Notes under the pieces: model-generated
Told to the model about the DNA's origin: nothing
Database searches by the model: none
Seen by the model: the letters and a program-made list of their open reading frames with translations, nothing else
Assembly: GCA_024641665.1 (NCBI GenBank)
Contig: JAHECP010000002.1
Coordinates: 28,775-92,774 of the forward strand
DNA length: 64,000 nt
Direction of reading: 5' to 3'
Source: Acidobacteriota bacterium
GTDB lineage: Bacteria; Acidobacteriota; Vicinamibacteria; Vicinamibacterales; JAHECP01
Part shown: in pieces, positions 1 to 64,000 of the stretch
How the letters are laid out: each line of letters opens with the position of its first letter
Numbering within the stretch: the first letter of the stretch is position 1
Position numbers and translations under genes: made by a program

Positions 1-1719
1 CAGGATCTTCCGGACGTTGCGCAGGAGCGTCTCGTCGTCGACCGGCTTGTCGAGGTAGCCCTCCGGCGGGCGCACCGCGCGGTCGTAGATCAGCCGGCGG
101 AGCTCGGGCCGGCCCGTGATGATGCAGACCGGGACGTCGGTCAGCGTGTCGTCGCGCCGGAGTGCCTCGAACACCATGCCGCCGTCGGTGCCGGGCATCG
201 ACAGGTCGAGCGTGACCAGGTCGGGCTTCTCGCGCCGGGCGAGTGCGAGCGCCGTCTCGCCGTCGGCCGCCTCGACGACGGTCGCGCCGTGGTCCTCGAG
301 CACCGAGCGATAGAACACCAGCACGTCGGGCTCGTCGTCGACGACGAGGATCCGGCGACCGGCCAGGCTGGGCGCCGGACGGCCCGCCGCGGCCGGGACG
401 GCGACGCGGGCCGGCACGACGGCGGCGGTGGCGACGAGGTTCACCAGCTGCGTGACCTGCATATCGAGCTTGTAGTGGCGGATCAGGTCGCTCAGGCCGT
501 CCACGCAGTTGTGGCAGGAGGTCACGACCACCTTCGCGCCGGTGGCCGCGAGCTGCTCGGCCTTGACCCGGGCCGACTTCAGGCGCCGCGGCGTGTACTC
601 CGACATGGACATCGCGCCGCCACCGCCCGTGCAGCAGTAGTTCTCGGATCGGTTGGGGTACATCTCGCGAAAGTCGGTGACCACCAGGTCCAGCAGCTCG
701 CGCGGCTCCTCGTACAGGCCGCAGCTCCTGGCGTTGTTGCACGAGTCGTGGAAGGTGACGGGTGTCGTGTTGCGGCTCTTGTCGACCGTGATGCGCCCCT
801 CCCGGATGTAACGCAGCATGGTGAGGACCGAGCTCTCCATCTCGAAGGGCACGTCCATGCCGGCCCAATTCGGCCCCTCGCAGCGGGTGGATCGGTAGCC
901 GTGCCCGCACTCCGAGATGACCAGCTTGCGGCCCCTGAGCTCCACCACCTTCTCGTACAGCCGGCGGGCCACCGCGCCGCCCAGGTCGTCGTCGCCCGAG
1001 AACAGCCCGAAGTTCGTCATGTCCCAGCCCTCGCTGGGCATGGTCCACGACTCGCCGGCGAGGTGGAAGATCTTCGCCGCGTCGGCGATCGTCCGCGGGT
1101 CGTACTTCACCTCCCGCGGGTTGATGGCGTAGACGACGTCGGCGTCCGCGACGTCCACCGGAATGACGGCCGTCGGGTCCTCCAGCTCGGCGCTCAGCTC
1201 CTCCGACATCCACTCGAGCGTGTCGAGGTACTCCTCCTTCAACACGCCCATCTGGTTGCCGATCTCCCACTGGTCCTTGCTGACGACGGCCACCCCCTCC
1301 GGCATGACGCCCACCGACACGAGCAGGCCGCGCATCATGCGGTTGGCGGTGGCGAAGTCGACGCCCATCGGGCAGTTGATGGAGCACCGGCGACAGTTCG
1401 TGCACTTGCCGAACGCGACGTCCTTGAGCTCCTCGAGGTCCGCGTCCGTGTACACGCTGGCCGCGCCCACCCACCACGGGAAGACGCGGCCCGTCCAGTC
1501 GAAGTGCCGCTTGAAGATCTTCCGGATCCGATCCGCCTTGTAGGCCGGAGCGTAGGTGGGATCGTCCGGGTTGGTCTGCACGTAGTGACACGACGAGGTG
1601 CACAGGCCGCAGTGGACGCAGGCCGCGAGCGACCCGGCGATCTGCCGGTTGAGCTTCTTCGACATCCGGTCGATGACCCGCGCCGCCTTCTGCGATCTGA
1701 CGGGAGTGGCGTTCAGCAC
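1..1719 (-). CDS. HdrD/DsrK/GlpC-like Fe-S oxidoreductase (two ferredoxin-type Cys clusters plus CCG-type Cys motifs) fused in frame to a C-terminal response-regulator receiver domain; the C-terminus runs off the left edge
   Basis: My own reverse translation. It is absent from the ORF track because no stop lies inside the window. N-terminus: (V)LNATPVRSQKAARVIDRMSKKLNRQIAGSLAACVHCGLCTSSCHY. Further motifs: CTNCRRCSINCP, ECGHGY, FHDSCNNAR, NYCCTGGGG, TSCHNC. A linker AAVVPARVAVPAAAGRPAPSLAG follows, then RRILVVDDEPD...LDLSMPGTDG...CIITG...YLDKP. I checked codons 301-540 and found no in-frame stop. The GTG at 1719 has GGAG 6 nt upstream; ATG at 1665 is an alternative start. Confidence 0.8.
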   Translation of the reverse strand, partial: MLNATPVRSQKAARVIDRMSKKLNRQIAGSLAACVHCGLCTSSCHYVQTNPDDPTYAPAYKADRIRKIFKRHFDWTGRVFPWWVGAASVYTDADLEELKDVAFGKCTNCRRCSINCPMGVDFATANRMMRGLLVSVGVMPEGVAVVSKDQWEIGNQMGVLKEEYLDTLEWMSEELSAELEDPTAVIPVDVADADVVYAINPREVKYDPRTIADAAKIFHLAGESWTMPSEGWDMTNFGLFSGDDDLGGAVARRLYEKVVELRGRKLVISECGHGYRSTRCEGPNWAGMDVPFEMESSVLTMLRYIREGRITVDKSRNTTPVTFHDSCNNARSCGLYEEPRELLDLVVTDFREMYPNRSENYCCTGGGGAMSMSEYTPRRLKSARVKAEQLAATGAKVVVTSCHNCVDGLSDLIRHYKLDMQVTQLVNLVATAAVVPARVAVPAAAGRPAPSLAGRRILVVDDEPDVLVFYRSVLEDHGATVVEAADGETALALARREKPDLVTLDLSMPGTDGGMVFEALRRDDTLTDVPVCIITGRPELRRLIYDRAVRPPEGYLDKPVDDETLLRNVRKIL

Positions 1720-2459
1720 GTGGGACTCCGTTCGGGGCGGCGGTGCGCGTCCGCCGCGAGGACGCGGCGTCCCTCGACCGCCGCGGACGCGGGTCCTCGG
1801 CGAATCGGATAGACGCCGCGGTGCGTCAACGTCCGGCCCAGGTAGTACCGGGTGAACGGGTAGTAGAGGTAGTGCGAGATCTTGCTGAACGGCACGTAGA
1901 GCAGGAAGAACGCCGTCATGAAGAAGTACGCGAGCAGGATCGGCTCGTTCGTCTCCGGACGGTTGGGCGCCGCGAGCACGGCCAGCAGGAACCACACGGT
2001 CAGCAGCGCAAGCGAGAAGTAGTCATCCGGCGTGCTGATGGCGCGCATCGTCGGCTGGGAGAGCCGGCGGTAGAAGCGCATGAGCCCCACCACGAACGCG
2101 GCGCCGATCACGCCCTCGAAGCCGAACACGAGGGCCCGCGAGTCGAGCCAGTGGGGCGCGTACGGAATGACGAAGGAGAGCAGGATGGCGGCCGTCACGC
2201 CGAGGTGGAACACCACGAACTGCGCGTAGAGCCCGGCCTGCGTGCGCGTGCTCTCCATGGCCCAGGGCATCCCGACGTTGAGCCACGAGTAGAGAAGGCC
2301 CCTGGCCATGGCCGGCGGCCGGGACCCGGTGGGCGCCTGCCGGTCGCGGCCGGCCCGGAACCGGAAGAGCCACACGAGGCGCAGCGCGTAGACGGAGGCC
2401 ATGACCGCCAGCGCGGTCTCCTGAAGCCGGTGTTCGGCGAAGTGCAGCAGCTCACTCAT
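1713..2459 (-). CDS. polytopic membrane protein, NarI/DsrM/HdrE-like (putative quinone-interacting cytochrome b subunit)
   Basis: Track ORF of 248 aa. It has several hydrophobic helices with His-containing segments (FAEHRL, VVFHLGV, SKISHYLYYPF). Its stop overlaps the GTG of the downstream HdrD/DsrK-like gene (GTGCTGA). A membrane subunit plus CCG Fe-S subunit is the DsrMK/HdrED-type arrangement. Confidence 0.6.
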   Translation of the reverse strand: MSELLHFAEHRLQETALAVMASVYALRLVWLFRFRAGRDRQAPTGSRPPAMARGLLYSWLNVGMPWAMESTRTQAGLYAQFVVFHLGVTAAILLSFVIPYAPHWLDSRALVFGFEGVIGAAFVVGLMRFYRRLSQPTMRAISTPDDYFSLALLTVWFLLAVLAAPNRPETNEPILLAYFFMTAFFLLYVPFSKISHYLYYPFTRYYLGRTLTHRGVYPIRRGPASAAVEGRRVLAADAHRRPERSPTC

Positions 2460-3051
2460 GGGGTGTTCCTGTCGCGGCCCCCGCCGGCGTCGGGGCCAGC
2501 GCCGCCAGCCGCGTCTCGAACGCCGCGTGCTCGCGCGCGTCGTTCGCGCAGAGGATGACGTCGCGAATGCCGGTGCGGTTCGAGAGATACGACGCGATCG
2601 TCGAGACCATCAGCTCCGCGCACACCGGCAGCGGAACGCCGTAGAAGCCCGCGCCCATGGCCGGAAACGCGATCTGGACGATGCCCCGCTCCTCGGCGCG
2701 CTCGAGCGCGCGAACGATGGTGGCGCGCAGCTTGTCCTGCAGGTCCTCCTCCTGGAAGACCGGACCCGCCGCGTGCACGATGCGCCGGGCCTTCAGGTCG
2801 CCGCCGGCGGTGACGACGGCCTCGGTCGGGGCGATCGGGCCGAGCCCGTCCAGCTCCTTCTTGATCGTGGGCCCGCCCCGCCGCGCGATGGCGTTGCCGA
2901 AGCCGGACCCGAGCGCCAGGTCCGGCCGGGCGTAGAACACGAACGCTTCCACGTCGAGCGTCGTGATGTCCGCCTTGACGAGGCGGAGGACGCTTCGATG
3001 GACTAAGACACCTTCCCCTCCGTCGGGTCCCCCGGCATCGATATCAGCCAA
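2452..3051 (-). CDS. macro-domain protein (ADP-ribose / O-acetyl-ADP-ribose binding or hydrolase family)
   Basis: Track ORF of 199 aa. Macro-like blocks: VKADITTLDVEAFVFYA, GSGFGNAIARRGG, VVTAGGDL, IVHAAGP, IAFPAMGAGFYG. It uses a TTG start. It overlaps the upstream small ORF by 8 nt and the downstream membrane gene by 8 nt (ATGAGTGA). Confidence 0.75.
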   Translation of the reverse strand: MADIDAGGPDGGEGVLVHRSVLRLVKADITTLDVEAFVFYARPDLALGSGFGNAIARRGGPTIKKELDGLGPIAPTEAVVTAGGDLKARRIVHAAGPVFQEEDLQDKLRATIVRALERAEERGIVQIAFPAMGAGFYGVPLPVCAELMVSTIASYLSNRTGIRDVILCANDAREHAAFETRLAALAPTPAGAATGTPHE

Positions 3052-3268
3052 CGCCCTGCTCCTTGTCGTCCCAGACGCCCGAGTCCTTGTGCAGCTGGAT
3101 TTCCTGTTCGGCGAGGTGGCGAAGCTTGTAGGCCGAGTCCCGCAGCGTGCCGAAGAGCACGCCGCAGCTCGAGTCGAACCGCGTCTCGTCGCCCCGATCG
3201 GCCAATAGCATCATGTCGCGCGACAGGCGGAGCACCTTGACGATGTTGCGGTTGCAGGGCCGTGCCAC
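3044..3268 (-). CDS. small hypothetical protein (about 74 aa), first gene of the cassette
   Basis: Same frame as track ORF 3044..3307. I prefer the GTG at 3268 because GGGAGG lies 4 nt upstream and the track start at 3307 falls inside the candidate sigma-54 promoter. Sequence: VARPCNRNIVKVLRLSRDMMLLADRGDETRFDSSCGVLFGTLRDSAYKLRHLAEQEIQLHKDSGVWDDKEQGVG. I recognise no family. Confidence 0.45.
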   Translation of the reverse strand: MARPCNRNIVKVLRLSRDMMLLADRGDETRFDSSCGVLFGTLRDSAYKLRHLAEQEIQLHKDSGVWDDKEQGVG

Positions 3269-3302
3269 GGCGCCTCCCGGCTGCTTGCTGAGGACATGGA
3301 GG

Positions 3303-3318
3303 GGCACGGACCGTGCCG
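3303..3318 (-). promoter_or_regulatory. candidate sigma-54 (-24/-12) promoter
   Basis: The minus strand reads CGGCACGGTCCGTGCC. GG and GC are 12 nt apart, as in TGGCAC-N5-TTGC. It lies 100-240 nt downstream of a cluster of TGTAACG motifs and directly downstream of a sigma-54 activator gene. The predicted TSS near 3292 sits upstream of the SD and GTG at 3268. Confidence 0.45.
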
Positions 3319-3418
3319 GCGCGCCGGGCCGCGTGGCGAGGGCACGTAAGTGACTGGATGGGCGAATGATATGGAGTGAACGGCCCCGCAGCCGGCCGGT
3401 GTGGCGCCGGGTGGATTT

Positions 3419-3541
3419 CGTTACACTTCGCGAGCGTCCACCAGGCGAACCGAGACTGCCGGCGGCCCGTGTAACGTCAGCTTCTGAAAGCTGTTACGCG
3501 CGACGCGCAAGGCGATGGGCGCTGTGCAGTATTACGTACCG

Positions 3542-3546
<5 letters not shown>
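3419..3546. promoter_or_regulatory. candidate enhancer (UAS): four TGTAACG/CGTTACA half-sites
   Basis: CGTTACA at about 3419, TGTAACG at about 3469, TGTTACG at about 3492, CGTTACA at about 3540. One arrangement is TGTAAC-N17-GTTAC. All lie between the activator gene stop and the sigma-54 promoter candidate. Confidence 0.35.
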
Positions 3547-5296
<1,750 letters not shown>

Positions 5297-5361
5297 CCCT
5301 CGGCCTCGTGCCGCCACTATAGGGAATTCGGCGGGGCCGCGGCAAGCAAATCCGGGAGCGG

Positions 5362-6543
5362 CTACCCGCGCGACGCCAGGGCCGCCAGCACCGCGCGCTC
5401 GCGCTCCGGCGTGAGGCCGGCGCCGAGCTTCGCCTGCCGCTCGGCCGGCAGCGTCTTGAACCACGCGAGCGTCGCGAGCGCGGTCTCGGCCAGCGGCCGG
5501 AACGTGAGGCCGGCGGCGATCGCCTTCCTGTTGCTGTAGCGGCTGAAGCCGGCCGTCTCGGCCGTCGTCGGCACCCACACCGGCATGTCGGACCAGGCGC
5601 GTACCTTGTGCGCCTCGAGGAAGGACGCCGGCACCCAGTGCAGCGTCGCGCCGGCCGTGGTCGCCGCGCGCACGCCGTACAGCATCGCGAGCATGGTCAG
5701 CTCGAAGCCGGGCCCGGCCGCGTTGAAGACGCCGAACGCGCGCGTCTCGGCCGTGCGGACGATCCACGCGGCGAGGTCGCGCGCGTCGATGAGCTGCGCG
5801 AAATCGGAGCCGTCGCCGGGCGCCACGACGTCGCCGCCGCGGTCGAGGCGCACGGGCCAGTAGGTGAAGCGGTCCGACGTGTCGCCCGGTCCCACGATCA
5901 GCGTCGGGCGGATGACGGTCGTGATGCCCGGGAACCAGACCTCGGCCTCCTTCTCGGAGAGGGCCTTGAGCGGCCCGTAGAGCTCGCCCATCTTCCCACG
6001 CAGCGTCTCCTGCGTCTCCTTCATCGGATCGGCGCCCGTGTACTTGGCGAGCGGCATGGTCTCGTCGAGGCCGACCGTGGCGTCCGACGCGCTGACCGAC
6101 AGCGTCGAGATGAAGACGTACTGTCCGACCTTGCCCTTCAGCACCTGGCCCGCGTCGCGTACCCAGAATGGGAGCGTCGTCGGGTTGTCGATGCAGACGT
6201 CCCACTCGCGCCCCTTCAACGAGTCGAGATCGCCGGTGTTCCGATCGCCCGTCAGCTCCTCGACCTCGCCCGGCCACATGAGCGGGTTGCGGCCGCGATT
6301 GAAGAGCGTGAGCTTGTGCCCGCGCGCGAGCGCGTAGCGCACCTCGTGCGGGCCGATGAAGCCGGTGCCGCCGAGGATGAGGATACGGAGCGGCCTGGCC
6401 GCGCGCTCGACCCCTTCGGGGAGCGGGCCGGCGGGGCGCGGCTGGCGCGGCGGCGCGGTCTGCGCGAGGACCGTCGGTGCCAGGCAGAAGCCGACGGTGC
6501 CGGCGGTGGCGGCTTTCAACCAATCGCGACGTGTGGGGGACAT
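5362..6543 (-). CDS. Tat-signal NAD(P)-dependent epimerase/dehydratase-family (Rossmann) protein
   Basis: Starts at MSPTRRDWLKAATAGTVGFCLAPTVLAQ (twin-arginine motif) with AAAGGAG upstream. Rossmann motif: ILILGGTGFIGPH. The track ORF extends 30 codons further upstream without support. Confidence 0.8.
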   Translation of the reverse strand: MSPTRRDWLKAATAGTVGFCLAPTVLAQTAPPRQPRPAGPLPEGVERAARPLRILILGGTGFIGPHEVRYALARGHKLTLFNRGRNPLMWPGEVEELTGDRNTGDLDSLKGREWDVCIDNPTTLPFWVRDAGQVLKGKVGQYVFISTLSVSASDATVGLDETMPLAKYTGADPMKETQETLRGKMGELYGPLKALSEKEAEVWFPGITTVIRPTLIVGPGDTSDRFTYWPVRLDRGGDVVAPGDGSDFAQLIDARDLAAWIVRTAETRAFGVFNAAGPGFELTMLAMLYGVRAATTAGATLHWVPASFLEAHKVRAWSDMPVWVPTTAETAGFSRYSNRKAIAAGLTFRPLAETALATLAWFKTLPAERQAKLGAGLTPERERAVLAALASRG

Positions 6544-6583
6544 CGGTCGCTCCTTTCGGGCGGGGCGAGCATAGCACGCGACG

Positions 6584-7528
6584 CTAGCGCACGCGCATGC
6601 CGCGCGCCGCGTCCCAGTGCAGGATGCGCTCACTCGCGGGGAGCGGCGCCTCGGGCACCTCGCCGACCGACACGCCGTACTTCCAGTCGGGCGGGCAGAT
6701 GGCGATGTAGCGCGCGTACCCGCCCGTGCCCCCGCCGAACTTCGGATACCCGATCGTCACGAGACAGCCCGTCTCGGCCACCTCATCCAGGTGCGCCACG
6801 CCCTCGGCCTGCGTGTAGCCGTGGTGCATCAGCCAGTGCTCGCCCTCGAGCGTCGGCGTCGTGTCGGTGTCGAGCGGCTCGTGCCCGTGAAAGAGGATGT
6901 GGCGCTCCAGGTGCAGGAACTTCAGCGCGTCGAGCGTCACGCCCGGGAACACCGTCTCGGTGGCGAGCTTCGGGTCCGGCCACGCCTTCGACCAGTCGGA
7001 TCGGATCATCACCACCGACCCCTCGGGGACGCGGCCGTGCGCGGCCTCCCACCGCTCGATGTCGGAAACCTGCATCTGGTGGCCCGGATCCTTCGCCACC
7101 TCGTCGACGATGGAGATGACGACGAGCGGGCGGACGGCGAAGGTGGGTGGCAGCTCGTCGATGGCCGGGTACTCCGGCGCCCAGTGCGCGGGCGGGTCGA
7201 GCTGCGTGCCGAACTGATCGGTGGCGAGGTCGTAGTGCGTGGCCTCGAAGCCGTCGGCCGCGTAGGTGTACGGCTTGCCGGTGTCGGGGTTGAGCGTCGG
7301 GCCGAACGTCGATCGGCCGAAGCCGTGCCACACCGGGATGGACGGCGTCAGGGTGTGCGTGAGATCGATGTACTTCGCGTGCTTCAGCGCCTGGTCGTAG
7401 GTCTCCCACAGGCCGGGCGCGGTCTGGCTCGCGGCGGGCGCGGGTGGCGTCGCGCCGGGTCCGCAGCCGACCGCCAGCAAAGCGCTGGCCGCCAGGAATG
7501 TCAGTGGGTTCCGTGGGTGTCTGGTCAT
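6584..7528 (-). CDS. putative cyclase / arylformamidase-family lipoprotein
   Basis: This is the C-terminal 314 aa of track ORF 6584..8194. N-terminus MTRHPRNPLTFLAASALLAVGC (lipobox). Further motifs: DLTHTL...PVWHG, GTQLDPPAHW, HGHEPLDTD. Confidence 0.75.
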   Translation of the reverse strand: MTRHPRNPLTFLAASALLAVGCGPGATPPAPAASQTAPGLWETYDQALKHAKYIDLTHTLTPSIPVWHGFGRSTFGPTLNPDTGKPYTYAADGFEATHYDLATDQFGTQLDPPAHWAPEYPAIDELPPTFAVRPLVVISIVDEVAKDPGHQMQVSDIERWEAAHGRVPEGSVVMIRSDWSKAWPDPKLATETVFPGVTLDALKFLHLERHILFHGHEPLDTDTTPTLEGEHWLMHHGYTQAEGVAHLDEVAETGCLVTIGYPKFGGGTGGYARYIAICPPDWKYGVSVGEVPEAPLPASERILHWDAARGMRVR

Positions 7529-7636
7529 GGCGTCCCCCGGCAACGGGTCCACGGTCCGCAAGAGAAGGCTCGCGCGCCACACTGTACACGGACGGCCCGA
7601 CCGGCACCAGGGTCGCCCGGGTTGGACGGAACGGCT

Positions 7637-9475
7637 ATGATGAGCGACGCTTGGTGGACGGACGTGCGAACCGTGACCCGTATCACCTTTCTCGTGAGTC
7701 CGTTGTGCCTGATCTTGACCGTCGGCTGCGGCGGCGGCACGGGGACGTCCCCGCCGCCGCCCTCGACCTCGCCGACGCCGTCCACTCCCAATCCCTGCAC
7801 CGCGGCGCTGGCCGAAGTGTCCGGCGTCCGTCAGGTGGTCGGGGAACGCAAGGTCGTCGGTCCGGACGTGCACGGCCCGTCGCGGGCGCTCGGCGCGTTG
7901 TGGGCGCACGAGGCCGCCGCGCGGCGCGGTCAGATCCGCACGGCCCTGCCGCAGCCGCAGAGCGAGGACGTCGGCGACGTGGCCGTCCTGCAGGACGAAG
8001 GCGACCTCGTGCTGCCGCCGAACCGGTTCGACCTGGCGGGCGACGGCCTCCGCTTCACGCCGAACGGCTCGGGCGGCTACGACGTGGCGGCGGTGGATGG
8101 CACGTTTCGTCAGGCGCTCGGCTCGAAGCTCTCCCTGGGTGACGACGACGGGGTGGAGGAGGGGCTGCCGTTCGCCTTCGACTTCTACGGCCATTGGTGG
8201 AACGCGGTCTTCGTCAACTCCGACGGCAACCTGACGTTCCAGGAGGCCGACCGTTCGAGCACCGACCGGGACATCGGGCGCCTGCTGTCGGGCCCGCCGC
8301 GGCTGGCGCCGTTCCTGGCGGACCTGGACCCGACCTCGGGCGGGGCCGTCTTCGCCGAGGCGGCCTCCGACGGCCTCACGGTGACGTGGTGCGCCGTGCC
8401 GGGCTTCGACAAGCCGCAGACGACGACGGCGCAGATCACGCTCCTGAGCGACGGTTCGGTCGAAATCAAGTACGCGCCAACCCTAACCCTGACCGACGCC
8501 GTCGTCGGGCTCTCGCCGGGGAAGACCGCCACGTTCGCACCGCTCGACCTGACGGCCGGCGGATCGAGCACGGCGGCCGACGCGGCGCTCGGCGAGCGCT
8601 TCGCCGCGTTCAACACGCTCGATACCGTGGCCCTCTCGCGGAAGTTCTTCGCCACCCACCCGGACGGCTACGACCAGATCGTCGTCTTCACGGACGCGTC
8701 CTACGTGCAGGACGCCTTCGCCTACGAGATGACGGTCGCCAACGAGATCCAGGGCATCGGGATGGACCTGTACGATCTCGCCGCCGACTACGGCAGCGCC
8801 GGCCGCCTGCGGAGCCTGGTCGTGATGGACGCGCTCACGAAGTACCCCGCCGATCCGGCGCAGAAGTTCCTCGGTGAGAACGACACCGTGTCGGTGCTCG
8901 GGCAGGAGGTGGGGCACCGGTGGCTGGCGTTCCTGCGGTTTCTCGACAAGGACCGCCAGGCGTCGGACGCGCTGCTCGGCCGCGACCAGGCGCACTGGAG
9001 CTTCTTCATGGACTCCGACGCCTCGGTGATGGAGGGCAACGACATCCAGGCGCTCGGGGGCGGCGCGTTCCGGACGGTCGCCGCCGTCCAGCGCTATTGC
9101 CTCCTCGATCAATACGCGATGGGGCTGGTGGACGCCTCCGAGGTGCCGCCATTCTTTTACGTCGAGAGCCCGGTGAACGTGCAGCCGCCCGAGGGGCCGA
9201 CCTCTGCGCCGAAGGTGGGCGTGACGTTCAACGGCACGCGGCGGGACGTGCTCATCCAGGACGTCGTGGACGTCATGGGGCCGCGCGTGCCCGCGGCCGC
9301 CGACTCGCCCCGCGTGCACGGCCAGGCGTTCGTCTACCTCGTCAGCGCCGGACGGACCGCCGACTCGTCGGCCGTGGCCAAGGTCGATCGGATCCGGCAG
9401 GCGTGGGAGGCGTTCTTCCTCCAGGCCACCGACGGGCGGATGCGGGCCGAGACCCGGCTCCTCCCGCCGGGGTAG
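7637..9475 (+). CDS. large lipoprotein of unknown function with a degenerate zinc-protease-like motif
   Basis: Starts at MMSDAWW...LILTVGCGGG (lipobox) followed by a Pro/Ser/Thr linker. It contains LGQEVGHRW where related proteins would be expected to carry HExxH. The part of the track ORF before 7637 is antisense to the cyclase gene. Confidence 0.65.
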   Translation: MMSDAWWTDVRTVTRITFLVSPLCLILTVGCGGGTGTSPPPPSTSPTPSTPNPCTAALAEVSGVRQVVGERKVVGPDVHGPSRALGALWAHEAAARRGQIRTALPQPQSEDVGDVAVLQDEGDLVLPPNRFDLAGDGLRFTPNGSGGYDVAAVDGTFRQALGSKLSLGDDDGVEEGLPFAFDFYGHWWNAVFVNSDGNLTFQEADRSSTDRDIGRLLSGPPRLAPFLADLDPTSGGAVFAEAASDGLTVTWCAVPGFDKPQTTTAQITLLSDGSVEIKYAPTLTLTDAVVGLSPGKTATFAPLDLTAGGSSTAADAALGERFAAFNTLDTVALSRKFFATHPDGYDQIVVFTDASYVQDAFAYEMTVANEIQGIGMDLYDLAADYGSAGRLRSLVVMDALTKYPADPAQKFLGENDTVSVLGQEVGHRWLAFLRFLDKDRQASDALLGRDQAHWSFFMDSDASVMEGNDIQALGGGAFRTVAAVQRYCLLDQYAMGLVDASEVPPFFYVESPVNVQPPEGPTSAPKVGVTFNGTRRDVLIQDVVDVMGPRVPAAADSPRVHGQAFVYLVSAGRTADSSAVAKVDRIRQAWEAFFLQATDGRMRAETRLLPPG

Positions 9476-9501
9476 ACGGCGGATCGGCGGGGGACGCAGG
9501 A

Positions 9502-12144
9502 ATGACCATCAAGCGGATTGTGGCCTCGACGGTGATCCTCGCGGCACTGGCGGCTCCGACGTCCGCGGCGGCCGCCCAGACGCCGTCCCGCTTCGAGCTT
9601 GCGCGCGGCTGGCAGATCCAGTCGTCGGCCGCGGTTCGGGCAGCCGGCGAGAGCATCTCGACGCCGGCGTTCCGGCCCGACGGCTGGCATCCGGCGTCGG
9701 TGCCGTCAACGGTGCTCGCGGCGCTGGTCGAGGATCGCGTCTATCCCGATCCGTACTTCGGGATGAACCTGCGATCGATTCCTGGCACGTCCTATCCGAT
9801 CGGCCGCAACTTCTCGAATCTCGAGATCCCCGCCGACAGCCCGTTCCGCGTGTCGTGGTGGTACCGCAACGAGTTCCGGCTGCCGCCCGAAATGAAGGGA
9901 CGACGCCTGACGCTGCGCTTCGACGGGATCAACTATCGCGCGAACGTCTGGCTGAACGGCCGGCGGCTCGCTTCCTCTGACGAGCTCGCCGGGACGTACC
10001 GGCTGTTCGAGCTCGACGTCACCGCCGTCGTCTTGGGAGACCGCGCGAATGTGTTGGCCGTCGAGGTGTTTCCGCCCGGGCCCACGGATCTGGCGTGGAC
10101 GTGGGTGGATTGGAACCCGATGCCGCCCGACCGCGACATGGGCCTCTGGCGACCCGTCTCGCTCTCCGCCAGCGGCGACGTCGTCATCCGGCACCCGCTG
10201 GTCGCGTCGCGTGTCGCGCCGGCGCTCGATCGCGCGGACCTCACCGTGTCGGCCGACGTCCGCAATCTCACCGCACACGAGGTGCGCGGCGTGCTGCGCG
10301 GGCGGATCGAGCAGGTCGCGTTCGAGCAGCCCGTGACGCTCGGCCCGCACGAGACGCAGGTGGTGCGCTTTGCGCCGGATCGGTTCCCCGATCTGCGCGT
10401 CGAGCATCCGCGCCTGTGGTGGCCCGCCGACATGGGCGTGCCGAGCCTCTACCGACTCGATCTGCAGTTCGACTCGGGAGGGGAGACCTCGGATCGCCAG
10501 ACGATGAGGTTCGGGATCCGGGAGATCACCTCGGAGCTGACCGACACGGGCGCGCGGCTCTTCCGGATCAACGGCCGGCCGCTCCTCGTGCGCGGCGGCG
10601 GGTGGGCGCCCGACATGCTGCTGCGCGCACGGCCGGACCGGCAGGCGGCGGAGCTCGGCTACGTGCGCGACATGGGGCTCAACACCATCCGCCTCGAAGG
10701 CAAGCTCGAGGACGAGCACTTCTTCGACCTGGCCGACGAGTACGGCATCCTCGTCCTGGCCGGCTGGTGCTGCTGCGACCAGTGGGAGCAGTGGGCGAAG
10801 TGGACGCCGGAGAACCGCGAGGTCGCCGCCGCCTCCGAGCGCGATCAGATCTGCCGGCTGCGGGAACATCCGAGCGTGCTCGCGTGGCTCAACGGCAGCG
10901 ACAACCCGCCGCCCGCCGACGTCGAGCGGATGTACGTGGACATCCTGAAAGAGCTGGACTGGCCGAATCCGTATTTGTCCTCGGCGACGGCCCGGCCGAC
11001 GACGGTGACGGGCGCGAGCGGCGTCAAGATGAGCGGGCCGTACGACTGGGTGCCGCCGTCCTACTGGCTGCTCGACGCCTCGCGCGGCGGCGCGTTCGGG
11101 TTCAACACCGAGACGAGCCCGGGCCCCGCCGTGCCGCCGGTCGAGAGCCTGAAGCGGATGCTGCCGGCCGATCACCTGTGGCCGATCGACGACGTCTGGA
11201 ACTTCCACGCGGGCGGCGGGCGGTTCAAGACGATCGAGACCTTCACGACGGCGCTCGAGGCGCGCTACGGGAAGGCCGCCGGCGTGGACGACTACACGCG
11301 GAAGGCGCAGCTCATGACCTACGAGGGCGAGCGCGCCATGTTCGAGGCCTACACCCGCAACCGGTACACGGCGACGGGCGTCATCCAGTGGATGCTGAAC
11401 AACGCCTGGCCCGGCCTCATCTGGCACCTGTACGACTACTACCTGCGGCCGGGCGGCGGGTACTTCGGCACGAAGAAGGCGTGCGAGTCCGTGCACGTCC
11501 AGTACTCGTACGACGACCGCTCGGTGGTCGTCGCGAATGGCACCGGCGCGCGCCTGAGCGGCGCGACGGTGGCCGTCCGCGTGCTGAACCTCGACCTGAC
11601 GGAGAAGTTCTCGGCCACCCGCGCGATTGACGTGCCGGCCGACGTCAACGCCGTCGCGCTGACCGTCCCCGACGTGGCCGGCCTGTCATCCACCTACTTC
11701 GTGGATCTGCGGTTGACAGACGCCGCCGGCCACGCGCTGAGCACGAACTTCTACTGGCTCTCCACGAAACCCGACGAGCTGGACTGGGACAAGTCGACGT
11801 ACTACATCACGCCGGTTACGGCGTACGCCGATTTCACCGCGCTGAAGGATCTGCCGCCCGCGACCGTGCGGGCGGCGATGCGGGTCGAGCGGCAGGGCGA
11901 CCGCGAGGTGGCGCGCGTCACCATCTCGAATCCCGGGCGCACCCTGGCCTTCTTCGTCCGCCTGCAGATTGTGGAAGGGCCTGGCGGCGACGAGGTGCTG
12001 CCGGTGCTGTGGCAGGACAACTACGTGACGCTCGTGCCCGGCGAGACGCGCGAGCTCTCCGCGTCCTACGCCGTGCGGGATCTCGGCGCCGCGCCCGCCA
12101 CGCTCGTCGTCGAGGGCTGGAACGTGCCGCGCGTCGTCCGGTGA
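9502..12144 (+). CDS. secreted glycoside hydrolase family 2, exo-beta-D-glucosaminidase (CsxA)-like
   Basis: Signal peptide: MTIKRIVASTVILAALAAPTSAAAAQ. GH2 blocks: WWYRNEF, INYRANVWLNG, NTIRLEGKLEDEHFFDLADEYGILVLAGWCCCDQWEQW, IQWMLNNAWPGLIWHLYDYY. Confidence 0.85.
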   Translation: MTIKRIVASTVILAALAAPTSAAAAQTPSRFELARGWQIQSSAAVRAAGESISTPAFRPDGWHPASVPSTVLAALVEDRVYPDPYFGMNLRSIPGTSYPIGRNFSNLEIPADSPFRVSWWYRNEFRLPPEMKGRRLTLRFDGINYRANVWLNGRRLASSDELAGTYRLFELDVTAVVLGDRANVLAVEVFPPGPTDLAWTWVDWNPMPPDRDMGLWRPVSLSASGDVVIRHPLVASRVAPALDRADLTVSADVRNLTAHEVRGVLRGRIEQVAFEQPVTLGPHETQVVRFAPDRFPDLRVEHPRLWWPADMGVPSLYRLDLQFDSGGETSDRQTMRFGIREITSELTDTGARLFRINGRPLLVRGGGWAPDMLLRARPDRQAAELGYVRDMGLNTIRLEGKLEDEHFFDLADEYGILVLAGWCCCDQWEQWAKWTPENREVAAASERDQICRLREHPSVLAWLNGSDNPPPADVERMYVDILKELDWPNPYLSSATARPTTVTGASGVKMSGPYDWVPPSYWLLDASRGGAFGFNTETSPGPAVPPVESLKRMLPADHLWPIDDVWNFHAGGGRFKTIETFTTALEARYGKAAGVDDYTRKAQLMTYEGERAMFEAYTRNRYTATGVIQWMLNNAWPGLIWHLYDYYLRPGGGYFGTKKACESVHVQYSYDDRSVVVANGTGARLSGATVAVRVLNLDLTEKFSATRAIDVPADVNAVALTVPDVAGLSSTYFVDLRLTDAAGHALSTNFYWLSTKPDELDWDKSTYYITPVTAYADFTALKDLPPATVRAAMRVERQGDREVARVTISNPGRTLAFFVRLQIVEGPGGDEVLPVLWQDNYVTLVPGETRELSASYAVRDLGAAPATLVVEGWNVPRVVR

Positions 12145-12160
12145 CCGGTCGAGGCGATCG

Positions 12161-13288
12161 ATGACCCTGGCCCTCCGCGTCCTCGCCGGGCTCGTCGCCG
12201 GGTTCCTGCTCGGGCTCGGGCTCTCGGGCAGCGTGGCGCCGGCCGCCACGGCCACCATCGGCATTCTCACGCCGGTGGGTACCCTCTTCGTGAACCTGAT
12301 TCGGATGACGGCCCTGCCGCTCGTCGTCTCGATGCTCGTCGCGAGCATCGGGACGATGGCGGCGCCCGGGCGGCTCGGGCGCACGGGCGTGCGCGCCGTC
12401 CTGATCGCGATCGGGTTGCTCGCCGCCGCGGCGGCCGGCGGGCCGGCGCTGGCGCGCTGGCTCGTGGACCTGGTGCCGGAGAACGTTTTCAAGGCGGCGG
12501 CCGACGGCGCGATGCTCCCGGTGATCCTCTTCGCCGTGTTGTTCGGCCTCGCACTGGCCCGGGTGGGCGAAGAGCGGCGCGCGGCGGTGACGCGGGTCTT
12601 CGAAGGCGTCGCGGACGCGATGCAGCGACTCGTCGCCTGGATCCTGGAGCTGGCGCCGATCGGCGTGTTCGCGCTCGCGGTGCCGCTGGCGTCCCGGCTC
12701 GGCCTCTCGGCCGCCGGCGCCGTCGTCGCCTACATCGCGCTCGTCGTGGCGCTGACGATCGTCGCCGTGGCGGTGTTCCTGTACCCGCTCGGCATCCTGG
12801 CCGGACCGATGCCCGCGCGGGCGTTCGTGTCGTACTGCGCGCCGTCGCAGGCCATTGCCTTCGCGTCGCGGTCGTCGCTGGCCGCGCTGCCGGCGGCCGT
12901 CGAGGCCGCCGAGCAGGCAGGGCTGCCGCCGGCGAGCGCCCGGTTCATCCTGCCGCTGGCCGTGTCGATCTTCCACTTCGGCACCGCCGTCGCGCAGACG
13001 GTCGGCGCGCTGTTCCTCGCGCGGCTCTACGGCGTGACGCTGGGGCCGGCCGAAATCGCGACGCTCGTCGTGGCGGTCGTCCTCACCACCTTCGCCATCC
13101 CCGGCATTCCCGGCGGCAGCATCATCGCGATGGCTCCGGTGCTGGCGGCCGCGCACCTGCCGGTCGAGGGCATCGGCATCCTGCTCGCGGTGGACACGAT
13201 CCCCGACATGTTCCGGACGACCGCGAACCTCACCGGCGCCATGACGCTCGCGGCGATCCTGCGCGAGGAGAAGACGTCGTCACGCTGA
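12161..13288 (+). CDS. dicarboxylate/amino acid:cation symporter (DAACS, GltP/DctA family)
   Basis: Track ORF of 375 aa. Polytopic. DAACS-like blocks: SSLAALPAAVEAAEQAGLP, FILPLAVSIFHFGTA, IPGIPGGSIIAMAPVL, AVDTIPDMFRTTANLTG. It starts 17 nt after the GH2 gene. Confidence 0.85.
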   Translation: MTLALRVLAGLVAGFLLGLGLSGSVAPAATATIGILTPVGTLFVNLIRMTALPLVVSMLVASIGTMAAPGRLGRTGVRAVLIAIGLLAAAAAGGPALARWLVDLVPENVFKAAADGAMLPVILFAVLFGLALARVGEERRAAVTRVFEGVADAMQRLVAWILELAPIGVFALAVPLASRLGLSAAGAVVAYIALVVALTIVAVAVFLYPLGILAGPMPARAFVSYCAPSQAIAFASRSSLAALPAAVEAAEQAGLPPASARFILPLAVSIFHFGTAVAQTVGALFLARLYGVTLGPAEIATLVVAVVLTTFAIPGIPGGSIIAMAPVLAAAHLPVEGIGILLAVDTIPDMFRTTANLTGAMTLAAILREEKTSSR

Positions 13289-13513
13289 CACGGGTTGTCC
13301 ACGGCGTCCACCACGAAGGACACGACGACCACGAAGAGGTGGCCGGTCACGCTGCATTCGTGGATCACGTACGGCAACCACGATGGCGCGAAGGCCGCGC
13401 CGGCGACCTGCCGCCTCAGGCGGGGGTTGGCCCCGATGCGCACGTGGGAGAGCACGCGTTGCAGGCAGATCCGACACCGGGCGTGTCCTCCCGCGCGCGC
13501 ATCGGCGCCCGCC

Positions 13514-13550
13514 CGCGGTCTGGCCGGGGGAACGCAGCGGCCAGACCGCG
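13514..13550. terminator. 13-bp perfect hairpin in a non-coding gap between convergent genes
   Basis: CGCGGTCTGGCCG-(11 nt)-CGGCCAGACCGCG. There is no U-tract. It lies between the transporter stop (13288) and the stop of the small minus-strand ORF (13865). Confidence 0.25.
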
Positions 13551-13864
13551 CAGGTCGCCGGCGGTAGTTGAAGACACGAAGAGGTCGATCAGCGTGACGG
13601 TTTTCGTGCCCTTCCGTCACGCACCACATCGTGGCATCGTGGTGCCGTACGTAGGTCACGGATGCGGCGCGACAGCAAGGTCCTCGTGGCCCTCGTGCGC
13701 TTCGTGGTCAACCCTGCCGTGATCGCAGGTGCAGCGTGGCTGCGGGTACACATCCGGCGTGTCGGCGCGGCCCGGTGGCGTTGGAGACGCCGGGCGGCGT
13801 CGCAGGACGAGGCGGCAGACAGAGCAGGGGAGCGGACGCTGGGCCGGGGAGGACGCGCCGGCGG

Positions 13865-14035
13865 CTACTTCTCGACCTCGTAGCCGGTCTGGAAATCCGC
13901 GCCGCCGATCTTGCCGATCACACGGCCGTCGGCGACCGAGGTGATCCGCGCGACGTTGTACTTGTCGACGTCGAGCTTCGCGTTCTGGAACGTCAGGGTC
14001 TGTCCGTCCTTCGTCTTGATGATCACTGTCGGCAT
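13865..14035 (-). CDS. small hypothetical protein (56 aa), below the ORF-track length cut-off
   Basis: My own translation: MPTVIIKTKDGQTLTFQNAKLDVDKYNVARITSVADGRVIGKIGGADFQTGYEVEK. A strong SD (GAGGAG) lies 7 nt upstream of the ATG. The codon usage looks like real coding sequence. Confidence 0.5.
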   Translation of the reverse strand: MPTVIIKTKDGQTLTFQNAKLDVDKYNVARITSVADGRVIGKIGGADFQTGYEVEK

Positions 14036-14266
14036 GAGGTGCTCCTCAGCAATTCACGCGACCTGGCGCCGGCGACGGCGGCGACCCCTCGCGAGGCGCC
14101 CGCCACGGGGTGTCCCGTCCGGCATGGGGCGAAGGTCCGACCCGCTGGAACAGGCCGACTCGGGAGGATTCTACCAGAACGTGCGGGGCGCAACAGCGAT
14201 TCTGCTATCCTCGCCCCTGACAAGGCGGGGACCGATCACTCGGCCTGACACAGCCGGAGGCGGAAG

Positions 14267-15799
14267 ATGCAGCTGACGCGCAAGGGATTCTTCAACCTGA
14301 CGGCCGGCGCCGTCGCCGGCTCCGTGGCCCTGCCGACCCTGGCCGATGGCGGCACCGGACGCGCCGGCGCCTCGAGCGCGCACCCGGGCGCGGACGCGAG
14401 CAGGGCGCCGACCCAGGGCGTCACCCAGGCGGTCATCGACTTCATCAGGGCCGCCAGGCTCGACGCCATGCCGGCCGACGTCGTCGAGCAGGGCCGGCGC
14501 TGCCTGAGCGACGGCTTCGGCGTGATCCTCGCCGGCGAGACGACGGCGGGCAGTCGCATCCTCCGCGACTACGTGGCCGCCGACGTGGGCCGGCGCGAGG
14601 CCAGCGTGCTCGGCCCCGGGCGACTCCAGGCCTCGGCCGAGAAGGCGGCGCTCCTCAACGGCGCGTTCGGCCACGCCATGGACTTCGACGACACGCAGCT
14701 CTCGACGACGCCCGACCGGACCTACGGCCTGCTGACCCATCCCACCGTGCCCGCGCTCGCCTCGTCGCTCGCCGTGGCCGAGGCCGTCGGGGCGTCGGGC
14801 GCCAGGTTTCTCGAGGCGTTTCTCGTCGGCTTCGAGGTGGAGTGCAAGATCAGCGAGGCCATCGACCCGGTCCACTACAACCGCGGCTTCCATTCCACGG
14901 GGACCGTCGGCACGTTCGCCGGCGCCGCGGCGACGGCGAAGCTGCTCGCCCTCGAGCCGCCGGCGATCGCGCACGCCATCGCCATCGCGGCGAGCCTCGC
15001 CGCCGGCATCCGCGTGAACTTCGGGTCCATGACGAAGCCGCTCCACGCCGGACGCGCGGCCGCGAACGGCGTGTTCGCCGCCCTGCTCGCCTCGCACGGC
15101 TTCACCGGCGGCGACGACGCCCTGGACGGCCAGTGGGGCTTCTTCCAGGTCGAGGGCGGCGGCGCGGACGCTTCGCGCATCGTCGGCGTGCTCGGCAAGC
15201 CCTACACGATCGTCGACCCCGGCGTGTCGGTGAAGCCGTACCCGTGCGGCGTGCTGAGCCACCCCAGCATGGACGCGCTGCTGAAGGTCGTGACCGAACA
15301 CGACATCACGCCGGATCAGATCGCGCGCATCCGCCTGCGCGCCGGGTCGAACATCCTGGACCCGCTGCGCTACAAGACCGCGAAGACCGAGCTCGAGGCG
15401 AAGTTCTGCCTCCCGTTCCTGCTCTCGAGCATCGTGCTGAGACGAAAGGCGGGGATCCGCGAGTTCACCGACGAGTTCGTGCAGAGCGAGCCGGTGCAGC
15501 GGATGATGCCGAACGTCGAGACCGTGTTCGACTCGGAGATCGAGGCGAAGGGCTTCGACAAGATCCGGAGCGTCGTCGAGGTGTACCTGACGGACGGCCG
15601 TTCGTTCGTGCAGCCGTCCGACGACCGGTACCGGGGCGGGCCCGATCGGCCGTTCACGCGAGCCGAGCTGCACGACAAGTTCACCGACTGCGCGAGCCTG
15701 ACGCTCACCCGCGAGCAGATGGCGGCGAGCCTCGCGCGCATCGAGTCGGTCGAGCGCCTGGCGAGCGTCCGCGAGCTCGTCGCGCCCATGACGCCATGA
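14267..15799 (+). CDS. MmgE/PrpD-family protein with an N-terminal signal-like segment
   Basis: Track ORF of 510 aa. N-terminus MQLTRKGFFNLTAGAVAGSVALPTLA (Tat-like RK variant). PrpD-family blocks: LNGAFGHAMDFDD, GFHSTGTVGTFAGAAA, KPLHAGRAAANG, KPYPCG. Confidence 0.8.
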   Translation: MQLTRKGFFNLTAGAVAGSVALPTLADGGTGRAGASSAHPGADASRAPTQGVTQAVIDFIRAARLDAMPADVVEQGRRCLSDGFGVILAGETTAGSRILRDYVAADVGRREASVLGPGRLQASAEKAALLNGAFGHAMDFDDTQLSTTPDRTYGLLTHPTVPALASSLAVAEAVGASGARFLEAFLVGFEVECKISEAIDPVHYNRGFHSTGTVGTFAGAAATAKLLALEPPAIAHAIAIAASLAAGIRVNFGSMTKPLHAGRAAANGVFAALLASHGFTGGDDALDGQWGFFQVEGGGADASRIVGVLGKPYTIVDPGVSVKPYPCGVLSHPSMDALLKVVTEHDITPDQIARIRLRAGSNILDPLRYKTAKTELEAKFCLPFLLSSIVLRRKAGIREFTDEFVQSEPVQRMMPNVETVFDSEIEAKGFDKIRSVVEVYLTDGRSFVQPSDDRYRGGPDRPFTRAELHDKFTDCASLTLTREQMAASLARIESVERLASVRELVAPMTP

Positions 15800-17715
15800 A
15801 GCGCACACTCGTTCTCGTCGTCGTGGCCGCGCTGGCCGTGGGGCCGAGCGGCGCCGGCCAGCAGGGGACCGAGCCGTACGACGCCGTGCTCTTCGCCCAC
15901 AACCTGATGATCCCGATGCGGGACGGCGTGAAGCTGGCGACCGACGTCTACCGCCCGGCGTCGGGTGGCGTGCCGGTGGCCGAGAAGCTCCCGCTTCTGC
16001 TGCAGCGCACGCCGTACAACAAGGAGGGCGCGTCGCTCGTGGCGCAGGCCGAGGCCTTCGCCCGGCACGGCTACGTGGTGGCGCTCCAAGACGACCGCGG
16101 GACGTACGCGTCGGAAGGCGTGCAGATCAAGTACATCGGCTACGGCAAGGACGGATTCGACACCATCGAGTATCTGGCCGCCTTGCCGTACACCGACGGA
16201 CGGGTGGGGATGTGGGGAACCTCCTACGCAGCCCACGTCCAGGCGAGCGCCGCGATTGCCCATCCCCCGCACCTCAGGACCGCCGTGCTCAACTGCGGCG
16301 GGCTCTACAACGGGTGGCTCTACAAGATCCGGAACCACGGCGCGTTCGAGCTGGCGCAGCAGGTCGGCTGGGCGTTCGGGCAGCTCGCCGCGCAGACGGC
16401 CGACCCCGCGGTGCGCGAGGTGTTCCGGCGCGAGAAGGCCGTCGACTGGGTCGGCAATCTCCACGGCAAGCGAGGGCTGACGCCGCTCGCGCTCGCGCCG
16501 AACGTCGAGGGCTACATCTACGACATGATGACGCGGAGCGACTACGACGATTACTGGCGGCAGCCGGACGTGAACTGGTCGGTGGCGTTCGCCGAGACCG
16601 CCGACATCCCGATGCTGCTCATCACCGGCTGGTACGACTCGTACACGATGGGCACGATTGCCAACTACGTCGGCCTGTCGGCAACCAAGAAGTCGCCCGT
16701 GCGGCTGCTCGTCGGCCCGTGGACGCACGGCGCGAGCACCGTGTCGCACGCGGGCGACCTGGAGTTCGGGCCCGGCGCCGCCATCGACGACTTCGCGACC
16801 GGCTTCCACCTCCGCTGGTTCGATCACTTTCTCAAGGGGCGGCCGACGCCGGCCGCCGACGACCCGCCCGTGCGGCTGTTCGTGATGGGAACCGGAGACG
16901 GCCACAAGGATGCGAGCGGGCGGCTGTTCCACGGCGGCTACTGGACAACGGCCGCGAGCTGGCCGCCGCCCGGCGTGCATCCGCTCGCGCTCTATCTGCA
17001 TGCCGGCGGGACGCTCAGCGATCGCGAGGCCGACGCGGGCGTCAGGCCGACGACCTACACTTACGACCCCCGCCATCCGGTGCCCACGATCGGCGGGTCC
17101 TTCTCGCCGCAGCGCGGCATGGTGGCGGCCGGAGGCTACGATCAGCGGGAGCGCGAGTTCACCGGTGACGAGACCAGGGGCTTCTACGGCTCGCGGCCGC
17201 CGTACCTGCCACTGGCCGCGCGGCCCGACGTGCTCGTCTTCCAGACCGAGCCGCTGGCCGAGGACGTCGAGGTCGTCGGGCCGGTCGAGGTCACGCTCTT
17301 CGTCGCGTCGACCGCCGTCGACACCGACTTCACCGCCAAGCTCGTCGATCTCTACCCGCCGAGCGCCGACTACCCGTCGGGCTACGCGCTGAACGTCACC
17401 GACGGCATCACGCGGGCGCGCTATCGCAACTCGCCTGAACGGCAGGAGCTGATGACGCCCGGCCAGGTGTACCGCGTGACCATCGATCCCTTCCCCACGG
17501 CCAACGTGTTCAAGAAGGGCCACCGGATCCGGCTCGACATCTCGAGCAGCAACTTCCCCCGGTTCGACGTGAACCCGAACAGCGGCGAGCCGCTCGGGCA
17601 GGACCACCGGGTGGTGGTCGCCGAGAACACCGTCTACCACGACGCCCGGCACCCGTCGCGGCTGGTGCTGTCGGTGCGGCCGCGGCTCGCCTCGGCACGC
17701 GGTCCCGGCCGATAA
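15796..17715 (+). CDS. CocE/NonD-family hydrolase (S15 X-Pro dipeptidyl-peptidase-like), secreted
   Basis: Starts at MKRTLVLVVVAALAVGPSGAGQ, with an ATGA overlap onto the PrpD-like stop. Family blocks: MRDGVKLATDVYRP, LLQRTPYNK, GMWGTSYAA, ITGWYD, RIRLDISSSNFPRFD. Confidence 0.85.
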   Translation: MKRTLVLVVVAALAVGPSGAGQQGTEPYDAVLFAHNLMIPMRDGVKLATDVYRPASGGVPVAEKLPLLLQRTPYNKEGASLVAQAEAFARHGYVVALQDDRGTYASEGVQIKYIGYGKDGFDTIEYLAALPYTDGRVGMWGTSYAAHVQASAAIAHPPHLRTAVLNCGGLYNGWLYKIRNHGAFELAQQVGWAFGQLAAQTADPAVREVFRREKAVDWVGNLHGKRGLTPLALAPNVEGYIYDMMTRSDYDDYWRQPDVNWSVAFAETADIPMLLITGWYDSYTMGTIANYVGLSATKKSPVRLLVGPWTHGASTVSHAGDLEFGPGAAIDDFATGFHLRWFDHFLKGRPTPAADDPPVRLFVMGTGDGHKDASGRLFHGGYWTTAASWPPPGVHPLALYLHAGGTLSDREADAGVRPTTYTYDPRHPVPTIGGSFSPQRGMVAAGGYDQREREFTGDETRGFYGSRPPYLPLAARPDVLVFQTEPLAEDVEVVGPVEVTLFVASTAVDTDFTAKLVDLYPPSADYPSGYALNVTDGITRARYRNSPERQELMTPGQVYRVTIDPFPTANVFKKGHRIRLDISSSNFPRFDVNPNSGEPLGQDHRVVVAENTVYHDARHPSRLVLSVRPRLASARGPGR

Positions 17716-17746
17716 CCAGCACGTCGTGCCGGGCTTCAGCCCGACT

Positions 17747-20062
17747 TCAGCCCTCGGCGGGCGGCAGGGCGTCCACCGGCCCCGCGGCCATCGCCGCCAC
17801 GGCGTAGACCACCGCGCCCGTCACCATCGCCGCGCGGAACCCCAGCGTCACGGCGACGACCACCGTCGCCACCGACCCGACGACCGACAGCGTTCCGTTC
17901 AGCCCCCAGAAGAACGGCGGCGGCGGCAGGCCGCGCTGGCCGGCGCGCGCCAGGCCGCGCGGGAAGGGCATGCCCATCGCGATCCCGATCGGTGCGACGA
18001 GCAGCACCGCAATCGCAATGCGCGCGGCGAGCCCGAGCGGGAGCAGCGCCGGCACGAGCCACGGCAGCGCGCCGCCGTAGACGAGCCCGAGCGCCGCGAC
18101 GGCGAGACAGGCCGTGCGGGCGGGGACGCGGGGGCTGAGCGCCGCGCCGGCGCCGCCGGCCGCGAGCAGCGTGAAGAGCAGCACCGACAGCGTGAAGATC
18201 GGGTGCCCCAGGAGCAGCGTCAGGTGCTGCAGGAGCGCCAGCTCGATCGTGATGAAGCCGACGCCCAGCGCCGCGAAGTACACGATCGCCGCGCGATACG
18301 GCGCGTCGGGCCGCCCCGCCGGATGCCCGCCGGCGACCAGGAAGCCGAGCAGCAGCAGCACCGGCCCGACGATGAGCGCGAGACCGATCGCCAGCGCCCG
18401 CGGCATGCCCAGCGGCCGCTCGGTCGCGAAGTAGAACGGGCTGTCGTCGTAGACCGGATCCACCTTGCGCGGCGCCTCGGCGACGAGCTGGTCGAACGTG
18501 ATCCGGCCGTCGAAGAGCGTGTCGTACGGCGGGTCCGCGTGACGGCCCGGCACGAGCACGGGCCGCGCCGTCGTCCAGTCGTGCATCACCGACGCCGTCT
18601 CCTCGGCCGTGAACGGCCGCTTGCGCAGGATGAAGATCATCTGCGGCGGGTCCTCGGCCGTGCCGCGCCGCTCGAGCACGACGACGATGCGGCGCGCGGC
18701 CTCGTGCACGCCGAGGAGCGCGATGGCATTCGCCACCAGCCGCGGCACGTCCACGTTCCACCGCAGCACGACCAGCTCTCCATCGTCGGTCAGGTGGTCG
18801 TAGTAGGCGCGGAACGCCTGCGTCGTATAGAGGTAGTTCTCGGCGAGCGACAGGCCGCCCGAGGCGACCGACGCCCACGAGTCGACGAAGCCGAGGAAGA
18901 TGACGTCGAAGCGCCGATCGGTGCGGCTGATGAAGGTGCGGGCCTCGCCCTGGACGACCTCGACGTCGGGCCGGTCGTAGATCCCGCCCGCCCGCGCACC
19001 GTAGTGCCGCACGAACTTGATCATCAGCGGGTTCAGCTCGACGGCCGTGACGTGCCGGCTGCCCGCGGCTAGCGCCACCAGCACGTCCGACCCGCCGCCC
19101 GGGCCGATCACGAGCGTCTCGGGACGCGTCGTGAAGCGGAACGGCAGCGCGCGGTACCAGGACCGCAGGTTCGCGGCGCTCTCGAGGCGGCCGTCCCACT
19201 CGAGCACGTTGGTCCACGCGTCCGAGTCGATGTAGAGGCGCGCCAGGTATGGCGGCGGGAAGCCCTCGACGGCGTCGATGCGCGAGTAGGCGTTCCAGCC
19301 CGTCTGCGTCACGCGCGCGCCGGGCGTTTCGGCCATCTGGCGCCGCATGGCCTTCAGCGTGCCCGGCGTCACGCGAAACATGGCGCCCGTCGCGGACGAC
19401 CCGATGGCGAAGGCGAGGAGCGCGGCGACCGTGACGGCGGCGGCGACGAGCGCGCGGCGGCGCGAGAGCGCGAGCGCGGCGCCGAGCGGCGCGAGCGCCG
19501 TCAGGAGCAGCGACCGCTCCCCGCCGAGCCACTGGAGGAAGAACACGATGGCGATGGCGCCCAGCGACGCGCCGGTGAGGTCGGCGAAGTACAGGCTGCC
19601 CGCGCGCGCCCGGTGGCGATCGAAGACGACCGACAGCGCCATGCCGTCCAGCAGAAACGGGAGCAGCGGCGCGAAGAAGTAGAGCGGCAGGCGCTCGAGC
19701 CGGAACGGGAAGAGCACCACCAGCCACAGGCACAGCGGCATCGTCACGGCGACCGACAGCGCGAGCCAGGCGCCCGCGTCGAGGTCCAAGATTGGCGTGG
19801 GGCTTCGCTCCACACCCCGGCTCGGTCGCTCGCGGGGACCCCAATGCCCCGCGCCGCTCCCTCGCGGGCCGCGCCGTGCGCGGCCTGGCCGTGCCTGCAC
19901 AGCGTGCACGACGAAGCCGCCGAGCCCCCAGCCGAGCAGCGCCACCGAGATCGCGACGAACGTGAAGTGGTACCAGATCGTCGCCGAGTAGATGCGCGTG
20001 AGGCCGACTTCGAAGACGAGGCCGGCGAAGGTCAGCAGGAAGACGGCAAGGCGCGGGCGCAC
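17747..20062 (-). CDS. membrane-embedded spermidine/spermine-synthase-family protein (polytopic N- and C-terminal regions flanking a methyltransferase-fold domain)
   Basis: Track ORF of 771 aa. Central domain: VLVIGPGGGSDV...VTAVELNP...FDVIFLGFVDSW. It is flanked by many TM helices. There is an Arg/Pro/Gly-rich insertion after the second helix. Confidence 0.8.
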   Translation of the reverse strand: MRPRLAVFLLTFAGLVFEVGLTRIYSATIWYHFTFVAISVALLGWGLGGFVVHAVQARPGRARRGPRGSGAGHWGPRERPSRGVERSPTPILDLDAGAWLALSVAVTMPLCLWLVVLFPFRLERLPLYFFAPLLPFLLDGMALSVVFDRHRARAGSLYFADLTGASLGAIAIVFFLQWLGGERSLLLTALAPLGAALALSRRRALVAAAVTVAALLAFAIGSSATGAMFRVTPGTLKAMRRQMAETPGARVTQTGWNAYSRIDAVEGFPPPYLARLYIDSDAWTNVLEWDGRLESAANLRSWYRALPFRFTTRPETLVIGPGGGSDVLVALAAGSRHVTAVELNPLMIKFVRHYGARAGGIYDRPDVEVVQGEARTFISRTDRRFDVIFLGFVDSWASVASGGLSLAENYLYTTQAFRAYYDHLTDDGELVVLRWNVDVPRLVANAIALLGVHEAARRIVVVLERRGTAEDPPQMIFILRKRPFTAEETASVMHDWTTARPVLVPGRHADPPYDTLFDGRITFDQLVAEAPRKVDPVYDDSPFYFATERPLGMPRALAIGLALIVGPVLLLLGFLVAGGHPAGRPDAPYRAAIVYFAALGVGFITIELALLQHLTLLLGHPIFTLSVLLFTLLAAGGAGAALSPRVPARTACLAVAALGLVYGGALPWLVPALLPLGLAARIAIAVLLVAPIGIAMGMPFPRGLARAGQRGLPPPPFFWGLNGTLSVVGSVATVVVAVTLGFRAAMVTGAVVYAVAAMAAGPVDALPPAEG

Positions 20063-20105
20063 GGCCCTTTCTTAGACCACGGATCGGGGGTGCCGTGCAA
20101 ATCGG

Positions 20106-20123
20106 GCTGGCCTGAAGGCCAGC
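20106..20123 (-). terminator. short GC hairpin just downstream of the DUF4440-like gene
   Basis: GCTGGCC-TGAA-GGCCAGC, located 6 nt after the stop at 20129. No clear U-tract. Confidence 0.35.
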
Positions 20124-20128
20124 ACGAC

Positions 20129-20584
20129 CTACTTCCCTCTGAGCGTCATGGCCGCGCCACGGCAGTGCATCAGGACCTGCCAGCGGCCGGCCCGCAGGAT
20201 CCACACGCTGTTCAGGGCGTTCTGGCTGCGCACCGACTTGCCGTTCGCGTCGAGCATCGTCGCGTCCGAGTCGTAGCTGATCGAGTACGCGTACGGGCCC
20301 AGGACCACCACGCGGAAGTTCTGCTGCGCGTGCTTCAGCAGCGTGAGGGTGGGGATCTCTTTCAGCAGCGCGTCCTTGCCGATCGACGACCCGTCCTTCG
20401 CGATGTCCACGAAATCGTCGGCCACGAGGGACCGGATGGTGTCGAGATCGTGCTGCTGGTCGGCCGCGAAGAGGTGGCGCTCGTTCGCGACGGCCTGGTC
20501 GTAGGTGATCGGCGGCGGGGGAGGCGTCATCACCTGCGCCGAGGCGGTACACGCCAGCAGCAGCGCACACGCGAGAGTCTTCAT
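20129..20584 (-). CDS. secreted SnoaL/NTF2-like (DUF4440-like) protein
   Basis: This is the C-terminal 151 aa of track ORF 20129..21190. Sequence: MKTLACALLLACTASAQV...DDFVDIAKDGSSIGKDALL...NSVWILRAGRWQVLMHCRG. Confidence 0.7.
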   Translation of the reverse strand: MKTLACALLLACTASAQVMTPPPPPITYDQAVANERHLFAADQQHDLDTIRSLVADDFVDIAKDGSSIGKDALLKEIPTLTLLKHAQQNFRVVVLGPYAYSISYDSDATMLDANGKSVRSQNALNSVWILRAGRWQVLMHCRGAAMTLRGK

Positions 20585-20705
20585 GGGCGTCCTCCCAGAC
20601 AGGGCATGATACCGCGCCGACCGGTGTCGCCGCGCCTCGGCGTGCAAACCCTCGCATGTACCGCGAAACAGCGTAAGGAAGGCGTAAGGACTCGCTGCGC
20701 CGCCG

Positions 20706-22316
20706 GTGGCTTGCCCTCCAGCGCGTTCCGGCGTCAGGATGGGACTCGTGAGGGTGGCCCCCGTGGTGCCTCGAGCGACCGCGCGCCGTGCGCCGCGCAC
20801 GGCCGAGCTCGGCGTCCTGCTCGCCGGGCTCGCCGCCGTCGCCCTGCTGACGGCCGCCTGCTCCACGTGGATCGGCGTGTCGAACCCCACGATCGTCGCG
20901 CTGTCGTTCCTGCTCGTGGTCCTGATCGTCGCCACCGTCTCGACACGCCGTGTGGCGATCGCGACCTCCGCGATGGCGTTCCTGTGCTTCAACTTCTTCT
21001 TCCTTCCGCCCGTCGGCACCTGGACGATTGCGGACCCCGAGAACTGGGTCGCCCTGTTCACGCTCCTGGCGGTGAGCATCGTCGCGAGCCACCTCTCGTT
21101 GCAGGTCCGCCAACGGGCGAGCGATGCGACAGCGCGGCGCGACGAGCTCGCGCGACTGTTCGACTTGACACGCGACATCCTGCTGACCACCGATACGGCC
21201 GGTGCCGTCGGGCTCGTCGCGCGCTATGTCGCGCGGCGGTTCGGGCTCGAGTCGGTCACGATCTGCCTGCCCGGCCCGGGAGGCTGGCAGCGTCATCACT
21301 CGGGCGAGCGGCCGCTGGACATCGACGCTGCGCAACTCGACGCCGCCTTGTCCGCGGCGCGGGCCCGGCTCGAGTTCGATGCGCATCAGCGGACCTACGG
21401 GGGCCACAGCCGAATCGAGACCGCCGATGGGACGAGCGTCTCGCTCGTGCCGCTGCGCGTCGGGACCCGCCCGATCGGCCTCCTCGCGCTGCACGGTCAG
21501 GACGTCGAGGCTGGCACCCAGGACGCGATTGCCGGAGTGACGGCGATCGCGATTGAGCGAACCCAGCTGCTGGAAGAGCGGAGGGAGGCGGAAGTCGTCC
21601 GCCGCGGCGCCGAGCTGAAGTCCGCGCTACTCGCCTCGCTCAGCCACGATCTGAAGACGCCGCTGACGGCCGTGGCCGTGGCCGCGAACAATCTGGACGC
21701 TTCATGGCTGACGGACGAGCAGCGGCGAGGACAGATCGAGATCGTGCGCTCGGAGCTCCAGCGGCTGACCCGGCTGTTCCAGGACATCGTCGACATGGCG
21801 AGAATCGAAACCCAGGCTATCGCCGCCGAGCGGGAGTGGGTCCAGCCCGCGGAGATCGTCGAGGCGGCCGTCCGTCAGGCGGAACCGGCGCTCGGCTCGC
21901 ATCGGATCGAGGTCGCCGACCTCGCCGAGCACGCGCTGGTCCGCCTCGATCCCCGGCTCACCTCCGCGGCGCTCGCGCATCTGCTCGAGAACGCCGGGCA
22001 GTACTCGCCGAGCGGCTCCACGGTCACTGTCACCGTGACCCTGTCGCGTGACGAGCTGAGGGTGGCCGTTCGCGACCGCGGCGTCGGGATCGCCCCAGAG
22101 GATTTCGATCACCTCTTCGAACGGGCCTTCCGGGGGACTGGTGCGCGCCGGCAGCGGTTCGGCACCGGGATGGGCCTGGCGATCACGCGCGGTCTGCTGG
22201 CGGCCGAAAGCGGGCGCGTGTGGGCCGAGAACCACCCGGAGGGCGGCGCCACCTTCACGATCGGGGTCCCGGTGCAGAGTCGGACCGCCGCGGCCATCGA
22301 AGGGGAGAGTCTGTGA
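20706..22316 (+). CDS. kdpD: KdpD C-terminal half: DUF4118-type membrane domain, GAF-like domain, HisKA, HATPase
   Basis: Track ORF of 536 aa; the start may instead be MGLVRV at 20739. Membrane block: FLCFNFFFLPPVGTWTIADPENW. H-box: LLASLSHDLKTPL. ATPase blocks: LLENAGQYSP, DRGVGI, GTGMGLAI. It lacks the KdpD N-terminal sensor/Usp part, which is encoded at 27705-28868. Confidence 0.85.
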   Translation: MACPPARSGVRMGLVRVAPVVPRATARRAPRTAELGVLLAGLAAVALLTAACSTWIGVSNPTIVALSFLLVVLIVATVSTRRVAIATSAMAFLCFNFFFLPPVGTWTIADPENWVALFTLLAVSIVASHLSLQVRQRASDATARRDELARLFDLTRDILLTTDTAGAVGLVARYVARRFGLESVTICLPGPGGWQRHHSGERPLDIDAAQLDAALSAARARLEFDAHQRTYGGHSRIETADGTSVSLVPLRVGTRPIGLLALHGQDVEAGTQDAIAGVTAIAIERTQLLEERREAEVVRRGAELKSALLASLSHDLKTPLTAVAVAANNLDASWLTDEQRRGQIEIVRSELQRLTRLFQDIVDMARIETQAIAAEREWVQPAEIVEAAVRQAEPALGSHRIEVADLAEHALVRLDPRLTSAALAHLLENAGQYSPSGSTVTVTVTLSRDELRVAVRDRGVGIAPEDFDHLFERAFRGTGARRQRFGTGMGLAITRGLLAAESGRVWAENHPEGGATFTIGVPVQSRTAAAIEGESL

Positions 22317-23011
22317 CGCGCCCAGCGCAAATCCTCCTGGTCGACGATGAAGTATCCATCCAACGCGCGATGACGCCGCTCCTGCGCTCGCGCGGCTACG
22401 CGGTCACCGTCGCTGGCACCGGGCGCGAGGCCGTGGAGGCCTTCGAGCGGGAGCGCCCCGACCTGGTCATCCTCGACCTCGGCCTCCCGGACATGGACGG
22501 AAGCGAGGTGTGCCGGCAGGTGCGCGAACGCGCCGACACGCCGATCCTGGTTCTTTCCGCGCGCGGCGCCGAGAAGGACAAGGTCGCGGCCCTGGATCAG
22601 GGCGCGGACGACTACGTGACGAAGCCGTTCGGCCCGGACGAGCTGATGGCCCGCGTGAGGGCCGCGCTGCGCCGCTCGCTCGGTCGCGAGAGCCTCCTCT
22701 ATGGCCAGCTCACGCGGGGCGACTTGACCATCGACTTCGATCGCCGGCGCGTCCAGCGTGGCGGACTCGAGATCCGGCTGACGCCGAGGGAGTTCGAGCT
22801 CCTGACGCTGCTCGTCACGCACGCCGGCCGGGTCCTCACGCACCGCACCATCCTGAAGGCGATCTGGGGCACGCACAGCGTCGACCAGCCGGAACATCTC
22901 CGCGTCCTGATGGGCCAGCTCCGCAAGAAGATCGAGCCCGACCCCGCCAGTCCCCGGTATCTCCTGACGGAGCCCTGGGTCGGCTATCGCTTCGCCGACG
23001 AGCCCGACTGA
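22313..23011 (+). CDS. kdpE: OmpR-family response regulator KdpE
   Basis: GTG start overlapping the kinase stop (GTGA). Blocks: ILLVDDE...DLVILDLGLPDMDG...DDYVTKPF...LTPREFELL...EPWVGYRF. Confidence 0.9.
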   Translation: MTRPAQILLVDDEVSIQRAMTPLLRSRGYAVTVAGTGREAVEAFERERPDLVILDLGLPDMDGSEVCRQVRERADTPILVLSARGAEKDKVAALDQGADDYVTKPFGPDELMARVRAALRRSLGRESLLYGQLTRGDLTIDFDRRRVQRGGLEIRLTPREFELLTLLVTHAGRVLTHRTILKAIWGTHSVDQPEHLRVLMGQLRKKIEPDPASPRYLLTEPWVGYRFADEPD

Positions 23012-23236
23012 TCCTGCCGGCGCCGCCGGACGCCGGCGGCTGGCGGCCGCTCACGCCTTTACGGAATCTTCACGAACGTTTTAGCCCGTTCTCACGAAGC
23101 CGCCGTTATCTTCCGTGGTGAAGGTGTGTGCGGGAAGGGCGCCTCGTGCTCACGCTTGGAATGATCGGCCTCGCGATCCTGGCGTTCGCCGCGCTGTTCG
23201 GATTCGTCGCGTGGTGCGACCGCGTGTAGGTGTGCC

Positions 23237-23317
23237 ATGACGACCCTGTCGTTGCTGCTGGCCATCGCGGCGTCGGCCTACCTCCTGTACGCCATGCTGC
23301 GCCCCGAACGCTTCTGA
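23237..23317 (+). CDS. kdpF: KdpF small subunit (26 aa)
   Basis: My own translation: MTTLSLLLAIAASAYLLYAMLRPERF. It has the typical KdpF C-terminal LLRPERF and ends 10 nt before kdpA. Confidence 0.7.
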   Translation: MTTLSLLLAIAASAYLLYAMLRPERF

Positions 23318-23327
23318 GGGTCGCCCG

Positions 23328-25037
23328 ATGGGTACGGAAGCCGTTGCCGTTGGTGCGGTGATTCTGTTCGCGACCGCCACGAGCGTGCCGCTGGGACGCT
23401 ACATGGCACGGGTGTTCAGCGGTCGGCGTACGTGGCTCGATCCCGTCCTTGTGCCGATCGAGCGCCTCGTGTTGCGCCTGACCGGCGTGCGCGCAGACGA
23501 GCAGCAGAACTGGAAGCAGTATTCGGTCTCACTGCTCGCCTCGAACGTCGTCTTGTGGCTCGCGACGTTCGCGATCGTGTCGCTCCAGAAGATGCTGCCC
23601 CTCGACCCGGACGGCATAGGCAACATGGAGCCGACGCTCGCGTTCAACACCATCTCGAGCTTCGTGACGAACACGAACCTGCAGCACTACAGCGGGGAGA
23701 CCGGCCTGTCGTACTTCTCGCAGATGTTCGAGGCCACGTTCCTGCAGTTCGTGACCGCCGCCACGGGCATCGCGGCGTGCGTGGCGCTCCTCCGAGCCCT
23801 GACCCGTGATCGCGAGACGCACATCGGCAACTTCTACGTCGACGTGACGCGCGCCAGCGTGCGCGTGCTGCTGCCGCTGGCCCTCGTCGTGGGCACCCTC
23901 CTCATGTGGCAGGGCTCGCCGATGACGTTCCGGGGAGCCGCCCGCGCGATCACCGTCGAAGGCCGGCCGCAGACCATCGCCCGAGGCGTCGTGGCGCCGC
24001 TCGTGGCGATCAAGCAGTTGGGCACGAACGGCGGCGGGTACTTCGGGTCGAACTCGACCCACCCGTACGAGAACCCCAGCCCGCTCTCGGACCTCGTGGA
24101 AACCTGGTCGATCCTCGCGATCCCCATGGGGATGATCTGGACGCTGGGCGACATGGTTCGCCGCCAGCGCCTGGCGGTGATGCTCTTCGCCGTGATGGTG
24201 GCGATGTACATCCCGATGGTCACGGTTGCCGTCGCGCAGGAGGCGGGCGGCAACCCCGGGATCGCGAGGCTGGGGGTCGATCAAGCCTCGGGCTCCATGG
24301 AAGGCAAGGAGGTCCGCTTCGGAGCCCCGCTGTCGGCGCTCTGGGCCGTGAGCACCACGGTGACGTCGAACGGCTCGGTCAACGCCATGCACGATTCGCT
24401 GACGCCGCTCGGCGGTCTGATGCCCATGGTCGGCATGTGGATCAACGGCATCTTCGGCGGCGTCGGCGTCGGCTTCATCAACATGTTCATCTTCATCATC
24501 GTCGCGGTCTTCGTGGCGGGCATGATGATCGGCCGCACGCCGGAGCTCCTGGGCAAGAAGATCGAGAGCAGGGAGATCAAGCTGGCGAGCCTGGCGCTGC
24601 TGTGGCATCCTCTCGCAATTCTCGTCGGCACGGCCATCGCCTGCCACGTGTGGACCGCCACCGCCCATCCCGGGGTGGCGCTCGGTTGGCTCCACAATCC
24701 GGGCCCGCATGGCTTCTCGGAAATGCTGTACGAGTTCTCCTCGGCGGCGGCCAACAACGGCTCCGGCTTCGAAGGGCTCGGCGACAACACGGCGTTCTGG
24801 AACATCTCGACGGGGCTGGTCATGCTGTTGTCGCGCTATATCCCGATCATTGCGCCTCTGGCCCTGGCCGGATCGCTCGCCGCCAAGCCGGGCATGCCCG
24901 AAACCGCGGGGTCGCTGCGCCTGGACAGCGCGACATACGGGTTCACGCTGTGGGCCGTGGTCGCGATCCTCGGCCTCCTCATGTTCATGCCGGTGGCCGT
25001 GCTCGGACCGATCGCCGAGTACCTCACGTTGCGGTAG
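23328..25037 (+). CDS. kdpA: potassium-transporting ATPase subunit KdpA
   Basis: Track ORF of 569 aa. KdpA blocks: NTNLQHYSGE, LGTNGGGYFG, NGSGFEG. Confidence 0.95.
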   Translation: MGTEAVAVGAVILFATATSVPLGRYMARVFSGRRTWLDPVLVPIERLVLRLTGVRADEQQNWKQYSVSLLASNVVLWLATFAIVSLQKMLPLDPDGIGNMEPTLAFNTISSFVTNTNLQHYSGETGLSYFSQMFEATFLQFVTAATGIAACVALLRALTRDRETHIGNFYVDVTRASVRVLLPLALVVGTLLMWQGSPMTFRGAARAITVEGRPQTIARGVVAPLVAIKQLGTNGGGYFGSNSTHPYENPSPLSDLVETWSILAIPMGMIWTLGDMVRRQRLAVMLFAVMVAMYIPMVTVAVAQEAGGNPGIARLGVDQASGSMEGKEVRFGAPLSALWAVSTTVTSNGSVNAMHDSLTPLGGLMPMVGMWINGIFGGVGVGFINMFIFIIVAVFVAGMMIGRTPELLGKKIESREIKLASLALLWHPLAILVGTAIACHVWTATAHPGVALGWLHNPGPHGFSEMLYEFSSAAANNGSGFEGLGDNTAFWNISTGLVMLLSRYIPIIAPLALAGSLAAKPGMPETAGSLRLDSATYGFTLWAVVAILGLLMFMPVAVLGPIAEYLTLR

Positions 25038-25046
25038 GAACCAACG

Positions 25047-25652
25047 ATGGTCAAAGAGATCAAGCGGGGGATGGCGTTCACGGTCGTGACGATGGTGCTG
25101 TTCGGGGGCGCGTATCACGTGGCGCTCTGGGCGCTCGGCCGCGTGGCGTTCCCGGACCAGACTGAAGGGAGCCTGATTCGACGTCCCGATGGCACCATCA
25201 TCGGCTCGACGTTGATCGCCCAGGCCTTCACTGGACCGGGGTACTTCCACCCGCGGCCGTCCGCCGTCGGCTACAACGCGGCCTCGACCGGGGGCAGCAA
25301 CGACGGGCCATCGAATCCGGAATTCTTGAAGGCGGTAGAGGAACGGCGCGATGCCACCATGGCACTGGAGAGAGTCCGGGCGAACCAGGTGCCGTCGGAG
25401 ATGGTCACGGCGAGCGGCAGCGGGGTGGATCCCGACATCCCGCCGGACGCGGCGGACCTGCAGGCCGCGCGCGTCGCGTCGGCCCGCGGCATCCCCGTTG
25501 CGCGCGTGCGCCAGCTCATTGAGGCGCACACGGAGCCGCCAGCGTGGGGGTTCTTCGGCCGGGCCCGTGTCAACGTGCTCGAGCTGAATCTCGCGCTCGA
25601 CCGCGCGTTCACGGCGCCGGCACCGGCAGCAGTCAAGTACTCCGGACGATGA
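25047..25652 (+). CDS. kdpC: potassium-transporting ATPase subunit KdpC
   Basis: Track ORF of 201 aa. N-terminal TM helix, then [18 protein letters not shown] and [11 protein letters not shown]. It lies between kdpA and kdpB. Confidence 0.9.
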
Positions 25653-25653
25653 C

Positions 25654-27693
25654 ATGGCAGAGCGCGTGCGCAGGATGTCGATTTGGGATCCGGGGATCGT
25701 CCGGCAGGCCGTGCTGGGTTCCGTCCGAAAGCTGGATCCACGGATTCAAGCGAAGAACCCCGTGATGTTCATCGTGGAGGTGGGGAGCGTCGTGACGACG
25801 ATCGTCTTCCTCCAGGAACTGGCGGGAGGCGGCCGGCTGCTGTTCACGGGACAGGTGGCCTTCTGGCTCTGGTTCACCGTCCTGTTCGCGAACTTCGCCG
25901 AGGCGATGGCGGAGGGCCGAGGCAAGGCTCAGGCCGACACGCTGCGAAAGACGCGAACGGAGACGAGGGCGAACCGGATGGTCGCGGGCGGGCGAGTCGA
26001 GGAAGTCCCGGCGTCGACGCTTCGCCAGGGCGACCTCGTCATCGTGCACTCCGGCGAGTTCATCCCCGGCGACGGGGAAGTCACCGAGGGCGTCGCCTCG
26101 GTCGATGAATCGACGATCACCGGCGAATCGGCACCCGTGATCCGGGAGTCGGGCGGCGACCGGTCGGCCGTGACCGGTGGGACACGGGTCATCTCAGACT
26201 GGATCAAGGTGCGCATCACCTCCGAGCCGGGGCACACGTTCCTGGATCGGATGATCGCTCTGGTCGAGGGGGCGGAGCGCCGGAAGACGCCCAACGAGAT
26301 CGCCCTGTATATCCTGCTCGCCGTGCTCACGCTGATCTTCCTGCTCGTAGTCGTCACCCTGGAGCCGTTCGCGCATTACGCGGGCACGCGGATCCCGATT
26401 CCTGTCCTGATCGCGCTGCTCGTGTGCCTGATCCCCACGACGATCGGCGCCCTCGTTTCGGCGATTGGCATTGCCGGGATGGATCGGCTCGTGCAGCACA
26501 ACGTGCTCGCGATGTCCGGCCGCGCCGTCGAAGCGGCCGGCGACGTCGACACGCTCCTGCTGGACAAGACGGGCACGATCACGCTGGGGAACCGGGAGGC
26601 GGTCGAGTTCGTGCCGGTTGCCGGCGTCACGGAGGCGGAGCTGGCCGACGCCGCGCAGCTGGCGTCGCTCGCCGACGAGACACCGGAGGGACGCTCCATC
26701 GTGGTCCTGGCCAAGACCCGGCATCGGATCCGCGGCCGCGAGCTGGCGGACAAGGGCGCGGTGTTCGTCCCGTTCTCGGCGCAGACGCGCATGTCCGGGC
26801 TCGACATGGGTGGGCGCGAAATCCGGAAAGGCGCGGCCGATGCGATCGCCGCCTACGTCGCGCGTCACGGCGGCGTCACGTCGCCGGAGCTGGACGCGAT
26901 CGTCGACCGCGTCGCGCGGTCGGGTGGCACGCCGCTGGTCGTGGCGGAGCGCGCACGGCCCCTCGGCGTGGTCCATCTGAAGGACATCGTCAAGGGCGGC
27001 ATGCGCCAGCGCTTCGCGCGCCTGCGCGCGATGGGCATCAGGACGATCATGATCACCGGCGACAACCCGCTGACGGCCGCGGCGATCGCCGGCGAGGCGG
27101 GCGTGGACGACTTTCTCGCCGAGGCGAAGCCAGAAGACAAGATGGCGCTCATCAGGCGGGAGCAGAACGCGGGCAAGCTCGTCGCGATGACGGGTGACGG
27201 CACGAACGACGCGCCGGCGCTGGCCCAGGCCGATGTCGGGGTCGCGATGAACACCGGAACCACCGCCGCGAAGGAAGCCGGCAACATGGTGGACCTCGAC
27301 TCCAACCCGACGAAACTGATCGAGATCGTCGAGATCGGCAAGCAGCTGCTGATGACGCGCGGGGCGCTGACGACGTTCTCGCTTGCGAACGACGTGGCCA
27401 AGTACTTCGCCATCATTCCGGCCATGTTCGTGGTGGCCTTTCCGCAGCTGGCCGTCCTGAACGTGATGCGGCTCGCGACCCCGGAGTCGGCCATCCTGTC
27501 GGCCGTGATCTTCAACGCGGTGATCATCATCGCGCTCATTCCGCTGGCGCTGAGGGGCATTCCCTACAGGCCCCTCGGCGCTGGGGCGATCCTGCGCCGC
27601 AATCTGTTCATCTACGGCCTGGGAGGCGTTATCGTGCCCTTTGTCGGCATCAAGGCGATCGACCTCGTGCTGGTCGCGGTTCGGCTCGCCTGA
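25654..27693 (+). CDS. kdpB: potassium-transporting P-type ATPase subunit KdpB
   Basis: Track ORF of 679 aa. Blocks: [38 protein letters not shown]. Confidence 0.95.
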
Positions 27694-27704
27694 GCCAGAC
27701 GCCG

Positions 27705-28868
27705 ATGCCTGAGCATCGCCCCACGGCTGACGGCCTGCTGGCACGCCTCGAGGAGCGGGACCGGGCGCGGCTGCGGATCTACATCGGTGCCGCCCCCGGC
27801 GTGGGCAAGACCTACGAGATGCTCGCAGAGGCGCACATCCTGCGGGCCCGCGGCCTCGACGTCGTCGTGGGCTACGTGGAGACCTATGGACGCCGGGATA
27901 CCGAACGGCAGATCGGCGACCTCGAGATCGTTCCCCGCCGCACGGTCGCGTATCGCGGTGTGACGCTCGAAGAGATGGACGTGGACGCGATCCTCGCCAG
28001 GAAGCCGCACGTGGCGGTCGTCGACGAGCTGGCGCACACCAACGTCCCTGGGAGCCGCCACGCCAGGCGGTACGAGGACGTGCTCGAGCTGCTCGGCGCA
28101 GGCATCCACGTGATGACCGCCGTGAACATCCAGCACCTGGAGACGCTGAACGACGCCGTCGCGCGGGTGACGGGCGTCCGCGTCCGTGAGACCGTCCCCG
28201 ACACGTTCATCGAGCGCGCGGACGAGGTCATCAACGTCGACGCCACCGTCGGGGAGCTGCGGAGTCGCCTGCGGGAAGGCAAGATCTATCGGCCCGAGAA
28301 GGTCGAGCAGGCGCTGGCGAACTTCTTCCGAAAGGGCAACCTCTCGACCCTGCGCGAGCTGGCGCTGCGGGCGGTCGCCGACGAGGTCGGCCAGAAGGCC
28401 GCGAGCTATCGGCAGCGGGAGGGGCTGGAGCCGGCGCTGATTCCCGAGCGCGTGATGGTGTGCATGAGCTCGAACGTCCTCGCACCCCGCGTCATTCGCA
28501 CGGGCGCGAGGATTGCGGGCCGGCTTGGCGCCAGGTGGTACGCCGTCTACGTGGAGACGCCCCAGGAGCGGCCAGGCCGGATCCGACCGGAAGACGACGA
28601 CGCGCTGCGGCAGAACATCGCGCTGGCCGAGAGCCTTGGCGCGACCGTCGTCCGGGTCAAGGCCGACCGCCCCGCCGAGGGCCTGATTGCCTTCGCGCAG
28701 CGCGAAGGGATCACCCACGTCATCTTCGGCCAGAGCGCCCGGTCGCGCTGGGAGCTGCTCTGGCGAGGCTCGACGATCGACAAGTTCCTGCGATCCGTCC
28801 GCGACGCGGCCATCCAGGTCGTGCCCTTCGACCAGCCGTCATCCGCAACAGGCTCGACCGGCGGGTGA
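27705..28868 (+). CDS. kdpD: KdpD N-terminal sensor domain plus Usp-like domain, encoded as a stand-alone protein
   Basis: Track ORF of 387 aa. Blocks: RIYIGAAPGVGKTYEML (Walker A-like), VDELAHTN, NIQHLESL-type NIQHLETLND, then a Usp-like segment ERVMVCMSSN...THVIFG. It has no TM or kinase part. Confidence 0.85.
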   Translation: MPEHRPTADGLLARLEERDRARLRIYIGAAPGVGKTYEMLAEAHILRARGLDVVVGYVETYGRRDTERQIGDLEIVPRRTVAYRGVTLEEMDVDAILARKPHVAVVDELAHTNVPGSRHARRYEDVLELLGAGIHVMTAVNIQHLETLNDAVARVTGVRVRETVPDTFIERADEVINVDATVGELRSRLREGKIYRPEKVEQALANFFRKGNLSTLRELALRAVADEVGQKAASYRQREGLEPALIPERVMVCMSSNVLAPRVIRTGARIAGRLGARWYAVYVETPQERPGRIRPEDDDALRQNIALAESLGATVVRVKADRPAEGLIAFAQREGITHVIFGQSARSRWELLWRGSTIDKFLRSVRDAAIQVVPFDQPSSATGSTGG

Positions 28869-28885
28869 CCGGGCGGCGGGGCGGC

Positions 28886-29116
28886 TCAAGCGCGCGACGG
28901 AACACCCGCCAGTCTCGGCCGCGCGGCGGCCTGCGGCCGGGTACGATGCGCAGTCCCATCCGCGTTCGAGGTCTTGCGGCGGGCAATGAGTTGCCGGAGC
29001 GCCAGCAGGCCCTCGACCGCGTCGTCGATGTCCGCGAGCATTTCATCCGTCGAACCGCGCAAGGCGCGCGCCGGCACGATGTAGTCGTAGTCTCCGACCG
29101 ATCCTGGGCTCTCCAT
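28886..29116 (-). CDS. hypothetical protein (76 aa)
   Basis: Track ORF with GAGAGG upstream of the ATG. N-terminal half MESPGSVGDYDYIVPARALRGSTDEMLADIDDAVEGLLALRQLIARRK looks structured. The C-terminal tail is low-complexity. Confidence 0.4.
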   Translation of the reverse strand: MESPGSVGDYDYIVPARALRGSTDEMLADIDDAVEGLLALRQLIARRKTSNADGTAHRTRPQAAARPRLAGVPSRA

Positions 29117-29226
29117 GATTGCGGCACCTCTCAGGTCAGCGTACGGAGTACGGCCTAAGGGGGCAGGAAAGAGCTCGTAAGAACGCCGTAAAGGACCCGG
29201 AGCGCGGGGTCTATCGCACGCCGCAG

Positions 29227-29300
29227 CTAGTCCTCTCGCAGCGCCACGATCGGATCGACTGCAGTGGCCGTACGAATCGGACGCCAGGCCCCTTCAACGT
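29227..29300 (-). pseudogene. 3'-terminal remnant of an ADOP/FtsX-type permease gene
   Basis: The reverse strand reads ...VEGAWRPIRTATAVDPIVALRED*. This matches the C-terminus of the full-length permease at 44213 (HPIRVATAVDPIIALRQE*). No upstream ORF remains. Confidence 0.5.
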
Positions 29301-29315
29301 AAGCGTCTATCTTGA

Positions 29316-29343
29316 TGGTGCTGGAGGAGGGAGTCGAACACTG
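29316..29343 (-). repeat. degenerate copy of the 3' end of tRNA-Leu(CAA) (possible att remnant)
   Basis: Plus strand here: TGGTGCTGGAGGAGGGAGTCGAACACT. Plus strand at 48656-48682: TGGTGCCGGAGGAGGGAATCGAACCCT. Three mismatches, same orientation. Homology stops inside the T-stem, so this is not a complete tRNA. Confidence 0.5.
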
Positions 29344-29490
29344 CAGTTGAGCGGATTCGCCGAGCGGAGGCGAGCCGGCCTGGGCGACGCTGCAGGTTGG
29401 AACGACATCTTTATTCTATCAGACTCGCGGCACCAGACTGGTTCTTGCGCGCGGCCGCCCGCATAATCGCCTCACGGAACAGGAGGCGCG

Positions 29491-30237
29491 ATGACCTTCG
29501 CGATCAACGGAGTCGATCTCCATTTCGAGGTGACGGGGCGGGGCGAGCCGCTTCTGTGGCTGCACGGCGCGATGGGGTGCGGGACCGACTGGCGCTACGT
29601 TTTCGCGGAGCCCCCCGCCGGTTTCCAGGTGATCGCGCCCGACCTGCGGGGGCATGGCGCGTCGACCAATCCGTCCGGCCAGTTCACCTTCAGGCAGTGC
29701 GCGCTCGACGTGCAGGCCCTGCTCCGGCACCTCGGCCTGCCCAGGGTCAAGGCCATCGGCCTGAGCGGGGGCGGTATCGTTCTGCTGCACCTGGCGACGC
29801 TGGCGCCGGCGGTCGTGGAGTCGATGGTCGTGGTGAGCGCGCCGCCGTCGTTTCTCGAGCAGGCGCGCCGCATCCAGCGCGAGTTCTCAGAGGCCTTCTT
29901 GAGCAACGCCGAGAAGGTGCGCCTCCGGCAGTGTCACGTGGGCGGGGAAACACAGATCGAGGCGCTCGTCGCCATGGTGCGCGCGTTCGCCGACGACTAC
30001 GAGGACGTGAACTTCGACGCAGCGTCGCTCTCGACGATCGCCGCGGAGACCCTGATCGTGTTCGGCGACCGCGACCCGCTCTATCCCGTGTCGCAGGCGT
30101 TCGACCTCCACGCCGCCATTCCGAGGTCGTTCCTGTGGGTCGTCCCCAATGGCGGCCACGGACCGGTCTTCCGGGAGGCGGCCCCGCAGTTCGCGACGAC
30201 GGCGCTGGCGTTCCTGAGGGGGGAGTGGCGCGTCTGA
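29491..30237 (+). CDS. alpha/beta-fold hydrolase
   Basis: Track ORF of 248 aa. Blocks: LLWLHGAMG, APDLRGHGAS, nucleophile elbow GLSGGG, C-terminal NGGHGP. Confidence 0.85.
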   Translation: MTFAINGVDLHFEVTGRGEPLLWLHGAMGCGTDWRYVFAEPPAGFQVIAPDLRGHGASTNPSGQFTFRQCALDVQALLRHLGLPRVKAIGLSGGGIVLLHLATLAPAVVESMVVVSAPPSFLEQARRIQREFSEAFLSNAEKVRLRQCHVGGETQIEALVAMVRAFADDYEDVNFDAASLSTIAAETLIVFGDRDPLYPVSQAFDLHAAIPRSFLWVVPNGGHGPVFREAAPQFATTALAFLRGEWRV

Positions 30238-30270
30238 GGGGGCCCGCCCCGCAGCGGACGCCGGTCCTCC

Positions 30271-30480
30271 TCATTTCCCGCCGAGTGCCCGCGCCGCGCC
30301 GCGGCAGTGCATCAGTAGCTGCCACCGCCCGTCTCGCTTGATCCACACGCTGTTCAAGGCGTTCTGGCTGCGCGCCGCTTGCGGTCCGCACCGATCGACG
30401 TCGCGTCCGAGTCGTAGCTGATCGAGTACGCGTACGGACCCAGGACCAACAGCTCCTGCGCCGGCTGGCGTTCGTTCGCA
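30271..30480 (-). pseudogene. 5'-truncated, frameshifted paralogue of the DUF4440-like gene at 20129-20584
   Basis: The reverse strand gives LVLGPYAYSISYDSDAT and then, after a 1-nt deletion relative to the intact copy, SVWIKRDGRWQLLMHCRGAARALGGK*. The nucleotide similarity to 20150-20310 is obvious by eye. Confidence 0.65.
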
Positions 30481-30488
30481 GCTCGGCG

Positions 30489-30800
30489 GTGGCCCAGGGC
30501 GAGGTCATCGCCCTGCGCAACGAGCGGGACGGGACGAACCTCCAGAGGATGTACTATCCGCGGATTCGCTTTCGATCAGCGTCGGGCGAGGTCGTCACGT
30601 TCGAGTCCGGTGTGGCGCTCAGCGGTACCGGGTGGCAGATCGGGGAGGCGGTTCCGGTGCGGTACCGACTCGATCAGCCGCACGTGGCTGAATGCGACAG
30701 CGTGTGGACCCTGTGGGGTCACATCGTGCTGTTCGTGTTCCTGGCCCTGGTGTTTCTGTGCGTCGGGTTGCTGCTGCTGCTCGGCGTCATCCAACCGTAG
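30489..30800 (+). CDS. DUF3592-like protein, apparently missing the usual N-terminal TM helix
   Basis: Track ORF of 103 aa with a GTG start. Blocks: YYPRIRFRSASGEVVTFES, GEAVPVRYRLDQP, then a C-terminal TM helix. Its start abuts the DUF4440 pseudogene. Confidence 0.55.
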   Translation: MAQGEVIALRNERDGTNLQRMYYPRIRFRSASGEVVTFESGVALSGTGWQIGEAVPVRYRLDQPHVAECDSVWTLWGHIVLFVFLALVFLCVGLLLLLGVIQP

Positions 30801-30871
30801 GGCACGGGCGTTCCGAGGTGTTTCGCCCGGACCAGGCCAGCTGTTTTGGTTCGCGCTTGATCGCCCGCGAA

Positions 30872-31282
30872 CTACTCCTGTCTCAGCGCCACGATCGGAT
30901 CGACCGCGGTGGCAGCACGAATCGGACGGCAGGCCCACGCAATCGGCAGCCAGAGTGCGGCCCCGCGCGGATAGTCGAATTCCGGCTGCATCACGCCCAC
31001 GACCGTGGTCGCCCGCATGCCGCCGCCGTCATCGATCATGGTGGTGCGGCCGATCACGTCCGGGTCGGCGCCGAACCGGCTGCGCCAGGTCGAATCGCTC
31101 AGCACTGCAGCGGCAGGGCCAGACCGGTCATCGTCAGTACTCGTGAACCGTCGGCCGAGCGCCGGCCGGGCGCCCAGCAGCTCGAGGGAGTCTGCTGACA
31201 CCGCTTGCCCCGGCCTCCTTGGAGGTTCCTGCTGTCTCCTGGTGCGTCCGGCAGCCCGGCCGCGGCTGCCGCCGGGGAACAC
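30872..31282 (-). pseudogene. internally deleted ADOP/FtsX permease paralogue (periplasmic-domain fragment joined to the last ~20 codons)
   Basis: Track ORF of 136 aa. GARPALGRRFTSTDDDRSGPAAAVLSDSTWRSRFGADPDVIGRTTMIDDGGGMRATTVVGVMQPEFDYPRGAALWLPIA is joined directly to CRPIRAATAVDPIVALRQE*. It is collinear at nucleotide level with 46055-46325 plus 44213-44275 of the intact gene. The 3' flank (30838-30871) also matches 44178-44212. Confidence 0.75.
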
Positions 31283-31567
31283 GGGCCCCGCTGTTCATCC
31301 CATCGTGTCGAACCGCTCTCGAGCGGCGGTGCAGAGCGGGCGCCAGCGTGAACCCGTGGCCGCTCGAGCCCGACGCGCTCGCCGCCTCCGCGTAGCTGGC
31401 CGGGGTCGCTGCCGTGTCAGGGGCGACCGAGCGCCGCTGATCTCGAAGCGATCCGACCATCAACTCGGCGCCATCCGGATGGGTGTATGACGATACCTAT
31501 CCCAGGCATCTCGATGGCAGGGTCCACGAACCCCGAACCTCACCAACTCCGAAATGCGAGCCGAACC

Positions 31568-34219
31568 ATGACTGAGACGACGTCTTTCCCCGCGCGGCGG
31601 CGCCCGCGCTGGCGTTTGTGCTCACTTGCCCTGCTGGCGGCCGTCGCCATGGCGGGCCTGCTCGTCCGCGGCGTGCGGGCGCAGGCCGGCGGCGTGGCCC
31701 CGAATCCGCTGGCCGCGCTGCACTGGCGCTTCATCGGCCCGATCGGCAACCGTGCCGCGGCGATCGCGGGCGAGCCCGGCAACCCGATGGTCGACTACGT
31801 CGGCGCGGCGTCGGGCGGCATCTGGAAGACTGAGAACGGCGGGGTCGACTGGAAGCCGGTCTTCGATCACGAGGACGTCTCGGCCGTCGGCGCGCTCGCC
31901 GTGTCCGAGTCCGAGGCGAACGTCGTGTGGGCGGGGACGGGGGAGACGTTCCTCATCCGGCCGTTCTATCCGATGGGCGACGGCGTGTACAAGTCGACCG
32001 ACAGCGGCCGCCACTGGGAGCACATGGGGCTCGACGCCACGGGCCACGTCGGCCGCATCGTCATCGATCCCCACGACGCGCAGCGCGTCTTCGTCTGTGC
32101 GCTGGGCCAGCTGTTCAAGGCGCAGCCGGAGCGGGGCGTGTACCGCACGACCGACGGCGGGAAGACCTGGCAGCAGGTGCTGAAGGTCGACGACAACACC
32201 GGCTGCTCCGACCTGGCGATCGATTCGAAGGACCCGGACACGCTGTTGGCCGGGATGTGGCCGCTGCTGATCCACCCCTGGAACCTCGACAGCGGAGGGC
32301 CCACGGGCGGCGTCTACGTGACGCACGACGGCGGGACGACCTGGCACCAGCTGGCCGGGCACGGCCTGCCGGCCGCGGGCCATGCCGTGGGCAAAGTGGC
32401 CGTGGCGATCGCGCCGAGCGACCCGCAGCGCGTGTACGCGCTGGTGCAGGACACGCAGCCGTCGTTCTACCGGTCCGACGACGGCGGCCGCACGTGGACG
32501 CTCGTGAGCCACGACCACCTGATGATGCAGCGCGACTCGTACTACGTCCGCTTCGGCGTGTCGCCGGCCGATCCGGACCGGCTCTACTTCCTGAGCCCGA
32601 ACTACGTGATCTCGCTCGACGCCGGCAAGACCTTCGTCCGGCCGAACACCGACGGCTTCGCGTCGGCCGGCGGCGACAACCACGACATCTGGATCGATCC
32701 GACCGACGCGAACCGGGTGATGGTCGCCAACGACGCCGGCGCGTCGATCAGCCTCGACGGCAGCCGGAGCTTCGAGCACATCCGTCTGCCGATCGCGCAG
32801 GTGTACCACGTCACGACCGACGACCAAGTGCCCTACAACGTCTACGGCAACCTCCAGGACGCCAGCTCGTTCCGCGGCCCGAGCAACAACCTCCAGTCGG
32901 GCGGTTTCGGCGGCGGCATCACCGCGGCCGACTTCGAGGCGGTCGGCGGCTGCGAGAGCGGCTTCGCCACGCCGGACCCGACCAACCCCGACATCGTCTG
33001 GTCGGGCTGCTACGAGGGGGTGATCAGCCGCATTGATCTCCGGGACGGCCAGGCGCGCGACGTCAGCGTGTGGCCCGACGTGGACGATGGCTGGGCGCCG
33101 AAGGACGTGAAGTACCGCTGGCACTGGACGATTCCGATCGAGATCTCGCCGTTCAACCCGAAGCAGGTCTACGTCGGCAGCCAGTACGTGCACGAGACGA
33201 CCGACGGCGGCCAGACGTGGAAGACCATCAGCCCCGATCTGACGCTCAACGACAAGAAGTACCAAGGCAACGCGGGCGGCATCACGTACGACAACCTCTA
33301 TACGTACGACGCGTCGGTGATCTATGCCATCGCCGAGTCGCCCGTGAAGCGGGGCGTCATCTGGGCCGGGACGAACGACGGCCAGGTGAGCCTGACCGAG
33401 GATGGCGGCGGCCACTGGACGGACGTGACGAAGAACATCCCGAACCTGCCGCCGATGGGGACGATCTGGAACATCGAGCCGTCGCCGTTCGACGCGGGCA
33501 CGGCCTACCTCACGGTCAACCTGGAGCAGATGGGCGACTACGACGCCTACGTCTACAAGACCGGCGACTTCGGCCGGTCGTGGCAGCTCATCAGCGGCGG
33601 CGTGCCGCACGGGATGAACAGCTCGGCGCACTGCGTCATCGAGGACCCGGTGCGGAAGGGGATGCTGTACCTCGGCACCGACAACGCCGTCTACGTCTCT
33701 TGGGACGACGGCGGGCACTGGACGGCGATCACCAACAACCTGCCGCCGGCGCCGGTGTACTGGCTGACCGTCCAGGAGCGGTTTGGCGACCTCGTGATCT
33801 CGACCTACGGCCGCGGCGACTACATCCTGGACGATGTGACGGCGCTGCGCAGCGTCGACAAGGCGCAGGCCGCGAACGCGCCGGACCTGTTCACGCCGCG
33901 GGCCGCGTACCGCTTCCGCACGATCAGCGACCGCCGGCTGTCCAAGCCCGGCGCACGCATCGTCGGACAGAACCCGCCGTACGGCGCGGACATCGACTTC
34001 TACCTGCCCGCGGCCGACCCGCACGCCTCGATCGCCATCCTCGGGGCCGACGGGACGGTGATCCGGACGCTGCACGTGGGCGGCCGGCCCGGCCTCAACC
34101 GCGCGTGGTGGGACCTGCGGGCGGAGAACGGGAAGATGCCGCACATGCTGGTGGCGCCGCCCGGGGCGCCCTGGGTGCCGAACGGGCCCGAGGGGTATCA
34201 CATCCTCCCGGCATCATGA
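31568..34219 (+). CDS. secreted BNR/Asp-box repeat (sortilin/VPS10- or GH74-like) beta-propeller protein, N-terminal approx. 880 aa
   Basis: Same frame as track ORF 31487..34219, starting at MTETTSFPARRRPRWRLCSLALLAAVAMAG. It has repeated S/TxDxGxTW boxes (STDSGRHWE, TTDGGKTWQ, THDGGTTWH, SDDGGRTWT, TTDGGQTWK, TEDGGGHWT, WDDGGHWT). Confidence 0.8.
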   Translation: MTETTSFPARRRPRWRLCSLALLAAVAMAGLLVRGVRAQAGGVAPNPLAALHWRFIGPIGNRAAAIAGEPGNPMVDYVGAASGGIWKTENGGVDWKPVFDHEDVSAVGALAVSESEANVVWAGTGETFLIRPFYPMGDGVYKSTDSGRHWEHMGLDATGHVGRIVIDPHDAQRVFVCALGQLFKAQPERGVYRTTDGGKTWQQVLKVDDNTGCSDLAIDSKDPDTLLAGMWPLLIHPWNLDSGGPTGGVYVTHDGGTTWHQLAGHGLPAAGHAVGKVAVAIAPSDPQRVYALVQDTQPSFYRSDDGGRTWTLVSHDHLMMQRDSYYVRFGVSPADPDRLYFLSPNYVISLDAGKTFVRPNTDGFASAGGDNHDIWIDPTDANRVMVANDAGASISLDGSRSFEHIRLPIAQVYHVTTDDQVPYNVYGNLQDASSFRGPSNNLQSGGFGGGITAADFEAVGGCESGFATPDPTNPDIVWSGCYEGVISRIDLRDGQARDVSVWPDVDDGWAPKDVKYRWHWTIPIEISPFNPKQVYVGSQYVHETTDGGQTWKTISPDLTLNDKKYQGNAGGITYDNLYTYDASVIYAIAESPVKRGVIWAGTNDGQVSLTEDGGGHWTDVTKNIPNLPPMGTIWNIEPSPFDAGTAYLTVNLEQMGDYDAYVYKTGDFGRSWQLISGGVPHGMNSSAHCVIEDPVRKGMLYLGTDNAVYVSWDDGGHWTAITNNLPPAPVYWLTVQERFGDLVISTYGRGDYILDDVTALRSVDKAQAANAPDLFTPRAAYRFRTISDRRLSKPGARIVGQNPPYGADIDFYLPAADPHASIAILGADGTVIRTLHVGGRPGLNRAWWDLRAENGKMPHMLVAPPGAPWVPNGPEGYHILPAS

Positions 34220-34806
34220 TTCCGCGGGTCGTGCGCGGGCCGCTGGTCGTGCCCGGCCACTATACCGTGCGTCTGACGGCCGCCGGCCGGACGCTGACCG
34301 CGCCGCTGACGGTGCTGGCCGATCCGCACTCGCTCGGCACGCCGGCGACGCTCGAGGCCGAGCACCAGTTCCAGGCAACGCTGGTCGAGGAGATCGATCG
34401 CGTGTCGGACATGATCGAGCACCTCGAGTGGACGCGGAAGCAGCTCGAGACGATCGTCATGCGCTACGAGCACGACCCCGCGCAGCAGGCGGTCGTGGAG
34501 GCGGCGAAGAAGCTGGAGGATCGGGCGATTGCCGTCGAAGGCCAGCTGATCGACGTCTACCTGACCGACGGCAACGAGGACCTGAACCGACACCCCAGCG
34601 AGCTCTACCAGAAGCTGACGGCGCTCTACGACAAGGACGAGGCCGACGAGGGCCCGACGGCGGCCGATCTGGCCGTCAACACCGACTTCCGGCAGTGGAT
34701 GGACAAGTCCGAGACCGCGCTGCGCCAGTTCGAGCAGACCGACGTGTCGCACTTCAACGACCTGCTGAAGACGCACCACCTCGCGATGACGATCCAGCCG
34801 GCCTGA
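34216..34806 (+). CDS. C-terminal module of the BNR protein family, encoded as a separate ORF (ATGA junction)
   Basis: This is the tail of track ORF 33070..34806: MIPRVVRGPLVVPGHYTVRLTAAGRTLTAPLTVLADPHS...IEHLEWTRKQLE.... As far as I recall, this kind of segment is normally the C-terminus of the same polypeptide. Confidence 0.6.
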   Translation: MIPRVVRGPLVVPGHYTVRLTAAGRTLTAPLTVLADPHSLGTPATLEAEHQFQATLVEEIDRVSDMIEHLEWTRKQLETIVMRYEHDPAQQAVVEAAKKLEDRAIAVEGQLIDVYLTDGNEDLNRHPSELYQKLTALYDKDEADEGPTAADLAVNTDFRQWMDKSETALRQFEQTDVSHFNDLLKTHHLAMTIQPA

Positions 34807-34885
34807 TCGCAGTCAACCTGGTGGCGGAGTTCCTCGACCGTGGCGACGCCGACGAGACGGCGGTGCGTCCGGACGTGCCGGTGGC

Positions 34886-35137
34886 GTGATCATGCCGTCG
34901 AGTGAGCCTGCCAGTCGTGCACGCTGCGCCTACTGCGGACGCTGCTTCGTCCCGATGGCACCCGGGACGCGGCGCTGTCGGCCTTCCTGCGTCCGGGCCG
35001 ACCGGCGCTCGCGTGGGAAGCGTCGGCCGGCGGCCGGGCTCAGACCGCCCGCAGGCGGTAGTCCCCGACCGCCACCGCGATGGCGTGCAGGCCGACGCCG
35101 GCGCCTTCGGTGCGGACCACGTCACCCAGGCAGGTGA
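34886..35137 (+). CDS. possible small zinc-ribbon protein
   Basis: Track ORF of 83 aa: ...RCAYCGRCFVPMAPGTRRCRPSCVRADRRSRGKRR. This is a CxxC...CxxxC followed by a basic tail. The 3' third overlaps the convergent PilZ gene and may not be real. Confidence 0.3.
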   Translation: MIMPSSEPASRARCAYCGRCFVPMAPGTRRCRPSCVRADRRSRGKRRPAAGLRPPAGGSPRPPPRWRAGRRRRLRCGPRHPGR

Positions 35138-35531
35138 CGTCCTCGGCCGGGCCGCCCGGAACGGGGTTGGGGACCTTGAGGATCAGCTCGATGGCCGTGC
35201 GCGGCCGCAGCTTGCGCGGCGCGCGCAGCAGCACCCCCGAGCGGCTGATGTTCTCGGTGACCGCTTCCTGCCAGTCGGCGTCGGCCGCGGCCCGGTAGCG
35301 GACCCGCAGGCCCACCGCGAACCGAGGCGCCCGGGGCTCGCCCGAGGGCCGGAGCTCCTGGACGGGCCTGACGGTCAGGCTGCGGCTGCAGACGATGAAG
35401 GCGAAGGCGTCGATGCCCGGACCCCGCCAGACGTGCCCGCACGTCTGACACGAGAACCACGCCGATTCAGGCGTTGCTTCGAGATGCTGGACGCCGGCGT
35501 GCTGGCCGCAGCGGGGGCACTCTGGGGCCAT
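35040..35531 (-). CDS. Zn-ribbon plus PilZ-like domain protein (putative c-di-GMP receptor)
   Basis: Track ORF of 163 aa. N-terminal CPRCG...CQTCGH. Then PRAPRFAVGLRVRY (a weak RxxxR-type motif) and TENISRSGVLL ((D/N)xSxxG motif). Confidence 0.6.
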   Translation of the reverse strand: MAPECPRCGQHAGVQHLEATPESAWFSCQTCGHVWRGPGIDAFAFIVCSRSLTVRPVQELRPSGEPRAPRFAVGLRVRYRAAADADWQEAVTENISRSGVLLRAPRKLRPRTAIELILKVPNPVPGGPAEDVTCLGDVVRTEGAGVGLHAIAVAVGDYRLRAV

Positions 35532-36100
35532 GGTCGATTCCGTCGGACTGCTACGCGCCGGGTATGTCGTGGGTCGGCGCCAGCGTTTCTCCTATGCAGT
35601 CAGGTCTCTCACGCTGACACAGTCGAGTCAAATCGATGGAGACCACCATGCAAGATCACCGCCGGTTGGCGGCGGACGGGACGTTCGCCCGTAAGACACT
35701 GAAATCGAATCGGTTACAGAACAGGAACCAGTCTCGTTGGTTCGAATCAGATCGGAGCGGCTGCTCCAGAAGAGGACAGCCGGGCGGCCAGGCTCAGGCA
35801 GTCGAGACCCGTTACCTGTACAAGAAGAAACACTTGTAATCGGCTGGGCCGTTTCTGCACAGTATCACGTTTTGAGACACGCGCCGGTCGGCCGGCGACG
35901 ACCTTGCCGGTCTCGCTGTCGAGCATCACGATGAGGTGTGGCAGCCGGCGAACAGGCGGTGGTGCACCAGATCGATCGCGGCGCGAGGGCTGGTGACGGC
36001 AAGAGCACGCGCGACATGTTGCGACACTCACGACAGACTGCGATGACGGGGCCGTCAGAAGTGGATTGACGCAGTGCATTCGCTGTAATACACACCGGCG

Positions 36101-36298
36101 ATGACGCCAACCAGACGGGTGACGACGTTCCGCGTGGATGCGGACCTGCTCGACGCGATGGACGCGCTGCGGGTCCGTGACGGCATTCCGTATTCCGAGC
36201 AGATCCGGCGCGCGCTGCGGCCGTGGCTGGAGCGCAAGGGCGTGCTCCCCACGCGCGCGCGACGGCCCGCGGCCTCGCCGGCGCGCGCCCGCGACTGA
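36101..36298 (+). CDS. ribbon-helix-helix (CopG/antitoxin-like) protein, orphan
   Basis: Track ORF of 65 aa. RVTTFRVDADLLDAMDALRVRDGIPYSEQIRRAL is a typical RHH beta-strand plus two helices. No toxin partner is adjacent. Confidence 0.6.
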   Translation: MTPTRRVTTFRVDADLLDAMDALRVRDGIPYSEQIRRALRPWLERKGVLPTRARRPAASPARARD

Positions 36299-36328
36299 CC
36301 GCCGGGTGCCAGGCTTGCGCAAAAGCGC

Positions 36329-38044
36329 GTGGCGAGCGAACATGGAGCCGTCATGCCCGGCAGTGCCACGTCCGGCGCCGGCAGGCGCCTCGAGCGGGCC
36401 CGGATCCGAGCCGCCGACGCGCATGAGCTCGAGCGGCGGACGAAGCAGCTTCGCGCCGTCGGCGAGATCAGCGCCGCGCTGGCCGCCGCATGGGAGCTCG
36501 AAACCACCCTGGAGGTCATCACGCGAATCACGTCGGAAGTGATGGGCGTGGCCTCGTGCTCCATCTACCTCCAGGAGGAAGGCACCGACCGGCTCGTGCT
36601 CAAGGCCACCACCGGCCTGGCCAGGTCGGCGATCGGCGTGGCCTGGCTGAAGACGGGCGAAGGTCTGACGGGATGGACCGTGGCCCATGGCCGGCCGGTT
36701 GCGGCCTCGGATGCCCGATCGGATCCGCGGTTCAAGCTGCTGCCGGAAACGCACGAGGAGACCCTCTCGTCGCTCGCCGCCGTGCCGCTGACCGTGCAGG
36801 GGCGGACCATCGGCGCGATGAACGTGCAGACGGTCAGGCCGCACGAGTTCATCGAGGAGGACGTCGAGCTGCTCTCGCTCATCGCGAACCTGGCGGCGGG
36901 AGCGCTCGAGAAAGCCAGCCTCTACGACCGCATGCGGCAGCAGATCCGCGAGCTGGAGGGCCTCGTCGAGGTCAGCCGCACGGTCATCTCCCCGCTTTAC
37001 CTGGATGAGATGCTGGGCCTGGTGGCCGAGATGGCCGCACGGGTGATGAACGCCAAGGCGGTCGTGCTGCACCTGATCGAGGAACCCGGCAGCCGGCTGG
37101 TGCTGCGCGCCGCGCACAACACCAGCCCGGCGCGCCGTGGGGCCGCGTCACTCGCCCTCGGCGACGGCATCGTTGGCGACGTGGCGAAGCACGCCAGACC
37201 GCTCATCGTGCCCGACGTGCGCGCGGACGTACGCTACAAGAACCAGGCGCTCGCCGCGCTGGAGGGGCTCGTGTCGCTGCTGAGCGTGCCGCTCGTCGTG
37301 CGCAACCGCACCGTGGGCGTCCTCTCGTGCTACACCGACGCCCCGCACGAGTTCACGGCCAAGGAGGTGGACCTCTTCTCGATGCTCGCCAACCAGACGG
37401 CGCTCGCGATCGAGAACGCGCGCCTCGTCATCAGCTCGGCGGTCGTGCGCGAGATGCACCATCGAGTCAAGAACAACCTCGAAACCGTGGCCATGCTCCT
37501 GCGGCTGCAGGTGAGCGCCGCCGAGGACGATCGGACGAAGCACATCCTCGGCGGGGCCATCACGCGGATCCTGAGCATCGCCGCCGTGCACGAGACGCTG
37601 GGCGAGCAGGGCCTCCGGCTGGTGGACGTCAAGCAGGTGCTCGAACGCGTGGCCGGCTACGCGGCCGAGCTTGGCCCCGGCAAAGACGTGGCCATCGATG
37701 TCGAAGGCGACGCGCTCTCGTTGCCGTCGCGCGCGGCGACCTCGCTCGCGCTGGCCGCGAGCGAGCTCGTGCAGAACGCCATGAAGCACGCGTTCGTGGG
37801 GCGCGATCGAGGACGGATCCTGATCAGTCTCAGAGCCGGGCCGGACGAACACCAGCTGACGGTCGTCGACAACGGCGTCGGCCAGGGCGAGGCGCGGCCG
37901 CGGCGCAAGGGACTCGGCCTCGAGATCGTGCAGACGCTGGTGGCGCACGATCTCAAGGGGCGGTTCGAGATGGCGTCCTCGGGCGACGGCACGCGCGCCA
38001 CCGTCCGGTTTCCCGCGACGGTTGACGATGGAGCGTCGCCATGA
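36329..38044 (+). CDS. cytoplasmic tandem-GAF sensor histidine kinase (HisKA_2-type H-box)
   Basis: Track ORF of 571 aa. Two GAF-like blocks (...SIYLQEEGTDRLVLKATTG...VPLTVQGRTIGAMNVQ and ...VVLHLIEEPGSRLVLRAAHN...VPLVVRNRTVGVLSCY). H-box: EMHHRVKNNLETVAMLLRLQ. ATPase block: ELVQNAMKHAF...DNGVG...GLGLEIV. Confidence 0.85.
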   Translation: MASEHGAVMPGSATSGAGRRLERARIRAADAHELERRTKQLRAVGEISAALAAAWELETTLEVITRITSEVMGVASCSIYLQEEGTDRLVLKATTGLARSAIGVAWLKTGEGLTGWTVAHGRPVAASDARSDPRFKLLPETHEETLSSLAAVPLTVQGRTIGAMNVQTVRPHEFIEEDVELLSLIANLAAGALEKASLYDRMRQQIRELEGLVEVSRTVISPLYLDEMLGLVAEMAARVMNAKAVVLHLIEEPGSRLVLRAAHNTSPARRGAASLALGDGIVGDVAKHARPLIVPDVRADVRYKNQALAALEGLVSLLSVPLVVRNRTVGVLSCYTDAPHEFTAKEVDLFSMLANQTALAIENARLVISSAVVREMHHRVKNNLETVAMLLRLQVSAAEDDRTKHILGGAITRILSIAAVHETLGEQGLRLVDVKQVLERVAGYAAELGPGKDVAIDVEGDALSLPSRAATSLALAASELVQNAMKHAFVGRDRGRILISLRAGPDEHQLTVVDNGVGQGEARPRRKGLGLEIVQTLVAHDLKGRFEMASSGDGTRATVRFPATVDDGASP

Positions 38045-38640
38045 AGCGCTTGCACATCCTGGTCGCAGAGGACGAGTCGCTGATCCGCCTCGGCCTCACG
38101 CGCATTCTGGAAGAAGCCGGCCACACGGTCTACGCGGCGGAGGACGGCCAGGCGGCCCTGACGCTCGCCGACGCGCGGACGCCGGATCTCGTCATCCTCG
38201 ACATCAAGATGCCGCGCATGGACGGCCTCGAGGCGGCCGAGCGTCTCTATGAGCGCGCCGCCGTGCCGATCATCTTCCTGACGGCCTACGGTGATCGCGA
38301 CCTCATCGAGCGGGCGGCCCGGCTGCCGGTGATGGGGTACCTGGTGAAACCGATCAAGGAGTCGGAGTTGCACGCGATGATCGAGGTCGCGACCAGCCGC
38401 TTCGCCGAGCACGCGCACACGGCGCATCGCGCCGCGGAAGGGGCGGCCGCGCTCGCCGAGCACCGGGTGATCGCCGGCGCGAAGGGCCTGATCATGCAGC
38501 GCGATGGTGTGAGCGAGCTCGAGGCCTACGGCCGTCTCGAAGCGCGCGCGCGGCGCGAACGCCGTACGCTGCTCGAGGTGGCCGAGGAGGTCCGGGCCGA
38601 GCTCGGTCCGGCCGCAGCCGACCGATCGCGGCGCGGCTGA
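38041..38640 (+). CDS. response regulator with ANTAR RNA-binding output domain (AmiR/NasT/EutV class)
   Basis: Track ORF of 199 aa with an ATGA overlap onto the kinase stop. Receiver: ILVAEDE...LVILDIKMPRMDG...YLVKP. ANTAR-like: IAGAKGLIMQRDGVSELEAYGRLEARARRERRTLLEVAEEV. Confidence 0.9.
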   Translation: MKRLHILVAEDESLIRLGLTRILEEAGHTVYAAEDGQAALTLADARTPDLVILDIKMPRMDGLEAAERLYERAAVPIIFLTAYGDRDLIERAARLPVMGYLVKPIKESELHAMIEVATSRFAEHAHTAHRAAEGAAALAEHRVIAGAKGLIMQRDGVSELEAYGRLEARARRERRTLLEVAEEVRAELGPAAADRSRRG

Positions 38641-38715
38641 TCCCGATCCGGACCAAGGGCTCGTCCGCGTTGGCGGCGGCCGGGAAGCCCGCCCGAGCCC
38701 GTCGAGAGGTCGCAC

Positions 38716-41223
38716 GTGCCGCGCTACCAGATCAAGACCGCCCCGGTGCCCGCACCGTTCGCCTACCCGGGTCGCTTCCGCCAGGAGGAGACGGACCTGT
38801 ACGTGAAGTACGGACACCGCGTGTTCGACCGGACGGCCGAGCGCGGCGACCCGTACTGGACCGCGGAGATCATCACGCAGACCTGGTACCAGGCCGAGAC
38901 CGGGCGCATCCCTATCAGTGGCGCCGGCTACGGCGGACCGTTTTCGGGCGAGGGCTTCGACGGGATGTGGCTGGACATGTCGGAGATCGTCCGGCCGACG
39001 CGCGACGGGATTCACGGGCGCGAGTACATCTCCACGGCCGTCGTGCTGGGCGGCGCGCCCGAGATGCTCGAGTTCGATCGCGCGGGTCGGTTGCTCACGG
39101 ACCTGCCGGCGACGCTCGATCTGCCGTTGCCGGTCGCCTTCGGTCCGCTGCCGTGGGCGCTGCCCGGTCGCGCGGCGCTCAGCGCCTTGTCCGAGGCCGC
39201 CGACCGCCTGGGCACGCTGGCGATCCACACGACCGACGCGCTCGAAGAGGCCAGCCACGATCGCCTCGCCGTCCGTCTGGGTGCGGCCGATTTCGATCGC
39301 CCCGCCATCGTCGACGCCGTGCGCGCGCGCGCCCCGGTCTACGTCGAAATCGAGGAAGAAGCCTGGGATCTCGAGCGCTGGGAACGCGCGGGCGAGCTGT
39401 TCCCGGGCTCGCTCGTGGCCCTGCGTCGCGCCCTCGGACCCGACAGCGCGGCCGAGGTCGAGCGCCTGCTGCGACGCGGCGTCCGGGTGTTTCATCTCTA
39501 CGCCGACCTCGAGGGGCGCGACACGGCCGGCCGGCCGCTGCCCGACTCGCTGCGCGCCGTGCACACGCACGCGGTGCAGCGTCGCTGGCGCGACAGCCTG
39601 TCGTTCCTGGTGAGCGGCGGTATCGCCGCCGCCGAGCACGTCCCCAAGATCGTGGCGTGCGGCGCCGACGTGGCGGTGCTCGACCTCGTGCCCCAGGTGG
39701 CGTGGGGCTGCGCGCTGTGGGCCGATCAGCGGACCTGCCATGCCGAGACGAAGGAGGTCGACCCGGCATGGGGCGCGCAGCGCCTGGTCAACCTGATGGC
39801 GGCCTGGCGCGACCAGCTGCTCGAGGCCCTCGGCGCGATGGGGATGCGAGAGGTGCGACGCCTCCGCGGGGAGACCGGCCGCGTGATTTTCGACGAGATC
39901 GAAGCGCAGGCCTTCCGGCGGCTCGTGCCCGCCACGGCGCCGCGCGCCGCGTACCGCCGGCTCAACGAGGGGAGCGGCGCCGAAGGTGACCTGCGCTGGA
40001 CGCACGGACTGCTGCTCGCCACCAGGGAGCAGGCACGGCTCGGCCGGCCGGGCGGCGAGCTGGAGTTTCGCGTGGGGGCCTCGGGCGGCGGATTCGATCG
40101 CCTGGCCTTTGGCTTCGAGCTGCAGGATGCCTGGCGCGAGCAGCACGCCGCGCTGGTCGCCGGAGAGACCGGAACGGCCGGATGGCTCGCGGACCCGGCG
40201 GCGTTCGATCTCGGCCTGGATCTCAACCGCCGCGGCGACGACCGCCCGCGCCTGCGCATCCCCGTTCCCTGGTACGGCGCGGGCATGTCGTTCGGCAGCA
40301 TCAGCCTGCAGGTGATGCTCGCCCGGGCGCGCGCGGCGGCCGAGCTCGGCACGTTCATGTCCACCGGCGAGGGCGGCTATCCCAACGAGCTGGCGCAATA
40401 TGCCGACCACGTCATCACGCAGGTGGCGACGGGGCTCTTCGGGGTGCGCGAAGAGACCATCCAGCGCGCGCGGCTGGTCGAGATCAAGTATGCCCAGGGG
40501 GCCAAGCCCGGACTGGGCGGCCACCTGCTCGGCAACAAGAACACCTTGCCGGTGGCCTCCGAGCGCGAGGCCGTGCAAGGCACGTCGCTCTTCAGTCCGT
40601 TTCCGTTCCACAGCGTCTACTCGGTCGAAGACCACAAGAAGCACATCGACTGGCTCAAGCAGGTCAATCCGCGCGCGCTCGTGAGCGTGAAGGTCAGTAC
40701 GCCGACCGATGTGGACATGGTGGCCGTGGGCTCCTACTTCGCCGGCGCGCACATTGTCCACCTCGACGGAGCGTACGGCGGGACCGGGGCGGCGCCCGAG
40801 ATCGCGAAGCGGAACATCGCCATGCCCATCGAGTACGCGATCCCGAAGGTGCATCGCTTCCTGACCGAGGAGGGGTTGCGCGACGAGATCACCCTGATGG
40901 CATCGGGAGGCCTTCGCACGGCCTACGACGTGGCCAAGGCGATCGCGCTCGGTGCCGACGGCTGCGTGATCGGGATGGCGGAGCTGGTCGCGATGGGGTG
41001 CTCGCGCCTGGGCGCCTGCGAGCAGGGGTTGGGCTGCCCCTTTGGCATCACGACCACCGACCCCGAGCGCAGCAAGCTGATCGTCGTCGAGACGGCGGCG
41101 GGCCAGGTCGTCAACTTGTACAGGAGCTGGCTCTGGCAGCTCGCGGGGATCCTGCGGGCGCTCGACATGCGGAGCATTCACGAGTTGCGCGGCCGCACCG
41201 ACGTGCTCGTGTACCTGGAGTGA
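38716..41223 (+). CDS. glutamate-synthase-family FMN/Fe-S (GltB domain 2-like) protein with an extra degenerate N-terminal copy of the barrel
   Basis: Track ORF of 835 aa. The C-terminal half carries GAGMSFGSIS, STGEGGYPNE, IKYAQGAKPGLGGHLLG, SPFPFHSVYSVEDHK, LDGAYGGTGAAP, ASGGLRTAYDVAKAIALGADG and CSRLGACEQGLGCPFG. The N-terminal half repeats a weaker version (VSGGIAAAEHVPKIVACGADVAVLD, RDQLLEALGAMGMREVRRLRG). Confidence 0.85.
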   Translation: MPRYQIKTAPVPAPFAYPGRFRQEETDLYVKYGHRVFDRTAERGDPYWTAEIITQTWYQAETGRIPISGAGYGGPFSGEGFDGMWLDMSEIVRPTRDGIHGREYISTAVVLGGAPEMLEFDRAGRLLTDLPATLDLPLPVAFGPLPWALPGRAALSALSEAADRLGTLAIHTTDALEEASHDRLAVRLGAADFDRPAIVDAVRARAPVYVEIEEEAWDLERWERAGELFPGSLVALRRALGPDSAAEVERLLRRGVRVFHLYADLEGRDTAGRPLPDSLRAVHTHAVQRRWRDSLSFLVSGGIAAAEHVPKIVACGADVAVLDLVPQVAWGCALWADQRTCHAETKEVDPAWGAQRLVNLMAAWRDQLLEALGAMGMREVRRLRGETGRVIFDEIEAQAFRRLVPATAPRAAYRRLNEGSGAEGDLRWTHGLLLATREQARLGRPGGELEFRVGASGGGFDRLAFGFELQDAWREQHAALVAGETGTAGWLADPAAFDLGLDLNRRGDDRPRLRIPVPWYGAGMSFGSISLQVMLARARAAAELGTFMSTGEGGYPNELAQYADHVITQVATGLFGVREETIQRARLVEIKYAQGAKPGLGGHLLGNKNTLPVASEREAVQGTSLFSPFPFHSVYSVEDHKKHIDWLKQVNPRALVSVKVSTPTDVDMVAVGSYFAGAHIVHLDGAYGGTGAAPEIAKRNIAMPIEYAIPKVHRFLTEEGLRDEITLMASGGLRTAYDVAKAIALGADGCVIGMAELVAMGCSRLGACEQGLGCPFGITTTDPERSKLIVVETAAGQVVNLYRSWLWQLAGILRALDMRSIHELRGRTDVLVYLE

Positions 41224-41230
41224 GGGATCC

Positions 41231-43807
41231 ATGCGAAGCGAGGACGTCCGCGCCGTGCTGAACGCGCGCGCGCCGCTCGTGGAAGAGGTCGGCGGCCGAC
41301 CCGCGAACCGCGAGGCAACCGAGGGTGGCTGCGGCGTGTTGGGGTTCGCCGCGAGCGTTGCCATCCCCGGCCGACATGTCATCACCGCCAGCGAACAGAT
41401 GCACAACCGGGGCAACGGGAAGGGTGGCGGTCTGGCCGCGGCCGGGCTCGATCCCGCGCAGATCGGGGTGGCGCCCGACGTGCTGCGGACGCACTACCTC
41501 ATCCAGGTCGCGTACCTCGACGCCGGGGCGCGCGCCGAAGTCGAACGCGAGTGTCTGTCGAGCCGCTTCGACTTCGCGGCCGCCTACGCCGTCGAGACGC
41601 TCGACGACTGGCGGGCGGTGCCGGGTCTCGCGCTGCCGCCGCCGGAGGTCGTGCGTTACGTGTGCCGCGTCAGGCCCGAGGAGCTCGCGCGGTTCGCCGA
41701 GGAGCACGCCCTGCGCCATCTGCCCGCGCGCCAGGTCGAAGACGAGTTCGTCTATCAGAACAGCTTCCGGCTGAATCAGCGCTACTACGCGAGCCTGGGC
41801 CGCAAGCGCGCGTTCGTCCTCTGCCATGGTCGCGACCTGCTCGTCTTCAAGATCGTCGGCTACGCCGAGCAGGCCGCGCGGTACTATCGGCTCGAGGACC
41901 TGAAGGCGCACGTCTGGATCGCGCACCAGCGGTACCCCACCAAGGGTCGGGTGTGGCACCCGGCGGGCGCGCATCCCTTCATCGGCGTCAATGAAGCGCT
42001 CGTCCACAACGGCGACTTCGCCAACTATCACCGCGTCTGCGAATACCTCGAGCAGCGCAACATCGTTCCGCTGTTTCTGACCGACACCGAAGTGAGCGTC
42101 CTGCTGTTCGACCTCTGGGATCGCTTGTACGGGTACCCCCTCGAGGTCGTGCTCGAGGCGCTCGCGCCCACCTCCGAGCGGGACTTCGACATGCTGCCGG
42201 AGGACAGGCGGACGCTCTACCGCGCCGTGCAACAGACGCACCTGCAGGGCAGCCCCGACGGCCCGTGGTTCTTCATCGTCGCGCGCAGCCGGCCCGACGC
42301 CGGCGAGTGGCAGCTGCTGGGCATCACGGACACGTCGATGCTGCGCCCGCAGGTCTTCGCGTTGTACGAGCGCGGCGCGGGCTCGGAGCAGGTCCGCATC
42401 GGGCTCATCGCGTCCGAGCGGCAGGCCATCAACGCGTGCCTGCGGAGCCTGGCGGCGGAGGATCGTCGCTTCGAGCCGCTGGCCGATCGCTACTGGGTGG
42501 CGCGCGGCGGCTCGCACACCGACGGGGGTGCCTTCACGTTCACGGTCACGCACCGTGAGCGCGGTGCCGAGCTCGTGTGTCGCAACAAGTTCGGCGCGGA
42601 GGTCACGGTCGCCGCGCCCACGGGCGGCGCGGCGCGCCCCGTCCGCTCGACCGTGCCCATCCCACCACCTGACGGCAACAGCGCGGCCTGGTTTGAAGCG
42701 GCGTGCCCGGCCGTCACGGCGGCCGACCTCTCGACGCTCACCGGGTGGCTCGACGCGCGCGTTCGCCTGAGCCGCGAGCGTGACGAGGCACGCGACGCGA
42801 GCCTGGCCGCGCTCACGCTCCTGCGTGACCGGCGGTTCGACCCAGGGGTGAAGAAGCGCTCGACCGTGCTCGCGGCGGTCGATCGCGCGCTGTGCGCCAT
42901 GCTGCGGGAGGTGCCGGACCTCGGCGACTCGCGCGTGTCGCGTTACCGGCGTCTGGACGCGGCCACCGCGCCGGCCCTGCGCGCGCCCGGGGGCGTCGAG
43001 TCCGTGCTCGTCGTCGACGCCCGCGAGTGCCAGGCCGAGGGCGAGCGGTCGGCGGCGCGTCTGCTGTGCCGGGCGCACGAGCTCGGCTGGCGATGTTTCG
43101 TGGTGTTCGATTGTCGCGGCGGCCGCTTCGTCGGCTGCGGCCTCGGCCTCGGCACCCACGACACGCGCATCGACGTGTTCGGTGATTCCGGCGACTACCT
43201 CGGCTCGGGGCTGGACGGCGCCGAGGTGGCGGTCCACGGAGATGCGCAGGACCAGGTGGGACAGATCTTGAAGGGGGGACGCCTGATCGTGCACGGCGAC
43301 GTGGGCCAGACGTTCCTGTACGGGGCCAAGGGGGGCAGCATCTTCGTGCTCGGCTCCGCCGCGGGTCGCCCGCTCATCAACGCCGTGGGGCGGCCGCGAG
43401 CCGTCATCAACGGCACGTGTCTCGACTATCTCGCCGAATCGTTCATGGCCGGAGACCCTCTCAACGGCGGCGGCTTCGTCATTGTCAACGGTGTGACGTT
43501 TGGCGGCGATGGCAGCATCGACGAGCTGGAGACCCCGTATCCCGGCAGCAACTTGTTCTCGCTCGCATCTGGCGGGGCCATCTACTTGCGTGACCCGCGT
43601 CGCAGCGTGGAGGACAGCCAGCTCAATGGAGGGCAGTTCGCGCCGTTGGCAGAAGCGGACTGGAGGCTGATCGAGCCGTGTCTGCAGGAGAACGAGGCGC
43701 TCTTTGGGATATCGGTGGAGCGGTTGCTGACGTTCGGTGGCGAACGACTCTCGCCGGAGCGCGTGTATCGCAAGGTCACGGTGCGACCCCTCGACGTGCT
43801 CCACTGA
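41231..43807 (+). CDS. fusion of a class-II (Ntn) glutamine amidotransferase (GltB domain 1-like) and a GXGXG beta-helix domain (GltB domain 3 / FwdC-like)
   Basis: Track ORF of 858 aa. N-terminal EGGCGVLGFA, NRGNGKGGG, AHQRYPTKG, HNGDFANY. C-terminal repeated Gly turns: VFGDSGDYLGSGLDGAEVAVHGDAQDQVGQILKGGRLIVHGDVGQTFLYGAKGGSIFVLGSAAGRP. Confidence 0.85.
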   Translation: MRSEDVRAVLNARAPLVEEVGGRPANREATEGGCGVLGFAASVAIPGRHVITASEQMHNRGNGKGGGLAAAGLDPAQIGVAPDVLRTHYLIQVAYLDAGARAEVERECLSSRFDFAAAYAVETLDDWRAVPGLALPPPEVVRYVCRVRPEELARFAEEHALRHLPARQVEDEFVYQNSFRLNQRYYASLGRKRAFVLCHGRDLLVFKIVGYAEQAARYYRLEDLKAHVWIAHQRYPTKGRVWHPAGAHPFIGVNEALVHNGDFANYHRVCEYLEQRNIVPLFLTDTEVSVLLFDLWDRLYGYPLEVVLEALAPTSERDFDMLPEDRRTLYRAVQQTHLQGSPDGPWFFIVARSRPDAGEWQLLGITDTSMLRPQVFALYERGAGSEQVRIGLIASERQAINACLRSLAAEDRRFEPLADRYWVARGGSHTDGGAFTFTVTHRERGAELVCRNKFGAEVTVAAPTGGAARPVRSTVPIPPPDGNSAAWFEAACPAVTAADLSTLTGWLDARVRLSRERDEARDASLAALTLLRDRRFDPGVKKRSTVLAAVDRALCAMLREVPDLGDSRVSRYRRLDAATAPALRAPGGVESVLVVDARECQAEGERSAARLLCRAHELGWRCFVVFDCRGGRFVGCGLGLGTHDTRIDVFGDSGDYLGSGLDGAEVAVHGDAQDQVGQILKGGRLIVHGDVGQTFLYGAKGGSIFVLGSAAGRPLINAVGRPRAVINGTCLDYLAESFMAGDPLNGGGFVIVNGVTFGGDGSIDELETPYPGSNLFSLASGGAIYLRDPRRSVEDSQLNGGQFAPLAEADWRLIEPCLQENEALFGISVERLLTFGGERLSPERVYRKVTVRPLDVLH

Positions 43808-44067
43808 CGGCGGTCGGCCGAGCTCTCGGTTCGTCGAGCCGCCCCGCGCGCGGCGGAGGTCCCGCGCCTGCGACGCCTTCGTCCCTCCCCAAGATGAGGC
43901 TGACCGACGTCCCGTCGCTGCCGAAGTAGATCCGGAATACCGGGCCGAACGGTTGTCCGGAGCCCGCCGCTTCTGCGGACAGCCTTCGCCAGCTGAGCTG
44001 GGCTTGCCAGCCGTGGCTCACCCGAGAGGCGTGGCAGCCTTCGCGGGTGAGGGCTGGTGGACGGTGC

Positions 44068-44140
44068 CCTTCGACTCGCTTCGCTCGCTCCCTTCGACTC
44101 GCTTCGCTCGCTCAGGACACCATTCGACTCGCCTGCGTTG
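44068..44140. repeat. 23-bp tandem direct repeat (2 full copies plus a partial third)
   Basis: CCTTCGACTCGCTTCGCTCGCTC occurs twice back-to-back, followed by CATTCGACTCGCCTGCG. It is intergenic, between the GltS-like operon and the permease stop. Confidence 0.8.
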
Positions 44141-44212
44141 TGTGGCCAGCCATGAGCGAGCCCACGGCGTGACTAGGCCAGCTGTCTTGGCTCGCGCTTG
44201 ATCGCCCGCAAG

Positions 44213-46678
44213 CTACTCCTGCCTCAGCGCGATGATCGGATCGACGGCGGTGGCGACACGAATCGGATGGTAGGCCCCTACAGTCGCCGCGATCAGCAGA
44301 AGCACGCAGACAGTGCCGTAGGTCAAGGCATCGGTAGGCGTGACGCCGAAGAGAAGGGCGTTCATGCTTCGGCCGGCGATTAGGGTGGTGATCACTCCAG
44401 CCAGAAGTCCCGCTGCGACCACGCGAGACATCCGGACTGCGAAGAACCCCACGATCTGCTTGTGGCGTGCACCCAGGGCCATTCGGATGCCGATCTCGCG
44501 GGTGCGCTCGGCCACGTGCTGCGCGAGTAGCGCGTACACTCCAACCACCGCCACGACCAGCGCGAGCGCAGCAAGCAGCGAGAAGAGCAGCGCGGCAAAC
44601 CGCCAGGGAGCCACCTGACTGTCGACTACCTGCTGCATCGGTCGGATGGCATCGACTACCGCGGAAGGGTCGACTGAACGGATCTCCCTCCGCAGCCGTC
44701 TCAGCAGGTTCGCGGGATTCCCTGATGCCTTCACGATGAAGTGTTTGACGGCGTCTTCGGACTGCAGGTACGGCTTGTACACATCGAACGTCGCTTCCGT
44801 GAGGCCGCGGTAGCGGGCGTCGCCCACCACCCCGACCACCGTCTGCCAGTCTCCTTTTGGCCGGTCATAGCTCGCCATGAGGCGCTTGCCAATCGGATCT
44901 TGGCCAGGCCAGAGACGCCTGGCGGCCGAGAGGCTGACGATGACGACGGGAGGAGACTGCTCGGTGTCGTGTTCGCTGAACGCGCGTCCTCGTAGAACGG
45001 GAATTCGCATCATGCTGAGGTAGTCGGGAGTGACGGCTTCGGCGTTCAGCGTGGGGTTCTTCCTCGCCGCGTCGCGATCGCTCGGCGACTGTCCTTCGAG
45101 GACGACCGCTGCACCGGAACCGATCGGCCCGAACTCGAACGGCCGCAAGTAGATTGCCGAGACCGCCGAGACTCCGGGCAGCCGGCGGACACGTTCGATC
45201 GCGTGCCGATAGAAGCGGCTGTTCTGGCTCTTGCCGTACTTGCCCGCCGGTGCCAGCACGTCGAACGTCACCAGGTCCGCGGGATCGAAACCCAAGTGAA
45301 CGTGTTGAATGGCGTGAGAGCTTCGAACTGTCAGCGTCGCGGCGACGAGCAGCACGACAGCCAGCGCGGTCTGCACGACGAGTAGGCCGTTACGGACGCG
45401 GAGGGTGGGCGTCCGGCTCATCGTCTCGTCCAATGCGACGAGGCTTGACGGCGTGCGGCGCAGCACGATGAGTAGTGGAACGACGCCGCAAGCGAGCGCC
45501 GCCAGCGCGCCGGCTCCCAGGGCGAACGCCGTGAGCGCGGGCGTCCGCAGCGTCACCTCGTTCAGGCGCGGCACGCTCGTGGGAGTGAGCGCTGTCAGGA
45601 ACGGAACGCACCAGAGCGCGAGCACGACGGCGCCCGCCATCCCGACAGCCACCAGCGCTGCGCCTTCGGCCGCTGCCTGTCGCATGAGATGCGACCGCTC
45701 TGCCCCAAGTGCGATCTGAATCGCCAACTCGCGCCGCTTGGCCGACAGGCGCGCCAGCAGCAATCCGATCACGTTCGCACACGTGAGCAACAGAACCAGC
45801 GCGGCCGCACCAATCAGCAGCAGGAGCGCCGGACGCGTCTGTCCGAAGATGTGGTCAGCGAGCTGCGTCACGACGATCGACCGGCCGGTTCCGGGCTTGC
45901 CGCTCCCCGTCAGACGCCCCACGATCGCGTCCATGTCGGCACGTGCCTGCACGAGACTGACACTGGATCTCAGGCGCCCGAGCACGTACAGAATCCCGAG
46001 ACCGCGCTCCTCCAGCATGTCGAACCCGGCCCCAACGGAAAGACGGGCGAGCGTCGGTGCAATCGGCAGCCAGAGTGCAGCGCCGCGCGGATAGTCGAAA
46101 TCTGCCGGCATCACGCCCACAACCGTCGTCGCCCGCATGCCGCCGCCGTCGTCGATCATGGCGGTACGACCGATCACGCCCGGGTCGGACCCGAACTGAC
46201 GGCGCCAGGTCGAATCGCTCAGCACCGCAACGGCAGGGCCCGACCGGTCATCGTCGGCCCTCGTCAACCCACGACCGAGCTCCGGCCTGGCGCCCAGCAC
46301 ATCAAAGAAGCCTCCTGACACCGCTGCGAACGGAACGATGACGGGGCCGTCCTTCTGCATCAGGCGCGCCGACCAGTTGACCGAACCGGTCGCCGCGAGC
46401 TCGGTGAAGGACCTGTTCTGTGATTCCCAGTCCCGGAAGTCGCGGTAGGACACCTCCCAGACTGACACCGACTGCTTTTCGGCGCGCTCCCACATGATGA
46501 CCAGGGACTGCTGGTCCGCCACGGGAAGCGGGCGGAGCAGAACCGAGTACGCGACGGCGAATATCGCGATGTTCGCACCCAGGCCCAGCGCCAAGATTCC
46601 CGCGGCCGGTATCGCCACCGAGCCGTCGCGGCGAAAGAACCGGAATCCGTGGGCGACGCTCTCGCGCAGCAGTGACAT
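44213..46678 (-). CDS. ADOP-type duplicated FtsX/MacB-like permease (orphan, no adjacent ABC ATPase)
   Basis: Same frame as track ORF 44213..46795, starting at MSLLRESVAHGFRFFRRDG. There are two FtsX-like 4-TM modules, each preceded by a large periplasmic domain. C-terminus: AVDPIIALRQE*. Confidence 0.9.
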   Translation of the reverse strand: MSLLRESVAHGFRFFRRDGSVAIPAAGILALGLGANIAIFAVAYSVLLRPLPVADQQSLVIMWERAEKQSVSVWEVSYRDFRDWESQNRSFTELAATGSVNWSARLMQKDGPVIVPFAAVSGGFFDVLGARPELGRGLTRADDDRSGPAVAVLSDSTWRRQFGSDPGVIGRTAMIDDGGGMRATTVVGVMPADFDYPRGAALWLPIAPTLARLSVGAGFDMLEERGLGILYVLGRLRSSVSLVQARADMDAIVGRLTGSGKPGTGRSIVVTQLADHIFGQTRPALLLLIGAAALVLLLTCANVIGLLLARLSAKRRELAIQIALGAERSHLMRQAAAEGAALVAVGMAGAVVLALWCVPFLTALTPTSVPRLNEVTLRTPALTAFALGAGALAALACGVVPLLIVLRRTPSSLVALDETMSRTPTLRVRNGLLVVQTALAVVLLVAATLTVRSSHAIQHVHLGFDPADLVTFDVLAPAGKYGKSQNSRFYRHAIERVRRLPGVSAVSAIYLRPFEFGPIGSGAAVVLEGQSPSDRDAARKNPTLNAEAVTPDYLSMMRIPVLRGRAFSEHDTEQSPPVVIVSLSAARRLWPGQDPIGKRLMASYDRPKGDWQTVVGVVGDARYRGLTEATFDVYKPYLQSEDAVKHFIVKASGNPANLLRRLRREIRSVDPSAVVDAIRPMQQVVDSQVAPWRFAALLFSLLAALALVVAVVGVYALLAQHVAERTREIGIRMALGARHKQIVGFFAVRMSRVVAAGLLAGVITTLIAGRSMNALLFGVTPTDALTYGTVCVLLLIAATVGAYHPIRVATAVDPIIALRQE

Positions 46679-46846
46679 GGCGATGACCTTCGAGTGCGGC
46701 TGGCGGAATATTAGACCACAGCGCACGGCCCCGAGGGCAATTGCACCAGCTTTCTTAGGGGCTGCTGCTGTCCTCTGGTGCGTCGGCCTGCGCACTGCGG
46801 GGCGTGCCGTGCCGGGTCGGCGGGCAGGTGGCTGCGCGCACGCGTT

Positions 46847-47707
46847 CTAGGCCCTGCGCGTATGACAGATCTCGGCCAACACAGGATTGAGCCAGTTCGC
46901 AAGGAGATCGTGCGCTTCCTTCAGTTCCACGACCGTGCCGACGAGTTCGGCTTCTCTGCGATAGCTGATGGCAAGTTCGCGTGGAGGAGCCGGCAGACGC
47001 TCGGGGACCGGGTGTGTCGCGCGACGACCGAAGACCCGCTGAACGGTCTCTCGCAGTGCGGCGGTGTCGACACGTCCGTGCTGTCGGATGAGTAGGAGAT
47101 CCACGAGATCTCTTGCTCGCATGGTCCCGCGGCCCTTGTACGTTCGGGTGTAGGCATGGACCTTCTCGGCGACCTGCCGCCCCAGCGGTACCAGTAGAAC
47201 TTCGATCGGCTCGAGACCAAGCTCGGCCAGGAGTCCCGGGCGTCGTCCGGGCTGAGCATCCCAGGGCGCAGGTGCGGTGATGCTGACGTCGACTTGAATC
47301 GGCTCGAACGCCCGGTTGGCGATGGCGCTGTCCAGCCTGTACCGGACGGCCAGGCCTACACCTGCTTCGCGCAGTTCCTCGGTACCGACGATGGCAAACT
47401 CGAAGTAGTCACCCACGTCCTCGATGGCCGCGCGCTGGAGGTCTGCACGCGCCGCCTCGGCACCGTGCAGATGATCCGCATCGAGGTCGACCGAAACGCG
47501 GGCCCACTTGCCGAGCCTGGTCTCGAGAGCCATGCCGCCCTTGAGGGCCCAACGATCGGGCGCCACCCTTGCCAGGCGTACGAGCAGTCGCTCGAGAGCG
47601 GCCTGGCGACGGACGATGTACGCCGGTGTGTTGAGACGCTTGGCCCGATCGCGCAGCTTGGCCTCGACGGCGGCGCGAAAGGCTGCGGGCGTGGCGTATT
47701 CACGCAC
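46847..47707 (-). CDS. abiEii: AbiEii/AbiGii-family nucleotidyltransferase toxin (type IV TA)
   Basis: Same frame as track ORF 46847..48058, starting at the GTG (VREYATPAAFRAAVEAKL). It contains ERLLVRLARVAPDRWALKGGMALETRL...VSVDLDAD. The start overlaps the AbiEi stop by 8 nt. Confidence 0.8.
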   Translation of the reverse strand: MREYATPAAFRAAVEAKLRDRAKRLNTPAYIVRRQAALERLLVRLARVAPDRWALKGGMALETRLGKWARVSVDLDADHLHGAEAARADLQRAAIEDVGDYFEFAIVGTEELREAGVGLAVRYRLDSAIANRAFEPIQVDVSITAPAPWDAQPGRRPGLLAELGLEPIEVLLVPLGRQVAEKVHAYTRTYKGRGTMRARDLVDLLLIRQHGRVDTAALRETVQRVFGRRATHPVPERLPAPPRELAISYRREAELVGTVVELKEAHDLLANWLNPVLAEICHTRRA

Positions 47708-48335
47708 GGTTGCCTGCCTCCTCGATGGCCCGGTCGACGAGCTGCCGCACACGGGCCGACCGGTCGCTGACGGCCGCGCGTAGCTCATCGGGCGCGACGA
47801 GACCTCTGGCGAGGGCGCGTGCAGTTGCTTCGGCGACCACGCTCGGGTCAGCGCCGACGTCCGCCACATCAGCGATGGTCCGAGCCGGAGATGTGATCCG
47901 CACGCCGAAGCGGCTCGCCACCTCGGCGCGGCGTAGCGGGGTGTTGGTGGTATGCAGCCTGACGGCGGTCCCGCGCTGCCGCGTCCGAGGTCGGCGGTCC
48001 CGGGGCAGCGTGACATGAAGTTCCTGCGACCGCGACGGCGCCAGGTCGTACAGGGCAAGGGCGGTTTCGTGGGACACCACCGCCTGGCGTGACGCGAGTC
48101 TCAGCCAGGTCGCAACGATGTCCTCGTGCGAACTCGTCGGCACGCCCACCAGCCGGTAGAAGCCGCGGCTGACCCGCTCGAAATGGCCGGCAGCGACGTG
48201 GTGGACGAGGCTGCGGGCGCTGTAGCCGAGCGCTCTCGCCTGCGCTGCCGTGAAATAGCCGGCCTGGGTCGTCGCCAGCTCGAAGAGCTGCTGGAGCTTC
48301 CGTGTCCGTGAAGGAGCAGACTGTCTAGGCTCCAT
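47700..48335 (-). CDS. abiEi: AbiEi-family antitoxin / transcriptional regulator
   Basis: Same frame as track ORF 47700..48746. Sequence: MEPRQSAPSRTRKLQQLFELATTQAGYFTAAQARALGYSARSLVHHVAAGHFERVSRGFYRL.... An alternative ATG lies 21 nt upstream (48356). Confidence 0.8.
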   Translation of the reverse strand: MEPRQSAPSRTRKLQQLFELATTQAGYFTAAQARALGYSARSLVHHVAAGHFERVSRGFYRLVGVPTSSHEDIVATWLRLASRQAVVSHETALALYDLAPSRSQELHVTLPRDRRPRTRQRGTAVRLHTTNTPLRRAEVASRFGVRITSPARTIADVADVGADPSVVAEATARALARGLVAPDELRAAVSDRSARVRQLVDRAIEEAGNRA

Positions 48336-48439
48336 GTCCCTGTCAGTATACGCCATACGTAATACAAATGGGACATGGCAAGTGAATGAGCGCGTGCCAC
48401 GGGCGCGGGTGGAGCGGCTCGGAAGTCCGCCTTCGCGGT

Positions 48440-48650
48440 GATCCCCAGACCGCTGCTTCGGCGGGCAGCCTTCGCGGTGAAACATGGCTTGCCCAGCCGA
48501 AGTGCCGCTAGGCAAGCGAGAGGCGGCGCGAAGACGCTCTAGACTGGAGGCCCGCCGTCGCGACGCTTGAGCCTCACGTCGCTTCGGTGGGCAGCCTTCG
48601 CGTGAAGGTGACTCGCTGGCTTGCCAGCCGAAGCTCGGCGCAGCCGAGCG
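48440..48650. repeat. REP-like intergenic repeat family (GCAGCCTTCGCG ... GGCTTGCC(C)AGCCGAAG), two copies
   Basis: CTTCGGCGGGCAGCCTTCGCGGTGAA..GGCTTGCCCAGCCGAAG and CTTCGGTGGGCAGCCTTCGCGTGAAGG..GGCTTGCCAGCCGAAG. Related copies lie at about 43983-44050. Confidence 0.6.
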
Positions 48651-48655
48651 AAGGC

Positions 48656-48744
48656 TGGTGCCGGAGGAGGGAATCGAACCCTCACGGGGGGTAAGCCCCA
48701 CGGGATTTTGAGTCCCGCGCGTCTGCCAGTTTCGCCACTCCGGC
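48656..48744 (-). tRNA. tRNA-Leu (anticodon CAA), CCA-encoded
   Basis: Reverse strand: GCCGGAG TG GCGAAACTGGCAGACGC G CGGGA CTCAAAA TCCCG TGGGGCTTACCCCCCGT GAGGG TTCGATT CCCTC CTCCGGC ACCA. It has a 7-bp acceptor stem, a canonical T-loop, a long variable arm and anticodon CAA. Confidence 0.93.
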
Positions 48745-48801
48745 ACGAACGAGGTGGTCAGGCCGCGATCATCGTACTCCGCGCACGGACGCGGCGTGCG
48801 C

Positions 48802-49074
48802 CTAGCCCGCCTTCCGCAGTCCGCGCGCCGCCTGCCAGAGGTCCGCGTCGGCCTGCAGGCCCATCCAGAACTCGGGGGACGTGTCGAAGAGTCGCGCCAG
48901 CCGGAGCGCGGTGTCCGCAGTGATCCCGCGCTTGCCTCGGATGATCTCGTTCAGGCGATTGAGCGGGATCTCCATCCGTCGCGCCGCTTCGACCTGCGTC
49001 AGCCCGCTCGGCCGGAGAAACTCCTCGAGCAGCATCTCCCCGGGCGGTGTCGGGGGCCGCTTCAGGTCCAGCAC
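48802..49074 (-). CDS. higA: HigA-family antitoxin (XRE-type HTH)
   Basis: Same frame as track ORF 48802..49122, starting at the GTG at 49074 (VLDLKRPPTPPGEMLLEEFLRPSGLTQVEAARRMEIPLNRLNEIIRGKRGITADTALRLARLF). The start is 14 nt after the higB stop. Confidence 0.85.
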   Translation of the reverse strand: MLDLKRPPTPPGEMLLEEFLRPSGLTQVEAARRMEIPLNRLNEIIRGKRGITADTALRLARLFDTSPEFWMGLQADADLWQAARGLRKAG

Positions 49075-49087
49075 GGACCGCGGTCCG

Positions 49088-49378
49088 CTAATGGTAGTCT
49101 TCGCACGCGACGTCGTAGGCATGGCCGTCTTCGAACCGAAACGTGATCCGATACCGATCGTTCACTCGAAGGCTGTACGTCCCCGCTCGATCACCCTTCA
49201 ACGCTTCGAGTCGGTTGCCCGCCGGCAGCTGAAGGTCGCCGAGCGTTCGCGCGCGGTGCAGGGCGTCCAGCTTGCGTCGCACGCCAGGCCACAGCGCCTT
49301 CGGCACGCGACGGGCAGCCTTGGTCTCCCGGCCGATGAAGACATCGGCCGTGGCCGCGTCCGCCAACGAGCGGATCAT
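49088..49378 (-). CDS. higB: HigB-family toxin (RelE/ParE superfamily, plasmid-maintenance killer protein)
   Basis: Track ORF of 96 aa: MIRSLADAATADVF...LDALHRARTLGDLQLPAGNRLEALKGDRAGTYSLRVNDRYRITFRFEDGHAYDVACEDYH. Confidence 0.8.
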   Translation of the reverse strand: MIRSLADAATADVFIGRETKAARRVPKALWPGVRRKLDALHRARTLGDLQLPAGNRLEALKGDRAGTYSLRVNDRYRITFRFEDGHAYDVACEDYH

Positions 49379-49384
49379 CGGCCG

Positions 49385-49413
49385 ATGTTACACGATTCAC
49401 CGGTAATCATCAA
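49385..49413 (-). promoter_or_regulatory. candidate sigma-70 promoter for higBA (nearly leaderless)
   Basis: The minus strand reads TTGATG-17 nt-TAACAT. The -10 element ends 6 nt before the higB ATG. Confidence 0.35.
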
Positions 49414-49459
49414 CTCGACGGACGGCCTCGTGGCGCGTGCGAGCAGGGCCGGTCGGGTC

Positions 49460-49765
49460 TCAGCTCCCTTCCGCGCGGATCTTCTCGATCTTCCGGTCCC
49501 GCTCCTCGTTGAGTCTCTGTCGTTCGGCGCGGTACTGCGTGACGAGATCCGCCACCCCCTCCGGGTCCACCGCGGCAGCTCTCGCGACCGGCTCGTGCCG
49601 GATCTCGATGTCGGCCAGCTTGGCCTCGTACTGGCTCCGCACCTCGGCGATCGCCGCCTTCTGCGCGTCGGTCAGCGACCGGCGCTCGACCCCCTCCTCG
49701 GCGTCCCTCTTCCGAAGCCGCTCCATCGCCAGCTCGTAGGCTGACTTCAGCCCTTCATCCGCCAT
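49460..49765 (-). CDS. hypothetical charged / coiled-coil protein (101 aa)
   Basis: Track ORF: MADEGLKSAYELAMERLRKRDAEEG...RQRLNEERDRKIEKIRAEGS. The composition is coding-like. I recognise no family. Confidence 0.5.
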   Translation of the reverse strand: MADEGLKSAYELAMERLRKRDAEEGVERRSLTDAQKAAIAEVRSQYEAKLADIEIRHEPVARAAAVDPEGVADLVTQYRAERQRLNEERDRKIEKIRAEGS

Positions 49766-49884
49766 CGGATCGCTGCTCCTCGTTTCGGCCTGCCGGTGCC
49801 CTCGTCAACGCTGGTGACAGATCGATTGTAGTGCAGGGCTGCCGGGCCGGCTGACCTGTCCGCCTTAGCTTCAGCGGAGGCGGA

Positions 49885-49950
49885 AAGCCGGCCCCCACAG
49901 GGTGAGAAGGGGCTCGGGGCCGGCTAAAGCCGGCCCCCACGTACAGAAGG
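49885..49950. repeat. GCCGGCCCC-type palindromic intergenic repeat
   Basis: GAAAGCCGGCCCCCACAGGGTGAGAAGG and CTAAAGCCGGCCCCCACGTACAGAAGG. GGGGCCGGCT-AA-AGCCGGCCCC (49917-49938) forms a perfect 10-bp palindrome. Confidence 0.7.
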
Positions 49951-50224
49951 ACGGGGGGCTTTTTCCCCGGCCTGCGGCATTCTCCCCAGCCCGCACGGGC
50001 CCGTTTTCGCGTCGAGAATCCGGCAAACCCTCCGCCTCAGTCGCATCCATGGCCGAAAATTCGAGGTTTTCCGGCCCCGGACCCCTGGCACCATCATTGC
50101 TCCGACGGGGGTCGACCGCTGGTTCAGATTCCGCTTCACGTCCGGCGCACGGGACGTCCGCGCGCGGCGCCAAGCGAGGCGGCGGGCCCGATCGGGCCCA
50201 CTCCGACGCGGGGCAGACGGCATT

Positions 50225-52018
50225 ATGAGCACCGAACGACAGGATTTGACGATCGGCATGGCAGGCTCGGGCGGCGACGGCGTCGTCTCGGCCGGCGACT
50301 CGCTCATCACGGCACTGGCGCTCGAGGGCTACTACGCCATCGTGGCCAAGAGCTTCGGGTCCCAGATCCGCGGCGGCGAATCGTCGTTCCGGCTGCGCGT
50401 GTCCACCGAGGAGGCCCTCAACATCGGCGGGACGCTCGACATCGCGGTCGCCCTGAACTGGGAGGACTTCCTCCGCTTCGGCAGCGAGCTGCCCGTCGAC
50501 GGCACGTCGACGGTCATCTACGACGAGAAGACCGGCGTGGCGCCCGACAAGGTCCCGCTCGCGGTACAGCCCGCCCAGGTGGTGGCGGTGCCGATCGAGG
50601 CCATGGCCAAGGAGCACGCGGGCACCGAGAAGGCGAAGAACACGATCGTGCTCGGCCTGATGGCCGGCTGGTGCGGGCTGGCGCGCGCGAGCATCGTGGC
50701 GGGACTGCGGAAGCGGTTCAGCAAGAAGGGCCCGGAGCTGGTCGCCGCCAACGAGCGCGCGTTCGAGGCCGGGATCCTGTTCGCCGAGGCGCACCCGCTG
50801 CGCCAGTCGCTCGCCATGGCGCCGCCGGCCGAGAAGCGCGCCAAGCTGCTCACCGACGGAAACGAGATCGTCGGCGCCGCCGCGATCTTCGCCGGCTGCG
50901 AGTTCTTCGCGGGCTATCCCATCACGCCCTCCACCGAGGTCATGCAGTTCATGACCCGCGAGATCTGGAAGTACGGCGGGGCGGTCGTGCAGTTCGAGGA
51001 CGAGATCGCCAGCGTCGGCGCGTGCGTGGGCGCGTCGTTCGCGGGCAAGAAGGTCATGACCGTCAGCTCGGGCCCGGGCATGTCGCTCAAGTCCGAGATT
51101 CTCGGCCTGGCCACGATCGCCGAGCTGCCGCTCGTGGCCGTCGACGTCCAGCGCGGCGGGCCCTCCACGGGCCTCCCGACCAAGGGCGAGCAGTCGGACG
51201 TGTTCCAGGCGATCTTCTCGGCGCACGGCGACGTGCTGCGCCCCGTGCTCGCCGCGCGCAGCGTCCGCGACCTCTTCGGCGTGACGGTCGAGGCGTTCAA
51301 CATCGCCGAGCAGTACCAGACGCCGGTGATCCTGCTCTCGGACGGCGAGCTCGGCCAGCGCAAGGAGACCTTCGACCCGATCGACACCTCGCAGTTCCGC
51401 CTGGTCGAGCGGCGCCGGCCATTCGACAAGGAGCTCGACGGCTACGTGCGTTTCCGGCTGACCGAATCGGGCATCAGCCCGCTCAGCCAGCCCGGGATGA
51501 AGGGTGGCAACTACCTCGCGTCGGGCATCGAGCACAACGAGGCGGGCGCGCCGACGGCCAAGGGCGAGGTCCACGCCCGGATGAACGAGAAGCGCTTCAA
51601 GAAGCTCCTGCCGCTCAAGGCGCGACGCGACCTCTTCCACATCGAAGGCGACGCCGACGCGCCGATCGGGATCGTGAGCTGGGGCTCGGTGGCGGGCGTG
51701 GCGCTCGAGGCGCTGCGGATGGCCCGGAAGCAGGGCGTCCGCGCCAAGCTGCTCGTCCCGACGCTCATCTACCCGGTGCCCGAGGACGTCTACCAGGACT
51801 TCTTCGCGTCGGTCGAGCGCGGCTTCGTGCTCGAGCAGTCGCACCAGGGACAGTTCTACCGCGTGCTCCGGATGTTCGTCGACGTGCCCCGCGGCGTGAC
51901 GTCGATTGCGCGCAGCGGATCGAACCCCTTCCTGCCGAAGGAAGTGGCCTTCAAGCTGCGCGACCTCGCGCGCGAAGTGCAGCAGGCGCTGGCGCCGGAG
52001 CTGCAGGCCCAGGAATGA
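50225..52018 (+). CDS. korA: 2-oxoacid:ferredoxin oxidoreductase alpha subunit (fused gamma-alpha type, KorA-like)
   Basis: Track ORF of 597 aa. Blocks: GSGGDGVVSAG, KSFGSQIRGGES, GYPITPSTE, QFEDEIASVGA, GPGMSLK. Confidence 0.9.
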   Translation: MSTERQDLTIGMAGSGGDGVVSAGDSLITALALEGYYAIVAKSFGSQIRGGESSFRLRVSTEEALNIGGTLDIAVALNWEDFLRFGSELPVDGTSTVIYDEKTGVAPDKVPLAVQPAQVVAVPIEAMAKEHAGTEKAKNTIVLGLMAGWCGLARASIVAGLRKRFSKKGPELVAANERAFEAGILFAEAHPLRQSLAMAPPAEKRAKLLTDGNEIVGAAAIFAGCEFFAGYPITPSTEVMQFMTREIWKYGGAVVQFEDEIASVGACVGASFAGKKVMTVSSGPGMSLKSEILGLATIAELPLVAVDVQRGGPSTGLPTKGEQSDVFQAIFSAHGDVLRPVLAARSVRDLFGVTVEAFNIAEQYQTPVILLSDGELGQRKETFDPIDTSQFRLVERRRPFDKELDGYVRFRLTESGISPLSQPGMKGGNYLASGIEHNEAGAPTAKGEVHARMNEKRFKKLLPLKARRDLFHIEGDADAPIGIVSWGSVAGVALEALRMARKQGVRAKLLVPTLIYPVPEDVYQDFFASVERGFVLEQSHQGQFYRVLRMFVDVPRGVTSIARSGSNPFLPKEVAFKLRDLAREVQQALAPELQAQE

Positions 52019-52067
52019 ACCAGAACGCGCAGGCCGGGCCCCGGGTCCGGCGCGACGGAGTGGACGA

Positions 52068-52964
52068 ATGGCGAGCGTAAACGCATTGACCGAGCAGGCC
52101 TACCAGGCCAGGGACTACAAGAGCGATCTGAAGCCCATCTGGTGCCCGGGCTGCGGCGACTTCGGCGTGGTCACCGCCATCTACCGCGCGCTCGCGGCCG
52201 TCGGGCGCCCGCCGCACGAGATCGCGTTCGTGTCGGGTATCGGCTGCTCGAGCCGGATTCCCGGCTACACGACCGCCTACGGCTTCAACAGCGTCCACGG
52301 CCGGGCGCTCCCCATCGCCCAGGGCATCAAGGTGTCGAGGCCGGACCTGCTGGTGCTCGCGGCCGGCGGCGACGGCGACGGGTTCGCCATCGGCGGCGGC
52401 CACGTCTCGCACGCCATCCGCCGCAACGTGGACCTCACCTACATCATCATGGACAACCAGATCTACGGGTTGACCAAGGGGCAGCTCTCGCCGACGTCCC
52501 ACCGCGGGCGCAAGAGCGTGACGTCGATGTACGGCAGCCTGGAGGAGCCGATCAACCCGCTGATGTACGTGCTGGCCTACGGCGCGGGCTTCGTCGCTCA
52601 GGGCACCCCGGCCGACATGAGCGGCCTGGCGGTCCTGATCGAGGAGGCCATCCGGTTCCCCGGCTTCGCGTTCGTCAACGTGCAGTCGCCCTGCGTGACC
52701 TACGGCGAGCCGGACGAGCAGCTCAAGGCGCAGAAGGCCAAGATCGAGGACCTGCGCGCGCTCGGGCACGACCCGGCCGACTGGCTGCACGGCATGGACC
52801 TGGCCCGGGAGTACGGCACCAAGCTCTACACGGGCGTGTTCTACAAGAACCCCACGCCCGCGCCGACGTTTGCCCACGCGGTCAGCTCGCTTCAGGAGCA
52901 GCTGCAATCGCAGGCGCTGCCGAAGAAGGACATCCTGAACATGTTCGCTCCGCGCCAGGCGTGA
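52068..52964 (+). CDS. korB: 2-oxoacid:ferredoxin oxidoreductase beta subunit (TPP-binding, KorB-like)
   Basis: Same frame as track ORF 51906..52964, starting at MASVNALTEQ. Blocks: WCPGCGDFG, SGIGCSSR, GGDGDGFAIGGGH, MDNQIYGLTKGQ. Confidence 0.9.
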   Translation: MASVNALTEQAYQARDYKSDLKPIWCPGCGDFGVVTAIYRALAAVGRPPHEIAFVSGIGCSSRIPGYTTAYGFNSVHGRALPIAQGIKVSRPDLLVLAAGGDGDGFAIGGGHVSHAIRRNVDLTYIIMDNQIYGLTKGQLSPTSHRGRKSVTSMYGSLEEPINPLMYVLAYGAGFVAQGTPADMSGLAVLIEEAIRFPGFAFVNVQSPCVTYGEPDEQLKAQKAKIEDLRALGHDPADWLHGMDLAREYGTKLYTGVFYKNPTPAPTFAHAVSSLQEQLQSQALPKKDILNMFAPRQA

Positions 52965-53043
52965 GCCGGCACCGCAAGAGGGGCCGGTCCGCCGTCGCGG
53001 ACCCGTGCCGGGGAGTGTGAACGGAGAGAGACGACTTGCCCAG

Positions 53044-53062
53044 TCTCACGTCCGACGTGAGA
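53044..53062. other. 8-bp hairpin in the korB 3' region
   Basis: TCTCACGT-CCG-ACGTGAGA, 80 nt after the korB stop. Confidence 0.35.
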
Positions 53063-53121
53063 TCCTCCAAATACATTTACCGCACTAATAGACCCTCCTT
53101 TGGTATGCAGTACCGCTAGTC

Positions 53122-53149
53122 GAGGTGGGCCGCTTCGGCGGCCCGCCTC
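53122..53149. terminator. 12-bp stem / UUCG-tetraloop hairpin
   Basis: GAGGTGGGCCGC-TTCG-GCGGCCCGCCTC, with one U-G wobble. No U-tract follows. It lies between the convergent korB and acnX-small genes. Confidence 0.45.
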
Positions 53150-53162
53150 CTGCCACATCACA

Positions 53163-53223
53163 GGTGCACAGGGTGCAAGGTGCACAGGGGTGCACAAGGT
53201 GCAGGGTGCGCCAAGGTGCACAC
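53163..53223. repeat. array of about 7 degenerate GGTGCAC heptamers (8-10 bp period)
   Basis: cagGTGCACagGGTGCAagGTGCACaggGGTGCACaagGTGCAgGGTGCGccaagGTGCACac. Confidence 0.85.
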
Positions 53224-53322
53224 AGCTGCGTGTGAGACGTCGAGTTGACGGCGGGGGCGCTGCGTTCTTGGTTGGTTGGCCTTGATTGAAGATGCGCGCC
53301 AGCGAAGTCTCCGCGCCACCAC

Positions 53323-53364
53323 GCACCGCCGTGCACCGCTGCACCCGGTGCACCTCCGTGCACC
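53323..53364. repeat. inverted partner array of about 5 GTGCACC heptamers
   Basis: GCACCgccGTGCACCgcTGCACCcgGTGCACCtccGTGCACC. This is the reverse complement of the unit in the first array. It ends 6 nt before the acnX-small stop. Confidence 0.85.
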
Positions 53365-53370
53365 TGACGC

Positions 53371-53784
53371 CTACTCTTCGATCCGAATGCTCCCGTCGCG
53401 GCGGACTTCCGCGCGCTGGCCGGTCGCAAGGCGGGCGAAGTCGGCGGGATCGGCCACCACGACGGGGATGGGGCGCCGGTAGAGCTCGTCGGCCACGATG
53501 GAGGAGAGCGCGACGAACGAGTCCACCTGCGCGAGGACGATGGCGGCCGGGGCCGTGCCGGTGCGGACGGCCTCGAGCAGGACCTGCGCGCTGGTGCTCG
53601 ATCCGCGCGTGAAGGGCACCGCCAGCACGCACCCCGCCGCGCGCGCGCCGCTCAGCGGATGGCGGCGGTCGATGATCTCGCCCGTCGCGGCGTCGTACCC
53701 GCCCCAGAAGCTGATGGGCTCCCCGCTCGCCAGCACGGTACCGGCCGCCTCGCCGGCGATCAGCGCGCGCCCGTGGAACGTCAT
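53371..53784 (-). CDS. aconitase X swivel-domain small subunit (DUF126)
   Basis: Track ORF of 137 aa: ...ISFWGGYDAATGEIIDRRHPLSG...LAVPFTRGSSTSAQVLLEAVRTGTAPAAIV. Confidence 0.8.
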   Translation of the reverse strand: MTFHGRALIAGEAAGTVLASGEPISFWGGYDAATGEIIDRRHPLSGARAAGCVLAVPFTRGSSTSAQVLLEAVRTGTAPAAIVLAQVDSFVALSSIVADELYRRPIPVVVADPADFARLATGQRAEVRRDGSIRIEE

Positions 53785-55460
53785 TGGTCGGCTCCCTCGC
53801 CGGCCCGGACGAACCGGAGATTGCGCACCCGCCCGGCGTCGAGCAGGAAGCCGCTGACCTGGTGCCGGCCGTCGCGCTCGAACCGCACGACCAGGTCGTC
53901 GACCGCGAACGTGTCGGTCAGCGTTGGATGGAGCGGGTCGCGGGGTGCGTCCGCGAACGGGTTCTCGTGGCGCAGGAACAGCCGATCGCCGTCGCGGACG
54001 ACCAGCATGCGCGTCGCCAGCTCGTCGCTGGCGTAGGCGCCGACGTAGTCGTCCGGCCTGACCGAGTCCGGCGCGACCAGCGCGACGCGGGCGAACGGCA
54101 CCGGCGGGTTGCCGGACACGTGGCCGGCGGTCCGCGGCGACCGGGCGTCGAAGACGAGCGCCTGGCCGCGTCCGGAGGCCGGCCGCAGCTCGTCGGCCGA
54201 AACGGGCACGAGCGACGTCGGCTCACCCGAGAACCGGTCGAGCGCCAGGCCGCCGTCCCGCTCGACGATCGCCCACACGGCGCCGTGGGCGGTCTGGTAG
54301 GCGCCGGCGAACTGCGCCAGCGCCGCGGGCGGCAGCGTGACGGCCACCGGCGGCGTCGCATCGGCGGGCACCGGCTCGGTGAACCGGTCGGCCAGGACCA
54401 CGTCGGCGACGCGCCGGGACAGGCGATCGGGATCGGCCTGCGCCACATTGCACAGGACCGCAATCGACACCCGCTCGGCGGGGAAGCGCAGGATCGCCGT
54501 CCGGAAGCCGACGAACGCGCCGCCGTGCGCAACAGTTTGCAGCCCGCGGTACGTCCCGAGCTCGAGACCGAACGCGTAGCCGGTGCGGGTGCCGTCGTTG
54601 AGCACCCCGGGCGTCAGCAGCGTCCGGACCAGCGCCGGTCCGCCCAGCGCGTGATCCTGGTAGACGCGATCCCACTTGACGAGGTCGTCGATCGACGTGA
54701 AGACGCCGCCGTCGCCGATCATGTCCAGCGTGGTCTGGTCGATGCGCCAGGTCCCGTCGTCGCGGCGGCTGTAGCCGGTCGCCCGGTTCGGGACGATCCG
54801 CGTGTGGTCGTCGTGGAAATGGGTGCTTGTCATGCCGAGCGGGCCGAAGATCTTCTGCTGCGCGTAGGCGCTCAGCGGCTCGCCGGTCACGCGCTTGACG
54901 ATGACCGACAGCAGGAAGTAGCCCGAGTTGCTGTAGAGGAACTCGCGGCCGGGCGGGAAGTTGAGCGCCTTCTGCCGCGCCAGCATCGCCACCACCTCGT
55001 CGTCGGTGTAGAAATCGTCGTCCCGGTAGCCGGCGAGCGAGAAGAGCGTCAGGTAGTCGCGCACGCCGCTCGTGTGGTGGAGGAGCTCGCGGATGGTGAC
55101 CGGCGTGCCGAAGTCGGGCATCTCCGGCAGGTACTTGCGGACGTCGTCGTCGAGAGAGAGACGCCCGTCCGCCGCGAGCAGCGCGACGGCCGCCGCGGTG
55201 AACTGCTTCGAGACCGACGCCATGCGGAACACCGATCGGGACGTGATCGGGAGGTGGTACTCCAGGTTGGCCATCCCATAGCCGCGGCCGTAGGTCAACC
55301 GGCCGTTCTCGATCACGCCCAGCGCGCACCCGGGAGAGTCGGGGTGGTCGTACTCGGCGAAGACCGCGTCGACCCGCGCCTCGCGCGACGGGCCGCTCGA
55401 CGCGCAGGCTGACACCATCACGAGCACGAGCAGCGCGGGCAGCCGGCGGGGCATGGCCAT
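53781..55460 (-). CDS. secreted/lipoprotein serine hydrolase, beta-lactamase (class C/DD-peptidase-related) family with a C-terminal extra domain
   Basis: Same frame as track ORF 53781..56759, starting at MAMPRRLPALLVLVMVSAC. It has the SxxK motif (FRMASVSKQF), YSNSGY and HGGAFVG. It overlaps both flanking AcnX genes by 1-4 nt. Confidence 0.85.
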   Translation of the reverse strand: MAMPRRLPALLVLVMVSACASSGPSREARVDAVFAEYDHPDSPGCALGVIENGRLTYGRGYGMANLEYHLPITSRSVFRMASVSKQFTAAAVALLAADGRLSLDDDVRKYLPEMPDFGTPVTIRELLHHTSGVRDYLTLFSLAGYRDDDFYTDDEVVAMLARQKALNFPPGREFLYSNSGYFLLSVIVKRVTGEPLSAYAQQKIFGPLGMTSTHFHDDHTRIVPNRATGYSRRDDGTWRIDQTTLDMIGDGGVFTSIDDLVKWDRVYQDHALGGPALVRTLLTPGVLNDGTRTGYAFGLELGTYRGLQTVAHGGAFVGFRTAILRFPAERVSIAVLCNVAQADPDRLSRRVADVVLADRFTEPVPADATPPVAVTLPPAALAQFAGAYQTAHGAVWAIVERDGGLALDRFSGEPTSLVPVSADELRPASGRGQALVFDARSPRTAGHVSGNPPVPFARVALVAPDSVRPDDYVGAYASDELATRMLVVRDGDRLFLRHENPFADAPRDPLHPTLTDTFAVDDLVVRFERDGRHQVSGFLLDAGRVRNLRFVRAGEGADQ

Positions 55461-56722
55461 CACTCCCACAGCGAGTCGTCGCGGACGACGCGGCCCGCGA
55501 CGGCGGAGTTGACGCAGTCGGCGAGCCCGCCGAACACCACCTCGGTGCCGAGCAGGCCCGGCGAGTAGTAGGCGTACTTCGCCGAGTTGGTCATCAGCCG
55601 CTTCACGGTCTTCGGCAGCATCGGCGTCGCCAGGATGCATGTGTCCACGGTGAGGCGCCCGCCGAAGCGCTCGAGGGGCGCCAGCAGCCCGGCGTCGCGG
55701 GCGAGATCGCGCATCAGGCGGCTCGAGGTCACCAGGAACTGCACCGACGGGTGGCGTTCGTGCCCCTCGAGGAGCGGCGCCAGCGCCTTGAACTCGTTGA
55801 ACGAGAAGTGCGGGCTGCCGAGCACCACGAGATCGAGGGCGGCCCCCTCGGCCGTCGTCAGCTCGCGGCGCGCCATGCGTAGCCGGTCCAGCGTGACGTC
55901 GAGCTCGAGCTCGGGCGCCCGGCCCTGGAACGCGGCGTCGGCGGTCGGGGCCTCGGGCGTGATGCCCACCAGGTGGAACAAGGCGACGGTGCCCGACGTG
56001 GCGCACGCCGCCGAGAGCGCCTTCAGCTGGTCGTCGGTCGGCCGGACGGCGAAGCCGGTGACGACGGGGTTCCGGTCCTGCGCGATCTGGCCCATCAGGT
56101 GGCCCAGGACGGGATAGAAGGTATCGTGCCGCTGGAGCGCCTCGGGCACGCCGACGAGCCGCATGAGCACCTGGCCGGCACGAGGCCCGGTCAGGTGGAG
56201 ACCCACCGCGGGCACGCGGTGCGTGATGGCCGCGCAGACGTCCAGCAGATCGGGGTAGCGGTTGGTGCGGGCTCCCAGCACCGAGTTCGCGTAGGCGATG
56301 GCGTTCGACTCGCCCCAGGCGATCTGCTGGCCGAAGCGCGGCGCCATGTCGGTCTGATAGGGCGCGCAGGTCCAGGTCGGCTGGCAGCCCATGCCTTGAT
56401 ACGCCAGCATCTGGCGATGCGCCTTGGCCGCCCAGTCGGCCGGCACGGCCCACTCGCGCCAGTGGTGCTCGTCCACGCCGCTGACGTTGAGTGTGGTGGG
56501 GACCGACACCCGGGCCCCGAGCGCGGCGAGCCGCTCGGCGTACTCGAGACCGGCCTCGCCGATGTAGATGGTGCTGTCGATGTGCGCCTGCGTGATGTCC
56601 ATCATCTCGGCGGCGCCGTAGACCTCGGCCATCCGGACCAGGATGGACATGGCCATCCGAGCCGCGGGACCGAGATCGCCCCCGGCGAGCGCCCGATCGT
56701 AGTCCGTCAGGTGGAGCGTCAT
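55460..56722 (-). CDS. aconitase X catalytic large subunit (DUF521)
   Basis: Same frame as track ORF 55460..56863, starting at MTLHLTDYDRALAGGDLGPAARMAMSILVRMAEVYGAAEMMDITQAHID. It contains WGESNAIAYANSVLGARTN and C-terminal TNSAKYAYY. Confidence 0.85.
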   Translation of the reverse strand: MTLHLTDYDRALAGGDLGPAARMAMSILVRMAEVYGAAEMMDITQAHIDSTIYIGEAGLEYAERLAALGARVSVPTTLNVSGVDEHHWREWAVPADWAAKAHRQMLAYQGMGCQPTWTCAPYQTDMAPRFGQQIAWGESNAIAYANSVLGARTNRYPDLLDVCAAITHRVPAVGLHLTGPRAGQVLMRLVGVPEALQRHDTFYPVLGHLMGQIAQDRNPVVTGFAVRPTDDQLKALSAACATSGTVALFHLVGITPEAPTADAAFQGRAPELELDVTLDRLRMARRELTTAEGAALDLVVLGSPHFSFNEFKALAPLLEGHERHPSVQFLVTSSRLMRDLARDAGLLAPLERFGGRLTVDTCILATPMLPKTVKRLMTNSAKYAYYSPGLLGTEVVFGGLADCVNSAVAGRVVRDDSLWE

Positions 56723-56868
56723 GGAGCGTCTCTCGCAGAGGCCACAGACCGCGGTGCATCGGCGGGGTCGACGCGAAGTATACCGCGACGGCCGGCGCCC
56801 CTCCGTGCCGGGGCCTTGAGGGCCGGGTCGCTCGCGACAGCCAGCAGCCGGCGCGAGCGGCAACTCAC

Positions 56869-56910
56869 ACTTCAGACGACGTTTACGGGACTTCAGATGA
56901 CGTTCAGGGG
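56869..56910. repeat. 21-bp tandem direct repeat in the acnX/carD divergent intergenic region
   Basis: ACTTCAGACGACGTTTACGGG followed directly by ACTTCAGATGACGTTCAGGGG. Confidence 0.7.
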
Positions 56911-57125
56911 ACGCTGAGGGGCAGGCCAGGCTTTCGGGTAACTGACAGAACAGGCCGCCGTCCGGGGTGTCCTGAAGACGCCCCTTTGCGGGAAAATGTG
57001 GGTAAAACCGGCCGTTTTGGGGCTTTTCCGTTGCCGAACCGCCTCACGCTGAGTTATACTGTAGAGACGGGCCGGTCAACGTCACACCTAACCTACTCGC
57101 GGCGTTCCACACGGGAGATACCGAA

Positions 57126-57698
57126 TTGACATTCCAGGTTGGCGACAAGGTCATTTACCCGAATCATGGACTCGGCGTGGTGGAGGGCATCGAAACCAAG
57201 ACAATTCTCGGCACAACCTGCGGTTTCTACCACCTTCGCATGATTGCCAACGAAACGACCGTGCTCGTGCCGCTGGACAACGTCGAAGGCGTGGGACTGC
57301 GGCGGGCGATTGCCGGCGTTGAGGTGGACAAGCTCTTCTCGCTGCTCGGAGACGGGAAGATCGACAACCATCAGAACTGGAAGGGCCGTTTCAAGGACAA
57401 CTCCGACAAGATGCGGAGCGGGTCGATCTACGACGTCGTCGACGTCCTCAAGAACCTGACCCACCTGGCCCGCTCGAAGAACCTGTCGTTCCGCGAGAAG
57501 CGGATGCTCGACCGGGCGAAGTTCCTGGTCGTGACCGAGATCGCGGAGGTGATGCAGGAAACCGTCGACCTGGTCGACCAGAAGGTCGACCGCGCGCTGG
57601 AGCGCTGTCTGGCGAACAAGACCCGCGCCATGGCCCGCGCCAAGGTCACCAAGGCCACGACGCGCGTCACGGCCCGCCGCACCGCCAAGGCGTCCTAG
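57126..57698 (+). CDS. carD: CarD/CdnL-family RNA-polymerase-binding transcription factor
   Basis: Track ORF of 190 aa with a TTG start and GGGAGA SD. Blocks: FQVGDKVIYPNHGLGVVEGIE, YHLRM, NWKGRFKDNSDKMRSGS. Confidence 0.9.
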   Translation: MTFQVGDKVIYPNHGLGVVEGIETKTILGTTCGFYHLRMIANETTVLVPLDNVEGVGLRRAIAGVEVDKLFSLLGDGKIDNHQNWKGRFKDNSDKMRSGSIYDVVDVLKNLTHLARSKNLSFREKRMLDRAKFLVVTEIAEVMQETVDLVDQKVDRALERCLANKTRAMARAKVTKATTRVTARRTAKAS

Positions 57699-57722
57699 CC
57701 GCGCCCCTTCCGGTGATAGCAT

Positions 57723-57757
57723 GGCCCGGCGCATCACCCGCGCCGGGCCGTTTCGTG
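57723..57757 (+). terminator. intrinsic-terminator-like hairpin after carD
   Basis: GGCCCGGCGC-ATCACCC-GCGCCGGGCC followed by GTTTCGTGT. It lies 25 nt after the carD stop. Confidence 0.5.
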
Positions 57758-57786
57758 TACGGCCCCACCCGGAGCCGGTTCCCGAC

Positions 57787-58539
57787 GTGCGTTCCCTGAT
57801 CGCCGCCCTGCGCACCGTGGCCACCTACGTCGGCGTGTCGCTCTACACGCTCGTCGTCGGCCCGCCGTGCATCCTCGTGGCTCTCGTGTTCCGCTGGCCG
57901 GCGCTCGTGTACCGGGTCGGGCTGCCGGGCATCCAGCTCGGCGTCCGGCTGAGCGGGATCCGGTATCGCGTCGAGGGCACCGAGCACATCCTGCGCGACC
58001 GCGCGGCGGTCTACTGCGTCAATCACAGCAGCAACGTGGAGCCGCCGGTCATCTTCCTCGTGTTCCGCGACCTCTGTCCCAACCTGCGGATTCTCTACAA
58101 GGCCGAGCTGCGCAAGCTGCCGGTGCTGGGGCGGGCGTTCGAGACGGTGGGGTTCGTGCCGCTCGAGCGCGGCAACCGCGAGCAGAGCCTGCCCGCCATC
58201 GACCGGGCCGCCGAAGCGCTGGGCGCCGGCGCGTCGTTCCTGATCTTCCCGGAGGGCACCCGGAGCCGGAGCGGGGAGCTGCTGCCGTTCAAGAAGGGCG
58301 GCTTCGTGATGGCCCTCAAGGCCGGGGCTCCCGTCGTGCCGGTGGCCATCTACGGCGCCCGGGCGGCCATGCGGAAGGGCAGCCCGATCATCTGGCCGGT
58401 CACCGTGTCGGTGCGGATTGGCGAGCCCATCGAGACGGCCGGCCTCGACTTCGACCGGCGCGACTGGGTCGTCAGCGAGGCGCGGGCCCGGGTGGAGGCG
58501 ATGCTGGCGCAGGGGCCGGTGGGCCCGCCCCGACGCTGA
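57787..58539 (+). CDS. plsC: 1-acyl-sn-glycerol-3-phosphate acyltransferase (PlsC family)
   Basis: Same frame as track ORF 57721..58539. I prefer the GTG at 57787 (VRSLIAALRTVATYV) because the first 22 track codons coincide with the terminator hairpin. Family motifs: NHSSNVE and FPEGTRS. Confidence 0.8.
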   Translation: MRSLIAALRTVATYVGVSLYTLVVGPPCILVALVFRWPALVYRVGLPGIQLGVRLSGIRYRVEGTEHILRDRAAVYCVNHSSNVEPPVIFLVFRDLCPNLRILYKAELRKLPVLGRAFETVGFVPLERGNREQSLPAIDRAAEALGAGASFLIFPEGTRSRSGELLPFKKGGFVMALKAGAPVVPVAIYGARAAMRKGSPIIWPVTVSVRIGEPIETAGLDFDRRDWVVSEARARVEAMLAQGPVGPPRR

Positions 58540-59671
58540 AGGTGAGGCTCCAGGGTGCCATGACGGCGCCGTCGAGCGCGGTGATGCCCTCGAGCAGGTC
58601 GACGCGAACGCTGCGGAAGCGCTGCAAAGGCTGCTCGAAGGTGATCTCCAGCTCCCGCTCGTCGTCGTGGTACGCGGTGCGGAAGGCCGGCGGCGTGGGC
58701 GTGGGGCCGGCGGCGCCGCCGAAGTAGGCCACCCGCACGCGGTCCTTGAAGGTGGCGGCCTTCATGTCGCGCGAGAACTGGATGCGCACGGTCGTCGAGG
58801 GCGACACGTCGACGTCGTCGGCGATGGGCGCGCTGAAGACGACCTCGGGCGGCGGTCCCTGCGGGGGGACGATCGTGGCCGGGGCCTCGGTCTCGGCCGG
58901 CGCGTCGGCCGGGGCGATCAGCTGACCCTCCAGCCACACCACGCCGTCCTCGTGCTTCACGACCCCGGAGACCTCCACGAACCGGCCCGTGTCCCGGCGC
59001 GCGTCCGGGTCGAGGTCGAGGCCCCTGGCGCGCGGCCGCAGGCCGGTAACCCAGACGGCGGCGTCGGCCGACTGCAGCACGAAGTCCCACTTGCTCTTGC
59101 CCGGGGCCCGGGGCAGGTCGCCGTACAGGTTGGCGCCGCGGAACCGCCCGACGAGCGTCACCCGCAGGTCCTCGTAACGGCCCGGGTCGAGCGCGACCGT
59201 CCGGACCGACGGCGCGGTCGGCGGCAAGGCCGGCGCGACCTGGTCCACCATGACGAGCAGCACGTCGCCGCTGCCGGGCCAGCGACCGTTGGTCTCGGTC
59301 TGCAGGATGGACTCGAGATCGATGCCGCTCAGGTGACGGTCGTTTTCGGTGAGCTTGCCGACGTCGAACATCGTCCCGCGGACCTCGACCTGGCCGTCCT
59401 CCGGCGCGGCACCCTTGAAGACCAGATAGACGCTCTTGCCGGCATCCGGGCCGATGAGCACGACGGTGTGGTCCTGGTGGCGCAGCTCGCCGCGCACGAC
59501 GACGGTGCGGCCGTTGAAGAAGACGGGGAAGTGGACGAGCGCCGCGACGGTGGTCGCAAAGCGGCTCAGCGGCTGCGCGGCCGCGGGCGGCGCGGCGAGA
59601 AGGGACCCGACCGAGGCGGCCAGCGCCAGCGCGGCGAGCGCCGCGCGGGGCGGCCTGCGGGAAGACGCCAC
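58472..59671 (-). CDS. secreted hypothetical protein with a C-terminal Ig-like (SbsA/BIG-like) segment
   Basis: Same frame as track ORF 58472..59728. GTG start at 59671 gives the signal peptide VASSRRPPRAALAALALAASVGSLLAAPPAAAQ. The Pro-rich 3' tail overlaps the plsC end (convergent), so the true stop region is uncertain. Confidence 0.55.
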   Translation of the reverse strand: MASSRRPPRAALAALALAASVGSLLAAPPAAAQPLSRFATTVAALVHFPVFFNGRTVVVRGELRHQDHTVVLIGPDAGKSVYLVFKGAAPEDGQVEVRGTMFDVGKLTENDRHLSGIDLESILQTETNGRWPGSGDVLLVMVDQVAPALPPTAPSVRTVALDPGRYEDLRVTLVGRFRGANLYGDLPRAPGKSKWDFVLQSADAAVWVTGLRPRARGLDLDPDARRDTGRFVEVSGVVKHEDGVVWLEGQLIAPADAPAETEAPATIVPPQGPPPEVVFSAPIADDVDVSPSTTVRIQFSRDMKAATFKDRVRVAYFGGAAGPTPTPPAFRTAYHDDERELEITFEQPLQRFRSVRVDLLEGITALDGAVMAPWSLTFSVGAGPPAPAPASPPPGPAPR

Positions 59672-59760
59672 GAGCCCAGGATACCACCACAGCGGAGGCC
59701 CGGCGCGGGCCGGAGAAGTCGGGCCCAAACGGCCGCGATCTCTGCTAATATGCGCACCCT

Positions 59761-61827
59761 ATGGCGACTCCTTCTTCTTCTCCTCAAGGTGAACAGAGTC
59801 GGGCGTATCGCCCCATCGTGTCCGCCAGCACCACCATGACGGAGTTCACCATCCGGGCGCTCCTGCTGGGGCTCGTGATGGCCGTCGTGCTGGGCGCCGC
59901 CAACGCCTATCTGGGGTTGCGCGCGGGCATGACCATTGCCGCGACCTATCCGGCCGCGGTGATCAGCATGGCCGTCCTCAGGATCTTCGGCGGGAGCCTG
60001 CTGGAAGAGAACTTCGCGCGGACCGTGGGCTCGATCGGCGAGTCGGTCGCGGCCGGTGCGATCTTCACGCTGCCGGCCTTCGTGATCCTGCACCTGTGGA
60101 CCTTCGACACGCTGCACGACTACCTGATGGCGTCGGCGTTGATGATCGTGGGCGGGATCCTCGGCATCCTGTTCGTCACGGTCCTGCGGCGGATCATGGT
60201 GGAGGACCCGGAGCTGCCGTTCCCCGAGTCGGTGGCGGCCTCCGAGATCCACAAGGCCGGCCAGACCGGCGCCGCAGCCGCCAAACAGCTGTTCCAGGCG
60301 ATGGGCGTCGGGGCCTTCATCCAGCTGCTGAGCGCGCTGCACGTGTTCCTGTCGTCGAACGACTTCGTGCTGCGCGTCGGGGAGATCGGCCGCAGCTTCG
60401 TGCGGCTCGGGTTCCGGCGGGCCGACTACACGGTGCCGGCCGGCGGCGTCTCGCTGATGTCGGCCCCGGCCGTGAGCCCGGCCTACATCGGCGTGGGCTA
60501 CATCATCGGACCGGAGCTCGGGGCGCTCAACTTCGCGGGCGGCCTGCTCTCCTGGGGGCTGTTCGTGCCCCTGCTCGTCTTCTTCCTGGGCCCGACCGTG
60601 ATGGACAGCTTCGCCGCCAACACCGGCATGGCGCCCGGCGCCCAGGACACGTGGATCGCGCTCTCGACGCGCTTCTGGCTCTACATCGTGCGGCCCATCG
60701 CGGTCGGCGGGATGCTGGTCGGCGCGACCTACACGCTGTGGCGGATGCGCAAGAACCTGATCCTCGGCATCAAGCGCGGCGTGGCGGACCTGAAGAAGTC
60801 GGCCGCGGCGGCCGAGGCCACCGAGCGCACCGAGCGCGACCTCAGCTTCAAGACCGTGATCATCGGCGTGACGCTCGTGTTCCTGCTCATGGTGGCGCTC
60901 TACTTCTACTTCACGGGCGGCATCGGGTCGGCGACGCTCGCCGCCATCGTGATGCTGATCGCCGGCTTCTTCTTCGCCGCCGTGTCCGGCAACCTGGTCG
61001 GGCTGATCGGCTCGTCGAACAACCCGGTGTCGGGCCTGACGCTCGCCACCCTGATTGTCGCGGCGCTCGTGATGGTGATCGTGGGCGCCGAGGGCAACAA
61101 AGGCGTGGCCGCCGTGCTCGGCGTGGCCGCCGTGGTCTGCGTCTCGTCGGCCGTGGCCGGTGAGATGCTGCAGGACCTGAAGGTCGGACACATCCTCGGC
61201 GGCACCCCGTGGAAGATGCAGGTGGGCGACCTCATCGGCATCGTGGCCGCGGGCGCGCTCCTCTTCTTCCCGCTCTACGTCCTGCACTTCTCGAACATCG
61301 CGCAGGGCGGCACCGGCTTCGGCGACCGCCAGCTCTCGGCGCCGCAGGCCGGCCTGATGGCCACGCTGGCGCAGGGCATCGTAGGCGGCGAAATGGCGTG
61401 GCCGCTCGTCATCGTCGGCATCGCGCTCGGCATCTCGCTCATCCTGATCCGCGTCAAGAGCCCGATGCTCTTCGCGGTGGGCATGTACCTGCCGCTCGAG
61501 ACCACGTTCGCGATTTTCGTGGGCGGCATGATCCGCGGCTGGGTGGACAGCCGCACGGTCCGGCGCCGGTACAACGCCGCGCAGAAGGCGCGCGTCGAGA
61601 ACACGGGCGTGCTGGTCGCCTCGGGCCTGATCGCCGGCGAGGCGCTGGCGGGGCTGGCGGTGGCCACGGTCGTGTTCCTCCGGGGCGCCTTCTGGGAGAC
61701 CGAGTGGTTCGGCACGCCGTGGCTCTCGATCGTCATGGCGGCCGTGCTGGCCGGCTACTTGATCTTCCGGCCGCTCGCCAAGGCCGGGTCGCCCGACGAG
61801 CCGGCGCCGCCCGTCGCGGTGATGTAG
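59761..61827 (+). CDS. OPT-family oligopeptide transporter
   Basis: Track ORF of 688 aa. Blocks: TIRALLLGLVMAVVLGAANAYLGLRAGMTIAATYPAAVISMAVLR and LQDLKVGHILGGTPWKMQ. Many TM helices. Confidence 0.9.
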   Translation: MATPSSSPQGEQSRAYRPIVSASTTMTEFTIRALLLGLVMAVVLGAANAYLGLRAGMTIAATYPAAVISMAVLRIFGGSLLEENFARTVGSIGESVAAGAIFTLPAFVILHLWTFDTLHDYLMASALMIVGGILGILFVTVLRRIMVEDPELPFPESVAASEIHKAGQTGAAAAKQLFQAMGVGAFIQLLSALHVFLSSNDFVLRVGEIGRSFVRLGFRRADYTVPAGGVSLMSAPAVSPAYIGVGYIIGPELGALNFAGGLLSWGLFVPLLVFFLGPTVMDSFAANTGMAPGAQDTWIALSTRFWLYIVRPIAVGGMLVGATYTLWRMRKNLILGIKRGVADLKKSAAAAEATERTERDLSFKTVIIGVTLVFLLMVALYFYFTGGIGSATLAAIVMLIAGFFFAAVSGNLVGLIGSSNNPVSGLTLATLIVAALVMVIVGAEGNKGVAAVLGVAAVVCVSSAVAGEMLQDLKVGHILGGTPWKMQVGDLIGIVAAGALLFFPLYVLHFSNIAQGGTGFGDRQLSAPQAGLMATLAQGIVGGEMAWPLVIVGIALGISLILIRVKSPMLFAVGMYLPLETTFAIFVGGMIRGWVDSRTVRRRYNAAQKARVENTGVLVASGLIAGEALAGLAVATVVFLRGAFWETEWFGTPWLSIVMAAVLAGYLIFRPLAKAGSPDEPAPPVAVM

Positions 61828-61847
61828 CCGCTTTGCCGGTCGTAAAC

Positions 61848-61883
61848 ACGAAGGGCCGCGGGACTGGTCCCGCGGCCCTTCGT
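61848..61883. terminator. 17-bp perfect hairpin, bidirectional terminator between convergent OPT and pepD
   Basis: ACGAAGGGCCGCGGGAC-TG-GTCCCGCGGCCCTTCGT. Confidence 0.75.
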
Positions 61884-61923
61884 CTTGGCCGGTTCGCAGG
61901 CTCTCGGCCCCGAACGCTCCACC

Positions 61924-63375
61924 CTACTGGACGTTCTTCAGAATCGCCATCAGGTACTCGAAGAACTTCGGCACCGTGTTGATGTAGATCTTCTCGTCCG
62001 GCGAGTGCACGCCCTCGAGCGTCGGACCGAACGACACCATGTCGATGCCGGGGTACTTCTCGCCGATGATGCCGCACTCGAGGCCCGCGTGGACCGCCTT
62101 GACCTCCGGCGTCTTGCCGTAGAGCTTCTCGTAGGTGGCGATCGCCCGCTTGAGGATCGGCGAGTCCATGTCCGGCTTCCACCCCGGATAGCCCGAGCCC
62201 TGGTCGACCTCGGCGCCGCCCATCTCGAAGATCGTCCGCACCGTCTGGGCGATCTCGCGGATCTCGGACGCCACGGAGCTCCGCTGGCTGGTGGCGAGGG
62301 TGACCTTCTTGCCCTGGGTCGTCACGACGGCCACGTTGGTCGACGTCTCCACGAGGCCCGGGATGTCGGCGCTCATCTTCGTGACGCCGTGCGGCAGGGC
62401 GGCGATGACCTGCGCGATCTGCCGCTGGTACTTCTTCTTGAGGACCGCCCCGCGCTTCTTGACCAGCGCGGCCGTCACCTCGAGATCGGGCTCCACGGTC
62501 GCCAGCTCACCCCGGACGATGGTGTGCCACTCGGCGATGAGCGCCTGCGCCGCCTCGACCTTCGCCTTGGGCACGAACACGAGCGCCCGGCACTCGCGCG
62601 GGATGGCGTTGCGCTTGTTGCCGCCGTTGAGGGAGGCCAGGCGCGCGCCGAGGTCGCCCAGCGCGATGAGCACCCGGTTCAGGATCTTCAGCGCGTTGCC
62701 GCGGCCCTTGTCGATCTCGAGGCCCGAATGGCCGCCCTTGAGGCTGGAGACGGTGACCTCGAGCGCGACCAGCGTGGCCGCGGCCGGCTCGACCTCGACC
62801 TTCCAGGTGCCGACCGTGTCCTGTCCGCCGGCGCAGCCCACGTACAGGGCCCCCTCCTCCTCGGAGTCGAGGTTGAGCAGCGTCCGGCTCTCGACGAAGC
62901 CCGGCTGCAGGCTGTGCGCGCCGGTCAGGCCCGTTTCCTCGTCGATCGTGAAGAGGAACTCGAGCGGGCCGTGCTCGAGCGACTTGTCCTCCATGATGGC
63001 GAGGTTGGTGGCCACGGCGACGCCGTTGTCGGCGCCCAGGGTCGTGCCGTTGGCCATCATCACGTCACCCCGGCGCACGAGCTCGATGGGGTCCTTGCTG
63101 AAGTCGTGGGTCGTGCCTGCGTTCTTCTCGCAGACCATGTCCAGGTGGCCTTGCAGGCAGATGCTCTTGACGCGCGAACGCCCGGCCGAGGCGGGCTTCT
63201 TCACGACCACGTTGCCGGCCTTGTCCTGCCTGGCCGCCAGGCCGAGCCGCTTCGCGGTGTCGAGCACGAACCGGGCCGCCGCGGCCTCGTGCTTGGAGCA
63301 GCGCGGGATGCGCGCCAGCTCGGCGAAGTACTTCCAGACGAGGGGCGGTTTCAGACCGTCGATGGCTGATGACAT
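61924..63375 (-). CDS. pepD: aminoacyl-histidine (Xaa-His) dipeptidase, M20C family
   Basis: Track ORF of 483 aa. Blocks: LQGHLDMV, GTTLGADNG, FTIDEETGLTGA, LKGGHSG, VHAGLECG. Confidence 0.9.
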   Translation of the reverse strand: MSSAIDGLKPPLVWKYFAELARIPRCSKHEAAAARFVLDTAKRLGLAARQDKAGNVVVKKPASAGRSRVKSICLQGHLDMVCEKNAGTTHDFSKDPIELVRRGDVMMANGTTLGADNGVAVATNLAIMEDKSLEHGPLEFLFTIDEETGLTGAHSLQPGFVESRTLLNLDSEEEGALYVGCAGGQDTVGTWKVEVEPAAATLVALEVTVSSLKGGHSGLEIDKGRGNALKILNRVLIALGDLGARLASLNGGNKRNAIPRECRALVFVPKAKVEAAQALIAEWHTIVRGELATVEPDLEVTAALVKKRGAVLKKKYQRQIAQVIAALPHGVTKMSADIPGLVETSTNVAVVTTQGKKVTLATSQRSSVASEIREIAQTVRTIFEMGGAEVDQGSGYPGWKPDMDSPILKRAIATYEKLYGKTPEVKAVHAGLECGIIGEKYPGIDMVSFGPTLEGVHSPDEKIYINTVPKFFEYLMAILKNVQ

Positions 63376-63478
63376 GTGCGGTATCCCTCCAGCATGACAA
63401 CGCTTAACTCTATCACGCGGCTCCGCGACGAGGCGCTTGACGCGGCTTGCGGCGCCCTCCTAGAATCGCTCCACCCTT

Positions 63479-64000
63479 GTGAATGAGCAGAACAAGCCAC
63501 GGCCGCTGGCCGAGCAGATCTCCGAACTGACGACCAACCGGCTGTCGGTCTACCTCCGCTGCCTCAACGAGCTGGACCAGTCGGGGGTCCGCACCATTTC
63601 ATCGAAGGCCCTGGCCGACCAGTTCCACCTCAACGCCGCCCAGATCCGCAAGGATCTGGCGTATTTCGGCGAGTTCGGCGTCCGGGGCGTGGGCTACTAC
63701 GTCAAGGAGCTCAAGCGCCACCTGCGCCAGATCCTCGGCCTCGACCGGGAGGTCCGGGTGGCCATCGTCGGCGCCGGCAACCTCGGCCTGGCGCTGGCCG
63801 ACTACCCCGGCTTCCGCCAGGAGGGCTTCGACATCGTGATGCTGTTCGACAGCCAGTCCCAGAAGATCGGGCTGCATTCCCGGGGGGGCGTCCCCATCCA
63901 CGACATCCAGGACTTCAAGCGCCTGGTGCACCGCGAGAAGATCGGGATTGTCGTCGTGGCGGTACCCGCGGCCTCGGCCCAGGGGGTCGTCAACAAGGTG
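63479..64000 (+). CDS. rex: redox-sensing transcriptional repressor Rex (partial, runs off the right edge)
   Basis: My own translation from the GTG: VNEQNKPRPLAEQISELTTNRLSVYLRCLNELDQSGVRTISSKALADQFHLNAAQIRKDLAYFGEFGVRGVGYYV...VAIVGAGNLGLALADYPGF.... It is not in the track because no stop lies in the window. Confidence 0.85.
   Translation, partial: MNEQNKPRPLAEQISELTTNRLSVYLRCLNELDQSGVRTISSKALADQFHLNAAQIRKDLAYFGEFGVRGVGYYVKELKRHLRQILGLDREVRVAIVGAGNLGLALADYPGFRQEGFDIVMLFDSQSQKIGLHSRGGVPIHDIQDFKRLVHREKIGIVVVAVPAASAQGVVNKV

What the first reader, a model, noticed from the sequence alone, without database searches (positions are those of the whole stretch)
1..460. Catalytic Fe-S subunit reads straight into a response-regulator receiver (ORF missing from the supplied track)
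The minus-strand frame carrying ...TSCHNCVDGLSDLIRHYKLDMQVTQLVNLVATA continues without any stop through a Pro/Ala linker. I checked each codon in 301-540. It then enters RRILVVDDEPDVLVFYRSVLEDHGATVVEAADGETALALARREKPDLVTLDLSMPGTDG...CIITG...YLDKP, which has all the canonical acidic pocket, Thr and Lys residues. Receiver domains fused to the C-terminus of an HdrD/GlpC-type enzyme are unusual. The fusion implies that phosphorylation controls the redox enzyme, or the reverse. The protein continues beyond the window edge, so further domains may follow.
Basis: seen in the sequence. Interest (0 to 1): 0.6.

Follow-up and report, generated by a model that had tools for sequence, protein, structure and literature searches.

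The report
Receiver-fused membrane redox enzyme subunit
The gene is real: an iron-sulfur redox enzyme subunit carries a two-component "receiver" switch at its end, sits in a conserved operon with its own sensor kinase in uncultured bacteria from many named lineages, and has not been studied in anything I could find.

Summary
**Observation: confirmed.** Window 1719..1 (minus strand) is one 573-codon frame. It contains two [4Fe-4S] motifs, an SECGH motif, one CCG domain, a 23-residue Pro/Ala linker, and then a canonical receiver.

- The protein stops 3 residues past the window edge (576 aa). No further domains follow.
- The "orphan kinase" exists. A cytoplasmic PAS-PAS histidine kinase and a second, stand-alone receiver lie immediately downstream.

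**The fusion is not an assembly artefact.** All 85 fetched loci keep both parts in one frame, and 239 of 240 listed database clusters (two searches that may overlap) carry the receiver. These come from MAGs labelled Acidobacteriota, Zixibacteria, Calditrichota, Ignavibacteria, Planctomycetota, Gemmatimonadota, Syntrophales and others. The catalytic part is 78-89% identical to the window's, although gene GC3 ranges from 0.27 to 0.96.

**Conserved cassette:** Macro domain, five-helix NarI-like membrane protein, fusion, kinase, and usually a receiver.

**Relatives.** The nearest unfused relatives (42-43% identity) sit beside DsrC or are fused to it. The catalytic part scores below all NCBIfam cut-offs for HmcF, TmcB and DsrK.

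**Best reading (inferred):** a membrane-anchored oxidoreductase of the DsrMK/HmcEF/TmcCB type, presumably quinone-linked, whose catalytic subunit is the phospho-acceptor of its own two-component system.

Substrate, signal and direction of control are unknown. I rate it a new variant of a known kind, of moderate interest.

The parts
1..360 (-). Receiver (REC) domain of the fusion protein, residues 454-573. The last 3 residues (EVT) and the stop lie just outside the window.
   Evidence: Pfam Response_reg scores 71.9 bits, E 5.9e-20. D461, D462, D505 and K558 are invariant and position 535 is T in 72 and S in 10 of 82 family members. The AF2 model shows a (beta-alpha)5 fold that matches DivK, RR468, PhoB and FrzS receivers at rmsd about 2 A. 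The C-terminus was read in L001.
361..429 (-). Pro/Ala/Val-rich interdomain linker, residues 431-453.
   Evidence: There is no stop and GC3 is 0.97. It is the least conserved segment: mean column identity 0.56, against 0.87 for the catalytic part and 0.75 for REC. The span from QLVNL to DDEPD varies from 27 to 64 residues but is always in frame. pLDDT is below 50 for residues 439-448.
430..1719 (-). Catalytic Fe-S/CCG part of the fusion protein, residues 1-430, with a GTG start at 1719.
   Evidence: NCBIfam scores: HmcF 341 bits, TmcB 312, DsrK 229, all below the equivalog cut-offs. Pfam finds Fer4_8 and CCG. It is 78-89% identical across the other 84 loci. The best solved-structure match is M. 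smegmatis EtfD, 9ojn.
1372..1620 (-). Two ferredoxin-type [4Fe-4S] motifs: C34-x2-C37-x2-C40-x3-C44 and C106-x2-C109-x2-C112-x3-C116.
   Evidence: All eight Cys are invariant in 82 of 82 sequences.
901..915 (-). S269-E-C271-G-H273 motif. This is the xECGH catalytic-cysteine motif of DsrK, HmcF and TmcB.
   Evidence: The motif is invariant in alignment A1. Its significance is taken from bioRxiv 10.1101/2023.08.03.551783.
505..759 (-). The single complete CCG domain, residues 321-405: C327...C362-C363-T-G...C402-x2-C405. It is the presumed site of a noncubane [4Fe-4S] cluster.
   Evidence: Pfam CCG E 3e-11. C327, C362, C363, C402 and C405 are invariant, and C333 is at least 90% conserved.
1713..2459 (-). 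Membrane subunit (248 aa), NarI/HmcE/TmcC-like. It overlaps the fusion gene by 7 nt.
   Evidence: NCBIfam HmcE E 6e-13 and TmcC E 7e-13, both below cut-off. Pfam Nitrate_red_gam is weak. It has five hydrophobic segments. Only H85 and H196 are conserved (79/80 and 80/80). hhalign (probability 57.6%, E 1e-4) places H85 opposite NarI H56. H196 sits in PFSKISH, which matches NarI PFSRLIH (H205) by eye, outside the aligned stretch. The gene lies about 0.73 kb upstream of the fusion in every locus with room.
2452..3051 (-). Macro-domain protein (199 aa). It overlaps the membrane gene by 8 nt.
   Evidence: Pfam Macro E 6e-23. The nearest solved relatives are a PARP14 macro domain, TTHA0132, YmdB-type deacetylases and macroH2A1.1. 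It is present about 1.25 kb upstream in essentially every locus with room.
3044..3268 (-). Small conserved ORF (74 aa) with one invariant Cys in an SCG motif. It occurs in 24 of the 85 loci and accompanies every sigma54-activator locus.
   Evidence: tblastn gives 57-83% identity in 24 loci, and the 22-sequence alignment has many invariant columns. It has no Pfam or NCBIfam hit.
3303..3317 (-). Sigma54-type -24/-12-like element GGCACGgtccGTGCc, 49 nt upstream of the small ORF.
   Evidence: It is unique in the window. Elements fitting GGYWYR-N5-TGCW lie 48-58 nt upstream of the small ORF in 12 further loci, and at -91 in two. It is a consensus match only and is weaker than the canonical TGGCAC-N5-TTGCW.
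3542..5296 (-). Sigma54-dependent activator (584 aa) with an N-terminal ArsC/LMW-phosphatase-like domain, a Cys-rich PAS domain, an AAA+ domain and an HTH. It is the likely transcriptional regulator of the cassette in this lineage.
   Evidence: NCBIfam NifA/NtrC-type hits, with arsC_pI258_fam over residues 4-129. Pfam finds LMWPc, PAS and Sigma54_activat in orthologues. It is the upstream neighbour in 16 of 62 loci.

Best explanation
**What it is (shown by sequence).** Window 1..1719 (minus strand) encodes all but the last 3 residues of a 576-aa protein. It is the cytoplasmic iron-sulfur catalytic subunit of a two-subunit, membrane-anchored oxidoreductase of the DsrMK/HmcEF/TmcCB (HdrED-like) type. 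The subunit has:
- two ferredoxin-type [4Fe-4S] motifs;
- the xECGH cysteine;
- one complete CCG motif, the presumed site of a noncubane [4Fe-4S] cluster.

Its partner is the five-helix NarI-like protein encoded immediately upstream. That partner keeps only two conserved His residues, matched to the proximal-heme ligands of NarI. A flexible linker of roughly 20-60 residues joins the catalytic subunit to a canonical, phosphorylatable receiver domain.

**How it most likely works (inferred).**
1. The soluble PAS-PAS histidine kinase encoded 43 nt downstream senses a cytoplasmic redox-type signal. Each of its PAS domains carries conserved cysteines.
2. The kinase phosphorylates Asp505 of the tethered receiver, and also the paralogous stand-alone receiver.
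3. The phosphorylated receiver changes its contact with the CCG domain or with a partner protein. This switches electron flow between the membrane subunit (presumably the quinone pool, by analogy with DsrMK) and a cytoplasmic thiol/disulfide-type substrate on or off.

On this reading the enzyme itself is the output of the two-component system, because the cassette contains no DNA-binding regulator.

**Unknown.** The substrate, the role of the always-present Macro-domain protein and the sensed signal.
For: **Single ORF and domains:**

**Independent assemblies:** an identical second assembly. All 85 loci have one ORF. 120 of 120 listed clusters and 119 of 120 carry REC.

**Catalytic residues:** every Fe-S and CCG Cys and the SECGH motif are invariant.

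**Receiver residues:** D461, D462, D505, T/S535 and K558 are conserved, with Y555 at the aromatic-switch position.

**Operon:**
- Macro, membrane gene, fusion and kinase sit at fixed spacing in every locus with room, and a stand-alone REC follows in about two thirds.
- Genes overlap or lie within 43 nt of each other, with no sigma70-like promoter inside and terminator-like hits no more frequent than in shuffled sequence.
- The kinase has an invariant H254 and an intact HATPase domain.
- The fused and free receivers are paralogues, 45% identical.

**Membrane partner:** five hydrophobic segments with H85 and H196 matched to NarI H56 and H205.

**Strong purifying selection rather than recent transfer:** the catalytic part is 78-89% identical while gene GC follows host GC (r = 0.96) and GC3 spans 0.27-0.96.

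**Relatives point to thiol/disulfide chemistry:** the nearest unfused relatives lie next to DsrC, or carry DsrC at the same C-terminal position.
Against: - No biochemical, genetic or expression data exist, and no member comes from a cultured organism in the lists I saw.
- The catalytic part scores far below the equivalog cut-offs of HmcF, TmcB and DsrK.
- The cassette has no periplasmic cytochrome c partner and no DsrJOP. DsrC is adjacent in only 1 of 62 loci. Disulfide or trisulfide reduction is therefore an analogy, not a finding.
- The closest solved fold, EtfD, does not have a thiol substrate as far as I know (its function is from my own knowledge).
- The membrane subunit lacks the two His that ligate the distal heme near the quinol site in NarI, so quinone coupling is not assured.
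- Sequence cannot decide the direction of control (kinase to enzyme, or enzyme to signalling).
- The AF2 model (pLDDT 76.8, pTM 0.55) gives no usable information on docking between REC and the catalytic part.
Confidence: 0.5

Rival explanations
1. **The redox module is the sensor, not the output.** The NarI-like and Fe-S/CCG proteins equilibrate with the quinone pool or a thiol redox couple. Their redox state then changes how well the tethered receiver accepts or holds phosphate, or binds the kinase. This partitions phosphoryl groups between the fused receiver and the stand-alone receiver, which carries the output, in a phosphate-sink or DivK-like allosteric arrangement.
For: - There are two paralogous receivers for one kinase.
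- Both receivers best match the single-domain DVU0259/DivK-type family in NCBIfam.
- The kinase has no membrane segment and the cassette has no DNA-binding output.
- The upstream regulators are varied redox-type sensors: an ArsC-like/PAS sigma54 activator, Cys-rich MerR, Rrf2 and a two-CW protein.
Against: - About one third of loci with room lack a stand-alone receiver directly after the kinase, so the fused receiver can be the only acceptor there.
- The catalytic part is more conserved than any signalling part, with 39% of columns invariant against 16% in REC. That fits a demanding catalytic job, although it does not exclude sensing.
- The kinase has its own Cys-rich PAS sensors.
Confidence: 0.27
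2. **The enzyme acts on the kinase.** The receiver serves mainly as a docking handle that holds the kinase at the membrane. The CCG site then reduces or oxidises the four-cysteine sites of the kinase PAS domains. This would couple kinase activity enzymatically to the quinone pool, achieving with an enzyme what quinones do directly to ArcB and RegB (their mechanism is from my own knowledge).
For: - PAS2 of the kinase has four invariant Cys (C136, C166, C177, C180), and PAS1 has three Cys conserved in 70 of 73 sequences.
- In a relative at 43% identity, the same C-terminal position is occupied by DsrC, the substrate of DsrK-type enzymes. So this tether position can hold something that visits the active site.
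- The cassette encodes no other obvious thiol substrate.
Against: - A C-x10-C-x2-C pattern plus a fourth Cys looks more like a metal or Fe-S site than a disulfide switch.
- There is no solved or characterised homologue of these PAS domains.
- The idea is entirely inferential.
Confidence: 0.1
3. **The receiver is a pseudo-receiver.** It would be a structural, dimerisation or localisation domain that is never phosphorylated.
For: Non-phosphorylated receivers such as FrzS are among the structural matches.
Against: All five signature positions of a phosphorylatable receiver are conserved across 82 sequences. A kinase gene with an intact H-box always follows.
Confidence: 0.08
4. **The fusion is an artefact.** A sequencing or assembly frameshift, or a missed stop in the linker, would have joined two separate genes, with the receiver starting at an internal ATG.
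For: A stop-free 23-codon linker is expected by chance in 70% GC DNA (p = 0.63), and long spurious ORFs abound in this window.
Against: - An independent assembly is identical.
- All 85 loci from other genomes, with GC from 39% to 69%, keep one ORF.
- 239 of 240 listed clusters carry the receiver. The one exception is a 3.3-kb contig with an aberrant C-terminus close to the contig end.
- The proposed ATG (Met420) lies inside the conserved end of the catalytic part.
Confidence: 0.01

Closest known systems
HmcE/HmcF and TmcC/TmcB, the cytochrome b plus HdrD-like Fe-S subunits of the Hmc and Tmc transmembrane complexes of Desulfovibrio
   Same: - They give the best NCBIfam matches for both subunits: HmcF 341 bits and TmcB 312 bits for the catalytic part, and HmcE and TmcC at E about 1e-13 for the membrane part.
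- They share one complete CCG motif and the T/G-ECGH cysteine.
- Regulator genes are encoded beside hmc: rrf1 and rrf2 in D. vulgaris, and a response regulator in S. carbinolicus. That rrf1 is a response-regulator-type gene, and that DVU0259 lies next to tmc, is from my own knowledge and was not verified here.
   Different: - Scores are less than half of the equivalog cut-offs.
- The cassette has no periplasmic multihaem cytochrome c (HmcA or TmcA) and no other Hmc or Tmc subunits.
- The receiver is covalently fused.
- A Macro-domain gene and a dedicated kinase are always present.
- The hosts are mostly not sulfate reducers.
DsrMK module of DsrMKJOP (menaquinol:DsrC-trisulfide oxidoreductase)
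   Same: - It has the same two-subunit logic: a NarI-type membrane protein plus a cytoplasmic subunit with two [4Fe-4S] clusters and a single CCG motif with the ECGH cysteine.
- The nearest unfused relatives of the window protein sit in DsrC, membrane gene, CCG-protein clusters, or are fused to DsrC.
   Different: - The DsrK model scores 229 bits against a cut-off of 400.
- The membrane subunit keeps only one of the two His pairs of the dihaem DsrM/NarI type.
- DsrC is not part of the cassette; it is adjacent in 1 of 62 loci.
- The C-terminal position that carries DsrC in relative P0131 carries a receiver here.
EtfD of Mycobacterium smegmatis (PDB 9ojn)
   Same: It is the only solved structure with significant sequence and fold similarity to the catalytic part (E 2.7e-13 by sequence; Foldseek E 1.2e-13). 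It is also a membrane-bound HdrD-like Fe-S protein.
   Different: - Identity is about 20%.
- EtfD is a single polypeptide with its own membrane domain.
- It has no receiver.
- Its electron partner is the electron-transfer flavoprotein (from my own knowledge), which shows that this fold is not tied to disulfide substrates.
HdrED heterodisulfide reductase of methanogens
   Same: It has the same overall architecture: a membrane cytochrome b plus a cytoplasmic ferredoxin/CCG subunit.
   Different: HdrD has two complete CCG motifs and therefore two noncubane clusters. Here the first is degenerate and only C271 and C280 remain.
Response regulators with enzymatic partner domains (CheB, PleD, PorX) and single-domain DivK/DVU0259-type receivers
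   Same: - The receiver has the canonical fold and residues.
- The closest matches are single-domain or enzyme-linked receivers: DivK, RR468, PleD, FrzS and the DVU0259 family.
   Different: - The receiver is C-terminal to the enzyme rather than N-terminal.
- The partner is an Fe-S redox subunit of a membrane complex, for which I found no described case.
- It scores below the DVU0259 family cut-off, 79.7 against 160.

Membership tests
DsrK/HmcF/TmcB-type single-CCG Fe-S subunits (HdrD-like) | Two canonical ferredoxin-type [4Fe-4S] binding motifs | tested here: met
   C34, C37, C40, C44 and C106, C109, C112, C116 are invariant in 82 of 82 sequences. Pfam Fer4_8 E 5.7e-11.
DsrK/HmcF/TmcB-type single-CCG Fe-S subunits (HdrD-like) | Exactly one complete CCG motif, CXnCCGXnCX2C | tested here: met
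   C327...C362-C363-T-G...C402-x2-C405 is invariant, with CCTG in place of CCG. Pfam finds one CCG stretch, E 3e-11. The N-terminal half keeps only C271 and C280.
DsrK/HmcF/TmcB-type single-CCG Fe-S subunits (HdrD-like) | Conserved catalytic Cys in a T/G-ECGH motif | tested here: met
   S269-E270-C271-G272-H273 is invariant in A1. The motif is described. Ser replaces Thr or Gly at the first position.
DsrK/HmcF/TmcB-type single-CCG Fe-S subunits (HdrD-like) | Score above the curated NCBIfam equivalog cut-off of HmcF, TmcB or DsrK | tested here: not met
   341 against 750, 312 against 735 and 229 against 400. It is a separate subfamily, not an orthologue of any of the three.
DsrK/HmcF/TmcB-type single-CCG Fe-S subunits (HdrD-like) | Adjacent NarI-type membrane cytochrome b partner | tested here: met
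   A five-segment membrane protein overlaps the start of the fusion gene. It scores E about 1e-13 against HmcE and TmcC, and is present in all loci with room.
Hmc, Tmc or DsrMKJOP complexes | Periplasmic cytochrome c or the DsrJOP module encoded with the MK-type pair | tested here: not met
   The conserved cassette holds only Macro, membrane gene, fusion, kinase and receiver. No such genes appear in the five loci read with Pfam neighbour annotation or in the census.
DsrMK | Association with DsrC, the substrate | tested here: not met
   DsrC is directly upstream in only 1 of 62 loci (L079). It is adjacent or fused only in relatives at 42-43% identity. Whether DsrC is encoded elsewhere in these genomes was not tested.
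DsrK/HmcF/TmcB-type single-CCG Fe-S subunits (HdrD-like) | Noncubane [4Fe-4S]3+ EPR signal and quinol-dependent reduction | not testable with these tools
   This needs purified protein.
NarI/DsrM dihaem cytochrome b | Five transmembrane helices | tested here: met
   There are five hydrophobic segments by Kyte-Doolittle with a 19-residue window.
NarI/DsrM dihaem cytochrome b | Four conserved His ligating two haems b | tested here: not met
   Only H85 (79/80) and H196 (80/80) are conserved. hhalign (probability 57.6%) places H85 opposite NarI H56. H196 matches NarI H205 through the PFS[KR]xxH motif by eye. The positions of NarI H66 and H187 hold no conserved His. At most one bis-His haem is predicted.
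Response regulator receiver (CheY-like, PF00072) | Profile match above the gathering score | tested here: met
   71.9 bits against 30.2.
Response regulator receiver (CheY-like, PF00072) | Acidic pocket (DD), phospho-acceptor Asp, Thr/Ser and Lys | tested here: met
   D461, D462, D505 and K558 are invariant. Position 535 is T in 72 and S in 10 sequences.
Response regulator receiver (CheY-like, PF00072) | Phosphotransfer from a cognate histidine kinase | not testable with these tools
   There is genomic evidence only. A kinase with invariant H254 lies immediately downstream in every locus with room.
DVU0259/DivK-type receiver family (NF045717) | Score above the curated cut-off | tested here: not met
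   It is the best NCBIfam receiver hit but scores 79.7 against 160. The stand-alone receiver scores 100.2 against 160.
HdrD | Two complete CCG motifs | tested here: not met
   Only one is complete.

The most novel reading that the evidence does not exclude
The five-gene cassette (Macro, mono-haem NarI-like protein, Fe-S/CCG-receiver, Cys-rich PAS kinase, receiver) could be a previously unrecognised signalling device found across many bacterial lineages. In it, a respiratory-type membrane oxidoreductase would itself be a two-component element. The kinase would gate an electron valve between the quinone pool and a cytoplasmic thiol or protein substrate within seconds, or the quinone-pool state would be read enzymatically and passed to a phosphorelay. 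The Macro-domain protein would tie this to ADP-ribose or NAD+ signalling. This would be direct post-translational control of a membrane redox complex by Asp phosphorylation, for which I know no described example.
Probability: 0.3. Interest if true: 0.75.

Novelty: new variant of a known kind. Interest (0 to 1): 0.55.

Why it matters
**What is unusual.** As far as I know, respiratory-type membrane redox modules such as Hdr, Dsr, Hmc and Tmc are described as regulated at the level of transcription. Here the catalytic subunit is wired directly into a two-component system, and this wiring is extremely well conserved:
- The catalytic part is 78-89% identical across genomes whose GC3 runs from 0.27 to 0.96.
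- At least 533 stretches from species-representative genomes encode a relative.
- The MAGs carry labels from at least eight lineages, most of them not sulfate reducers.

**What it would mean.** If phosphorylation gates the enzyme, this is a fast post-translational switch on electron flow between the membrane and cytoplasmic thiol chemistry. If the enzyme is the sensor, it is a new enzymatic way of reading the quinone or thiol redox state.

**Testability.** Either reading is directly testable with four purified proteins.

**Annotation.** NCBI labels these proteins simply 'response regulator', which hides the enzyme. JGI labels them 'Fe-S oxidoreductase', which often hides the receiver.

**Side question.** The invariable Macro-domain partner raises an open question about a link to ADP-ribose.

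Tried and rejected
**Literature.** Five full-text searches found no paper on the fusion or the cassette. They covered HmcF plus response regulator; heterodisulfide reductase plus receiver domain plus fused; DsrK plus DsrM plus response regulator; DVU0259; and response regulators plus output domains plus Fe-S oxidoreductase. One search was wasted on the ambiguous term 'tmc'. The Pereira 2011 comparative-genomics paper is not held. The claim that DVU0259 lies beside the tmc operon therefore stays as my own recollection.

**Cultured host.** I looked for one in two protein searches and the genome scan. Every named hit is a MAG.

**Unfused member of the clade.** The only candidate, P0323, sits on a 3.3-kb contig. 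Its sequence departs from the family just after the last CxxC and stops about 110 nt before the contig end. I treat it as ambiguous.

**Other leads that gave nothing:**
- Cluster look-up yielded no names.
- The AFDB fold library was not available.
- A PDB sequence search with the kinase PAS region found nothing.
- The AF2 output does not expose interdomain contacts, so docking of REC on the CCG domain could not be assessed.

**Considered and rejected:**
- The receiver as a thiol substrate of the CCG site. Its only conserved Cys (C532) lies in beta-strand 4 of the model, a position I expect to be buried.
- The Macro protein as a thiol substrate. It has no conserved Cys.
- TGGCACGGCCCTGCA at the start of the small ORF as a sigma54 promoter. 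The GG-to-GC spacing is one base short of the TGGCAC-N5-TTGC consensus. The element at the position shared with other loci is 3303-3317.


Full report
**1. The observation**

The minus-strand frame from the GTG at 1719 to base 1 is 573 codons without a stop. GC3 is 0.90-1.00 in each 30-codon block, including the linker block at 0.97.

Pfam finds three domains:
- Fer4_8, residues 31-120;
- one CCG domain, residues 321-405;
- Response_reg, residues 457-569, at 71.9 bits against a cut-off of 30.2.

An open frame by itself means little here. With 70% GC, a 23-codon linker stays open by chance with p = 0.63. The window also holds 36 stop-free segments of at least 573 codons, including the antisense ORF 289-1812. 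The case therefore rests on independent sequences.

**2. The fusion is real, and it ends at the window edge**

The protein database holds the identical protein, P0001, at 576 aa. A Logan assembly of run SRR12825371 (L001) is identical to the window over 4193 nt. It shows the end ...RKILEVT followed by TAG, three codons beyond the edge. No further domains follow.

The 'internal ATG' is Met420 at 460-462. It lies inside the conserved end of the catalytic part.

Three searches show how widespread the fusion is:
- All 120 best clusters (77-100% identity) carry PF00072.
- A second search, seeded with the most divergent full-length member (P0121, 57% identical over the catalytic part), gave 119 of 120 with the receiver. 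The exception is a 3.3-kb contig with an aberrant C-terminus close to the contig end.
The best 80 (73-85% identity) all cover query residues from about 1-8 to 563-576.

In all 85 loci held, the catalytic and receiver parts lie in one ORF. The linker varies in sequence and in length. The QLVNL-to-DDEPD span is 27-64 residues, and it is always in frame.

**3. What the protein is**

The catalytic part gives its best NCBIfam matches to HmcF (341 bits), TmcB (312) and DsrK (229). All three are far below the equivalog cut-offs.

It has the features that a recent DsrMKJOP study lists for this group:
- two ferredoxin [4Fe-4S] motifs;
- a single CCG motif;
- the catalytic Cys in an xECGH motif.

In 82 family members all eight ferredoxin Cys and the CCG Cys C362, C363, C402 and C405 are invariant. 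C327 and the SECGH motif are invariant in the 32-sequence alignment A1.

The only solved relative is M. smegmatis EtfD, PDB 9ojn. The AF2 model has a mean pLDDT of 76.8 and a disordered linker.

The receiver has invariant D461, D462, D505 and K558, and Thr or Ser at 535. Y555 sits three residues before the Lys, at the aromatic-switch position (assignment from my own knowledge of CheY). Its fold matches DivK, RR468, PhoB and FrzS receivers. I conclude that it is a canonical, phosphorylatable receiver.

**4. Surroundings**

*Upstream, inside the window.* A 248-aa membrane protein (1713-2459) overlaps the fusion gene by 7 nt.
- It matches HmcE and TmcC at E about 1e-13.
- It has five hydrophobic segments.
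- Only two His are conserved. hhalign places H85 opposite NarI H56, and H196 sits in PFSKISH, which resembles NarI PFSRLIH (H205).
- In E. coli NarI, H56 and H205 ligate the proximal haem (from my own knowledge). The positions of the distal pair, H66 and H187, hold no conserved His. I therefore predict a mono-haem variant.

Before it lies a Macro-domain gene (2452-3051).

*Downstream, outside the window.* A soluble PAS-PAS-HisKA-HATPase kinase (483 aa) and a 137-aa stand-alone receiver follow. That receiver is 45% identical to the fused one.

*Census.* Across the 85 loci:
- Macro, membrane gene, fusion and kinase sit at fixed spacing wherever the contig has room.
- The free receiver follows in about two thirds of loci.

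*The kinase.* It has an invariant H254. Its PAS2 domain has four invariant Cys, and PAS1 has three Cys conserved in 70 of 73 sequences.

*Operon structure.* No sigma70-like promoter was found inside the cassette, and terminator-like hits were no more frequent than in shuffled sequence.

*Upstream regulators.* They differ by lineage:

| Regulator | Loci (of 62) |
|---|---|
| Sigma54 activator with ArsC/LMW-phosphatase-like and Cys-rich PAS domains, plus a 74-aa ORF | 16 (the window's type) |
| Excisionase-type HTH with a Cys-rich domain | 10 |
| MerR with a Cys-rich tail | 8 |
| Rrf2 | 3 |
| Two-CW-domain protein | 1 |

In the window, a sigma54-type -24/-12-like element lies at 3303-3317. That is the same distance upstream of the small ORF as in 12 other loci.

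**5. Evolution**

Mapped to one full-length representative per 50%-identity cluster, the fused clade collapses to a single member. The next relatives are 35-43% identical and carry no receiver. Three examples:
- P0129 lies in a DsrC, membrane gene, CCG-protein cluster.
- P0131 carries a DsrC domain at the same C-terminal position and is followed by another DsrC.
- P0162 is fused to its NarI-like partner.

Within the clade, identity to the window is:

| Component | Identity |
|---|---|
| Catalytic part | 78-89% |
| Receiver | 57-80% |
| Kinase | mostly 55-74% |
| Membrane subunit | 50-72% |
| Macro | mostly 44-73% |

Gene GC tracks host GC (r = 0.96) and GC3 spans 0.27-0.96. The genes are therefore long resident in their hosts, and the protein is under very strong purifying selection. 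Recent horizontal spread does not explain the conservation.

The MAG labels include Acidobacteriota (the best match is Vicinamibacterales, probably the window's own group), Zixibacteria, Calditrichota, Ignavibacteria, Planctomycetota, Gemmatimonadota, Syntrophales/Thermodesulfobacteriota, Armatimonadota and Kapabacteria. All named hits are MAGs.

**6. Mechanism**

*Shown by sequence.* The gene encodes a DsrK/HmcF/TmcB-like catalytic subunit with intact cofactor and catalytic residues. It is paired with a NarI-like membrane protein, tethered to an intact receiver, and always accompanied by a kinase.

*Inferred, best reading (about 0.5).* The kinase phosphorylates Asp505, and this gates electron transfer between the membrane subunit or quinone pool and a cytoplasmic thiol-type substrate. 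The enzyme is the output, since the cassette has no DNA-binding regulator.

*Rivals:*
- The redox module is the sensor, and the two receivers compete for phosphate (about 0.27).
- The CCG site acts on the Cys-rich PAS domains of the kinase, with the receiver as a docking handle (about 0.1).
- The receiver is a pseudo-receiver (about 0.08).
- The fusion is an artefact (about 0.01).

The substrate, the signal and the role of the Macro protein are unknown.

Several points count against a simple 'DsrMK' label:
- the sub-threshold family scores;
- the absence of cytochrome c or DsrJOP partners;
- DsrC adjacent in only 1 of 62 loci;
- the missing distal-haem ligands;
- the EtfD precedent for a non-thiol partner (from my own knowledge).

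**7. Comparison and novelty**

The module works most like the MK-type modules of Dsr, Hmc and Tmc. Regulator genes lie next to hmc: rrf1 and rrf2 in D. vulgaris, and a response regulator in S. carbinolicus. Both receivers here best match the DVU0259 family. This suggests an old association between this enzyme type and single-domain receivers, which has become covalent in this clade.

It is not an orthologue of any named family. Public annotations say only 'response regulator' or 'Fe-S oxidoreductase/CheY-like'. I found no paper on it.

**Verdict.** It is a real feature and a new variant of a known kind. Interest is moderate at 0.55. It would be higher if direct phospho-control of a membrane redox complex were demonstrated.

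Noticed in passing
window 3542-5296 (-): A sigma54-dependent activator whose N-terminus is an ArsC/LMW-phosphatase-like domain (CSGNGGRS P-loop; arsC_pI258_fam E 5e-29). It is followed by a PAS domain with a Cys cluster (CHEVFPERFCGGDCPFC). This is an unusual sensor combination that suggests thiol, arsenate or redox sensing.
   Followed up: partly
window 3044-3268 (-): A 74-aa ORF with no family match. It is conserved at 57-83% identity in 24 loci and accompanies every sigma54-activator locus. It has a single invariant Cys in an SCG motif and could be a partner or substrate of the cassette.
   Followed up: partly
window 3303-3317 (-): A sigma54-type -24/-12-like element, GGCACGGTCCGTGCC, 49 nt upstream of the small ORF. 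Comparable elements lie 48-58 nt upstream in 12 other loci, and at -91 in two.
   Followed up: partly
window 2452-3051 (-): A Macro-domain gene is an invariable first gene of the cassette in all lineages. Its closest solved relatives include ADP-ribose binders (a PARP14 macro domain, macroH2A1.1) as well as deacetylases. The usual NAAN and GGGVD motif positions read YARPD and GFGNA, so hydrolytic activity is uncertain. I found no explanation for its link to a redox module.
   Followed up: partly
L001 4249-5700 (+), just left of the window: The kinase PAS domains each carry a PC...CYxxY...CxxC pattern. Four Cys are invariant in PAS2, and three Cys in PAS1 are conserved in 70 of 73 sequences. 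This may be an Fe-S or metal site. The PDB holds no homologue detectable by sequence.
   Followed up: partly
window 1713-2459 (-): The NarI-like membrane subunit keeps only two conserved His, matched to the proximal-haem ligands of NarI (H56 and H205). The distal pair is absent, which suggests a mono-haem variant of the family.
   Followed up: yes
L087 2019-3668 and L086 5031-7353: Relatives of the catalytic part at 42-43% identity are either fused C-terminally to a DsrC domain and followed by a second DsrC, or sit in a DsrC, membrane gene, CCG-protein cluster.
   Followed up: partly
L034, L050, L084 (upstream of the cassette): Other lineages use alternative regulators, and all have Cys-rich 'CW'-type sensor regions: an HTH with a two-CW domain (NF045718), MerR with a Cys-rich tail, and an excisionase-type HTH with a Cys-rich domain.
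   Followed up: partly
L004 12655-15182 (-): In one Deltaproteobacteria MAG a second, unfused NarI-like plus Fe-S/CCG gene pair lies convergently, just downstream of the cassette.
   Followed up: no
window 289-1812 (+): A 507-aa antisense ORF overlaps the fusion gene. Its Arg/Gly/His-rich translation looks like a high-GC artefact, and the window has 36 stop-free segments of at least 573 codons.
   Followed up: yes
window 50086-50101 (+): A perfect sigma54 consensus, TGGCACCATCATTGCT, lies about 125 nt upstream of a 2-oxoacid:ferredoxin oxidoreductase gene (50225-52018). One such match is expected by chance in about half of shuffled windows.
   Followed up: no
window 12161-41223: The rest of the window looks like ordinary chromosome: a dicarboxylate symporter, a PrpD-like gene, kdpA and kdpB, a BNR/sortilin-repeat protein and a glutamate synthase domain protein. 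None of the ten large ORFs scanned across the window was a dsr or other sulfur-metabolism gene.
   Followed up: partly

Follow-up and report, generated by a model that had tools for sequence, protein, structure and literature searches.

The locus examined here raises the question of what reaction is catalyzed by two proteins that together carry the domains of a glutamate synthase (GOGAT), and whether their genes are controlled by the sensor kinase and antiterminator-like regulator encoded just ahead of them. The window, the whole 64,000-nucleotide stretch of DNA that was analyzed, contains four co-directional genes at positions 36329–43807, all on the + strand. These are a sensor histidine kinase gene (36353–38044, with an alternative GTG start at 36329), a REC-ANTAR regulator gene (38041–38640), and the genes for P3 (38716–41223, 835 residues) and P4 (41231–43807, 858 residues). 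An ATGA overlap joins the kinase stop and the regulator start, a spacer of 75 nt (38641–38715) separates the regulator gene from P3, and the P3/P4 gap is 7 nt. The ORF coordinates and the sequence bear out this layout as it was described in the first-pass annotation. The GC3 of the four ORFs is 0.88–0.90, which fits coding sequence because the genome is 70% GC. No GltD-like, GlnA, Amt, Hdr, or MetF homologues were found in the whole 64-kb window, in agreement with the earlier statement that the NAD(P)H subunit is absent next door. Directly 5′ of the kinase start lies a promoter-like block, TTGCGC-17 nt-GAACAT (36315–36343, + strand), whose position is kept and whose sequence is largely kept in the related loci L164 and L165. 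Its score in the promoter scan is under the consensus threshold, and the block may tentatively be taken as the promoter of the operon.

The kinase is a cytoplasmic, soluble sensor histidine kinase that consists of two GAF domains, HisKA_2, and HATPase_c according to Pfam. Its ORF was correctly recognized in the first-pass annotation, which placed the start at 36329, but ATG 36353 is the more probable start codon because it agrees with the gene start called in L164. The GAF domains score highest against GAF domains of the PtsP (EI-Ntr)/NifA type. The regulator contains Response_reg (E 5e-30) and ANTAR (E 3e-13) domains, and among solved structures it is closest to 1S8N (Rv1626, a putative antiterminator by annotation), which matches over the full length with an E value of 5e-37. 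The pair is PdtaS/PdtaR-like.

P3 contains a Glu_synthase domain (PF01645, E 2e-99, residues 510–815) in Pfam. The protein consists of a GltB central-domain-like barrel (residues ~105–385) followed by the FMN/Fe-S barrel (residues ~510–835). When the P3 model was compared with GltB alpha chains using Foldseek, 670–820 columns spanning both the central and the FMN domains were aligned (E ~1e-23), and the N-terminal half of P3 is the homologue of the GltB central domain. Pfam confirms the earlier domain assignments except for the reading of this half as an extra barrel. The proposed domain permutation holds insofar as the amidotransferase (GATase) and GXGXG domains are split off, but P3 itself keeps the canonical central-FMN order. 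Residues Gln-594, Lys-597, Arg-617, and Glu-552 of P3 correspond to Gln-969, Lys-972, Arg-992, and Glu-903 of Synechocystis GltS and are invariant in the family. The site differs from GltB at two positions, where Glu-975 is replaced by Leu-600 and Gln-978 by His-603. Three putative 3Fe-4S ligands, Cys-762, Cys-768, and Cys-774 (codons within 40999–41037, + strand), align with the cluster cysteines of GltB and do not vary among 22 family members, with a spacing of C-x5-C-x5-C versus C-x5-C-x4-C in GltB. A count of cysteine motifs found none of the ferredoxin type in P3. The alignment with 1LLW shows a gap where Fd-GOGAT carries an insertion, which we take to be the one that forms its ferredoxin loop.

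P4 is equivalent to GltB minus its central and FMN domains. A presumed propeptide of 33 residues is followed by a class-II (Ntn) glutaminase (Cys-34 to residue ~445), a variable segment and four-helix linker (~450–620), a GXGXG β-helix (~625–800), and a conserved C-terminal extension. The GXGXG domain is recognized by Pfam (PF01493, 49.5 bits versus a cut-off of 32.5), and there is a weak match to class-II GATase. Sequence matches in the Protein Data Bank are FwdC, GlmS, and GltB; with the AF2 model, which has low confidence in the glutaminase core, GltB is the best Foldseek match, albeit a weak one. Once the propeptide has been removed, Cys-34 (codon 41330–41332, + strand, motif EGGCGV) would be the N-terminal nucleophile. 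This residue hardly varies in the family alignment and aligns with Cys-1 of Azospirillum GltB, the Monoglobus GATase, and MgsA. All glutaminase catalytic motifs are retained, namely Cys-1, the R..T motif (HQRYPTKG), HNG, and TDTEV.

For comparison with known enzymes, the Monoglobus pectinilyticus cluster (GATase, FMN, 4Fe-4S, FAD oxidoreductase, and GXGXG proteins) served as the representative of split GOGAT, and MJ1349–1351 of M. jannaschii is presumably of the same kind. MgsABC (GlxBCD-type) was represented by the Paracoccus yeei plasmid cluster. In BLAST, the FMN domain of P3 scores 225 bits against clostridial split GltB, 189 bits against Azospirillum GltB, and 95 bits against MgsC, and the GATase domain of P4 scores 102 bits against the clostridial GATase and 57 bits against MgsA. 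By these scores P3 and P4 are nearest to archaeal/clostridial split GOGAT, then to GltB, and far from MgsABC.

A genuine glutamate synthase is the best reading of the P3/P4 pair. The first-pass annotation had suggested an acceptor other than 2-oxoglutarate, and an amidotransferase or amine-transferring flavoenzyme of this kind, e.g. one similar to N-methylglutamate synthase, could explain the departures at Leu-600 and His-603, the missing neighboring NAD(P)H subunit, and the weak similarity of P4 to MgsA and MgsB. A literature search also found no biochemical data for any member of the family. We nevertheless consider such an acceptor improbable, as clostridial split GOGAT has the same L/I and H substitutions, and neither the equivalents of the four GltS residues nor the Fe-S cysteines vary. 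MgsC is different here, having GDGG rather than GEGG and lacking the three cysteines, and Mgs enzymes consist of three small separate chains encoded beside a type III ligase. The GlnA found in the vicinity of family members is of type I, above the TIGR00653 cut-off, which also disfavors an Mgs-type reading, and the genes surrounding the family in other genomes are those of glutamine-consuming enzymes and ammonium uptake. Across 163 loci, the neighbors are GlnA (23), Amt (12), CarA/CarB (14/15), NadE (15), and PurF (7).

The two-protein pattern, which had not been recognized at first, is not rare and belongs to a conserved family whose members number in the thousands. It comprises more than 7,600 clusters (90% identity) at 60–82% identity from at least 594 species, and its merging when clustered at 50% identity indicates strong constraint. 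P3 and P4 adjoin in 102 of the 112 loci, and the annotations of the proteins read "glutamate synthase" or "glutamate synthase-related protein." In anaerobic relatives the enzyme genes are operonic with those for MvhD, MetVF, and HdrL. Of 30 split-type loci, 26 have MvhD and/or MetVF immediately upstream, as do 9 of 18 long-type loci, and HdrC, HdrB, and HdrL follow directly downstream in several, often with overlapping genes. This arrangement would suit a P3/P4 complex that acts mainly in redox chemistry or electron transfer within Hdr/MvhD/MetVF-type complexes instead of in nitrogen assimilation. We regard that role as highly improbable, because none of the 27 window-type loci has such neighbors, the window type no longer carries ferredoxin-type motifs, and a fully conserved glutaminase site would be useless to a protein that only carries electrons. 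These anaerobic operons contain glnA, carAB, and purF as well, and the GltD-like module found within the adjacent HdrL-type protein fits a GOGAT. No conserved redox partner was found near window-type loci.

The kinase/ANTAR pair adjoins the enzyme genes only in the clade of the window and in some Chloroflexota, so that the linkage holds in part of the family. The four-gene unit recurs in L004, L014, L076, L082, L083, L086, L091, L095, L096, L100, L164, L165, and one further contig. The 75-nt spacer contains GGC-CGGGAA-GCC (38678–38689; two copies in the window versus 0.41 expected) and a GAGAGG ribosome-binding site. Its fold is no better than that of shuffled sequence (z = +1.39), and any regulatory role of the spacer is putative. 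In contrast, P3 is preceded in eleven Chloroflexota loci by a promoter, a hairpin that is conserved, and a terminator that shows covariation; where the ANTAR gene is present, these elements lie between it and P3. The hairpin loop, C-N-N-G-A-A, matches the canonical loop at G4 but lacks A1, and these leaders show no second conserved hairpin.

A prediction of ANTAR targets ahead of glutamate synthase genes dates from 2012 (PMC3369931). That the regulator drives P3/P4 in the window, as first proposed, is plausible, yet the search there produced no target RNA: the Chloroflexota leader model has no match, and A1/G4 dual hairpins occur at chance level (22 versus 21.7). Alternatively, the kinase and regulator may merely be co-transcribed with P3 and P4 as part of one nitrogen regulon, acting on RNAs elsewhere (e.g. 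glnA or amt leaders) while the promoter alone sets P3/P4 expression. In the closest relatives the regulator gene and P3 are only 2–30 nt apart, the promoter-like block abuts the kinase start with almost no leader left, and the window operon contains neither a terminator nor significant structure. Action in trans does exist, since four Chloroflexota loci have the leader but no ANTAR gene next to it. However, in six Chloroflexota loci the ANTAR gene is directly followed by the promoter and hairpin-plus-terminator leader of P3, which points to direct control there, and the four-gene linkage holds over 60–87% protein identity. We consider it less likely than not that the targets lie only elsewhere.

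It is fairly probable that P3 and P4 form a GOGAT co-transcribed with a nitrogen/carbon-sensing kinase/ANTAR pair. The order of the genes, their domains and conserved residues, the distribution of the family, its conserved neighborhoods, and the leader terminator of the relatives are observed. In the proposed mechanism, removal of the ~33-residue propeptide would expose Cys-34, and the glutaminase domain of P4 would hydrolyze glutamine. The ammonia would move to the FMN barrel of P3 and add to 2-oxoglutarate, and the resulting 2-iminoglutarate would be reduced by FMN, itself re-reduced via a 3Fe-4S-type cluster. The electron donor is, at a guess, a ferredoxin-like carrier whose gene is not nearby. 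The GXGXG helix and the central-like barrel would have structural roles, as they do in GltB. The probable signal for the tandem-GAF kinase is a nitrogen/carbon metabolite in the cytoplasm, with 2-oxoglutarate and glutamine as candidates by analogy with the GAF domains of NifA and EI-Ntr. The kinase would phosphorylate the regulator, which in turn may bind RNA hairpins and raise the expression of nitrogen assimilation genes. The enzyme may have arisen in the archaeal/clostridial split GOGAT lineage by fusion of the amidotransferase with the GXGXG protein, fusion of the two barrel proteins, and loss of the ferredoxin-type domains.

Like PdtaS of Mycobacterium, the window kinase is cytoplasmic with an N-terminal GAF domain and HisKA_2, and its partner resembles Rv1626 throughout, but the PdtaS sensor is GAF-PAS rather than two GAF domains. 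Unlike PdtaS/PdtaR and EutW/EutV, the pair shares one operon with its presumed target genes, and the canonical dual A1/G4 hairpin target was not found for it. MgsABC has the same three domain families as the window enzyme (class-II GATase-like, GXGXG, and GltB-type FMN barrel) with much lower scores of 57, 41, and 95 bits, and the window enzyme differs from it in being made up of two fused proteins.

GltB (NADPH-GOGAT alpha and Fd-GOGAT; 1EA0 and 1OFD) has the same four domain types as P3 and P4 together, including the 2-oxoglutarate and FMN-site residues, the three cluster cysteines, and the GXGXG helix, and in Azospirillum its glutaminase likewise follows a propeptide. However, the window encodes two polypeptides, the central-FMN protein first and then GATase-linker-GXGXG, with no GltD partner, and the P4 glutaminase is nearer to the GlmS/PurF type than to that of GltB. 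The Monoglobus split GOGAT is the best BLAST match to all three parts (225, 102, and 76 bits), at an identity of only 26–38%; common to both are the GGH and I/L variants in the active site and the NG(K/L)GGG glutaminase motif. In the window enzyme, GATase and GXGXG are fused through a 170-residue linker, and the FMN barrel forms one chain with the central-like barrel. A ferredoxin domain is absent, and no 4Fe-4S protein or FAD oxidoreductase is encoded nearby. The GATase-GXGXG fusion is thus unlike GltB, MgsABC, and the split GOGAT compared, as had been proposed. P3 and P4 represent a variant of known glutamate synthase systems, from a large family that has been annotated only generically.

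The GC content of the window is ~70%, and the operon within it contains four genes on the forward strand: a kinase (36329-38044), a regulator (38041-38640), P3 (38716-41223) and P4 (41231-43807). P3 is an 835-residue protein with a GltB central-like domain and an FMN barrel, and P4 is an 858-residue protein consisting of a class-II glutaminase, a linker and a GXGXG domain. Third-position GC is 0.88-0.90 in the four ORFs, as expected of genes in such a GC-rich genome. The kinase and regulator genes share their stop and start in an ATGA, and the spacers between regulator and P3 and between P3 and P4 are 75 and 7 nt. The ORFs, the overlap, the spacers and the Pfam domains all agree with the layout, gaps and domains described in the first-pass annotation, and we take the operon to be a single transcription unit of all four genes. 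By the gene call of a close relative and local alignment, the kinase more probably starts at ATG 36353. This codon is preceded by a TTGCGC-17 nt-GAACAT block that is common to relatives. Its reading as a promoter stays tentative because the consensus scan does not call it; the promoter and terminator scan of the operon called nothing on the + strand.

Just upstream of the kinase, a 65-residue ribbon-helix-helix-like ORF (36101-36298, +) shows a weak match to the aCcr1 family below the cut-off. A zinc-ribbon PilZ protein (35040-35531, -) is encoded upstream of the operon, and in the closest relative, locus L164, PilZ and GAF-GGDEF proteins (2053-3168, 415-1950) are likewise encoded upstream, which hints at c-di-GMP signalling genes near the operon. 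PdtaS is said, in one abstract, to bind c-di-GMP. Downstream of P4, the intergenic region contains a short tandem direct repeat (44064-44140, +) with a unit approximating CCTTCGACTCGCTTCGCTCGCTC. Between 44213 and 49800 the GC content drops to 0.66-0.68, and the segment encodes a MacB/FtsX-type permease, AbiEii/AbiEi toxin-antitoxin genes, and HigB-like and HTH genes, as the gene calls of L001 show. Together with an 86-nt tRNA at 48659-48744 (-), it gives the impression of a small island that was integrated next to a tRNA gene.

The Glu_synthase domain (PF01645) is found by Pfam in the C-terminal half of P3 with an E-value of 2e-99, and over its last 330 residues P3 aligns with the FMN domain of the Azospirillum, Bacillus and Synechocystis GltS enzymes (E ~1e-50). 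When the AlphaFold model of P3 (pLDDT 70) was compared with GltB alpha chains using Foldseek, 670-820 columns were matched (E ~1e-23). The match takes in the central domain and, after it, the FMN domain, which is the usual order. Weak Glu_syn_central matches occur in many P3 homologues. Because the model spans both GltB domains and the homologues match Glu_syn_central, the region previously described as an "extra barrel" is the central domain instead. Within P3, the N-terminal half is a divergent paralogue of the FMN barrel, with a PF01645 match in the separate N-terminal protein (P3N) of locus L059.

Residues of P3 were numbered off a printed alignment with Synechocystis GltS. Q594, K597, R617 and E552 are the equivalents of Q969, K972, R992 and E903, which make up the 2-oxoglutarate/iminoglutarate site in the GltS structures, and they are invariant across the family. 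C762, C768 and C774 align with the cysteines of the GltB 3Fe-4S cluster, with a spacing of x5/x5 in P3 versus x5/x4 in GltB. Two positions depart from GltB, with E975 replaced by L600 and Q978 by H603. I/L and H variants at these positions are also present in the clostridial split enzyme of Monoglobus pectinilyticus. The suggestion that the acceptor might be a compound other than 2-oxoglutarate thus finds no support, since the site residues are invariant and the deviating positions are common to the clostridial split GOGAT.

P4 opens with a conserved extension of ~33 residues that ends in EGGCGV. The class-II glutaminase motifs follow after Cys34: HNRG, HQRYPTKG (with the Arg and Thr), HNG and TDTEV. 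C34, R234/T237, N260-G261 and D285 are kept, as judged over 22 family members, and align with Azospirillum GltB, the Monoglobus GATase and MgsA. C34 would be the nucleophile cysteine, exposed by removal of a putative propeptide. Pfam gives 49.5 bits for GXGXG against a cut-off of 32.5 and a weak class-II amidotransferase match. By HMM and PDB sequence search the glutaminase is nearer to GlmS/PurF than to the amidotransferase of GltB. It is followed by a segment of variable sequence and by four helices that are predicted with confidence as one unit (~480-560). The GXGXG beta-helix comes next, and the C-terminal extension behind it is highly conserved. The structure models are only moderately confident (pLDDT 66 and 70) and the glutaminase core of P4 is poor, so fold matches were used only for P3 and the GXGXG part. 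In six very long proteins of 1,600-3,150 residues (P0275, P0297, P0317, P0345, P0359 and P0361), one region shares 30-38% identity with P4; these proteins may be larger fusions of glutamate synthase parts.

The sequence and domain features of the GOGAT catalytic core are all present: class-II glutaminase, FMN barrel, three cysteines, central domain and GXGXG helix. P3 was aligned with three comparators, the Monoglobus clostridial split GOGAT, Azospirillum GltB and MgsC from the mgsABC-type cluster of Paracoccus yeei. In BLAST, the FMN domain of P3 scored 225 bits with the clostridial enzyme, 189 bits with Azospirillum GltB and 95 bits with Paracoccus MgsC. The P4 GATase gave 102 bits with the clostridial enzyme, 57 bits over 104 residues with Paracoccus MgsA and no hit with Azospirillum GltB, and the scores for the GXGXG domain were 76 bits (clostridial), 45 bits (Azospirillum GltB) and 41 bits (Paracoccus MgsB). 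Separate GltB-domain proteins are also known from N-methylglutamate synthase (Mgs). MgsC, with GDGG in place of GEGG, is devoid of the cluster cysteines, and the Mgs subunits score well below the clostridial enzyme in BLAST, which leads us to reject an Mgs assignment. The GlnA proteins encoded beside family members also speak against an Mgs-like reading, as they are type I, and there are no gmaS/type III ligase or mgd genes in the window. Judged by sequence, P3/P4 is a diverged relative of the archaeal/clostridial split GOGAT, putatively descended from a split form, rather than an Mgs enzyme, because the active-site variants and the BLAST order agree. Most probably, P3/P4 is a genuine glutamate synthase with a widespread two-protein architecture.

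The P4 family comprises >7,600 clusters at 90% identity (E <= 1e-5), and the best 120 of these show 61-82% identity and are spread over several phyla, with Gemmatimonadales, Acidobacteriota, Eisenbacteria and Anaerolineae among them. P3 behaves in a similar manner. At 50% identity the family shrinks to a few full-length representatives, which indicates strong sequence constraint. Where named, P4 homologues are called "glutamate synthase" and P3 homologues "glutamate synthase-related protein"; databases label the P3/P4 form by domain only. A scan with one genome per species found the family in at least 594 species, and a metagenome scan added hundreds more loci. The carriers, at least hundreds of species, belong to Chloroflexota, Gemmatimonadota, Acidobacteriota, Desulfobacterota, Planctomycetota, Myxococcota and others. 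In 102 of the 112 loci whose upstream sequence was long enough, P3 and P4 lie next to each other. Over 163 loci, neighbouring genes encode type I GlnA (23), Amt (12), CarA (14), CarB (15), glutamine-dependent NadE (15) and PurF (7); these proteins consume glutamine or handle ammonium, and therefore fit with a GOGAT.

P3 occurs in three forms. It is split into P3N (~465 residues) and P3C (~515 residues), each with an N-terminal ferredoxin-type Cys motif; it is a long fused protein of ~990 residues with two or three such motifs; or it is of the window type (~830 residues), where the motif is absent in 41 of 42 loci. The window type is the form that lost the motifs kept by the other two.

No direct source of reducing power was found in the window, and no conserved redox partner near window-type loci. 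The alpha and beta pair of a 2-oxoacid:acceptor (ferredoxin) oxidoreductase is encoded at 49928-52964 (+) (TIGR03710, 549 bits; TIGR02177, 265 bits), 6 kb downstream. The pair could link 2-oxoglutarate/ferredoxin metabolism with the enzyme; its linkage with the operon is not conserved in relatives. MvhD and/or MetV-MetF precede P3 on the same strand in 26 of 30 split-type, 9 of 18 long-type and none of 27 window-type loci. Several loci with ferredoxin domains continue with HdrC, HdrB and a large protein (1,400-1,480 residues). The latter has Fer4_20 and Pyr_redox_2, a GltD-like module, within an HdrA-like frame, which is the HdrL type known from Desulfobacterium autotrophicum (PMC2702500). Tight split-form operons of anaerobic lineages with MvhD, MetV-MetF and HdrC-HdrB-HdrL include L022:4961-16238, L030:4464-18993, L038:519-14439, L116:2110-14586, L161:262-13347 and L012:6152-19028. 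The presence of a beta-subunit-like module next door supports the GOGAT assignment, and the arrangement suggests an Hdr-type electron supply for the ferredoxin-domain forms. The gene content further suggests that the anaerobic form would be a glutamate synthase linked to heterodisulfide reductase; a literature search found no report of a link between GOGAT and Hdr or MetVF.

The kinase contains two GAF domains, HisKA_2 and HATPase_c according to Pfam, and the regulator contains Response_reg and ANTAR. The best solved relative of the regulator is Rv1626 (PdtaR), which matches over the full length with an E-value of 5e-37. As in a two-component system, the REC-ANTAR regulator has its kinase gene adjacent, here overlapping. 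The kinase GAF domains score best against those of the PtsP(EI-Ntr) and NifA types, which sense glutamine and 2-oxoglutarate. By analogy, sensing of these compounds is a lead for the kinase. The four-gene unit was found in 12 further loci and one further contig with 60-87% protein identity to the window, and in 6 of the 29 window-type loci with sufficient sequence upstream. No true split-type or 990-residue locus yielded the unit; L082, the single hit in the split class, turned out to have a window-type P3 with an interrupted ORF. The kinase/ANTAR pair is therefore clade-specific, and the lack of conservation beside P3/P4 that was to count against the first-pass annotation is seen only in part.

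In the Chloroflexota relatives, the spacer between regulator and P3 is 129-326 nt. It contains, in order, a TTGACA/TGTGGTATAGT-type promoter, an invariant GGGCC-NN-GAAGCCC, a U-tract terminator, and the P3 start with its ribosome-binding site. The terminator covaries, with changes on both sides at 6 pairs. The GCCC that forms the 3' arm of the hairpin is also the base of the terminator, so termination would become weaker if the hairpin were stabilised. A covariance model of this leader matched 11 Chloroflexota loci (L005:7383-7446, L010:265-326, L014:7401-7466, L023:7358-7425, L076:7279-7343, L091:2515-2575, L095:2422-2480, L096:5223-5282, L100:1917-1977, L122:3023-3090 and L139:803-862), always just upstream of P3 and at no other place in 2.3 Mb of loci. 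The exact pattern was found in 10 loci, 4 of them without an adjacent ANTAR gene. No Rfam family fits the leader. In the hairpin loop, C-N-N-G-A-A, the canonical G4 is present and A1 is not, and there is no conserved second hairpin; the hairpin therefore resembles the published ANTAR target (PMC3369931) without matching it. The leader probably serves as an attenuator that the ANTAR regulator reads, and provides a concrete RNA for work on ANTAR proteins.

The covariance model has no match in the window, where a canonical dual hairpin with terminator was not found either; the Chloroflexota leader is similar to it in logic. In the window clade the regulator-P3 spacer is 2-105 nt and the terminator is absent. 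The 75-nt spacer of the window contains GGC-CGGGAA-GCC at 38678-38689, and folds no better than shuffled sequence. GGCCNNGAAGCC has a second match in the window, at 7241; it falls within coding sequence and probably reflects chance. Rfam scans of the window region and three relatives, at gathering thresholds and by E-value, gave nothing relevant. Canonical A1/G4 dual hairpins occur in the window at chance frequency (22 seen, 21.7 expected). One well-formed pair with A1/G4 hexaloops lies at 36229-36271, in the 3' end of the ribbon-helix-helix ORF; it was rejected as an ANTAR target, as it is not conserved in the relatives L164 and L165 and is of a kind found at chance frequency. ANTAR control of the enzyme is supported by conserved synteny and by the leader terminator of relatives; no target was found in the window itself, and the regulator may have its targets in trans, among other nitrogen genes. 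That ANTAR proteins control glutamate synthase genes is an established prediction (PMC3369931). The operon is also a compact system, with an ANTAR regulator and its kinase encoded in physical linkage with a defined, presumed metabolic target.

GOGAT is the main nitrogen route into glutamate, and the textbook forms are NADPH-, NADH- and ferredoxin-dependent, together with poorly studied archaeal split forms. A more far-reaching reading, which we regard as rather unlikely, is that P3/P4 is the putative core of a third, very widespread GOGAT class. Its electron input would be unlike both GltD-NAD(P)H and the classical Fd-GOGAT. In this reading the ancestral form, found in anaerobes with a split P3N/P3C and ferredoxin domains, would be an Hdr-type GOGAT that is coupled to methylene-THF reductase and may bifurcate electrons, and the lineage of the window would have lost these domains and partners and gained the GAF-kinase/ANTAR pair as a sensor of nitrogen status instead. 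Once established, the activity and electron donor of P3/P4 would allow models of nitrogen assimilation to be corrected for many uncultured lineages from soil and sediment.

A literature search on the P3/P4 architecture found nothing specific, and each known system differs from it. NADPH-GOGAT (GltBD) consists of a single alpha chain of ~1500 residues and GltD, whereas P3 and P4 are separate chains (835 and 858 residues) and the 64-kb window has no GltD-like ORF. Unlike Fd-GOGAT, P3/P4 is divided over two chains, and P3 is shorter after the GEGGE motif than the Azospirillum and Synechocystis GltS enzymes; the missing insertion is presumably the ferredoxin loop. MgsABC has three small subunits, an MgsC without an Fe-S site, and gmaS/type III ligase and mgd nearby, and P3/P4 differs from it in all of these respects. 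The archaeal/clostridial split GOGAT is the closest by sequence. Its GATase, FMN and GXGXG proteins are separate and the FMN protein has a 2x[4Fe-4S] domain, whereas the P3 of the window is without a ferredoxin-type Cys motif and the GATase and GXGXG domains are fused in P4.
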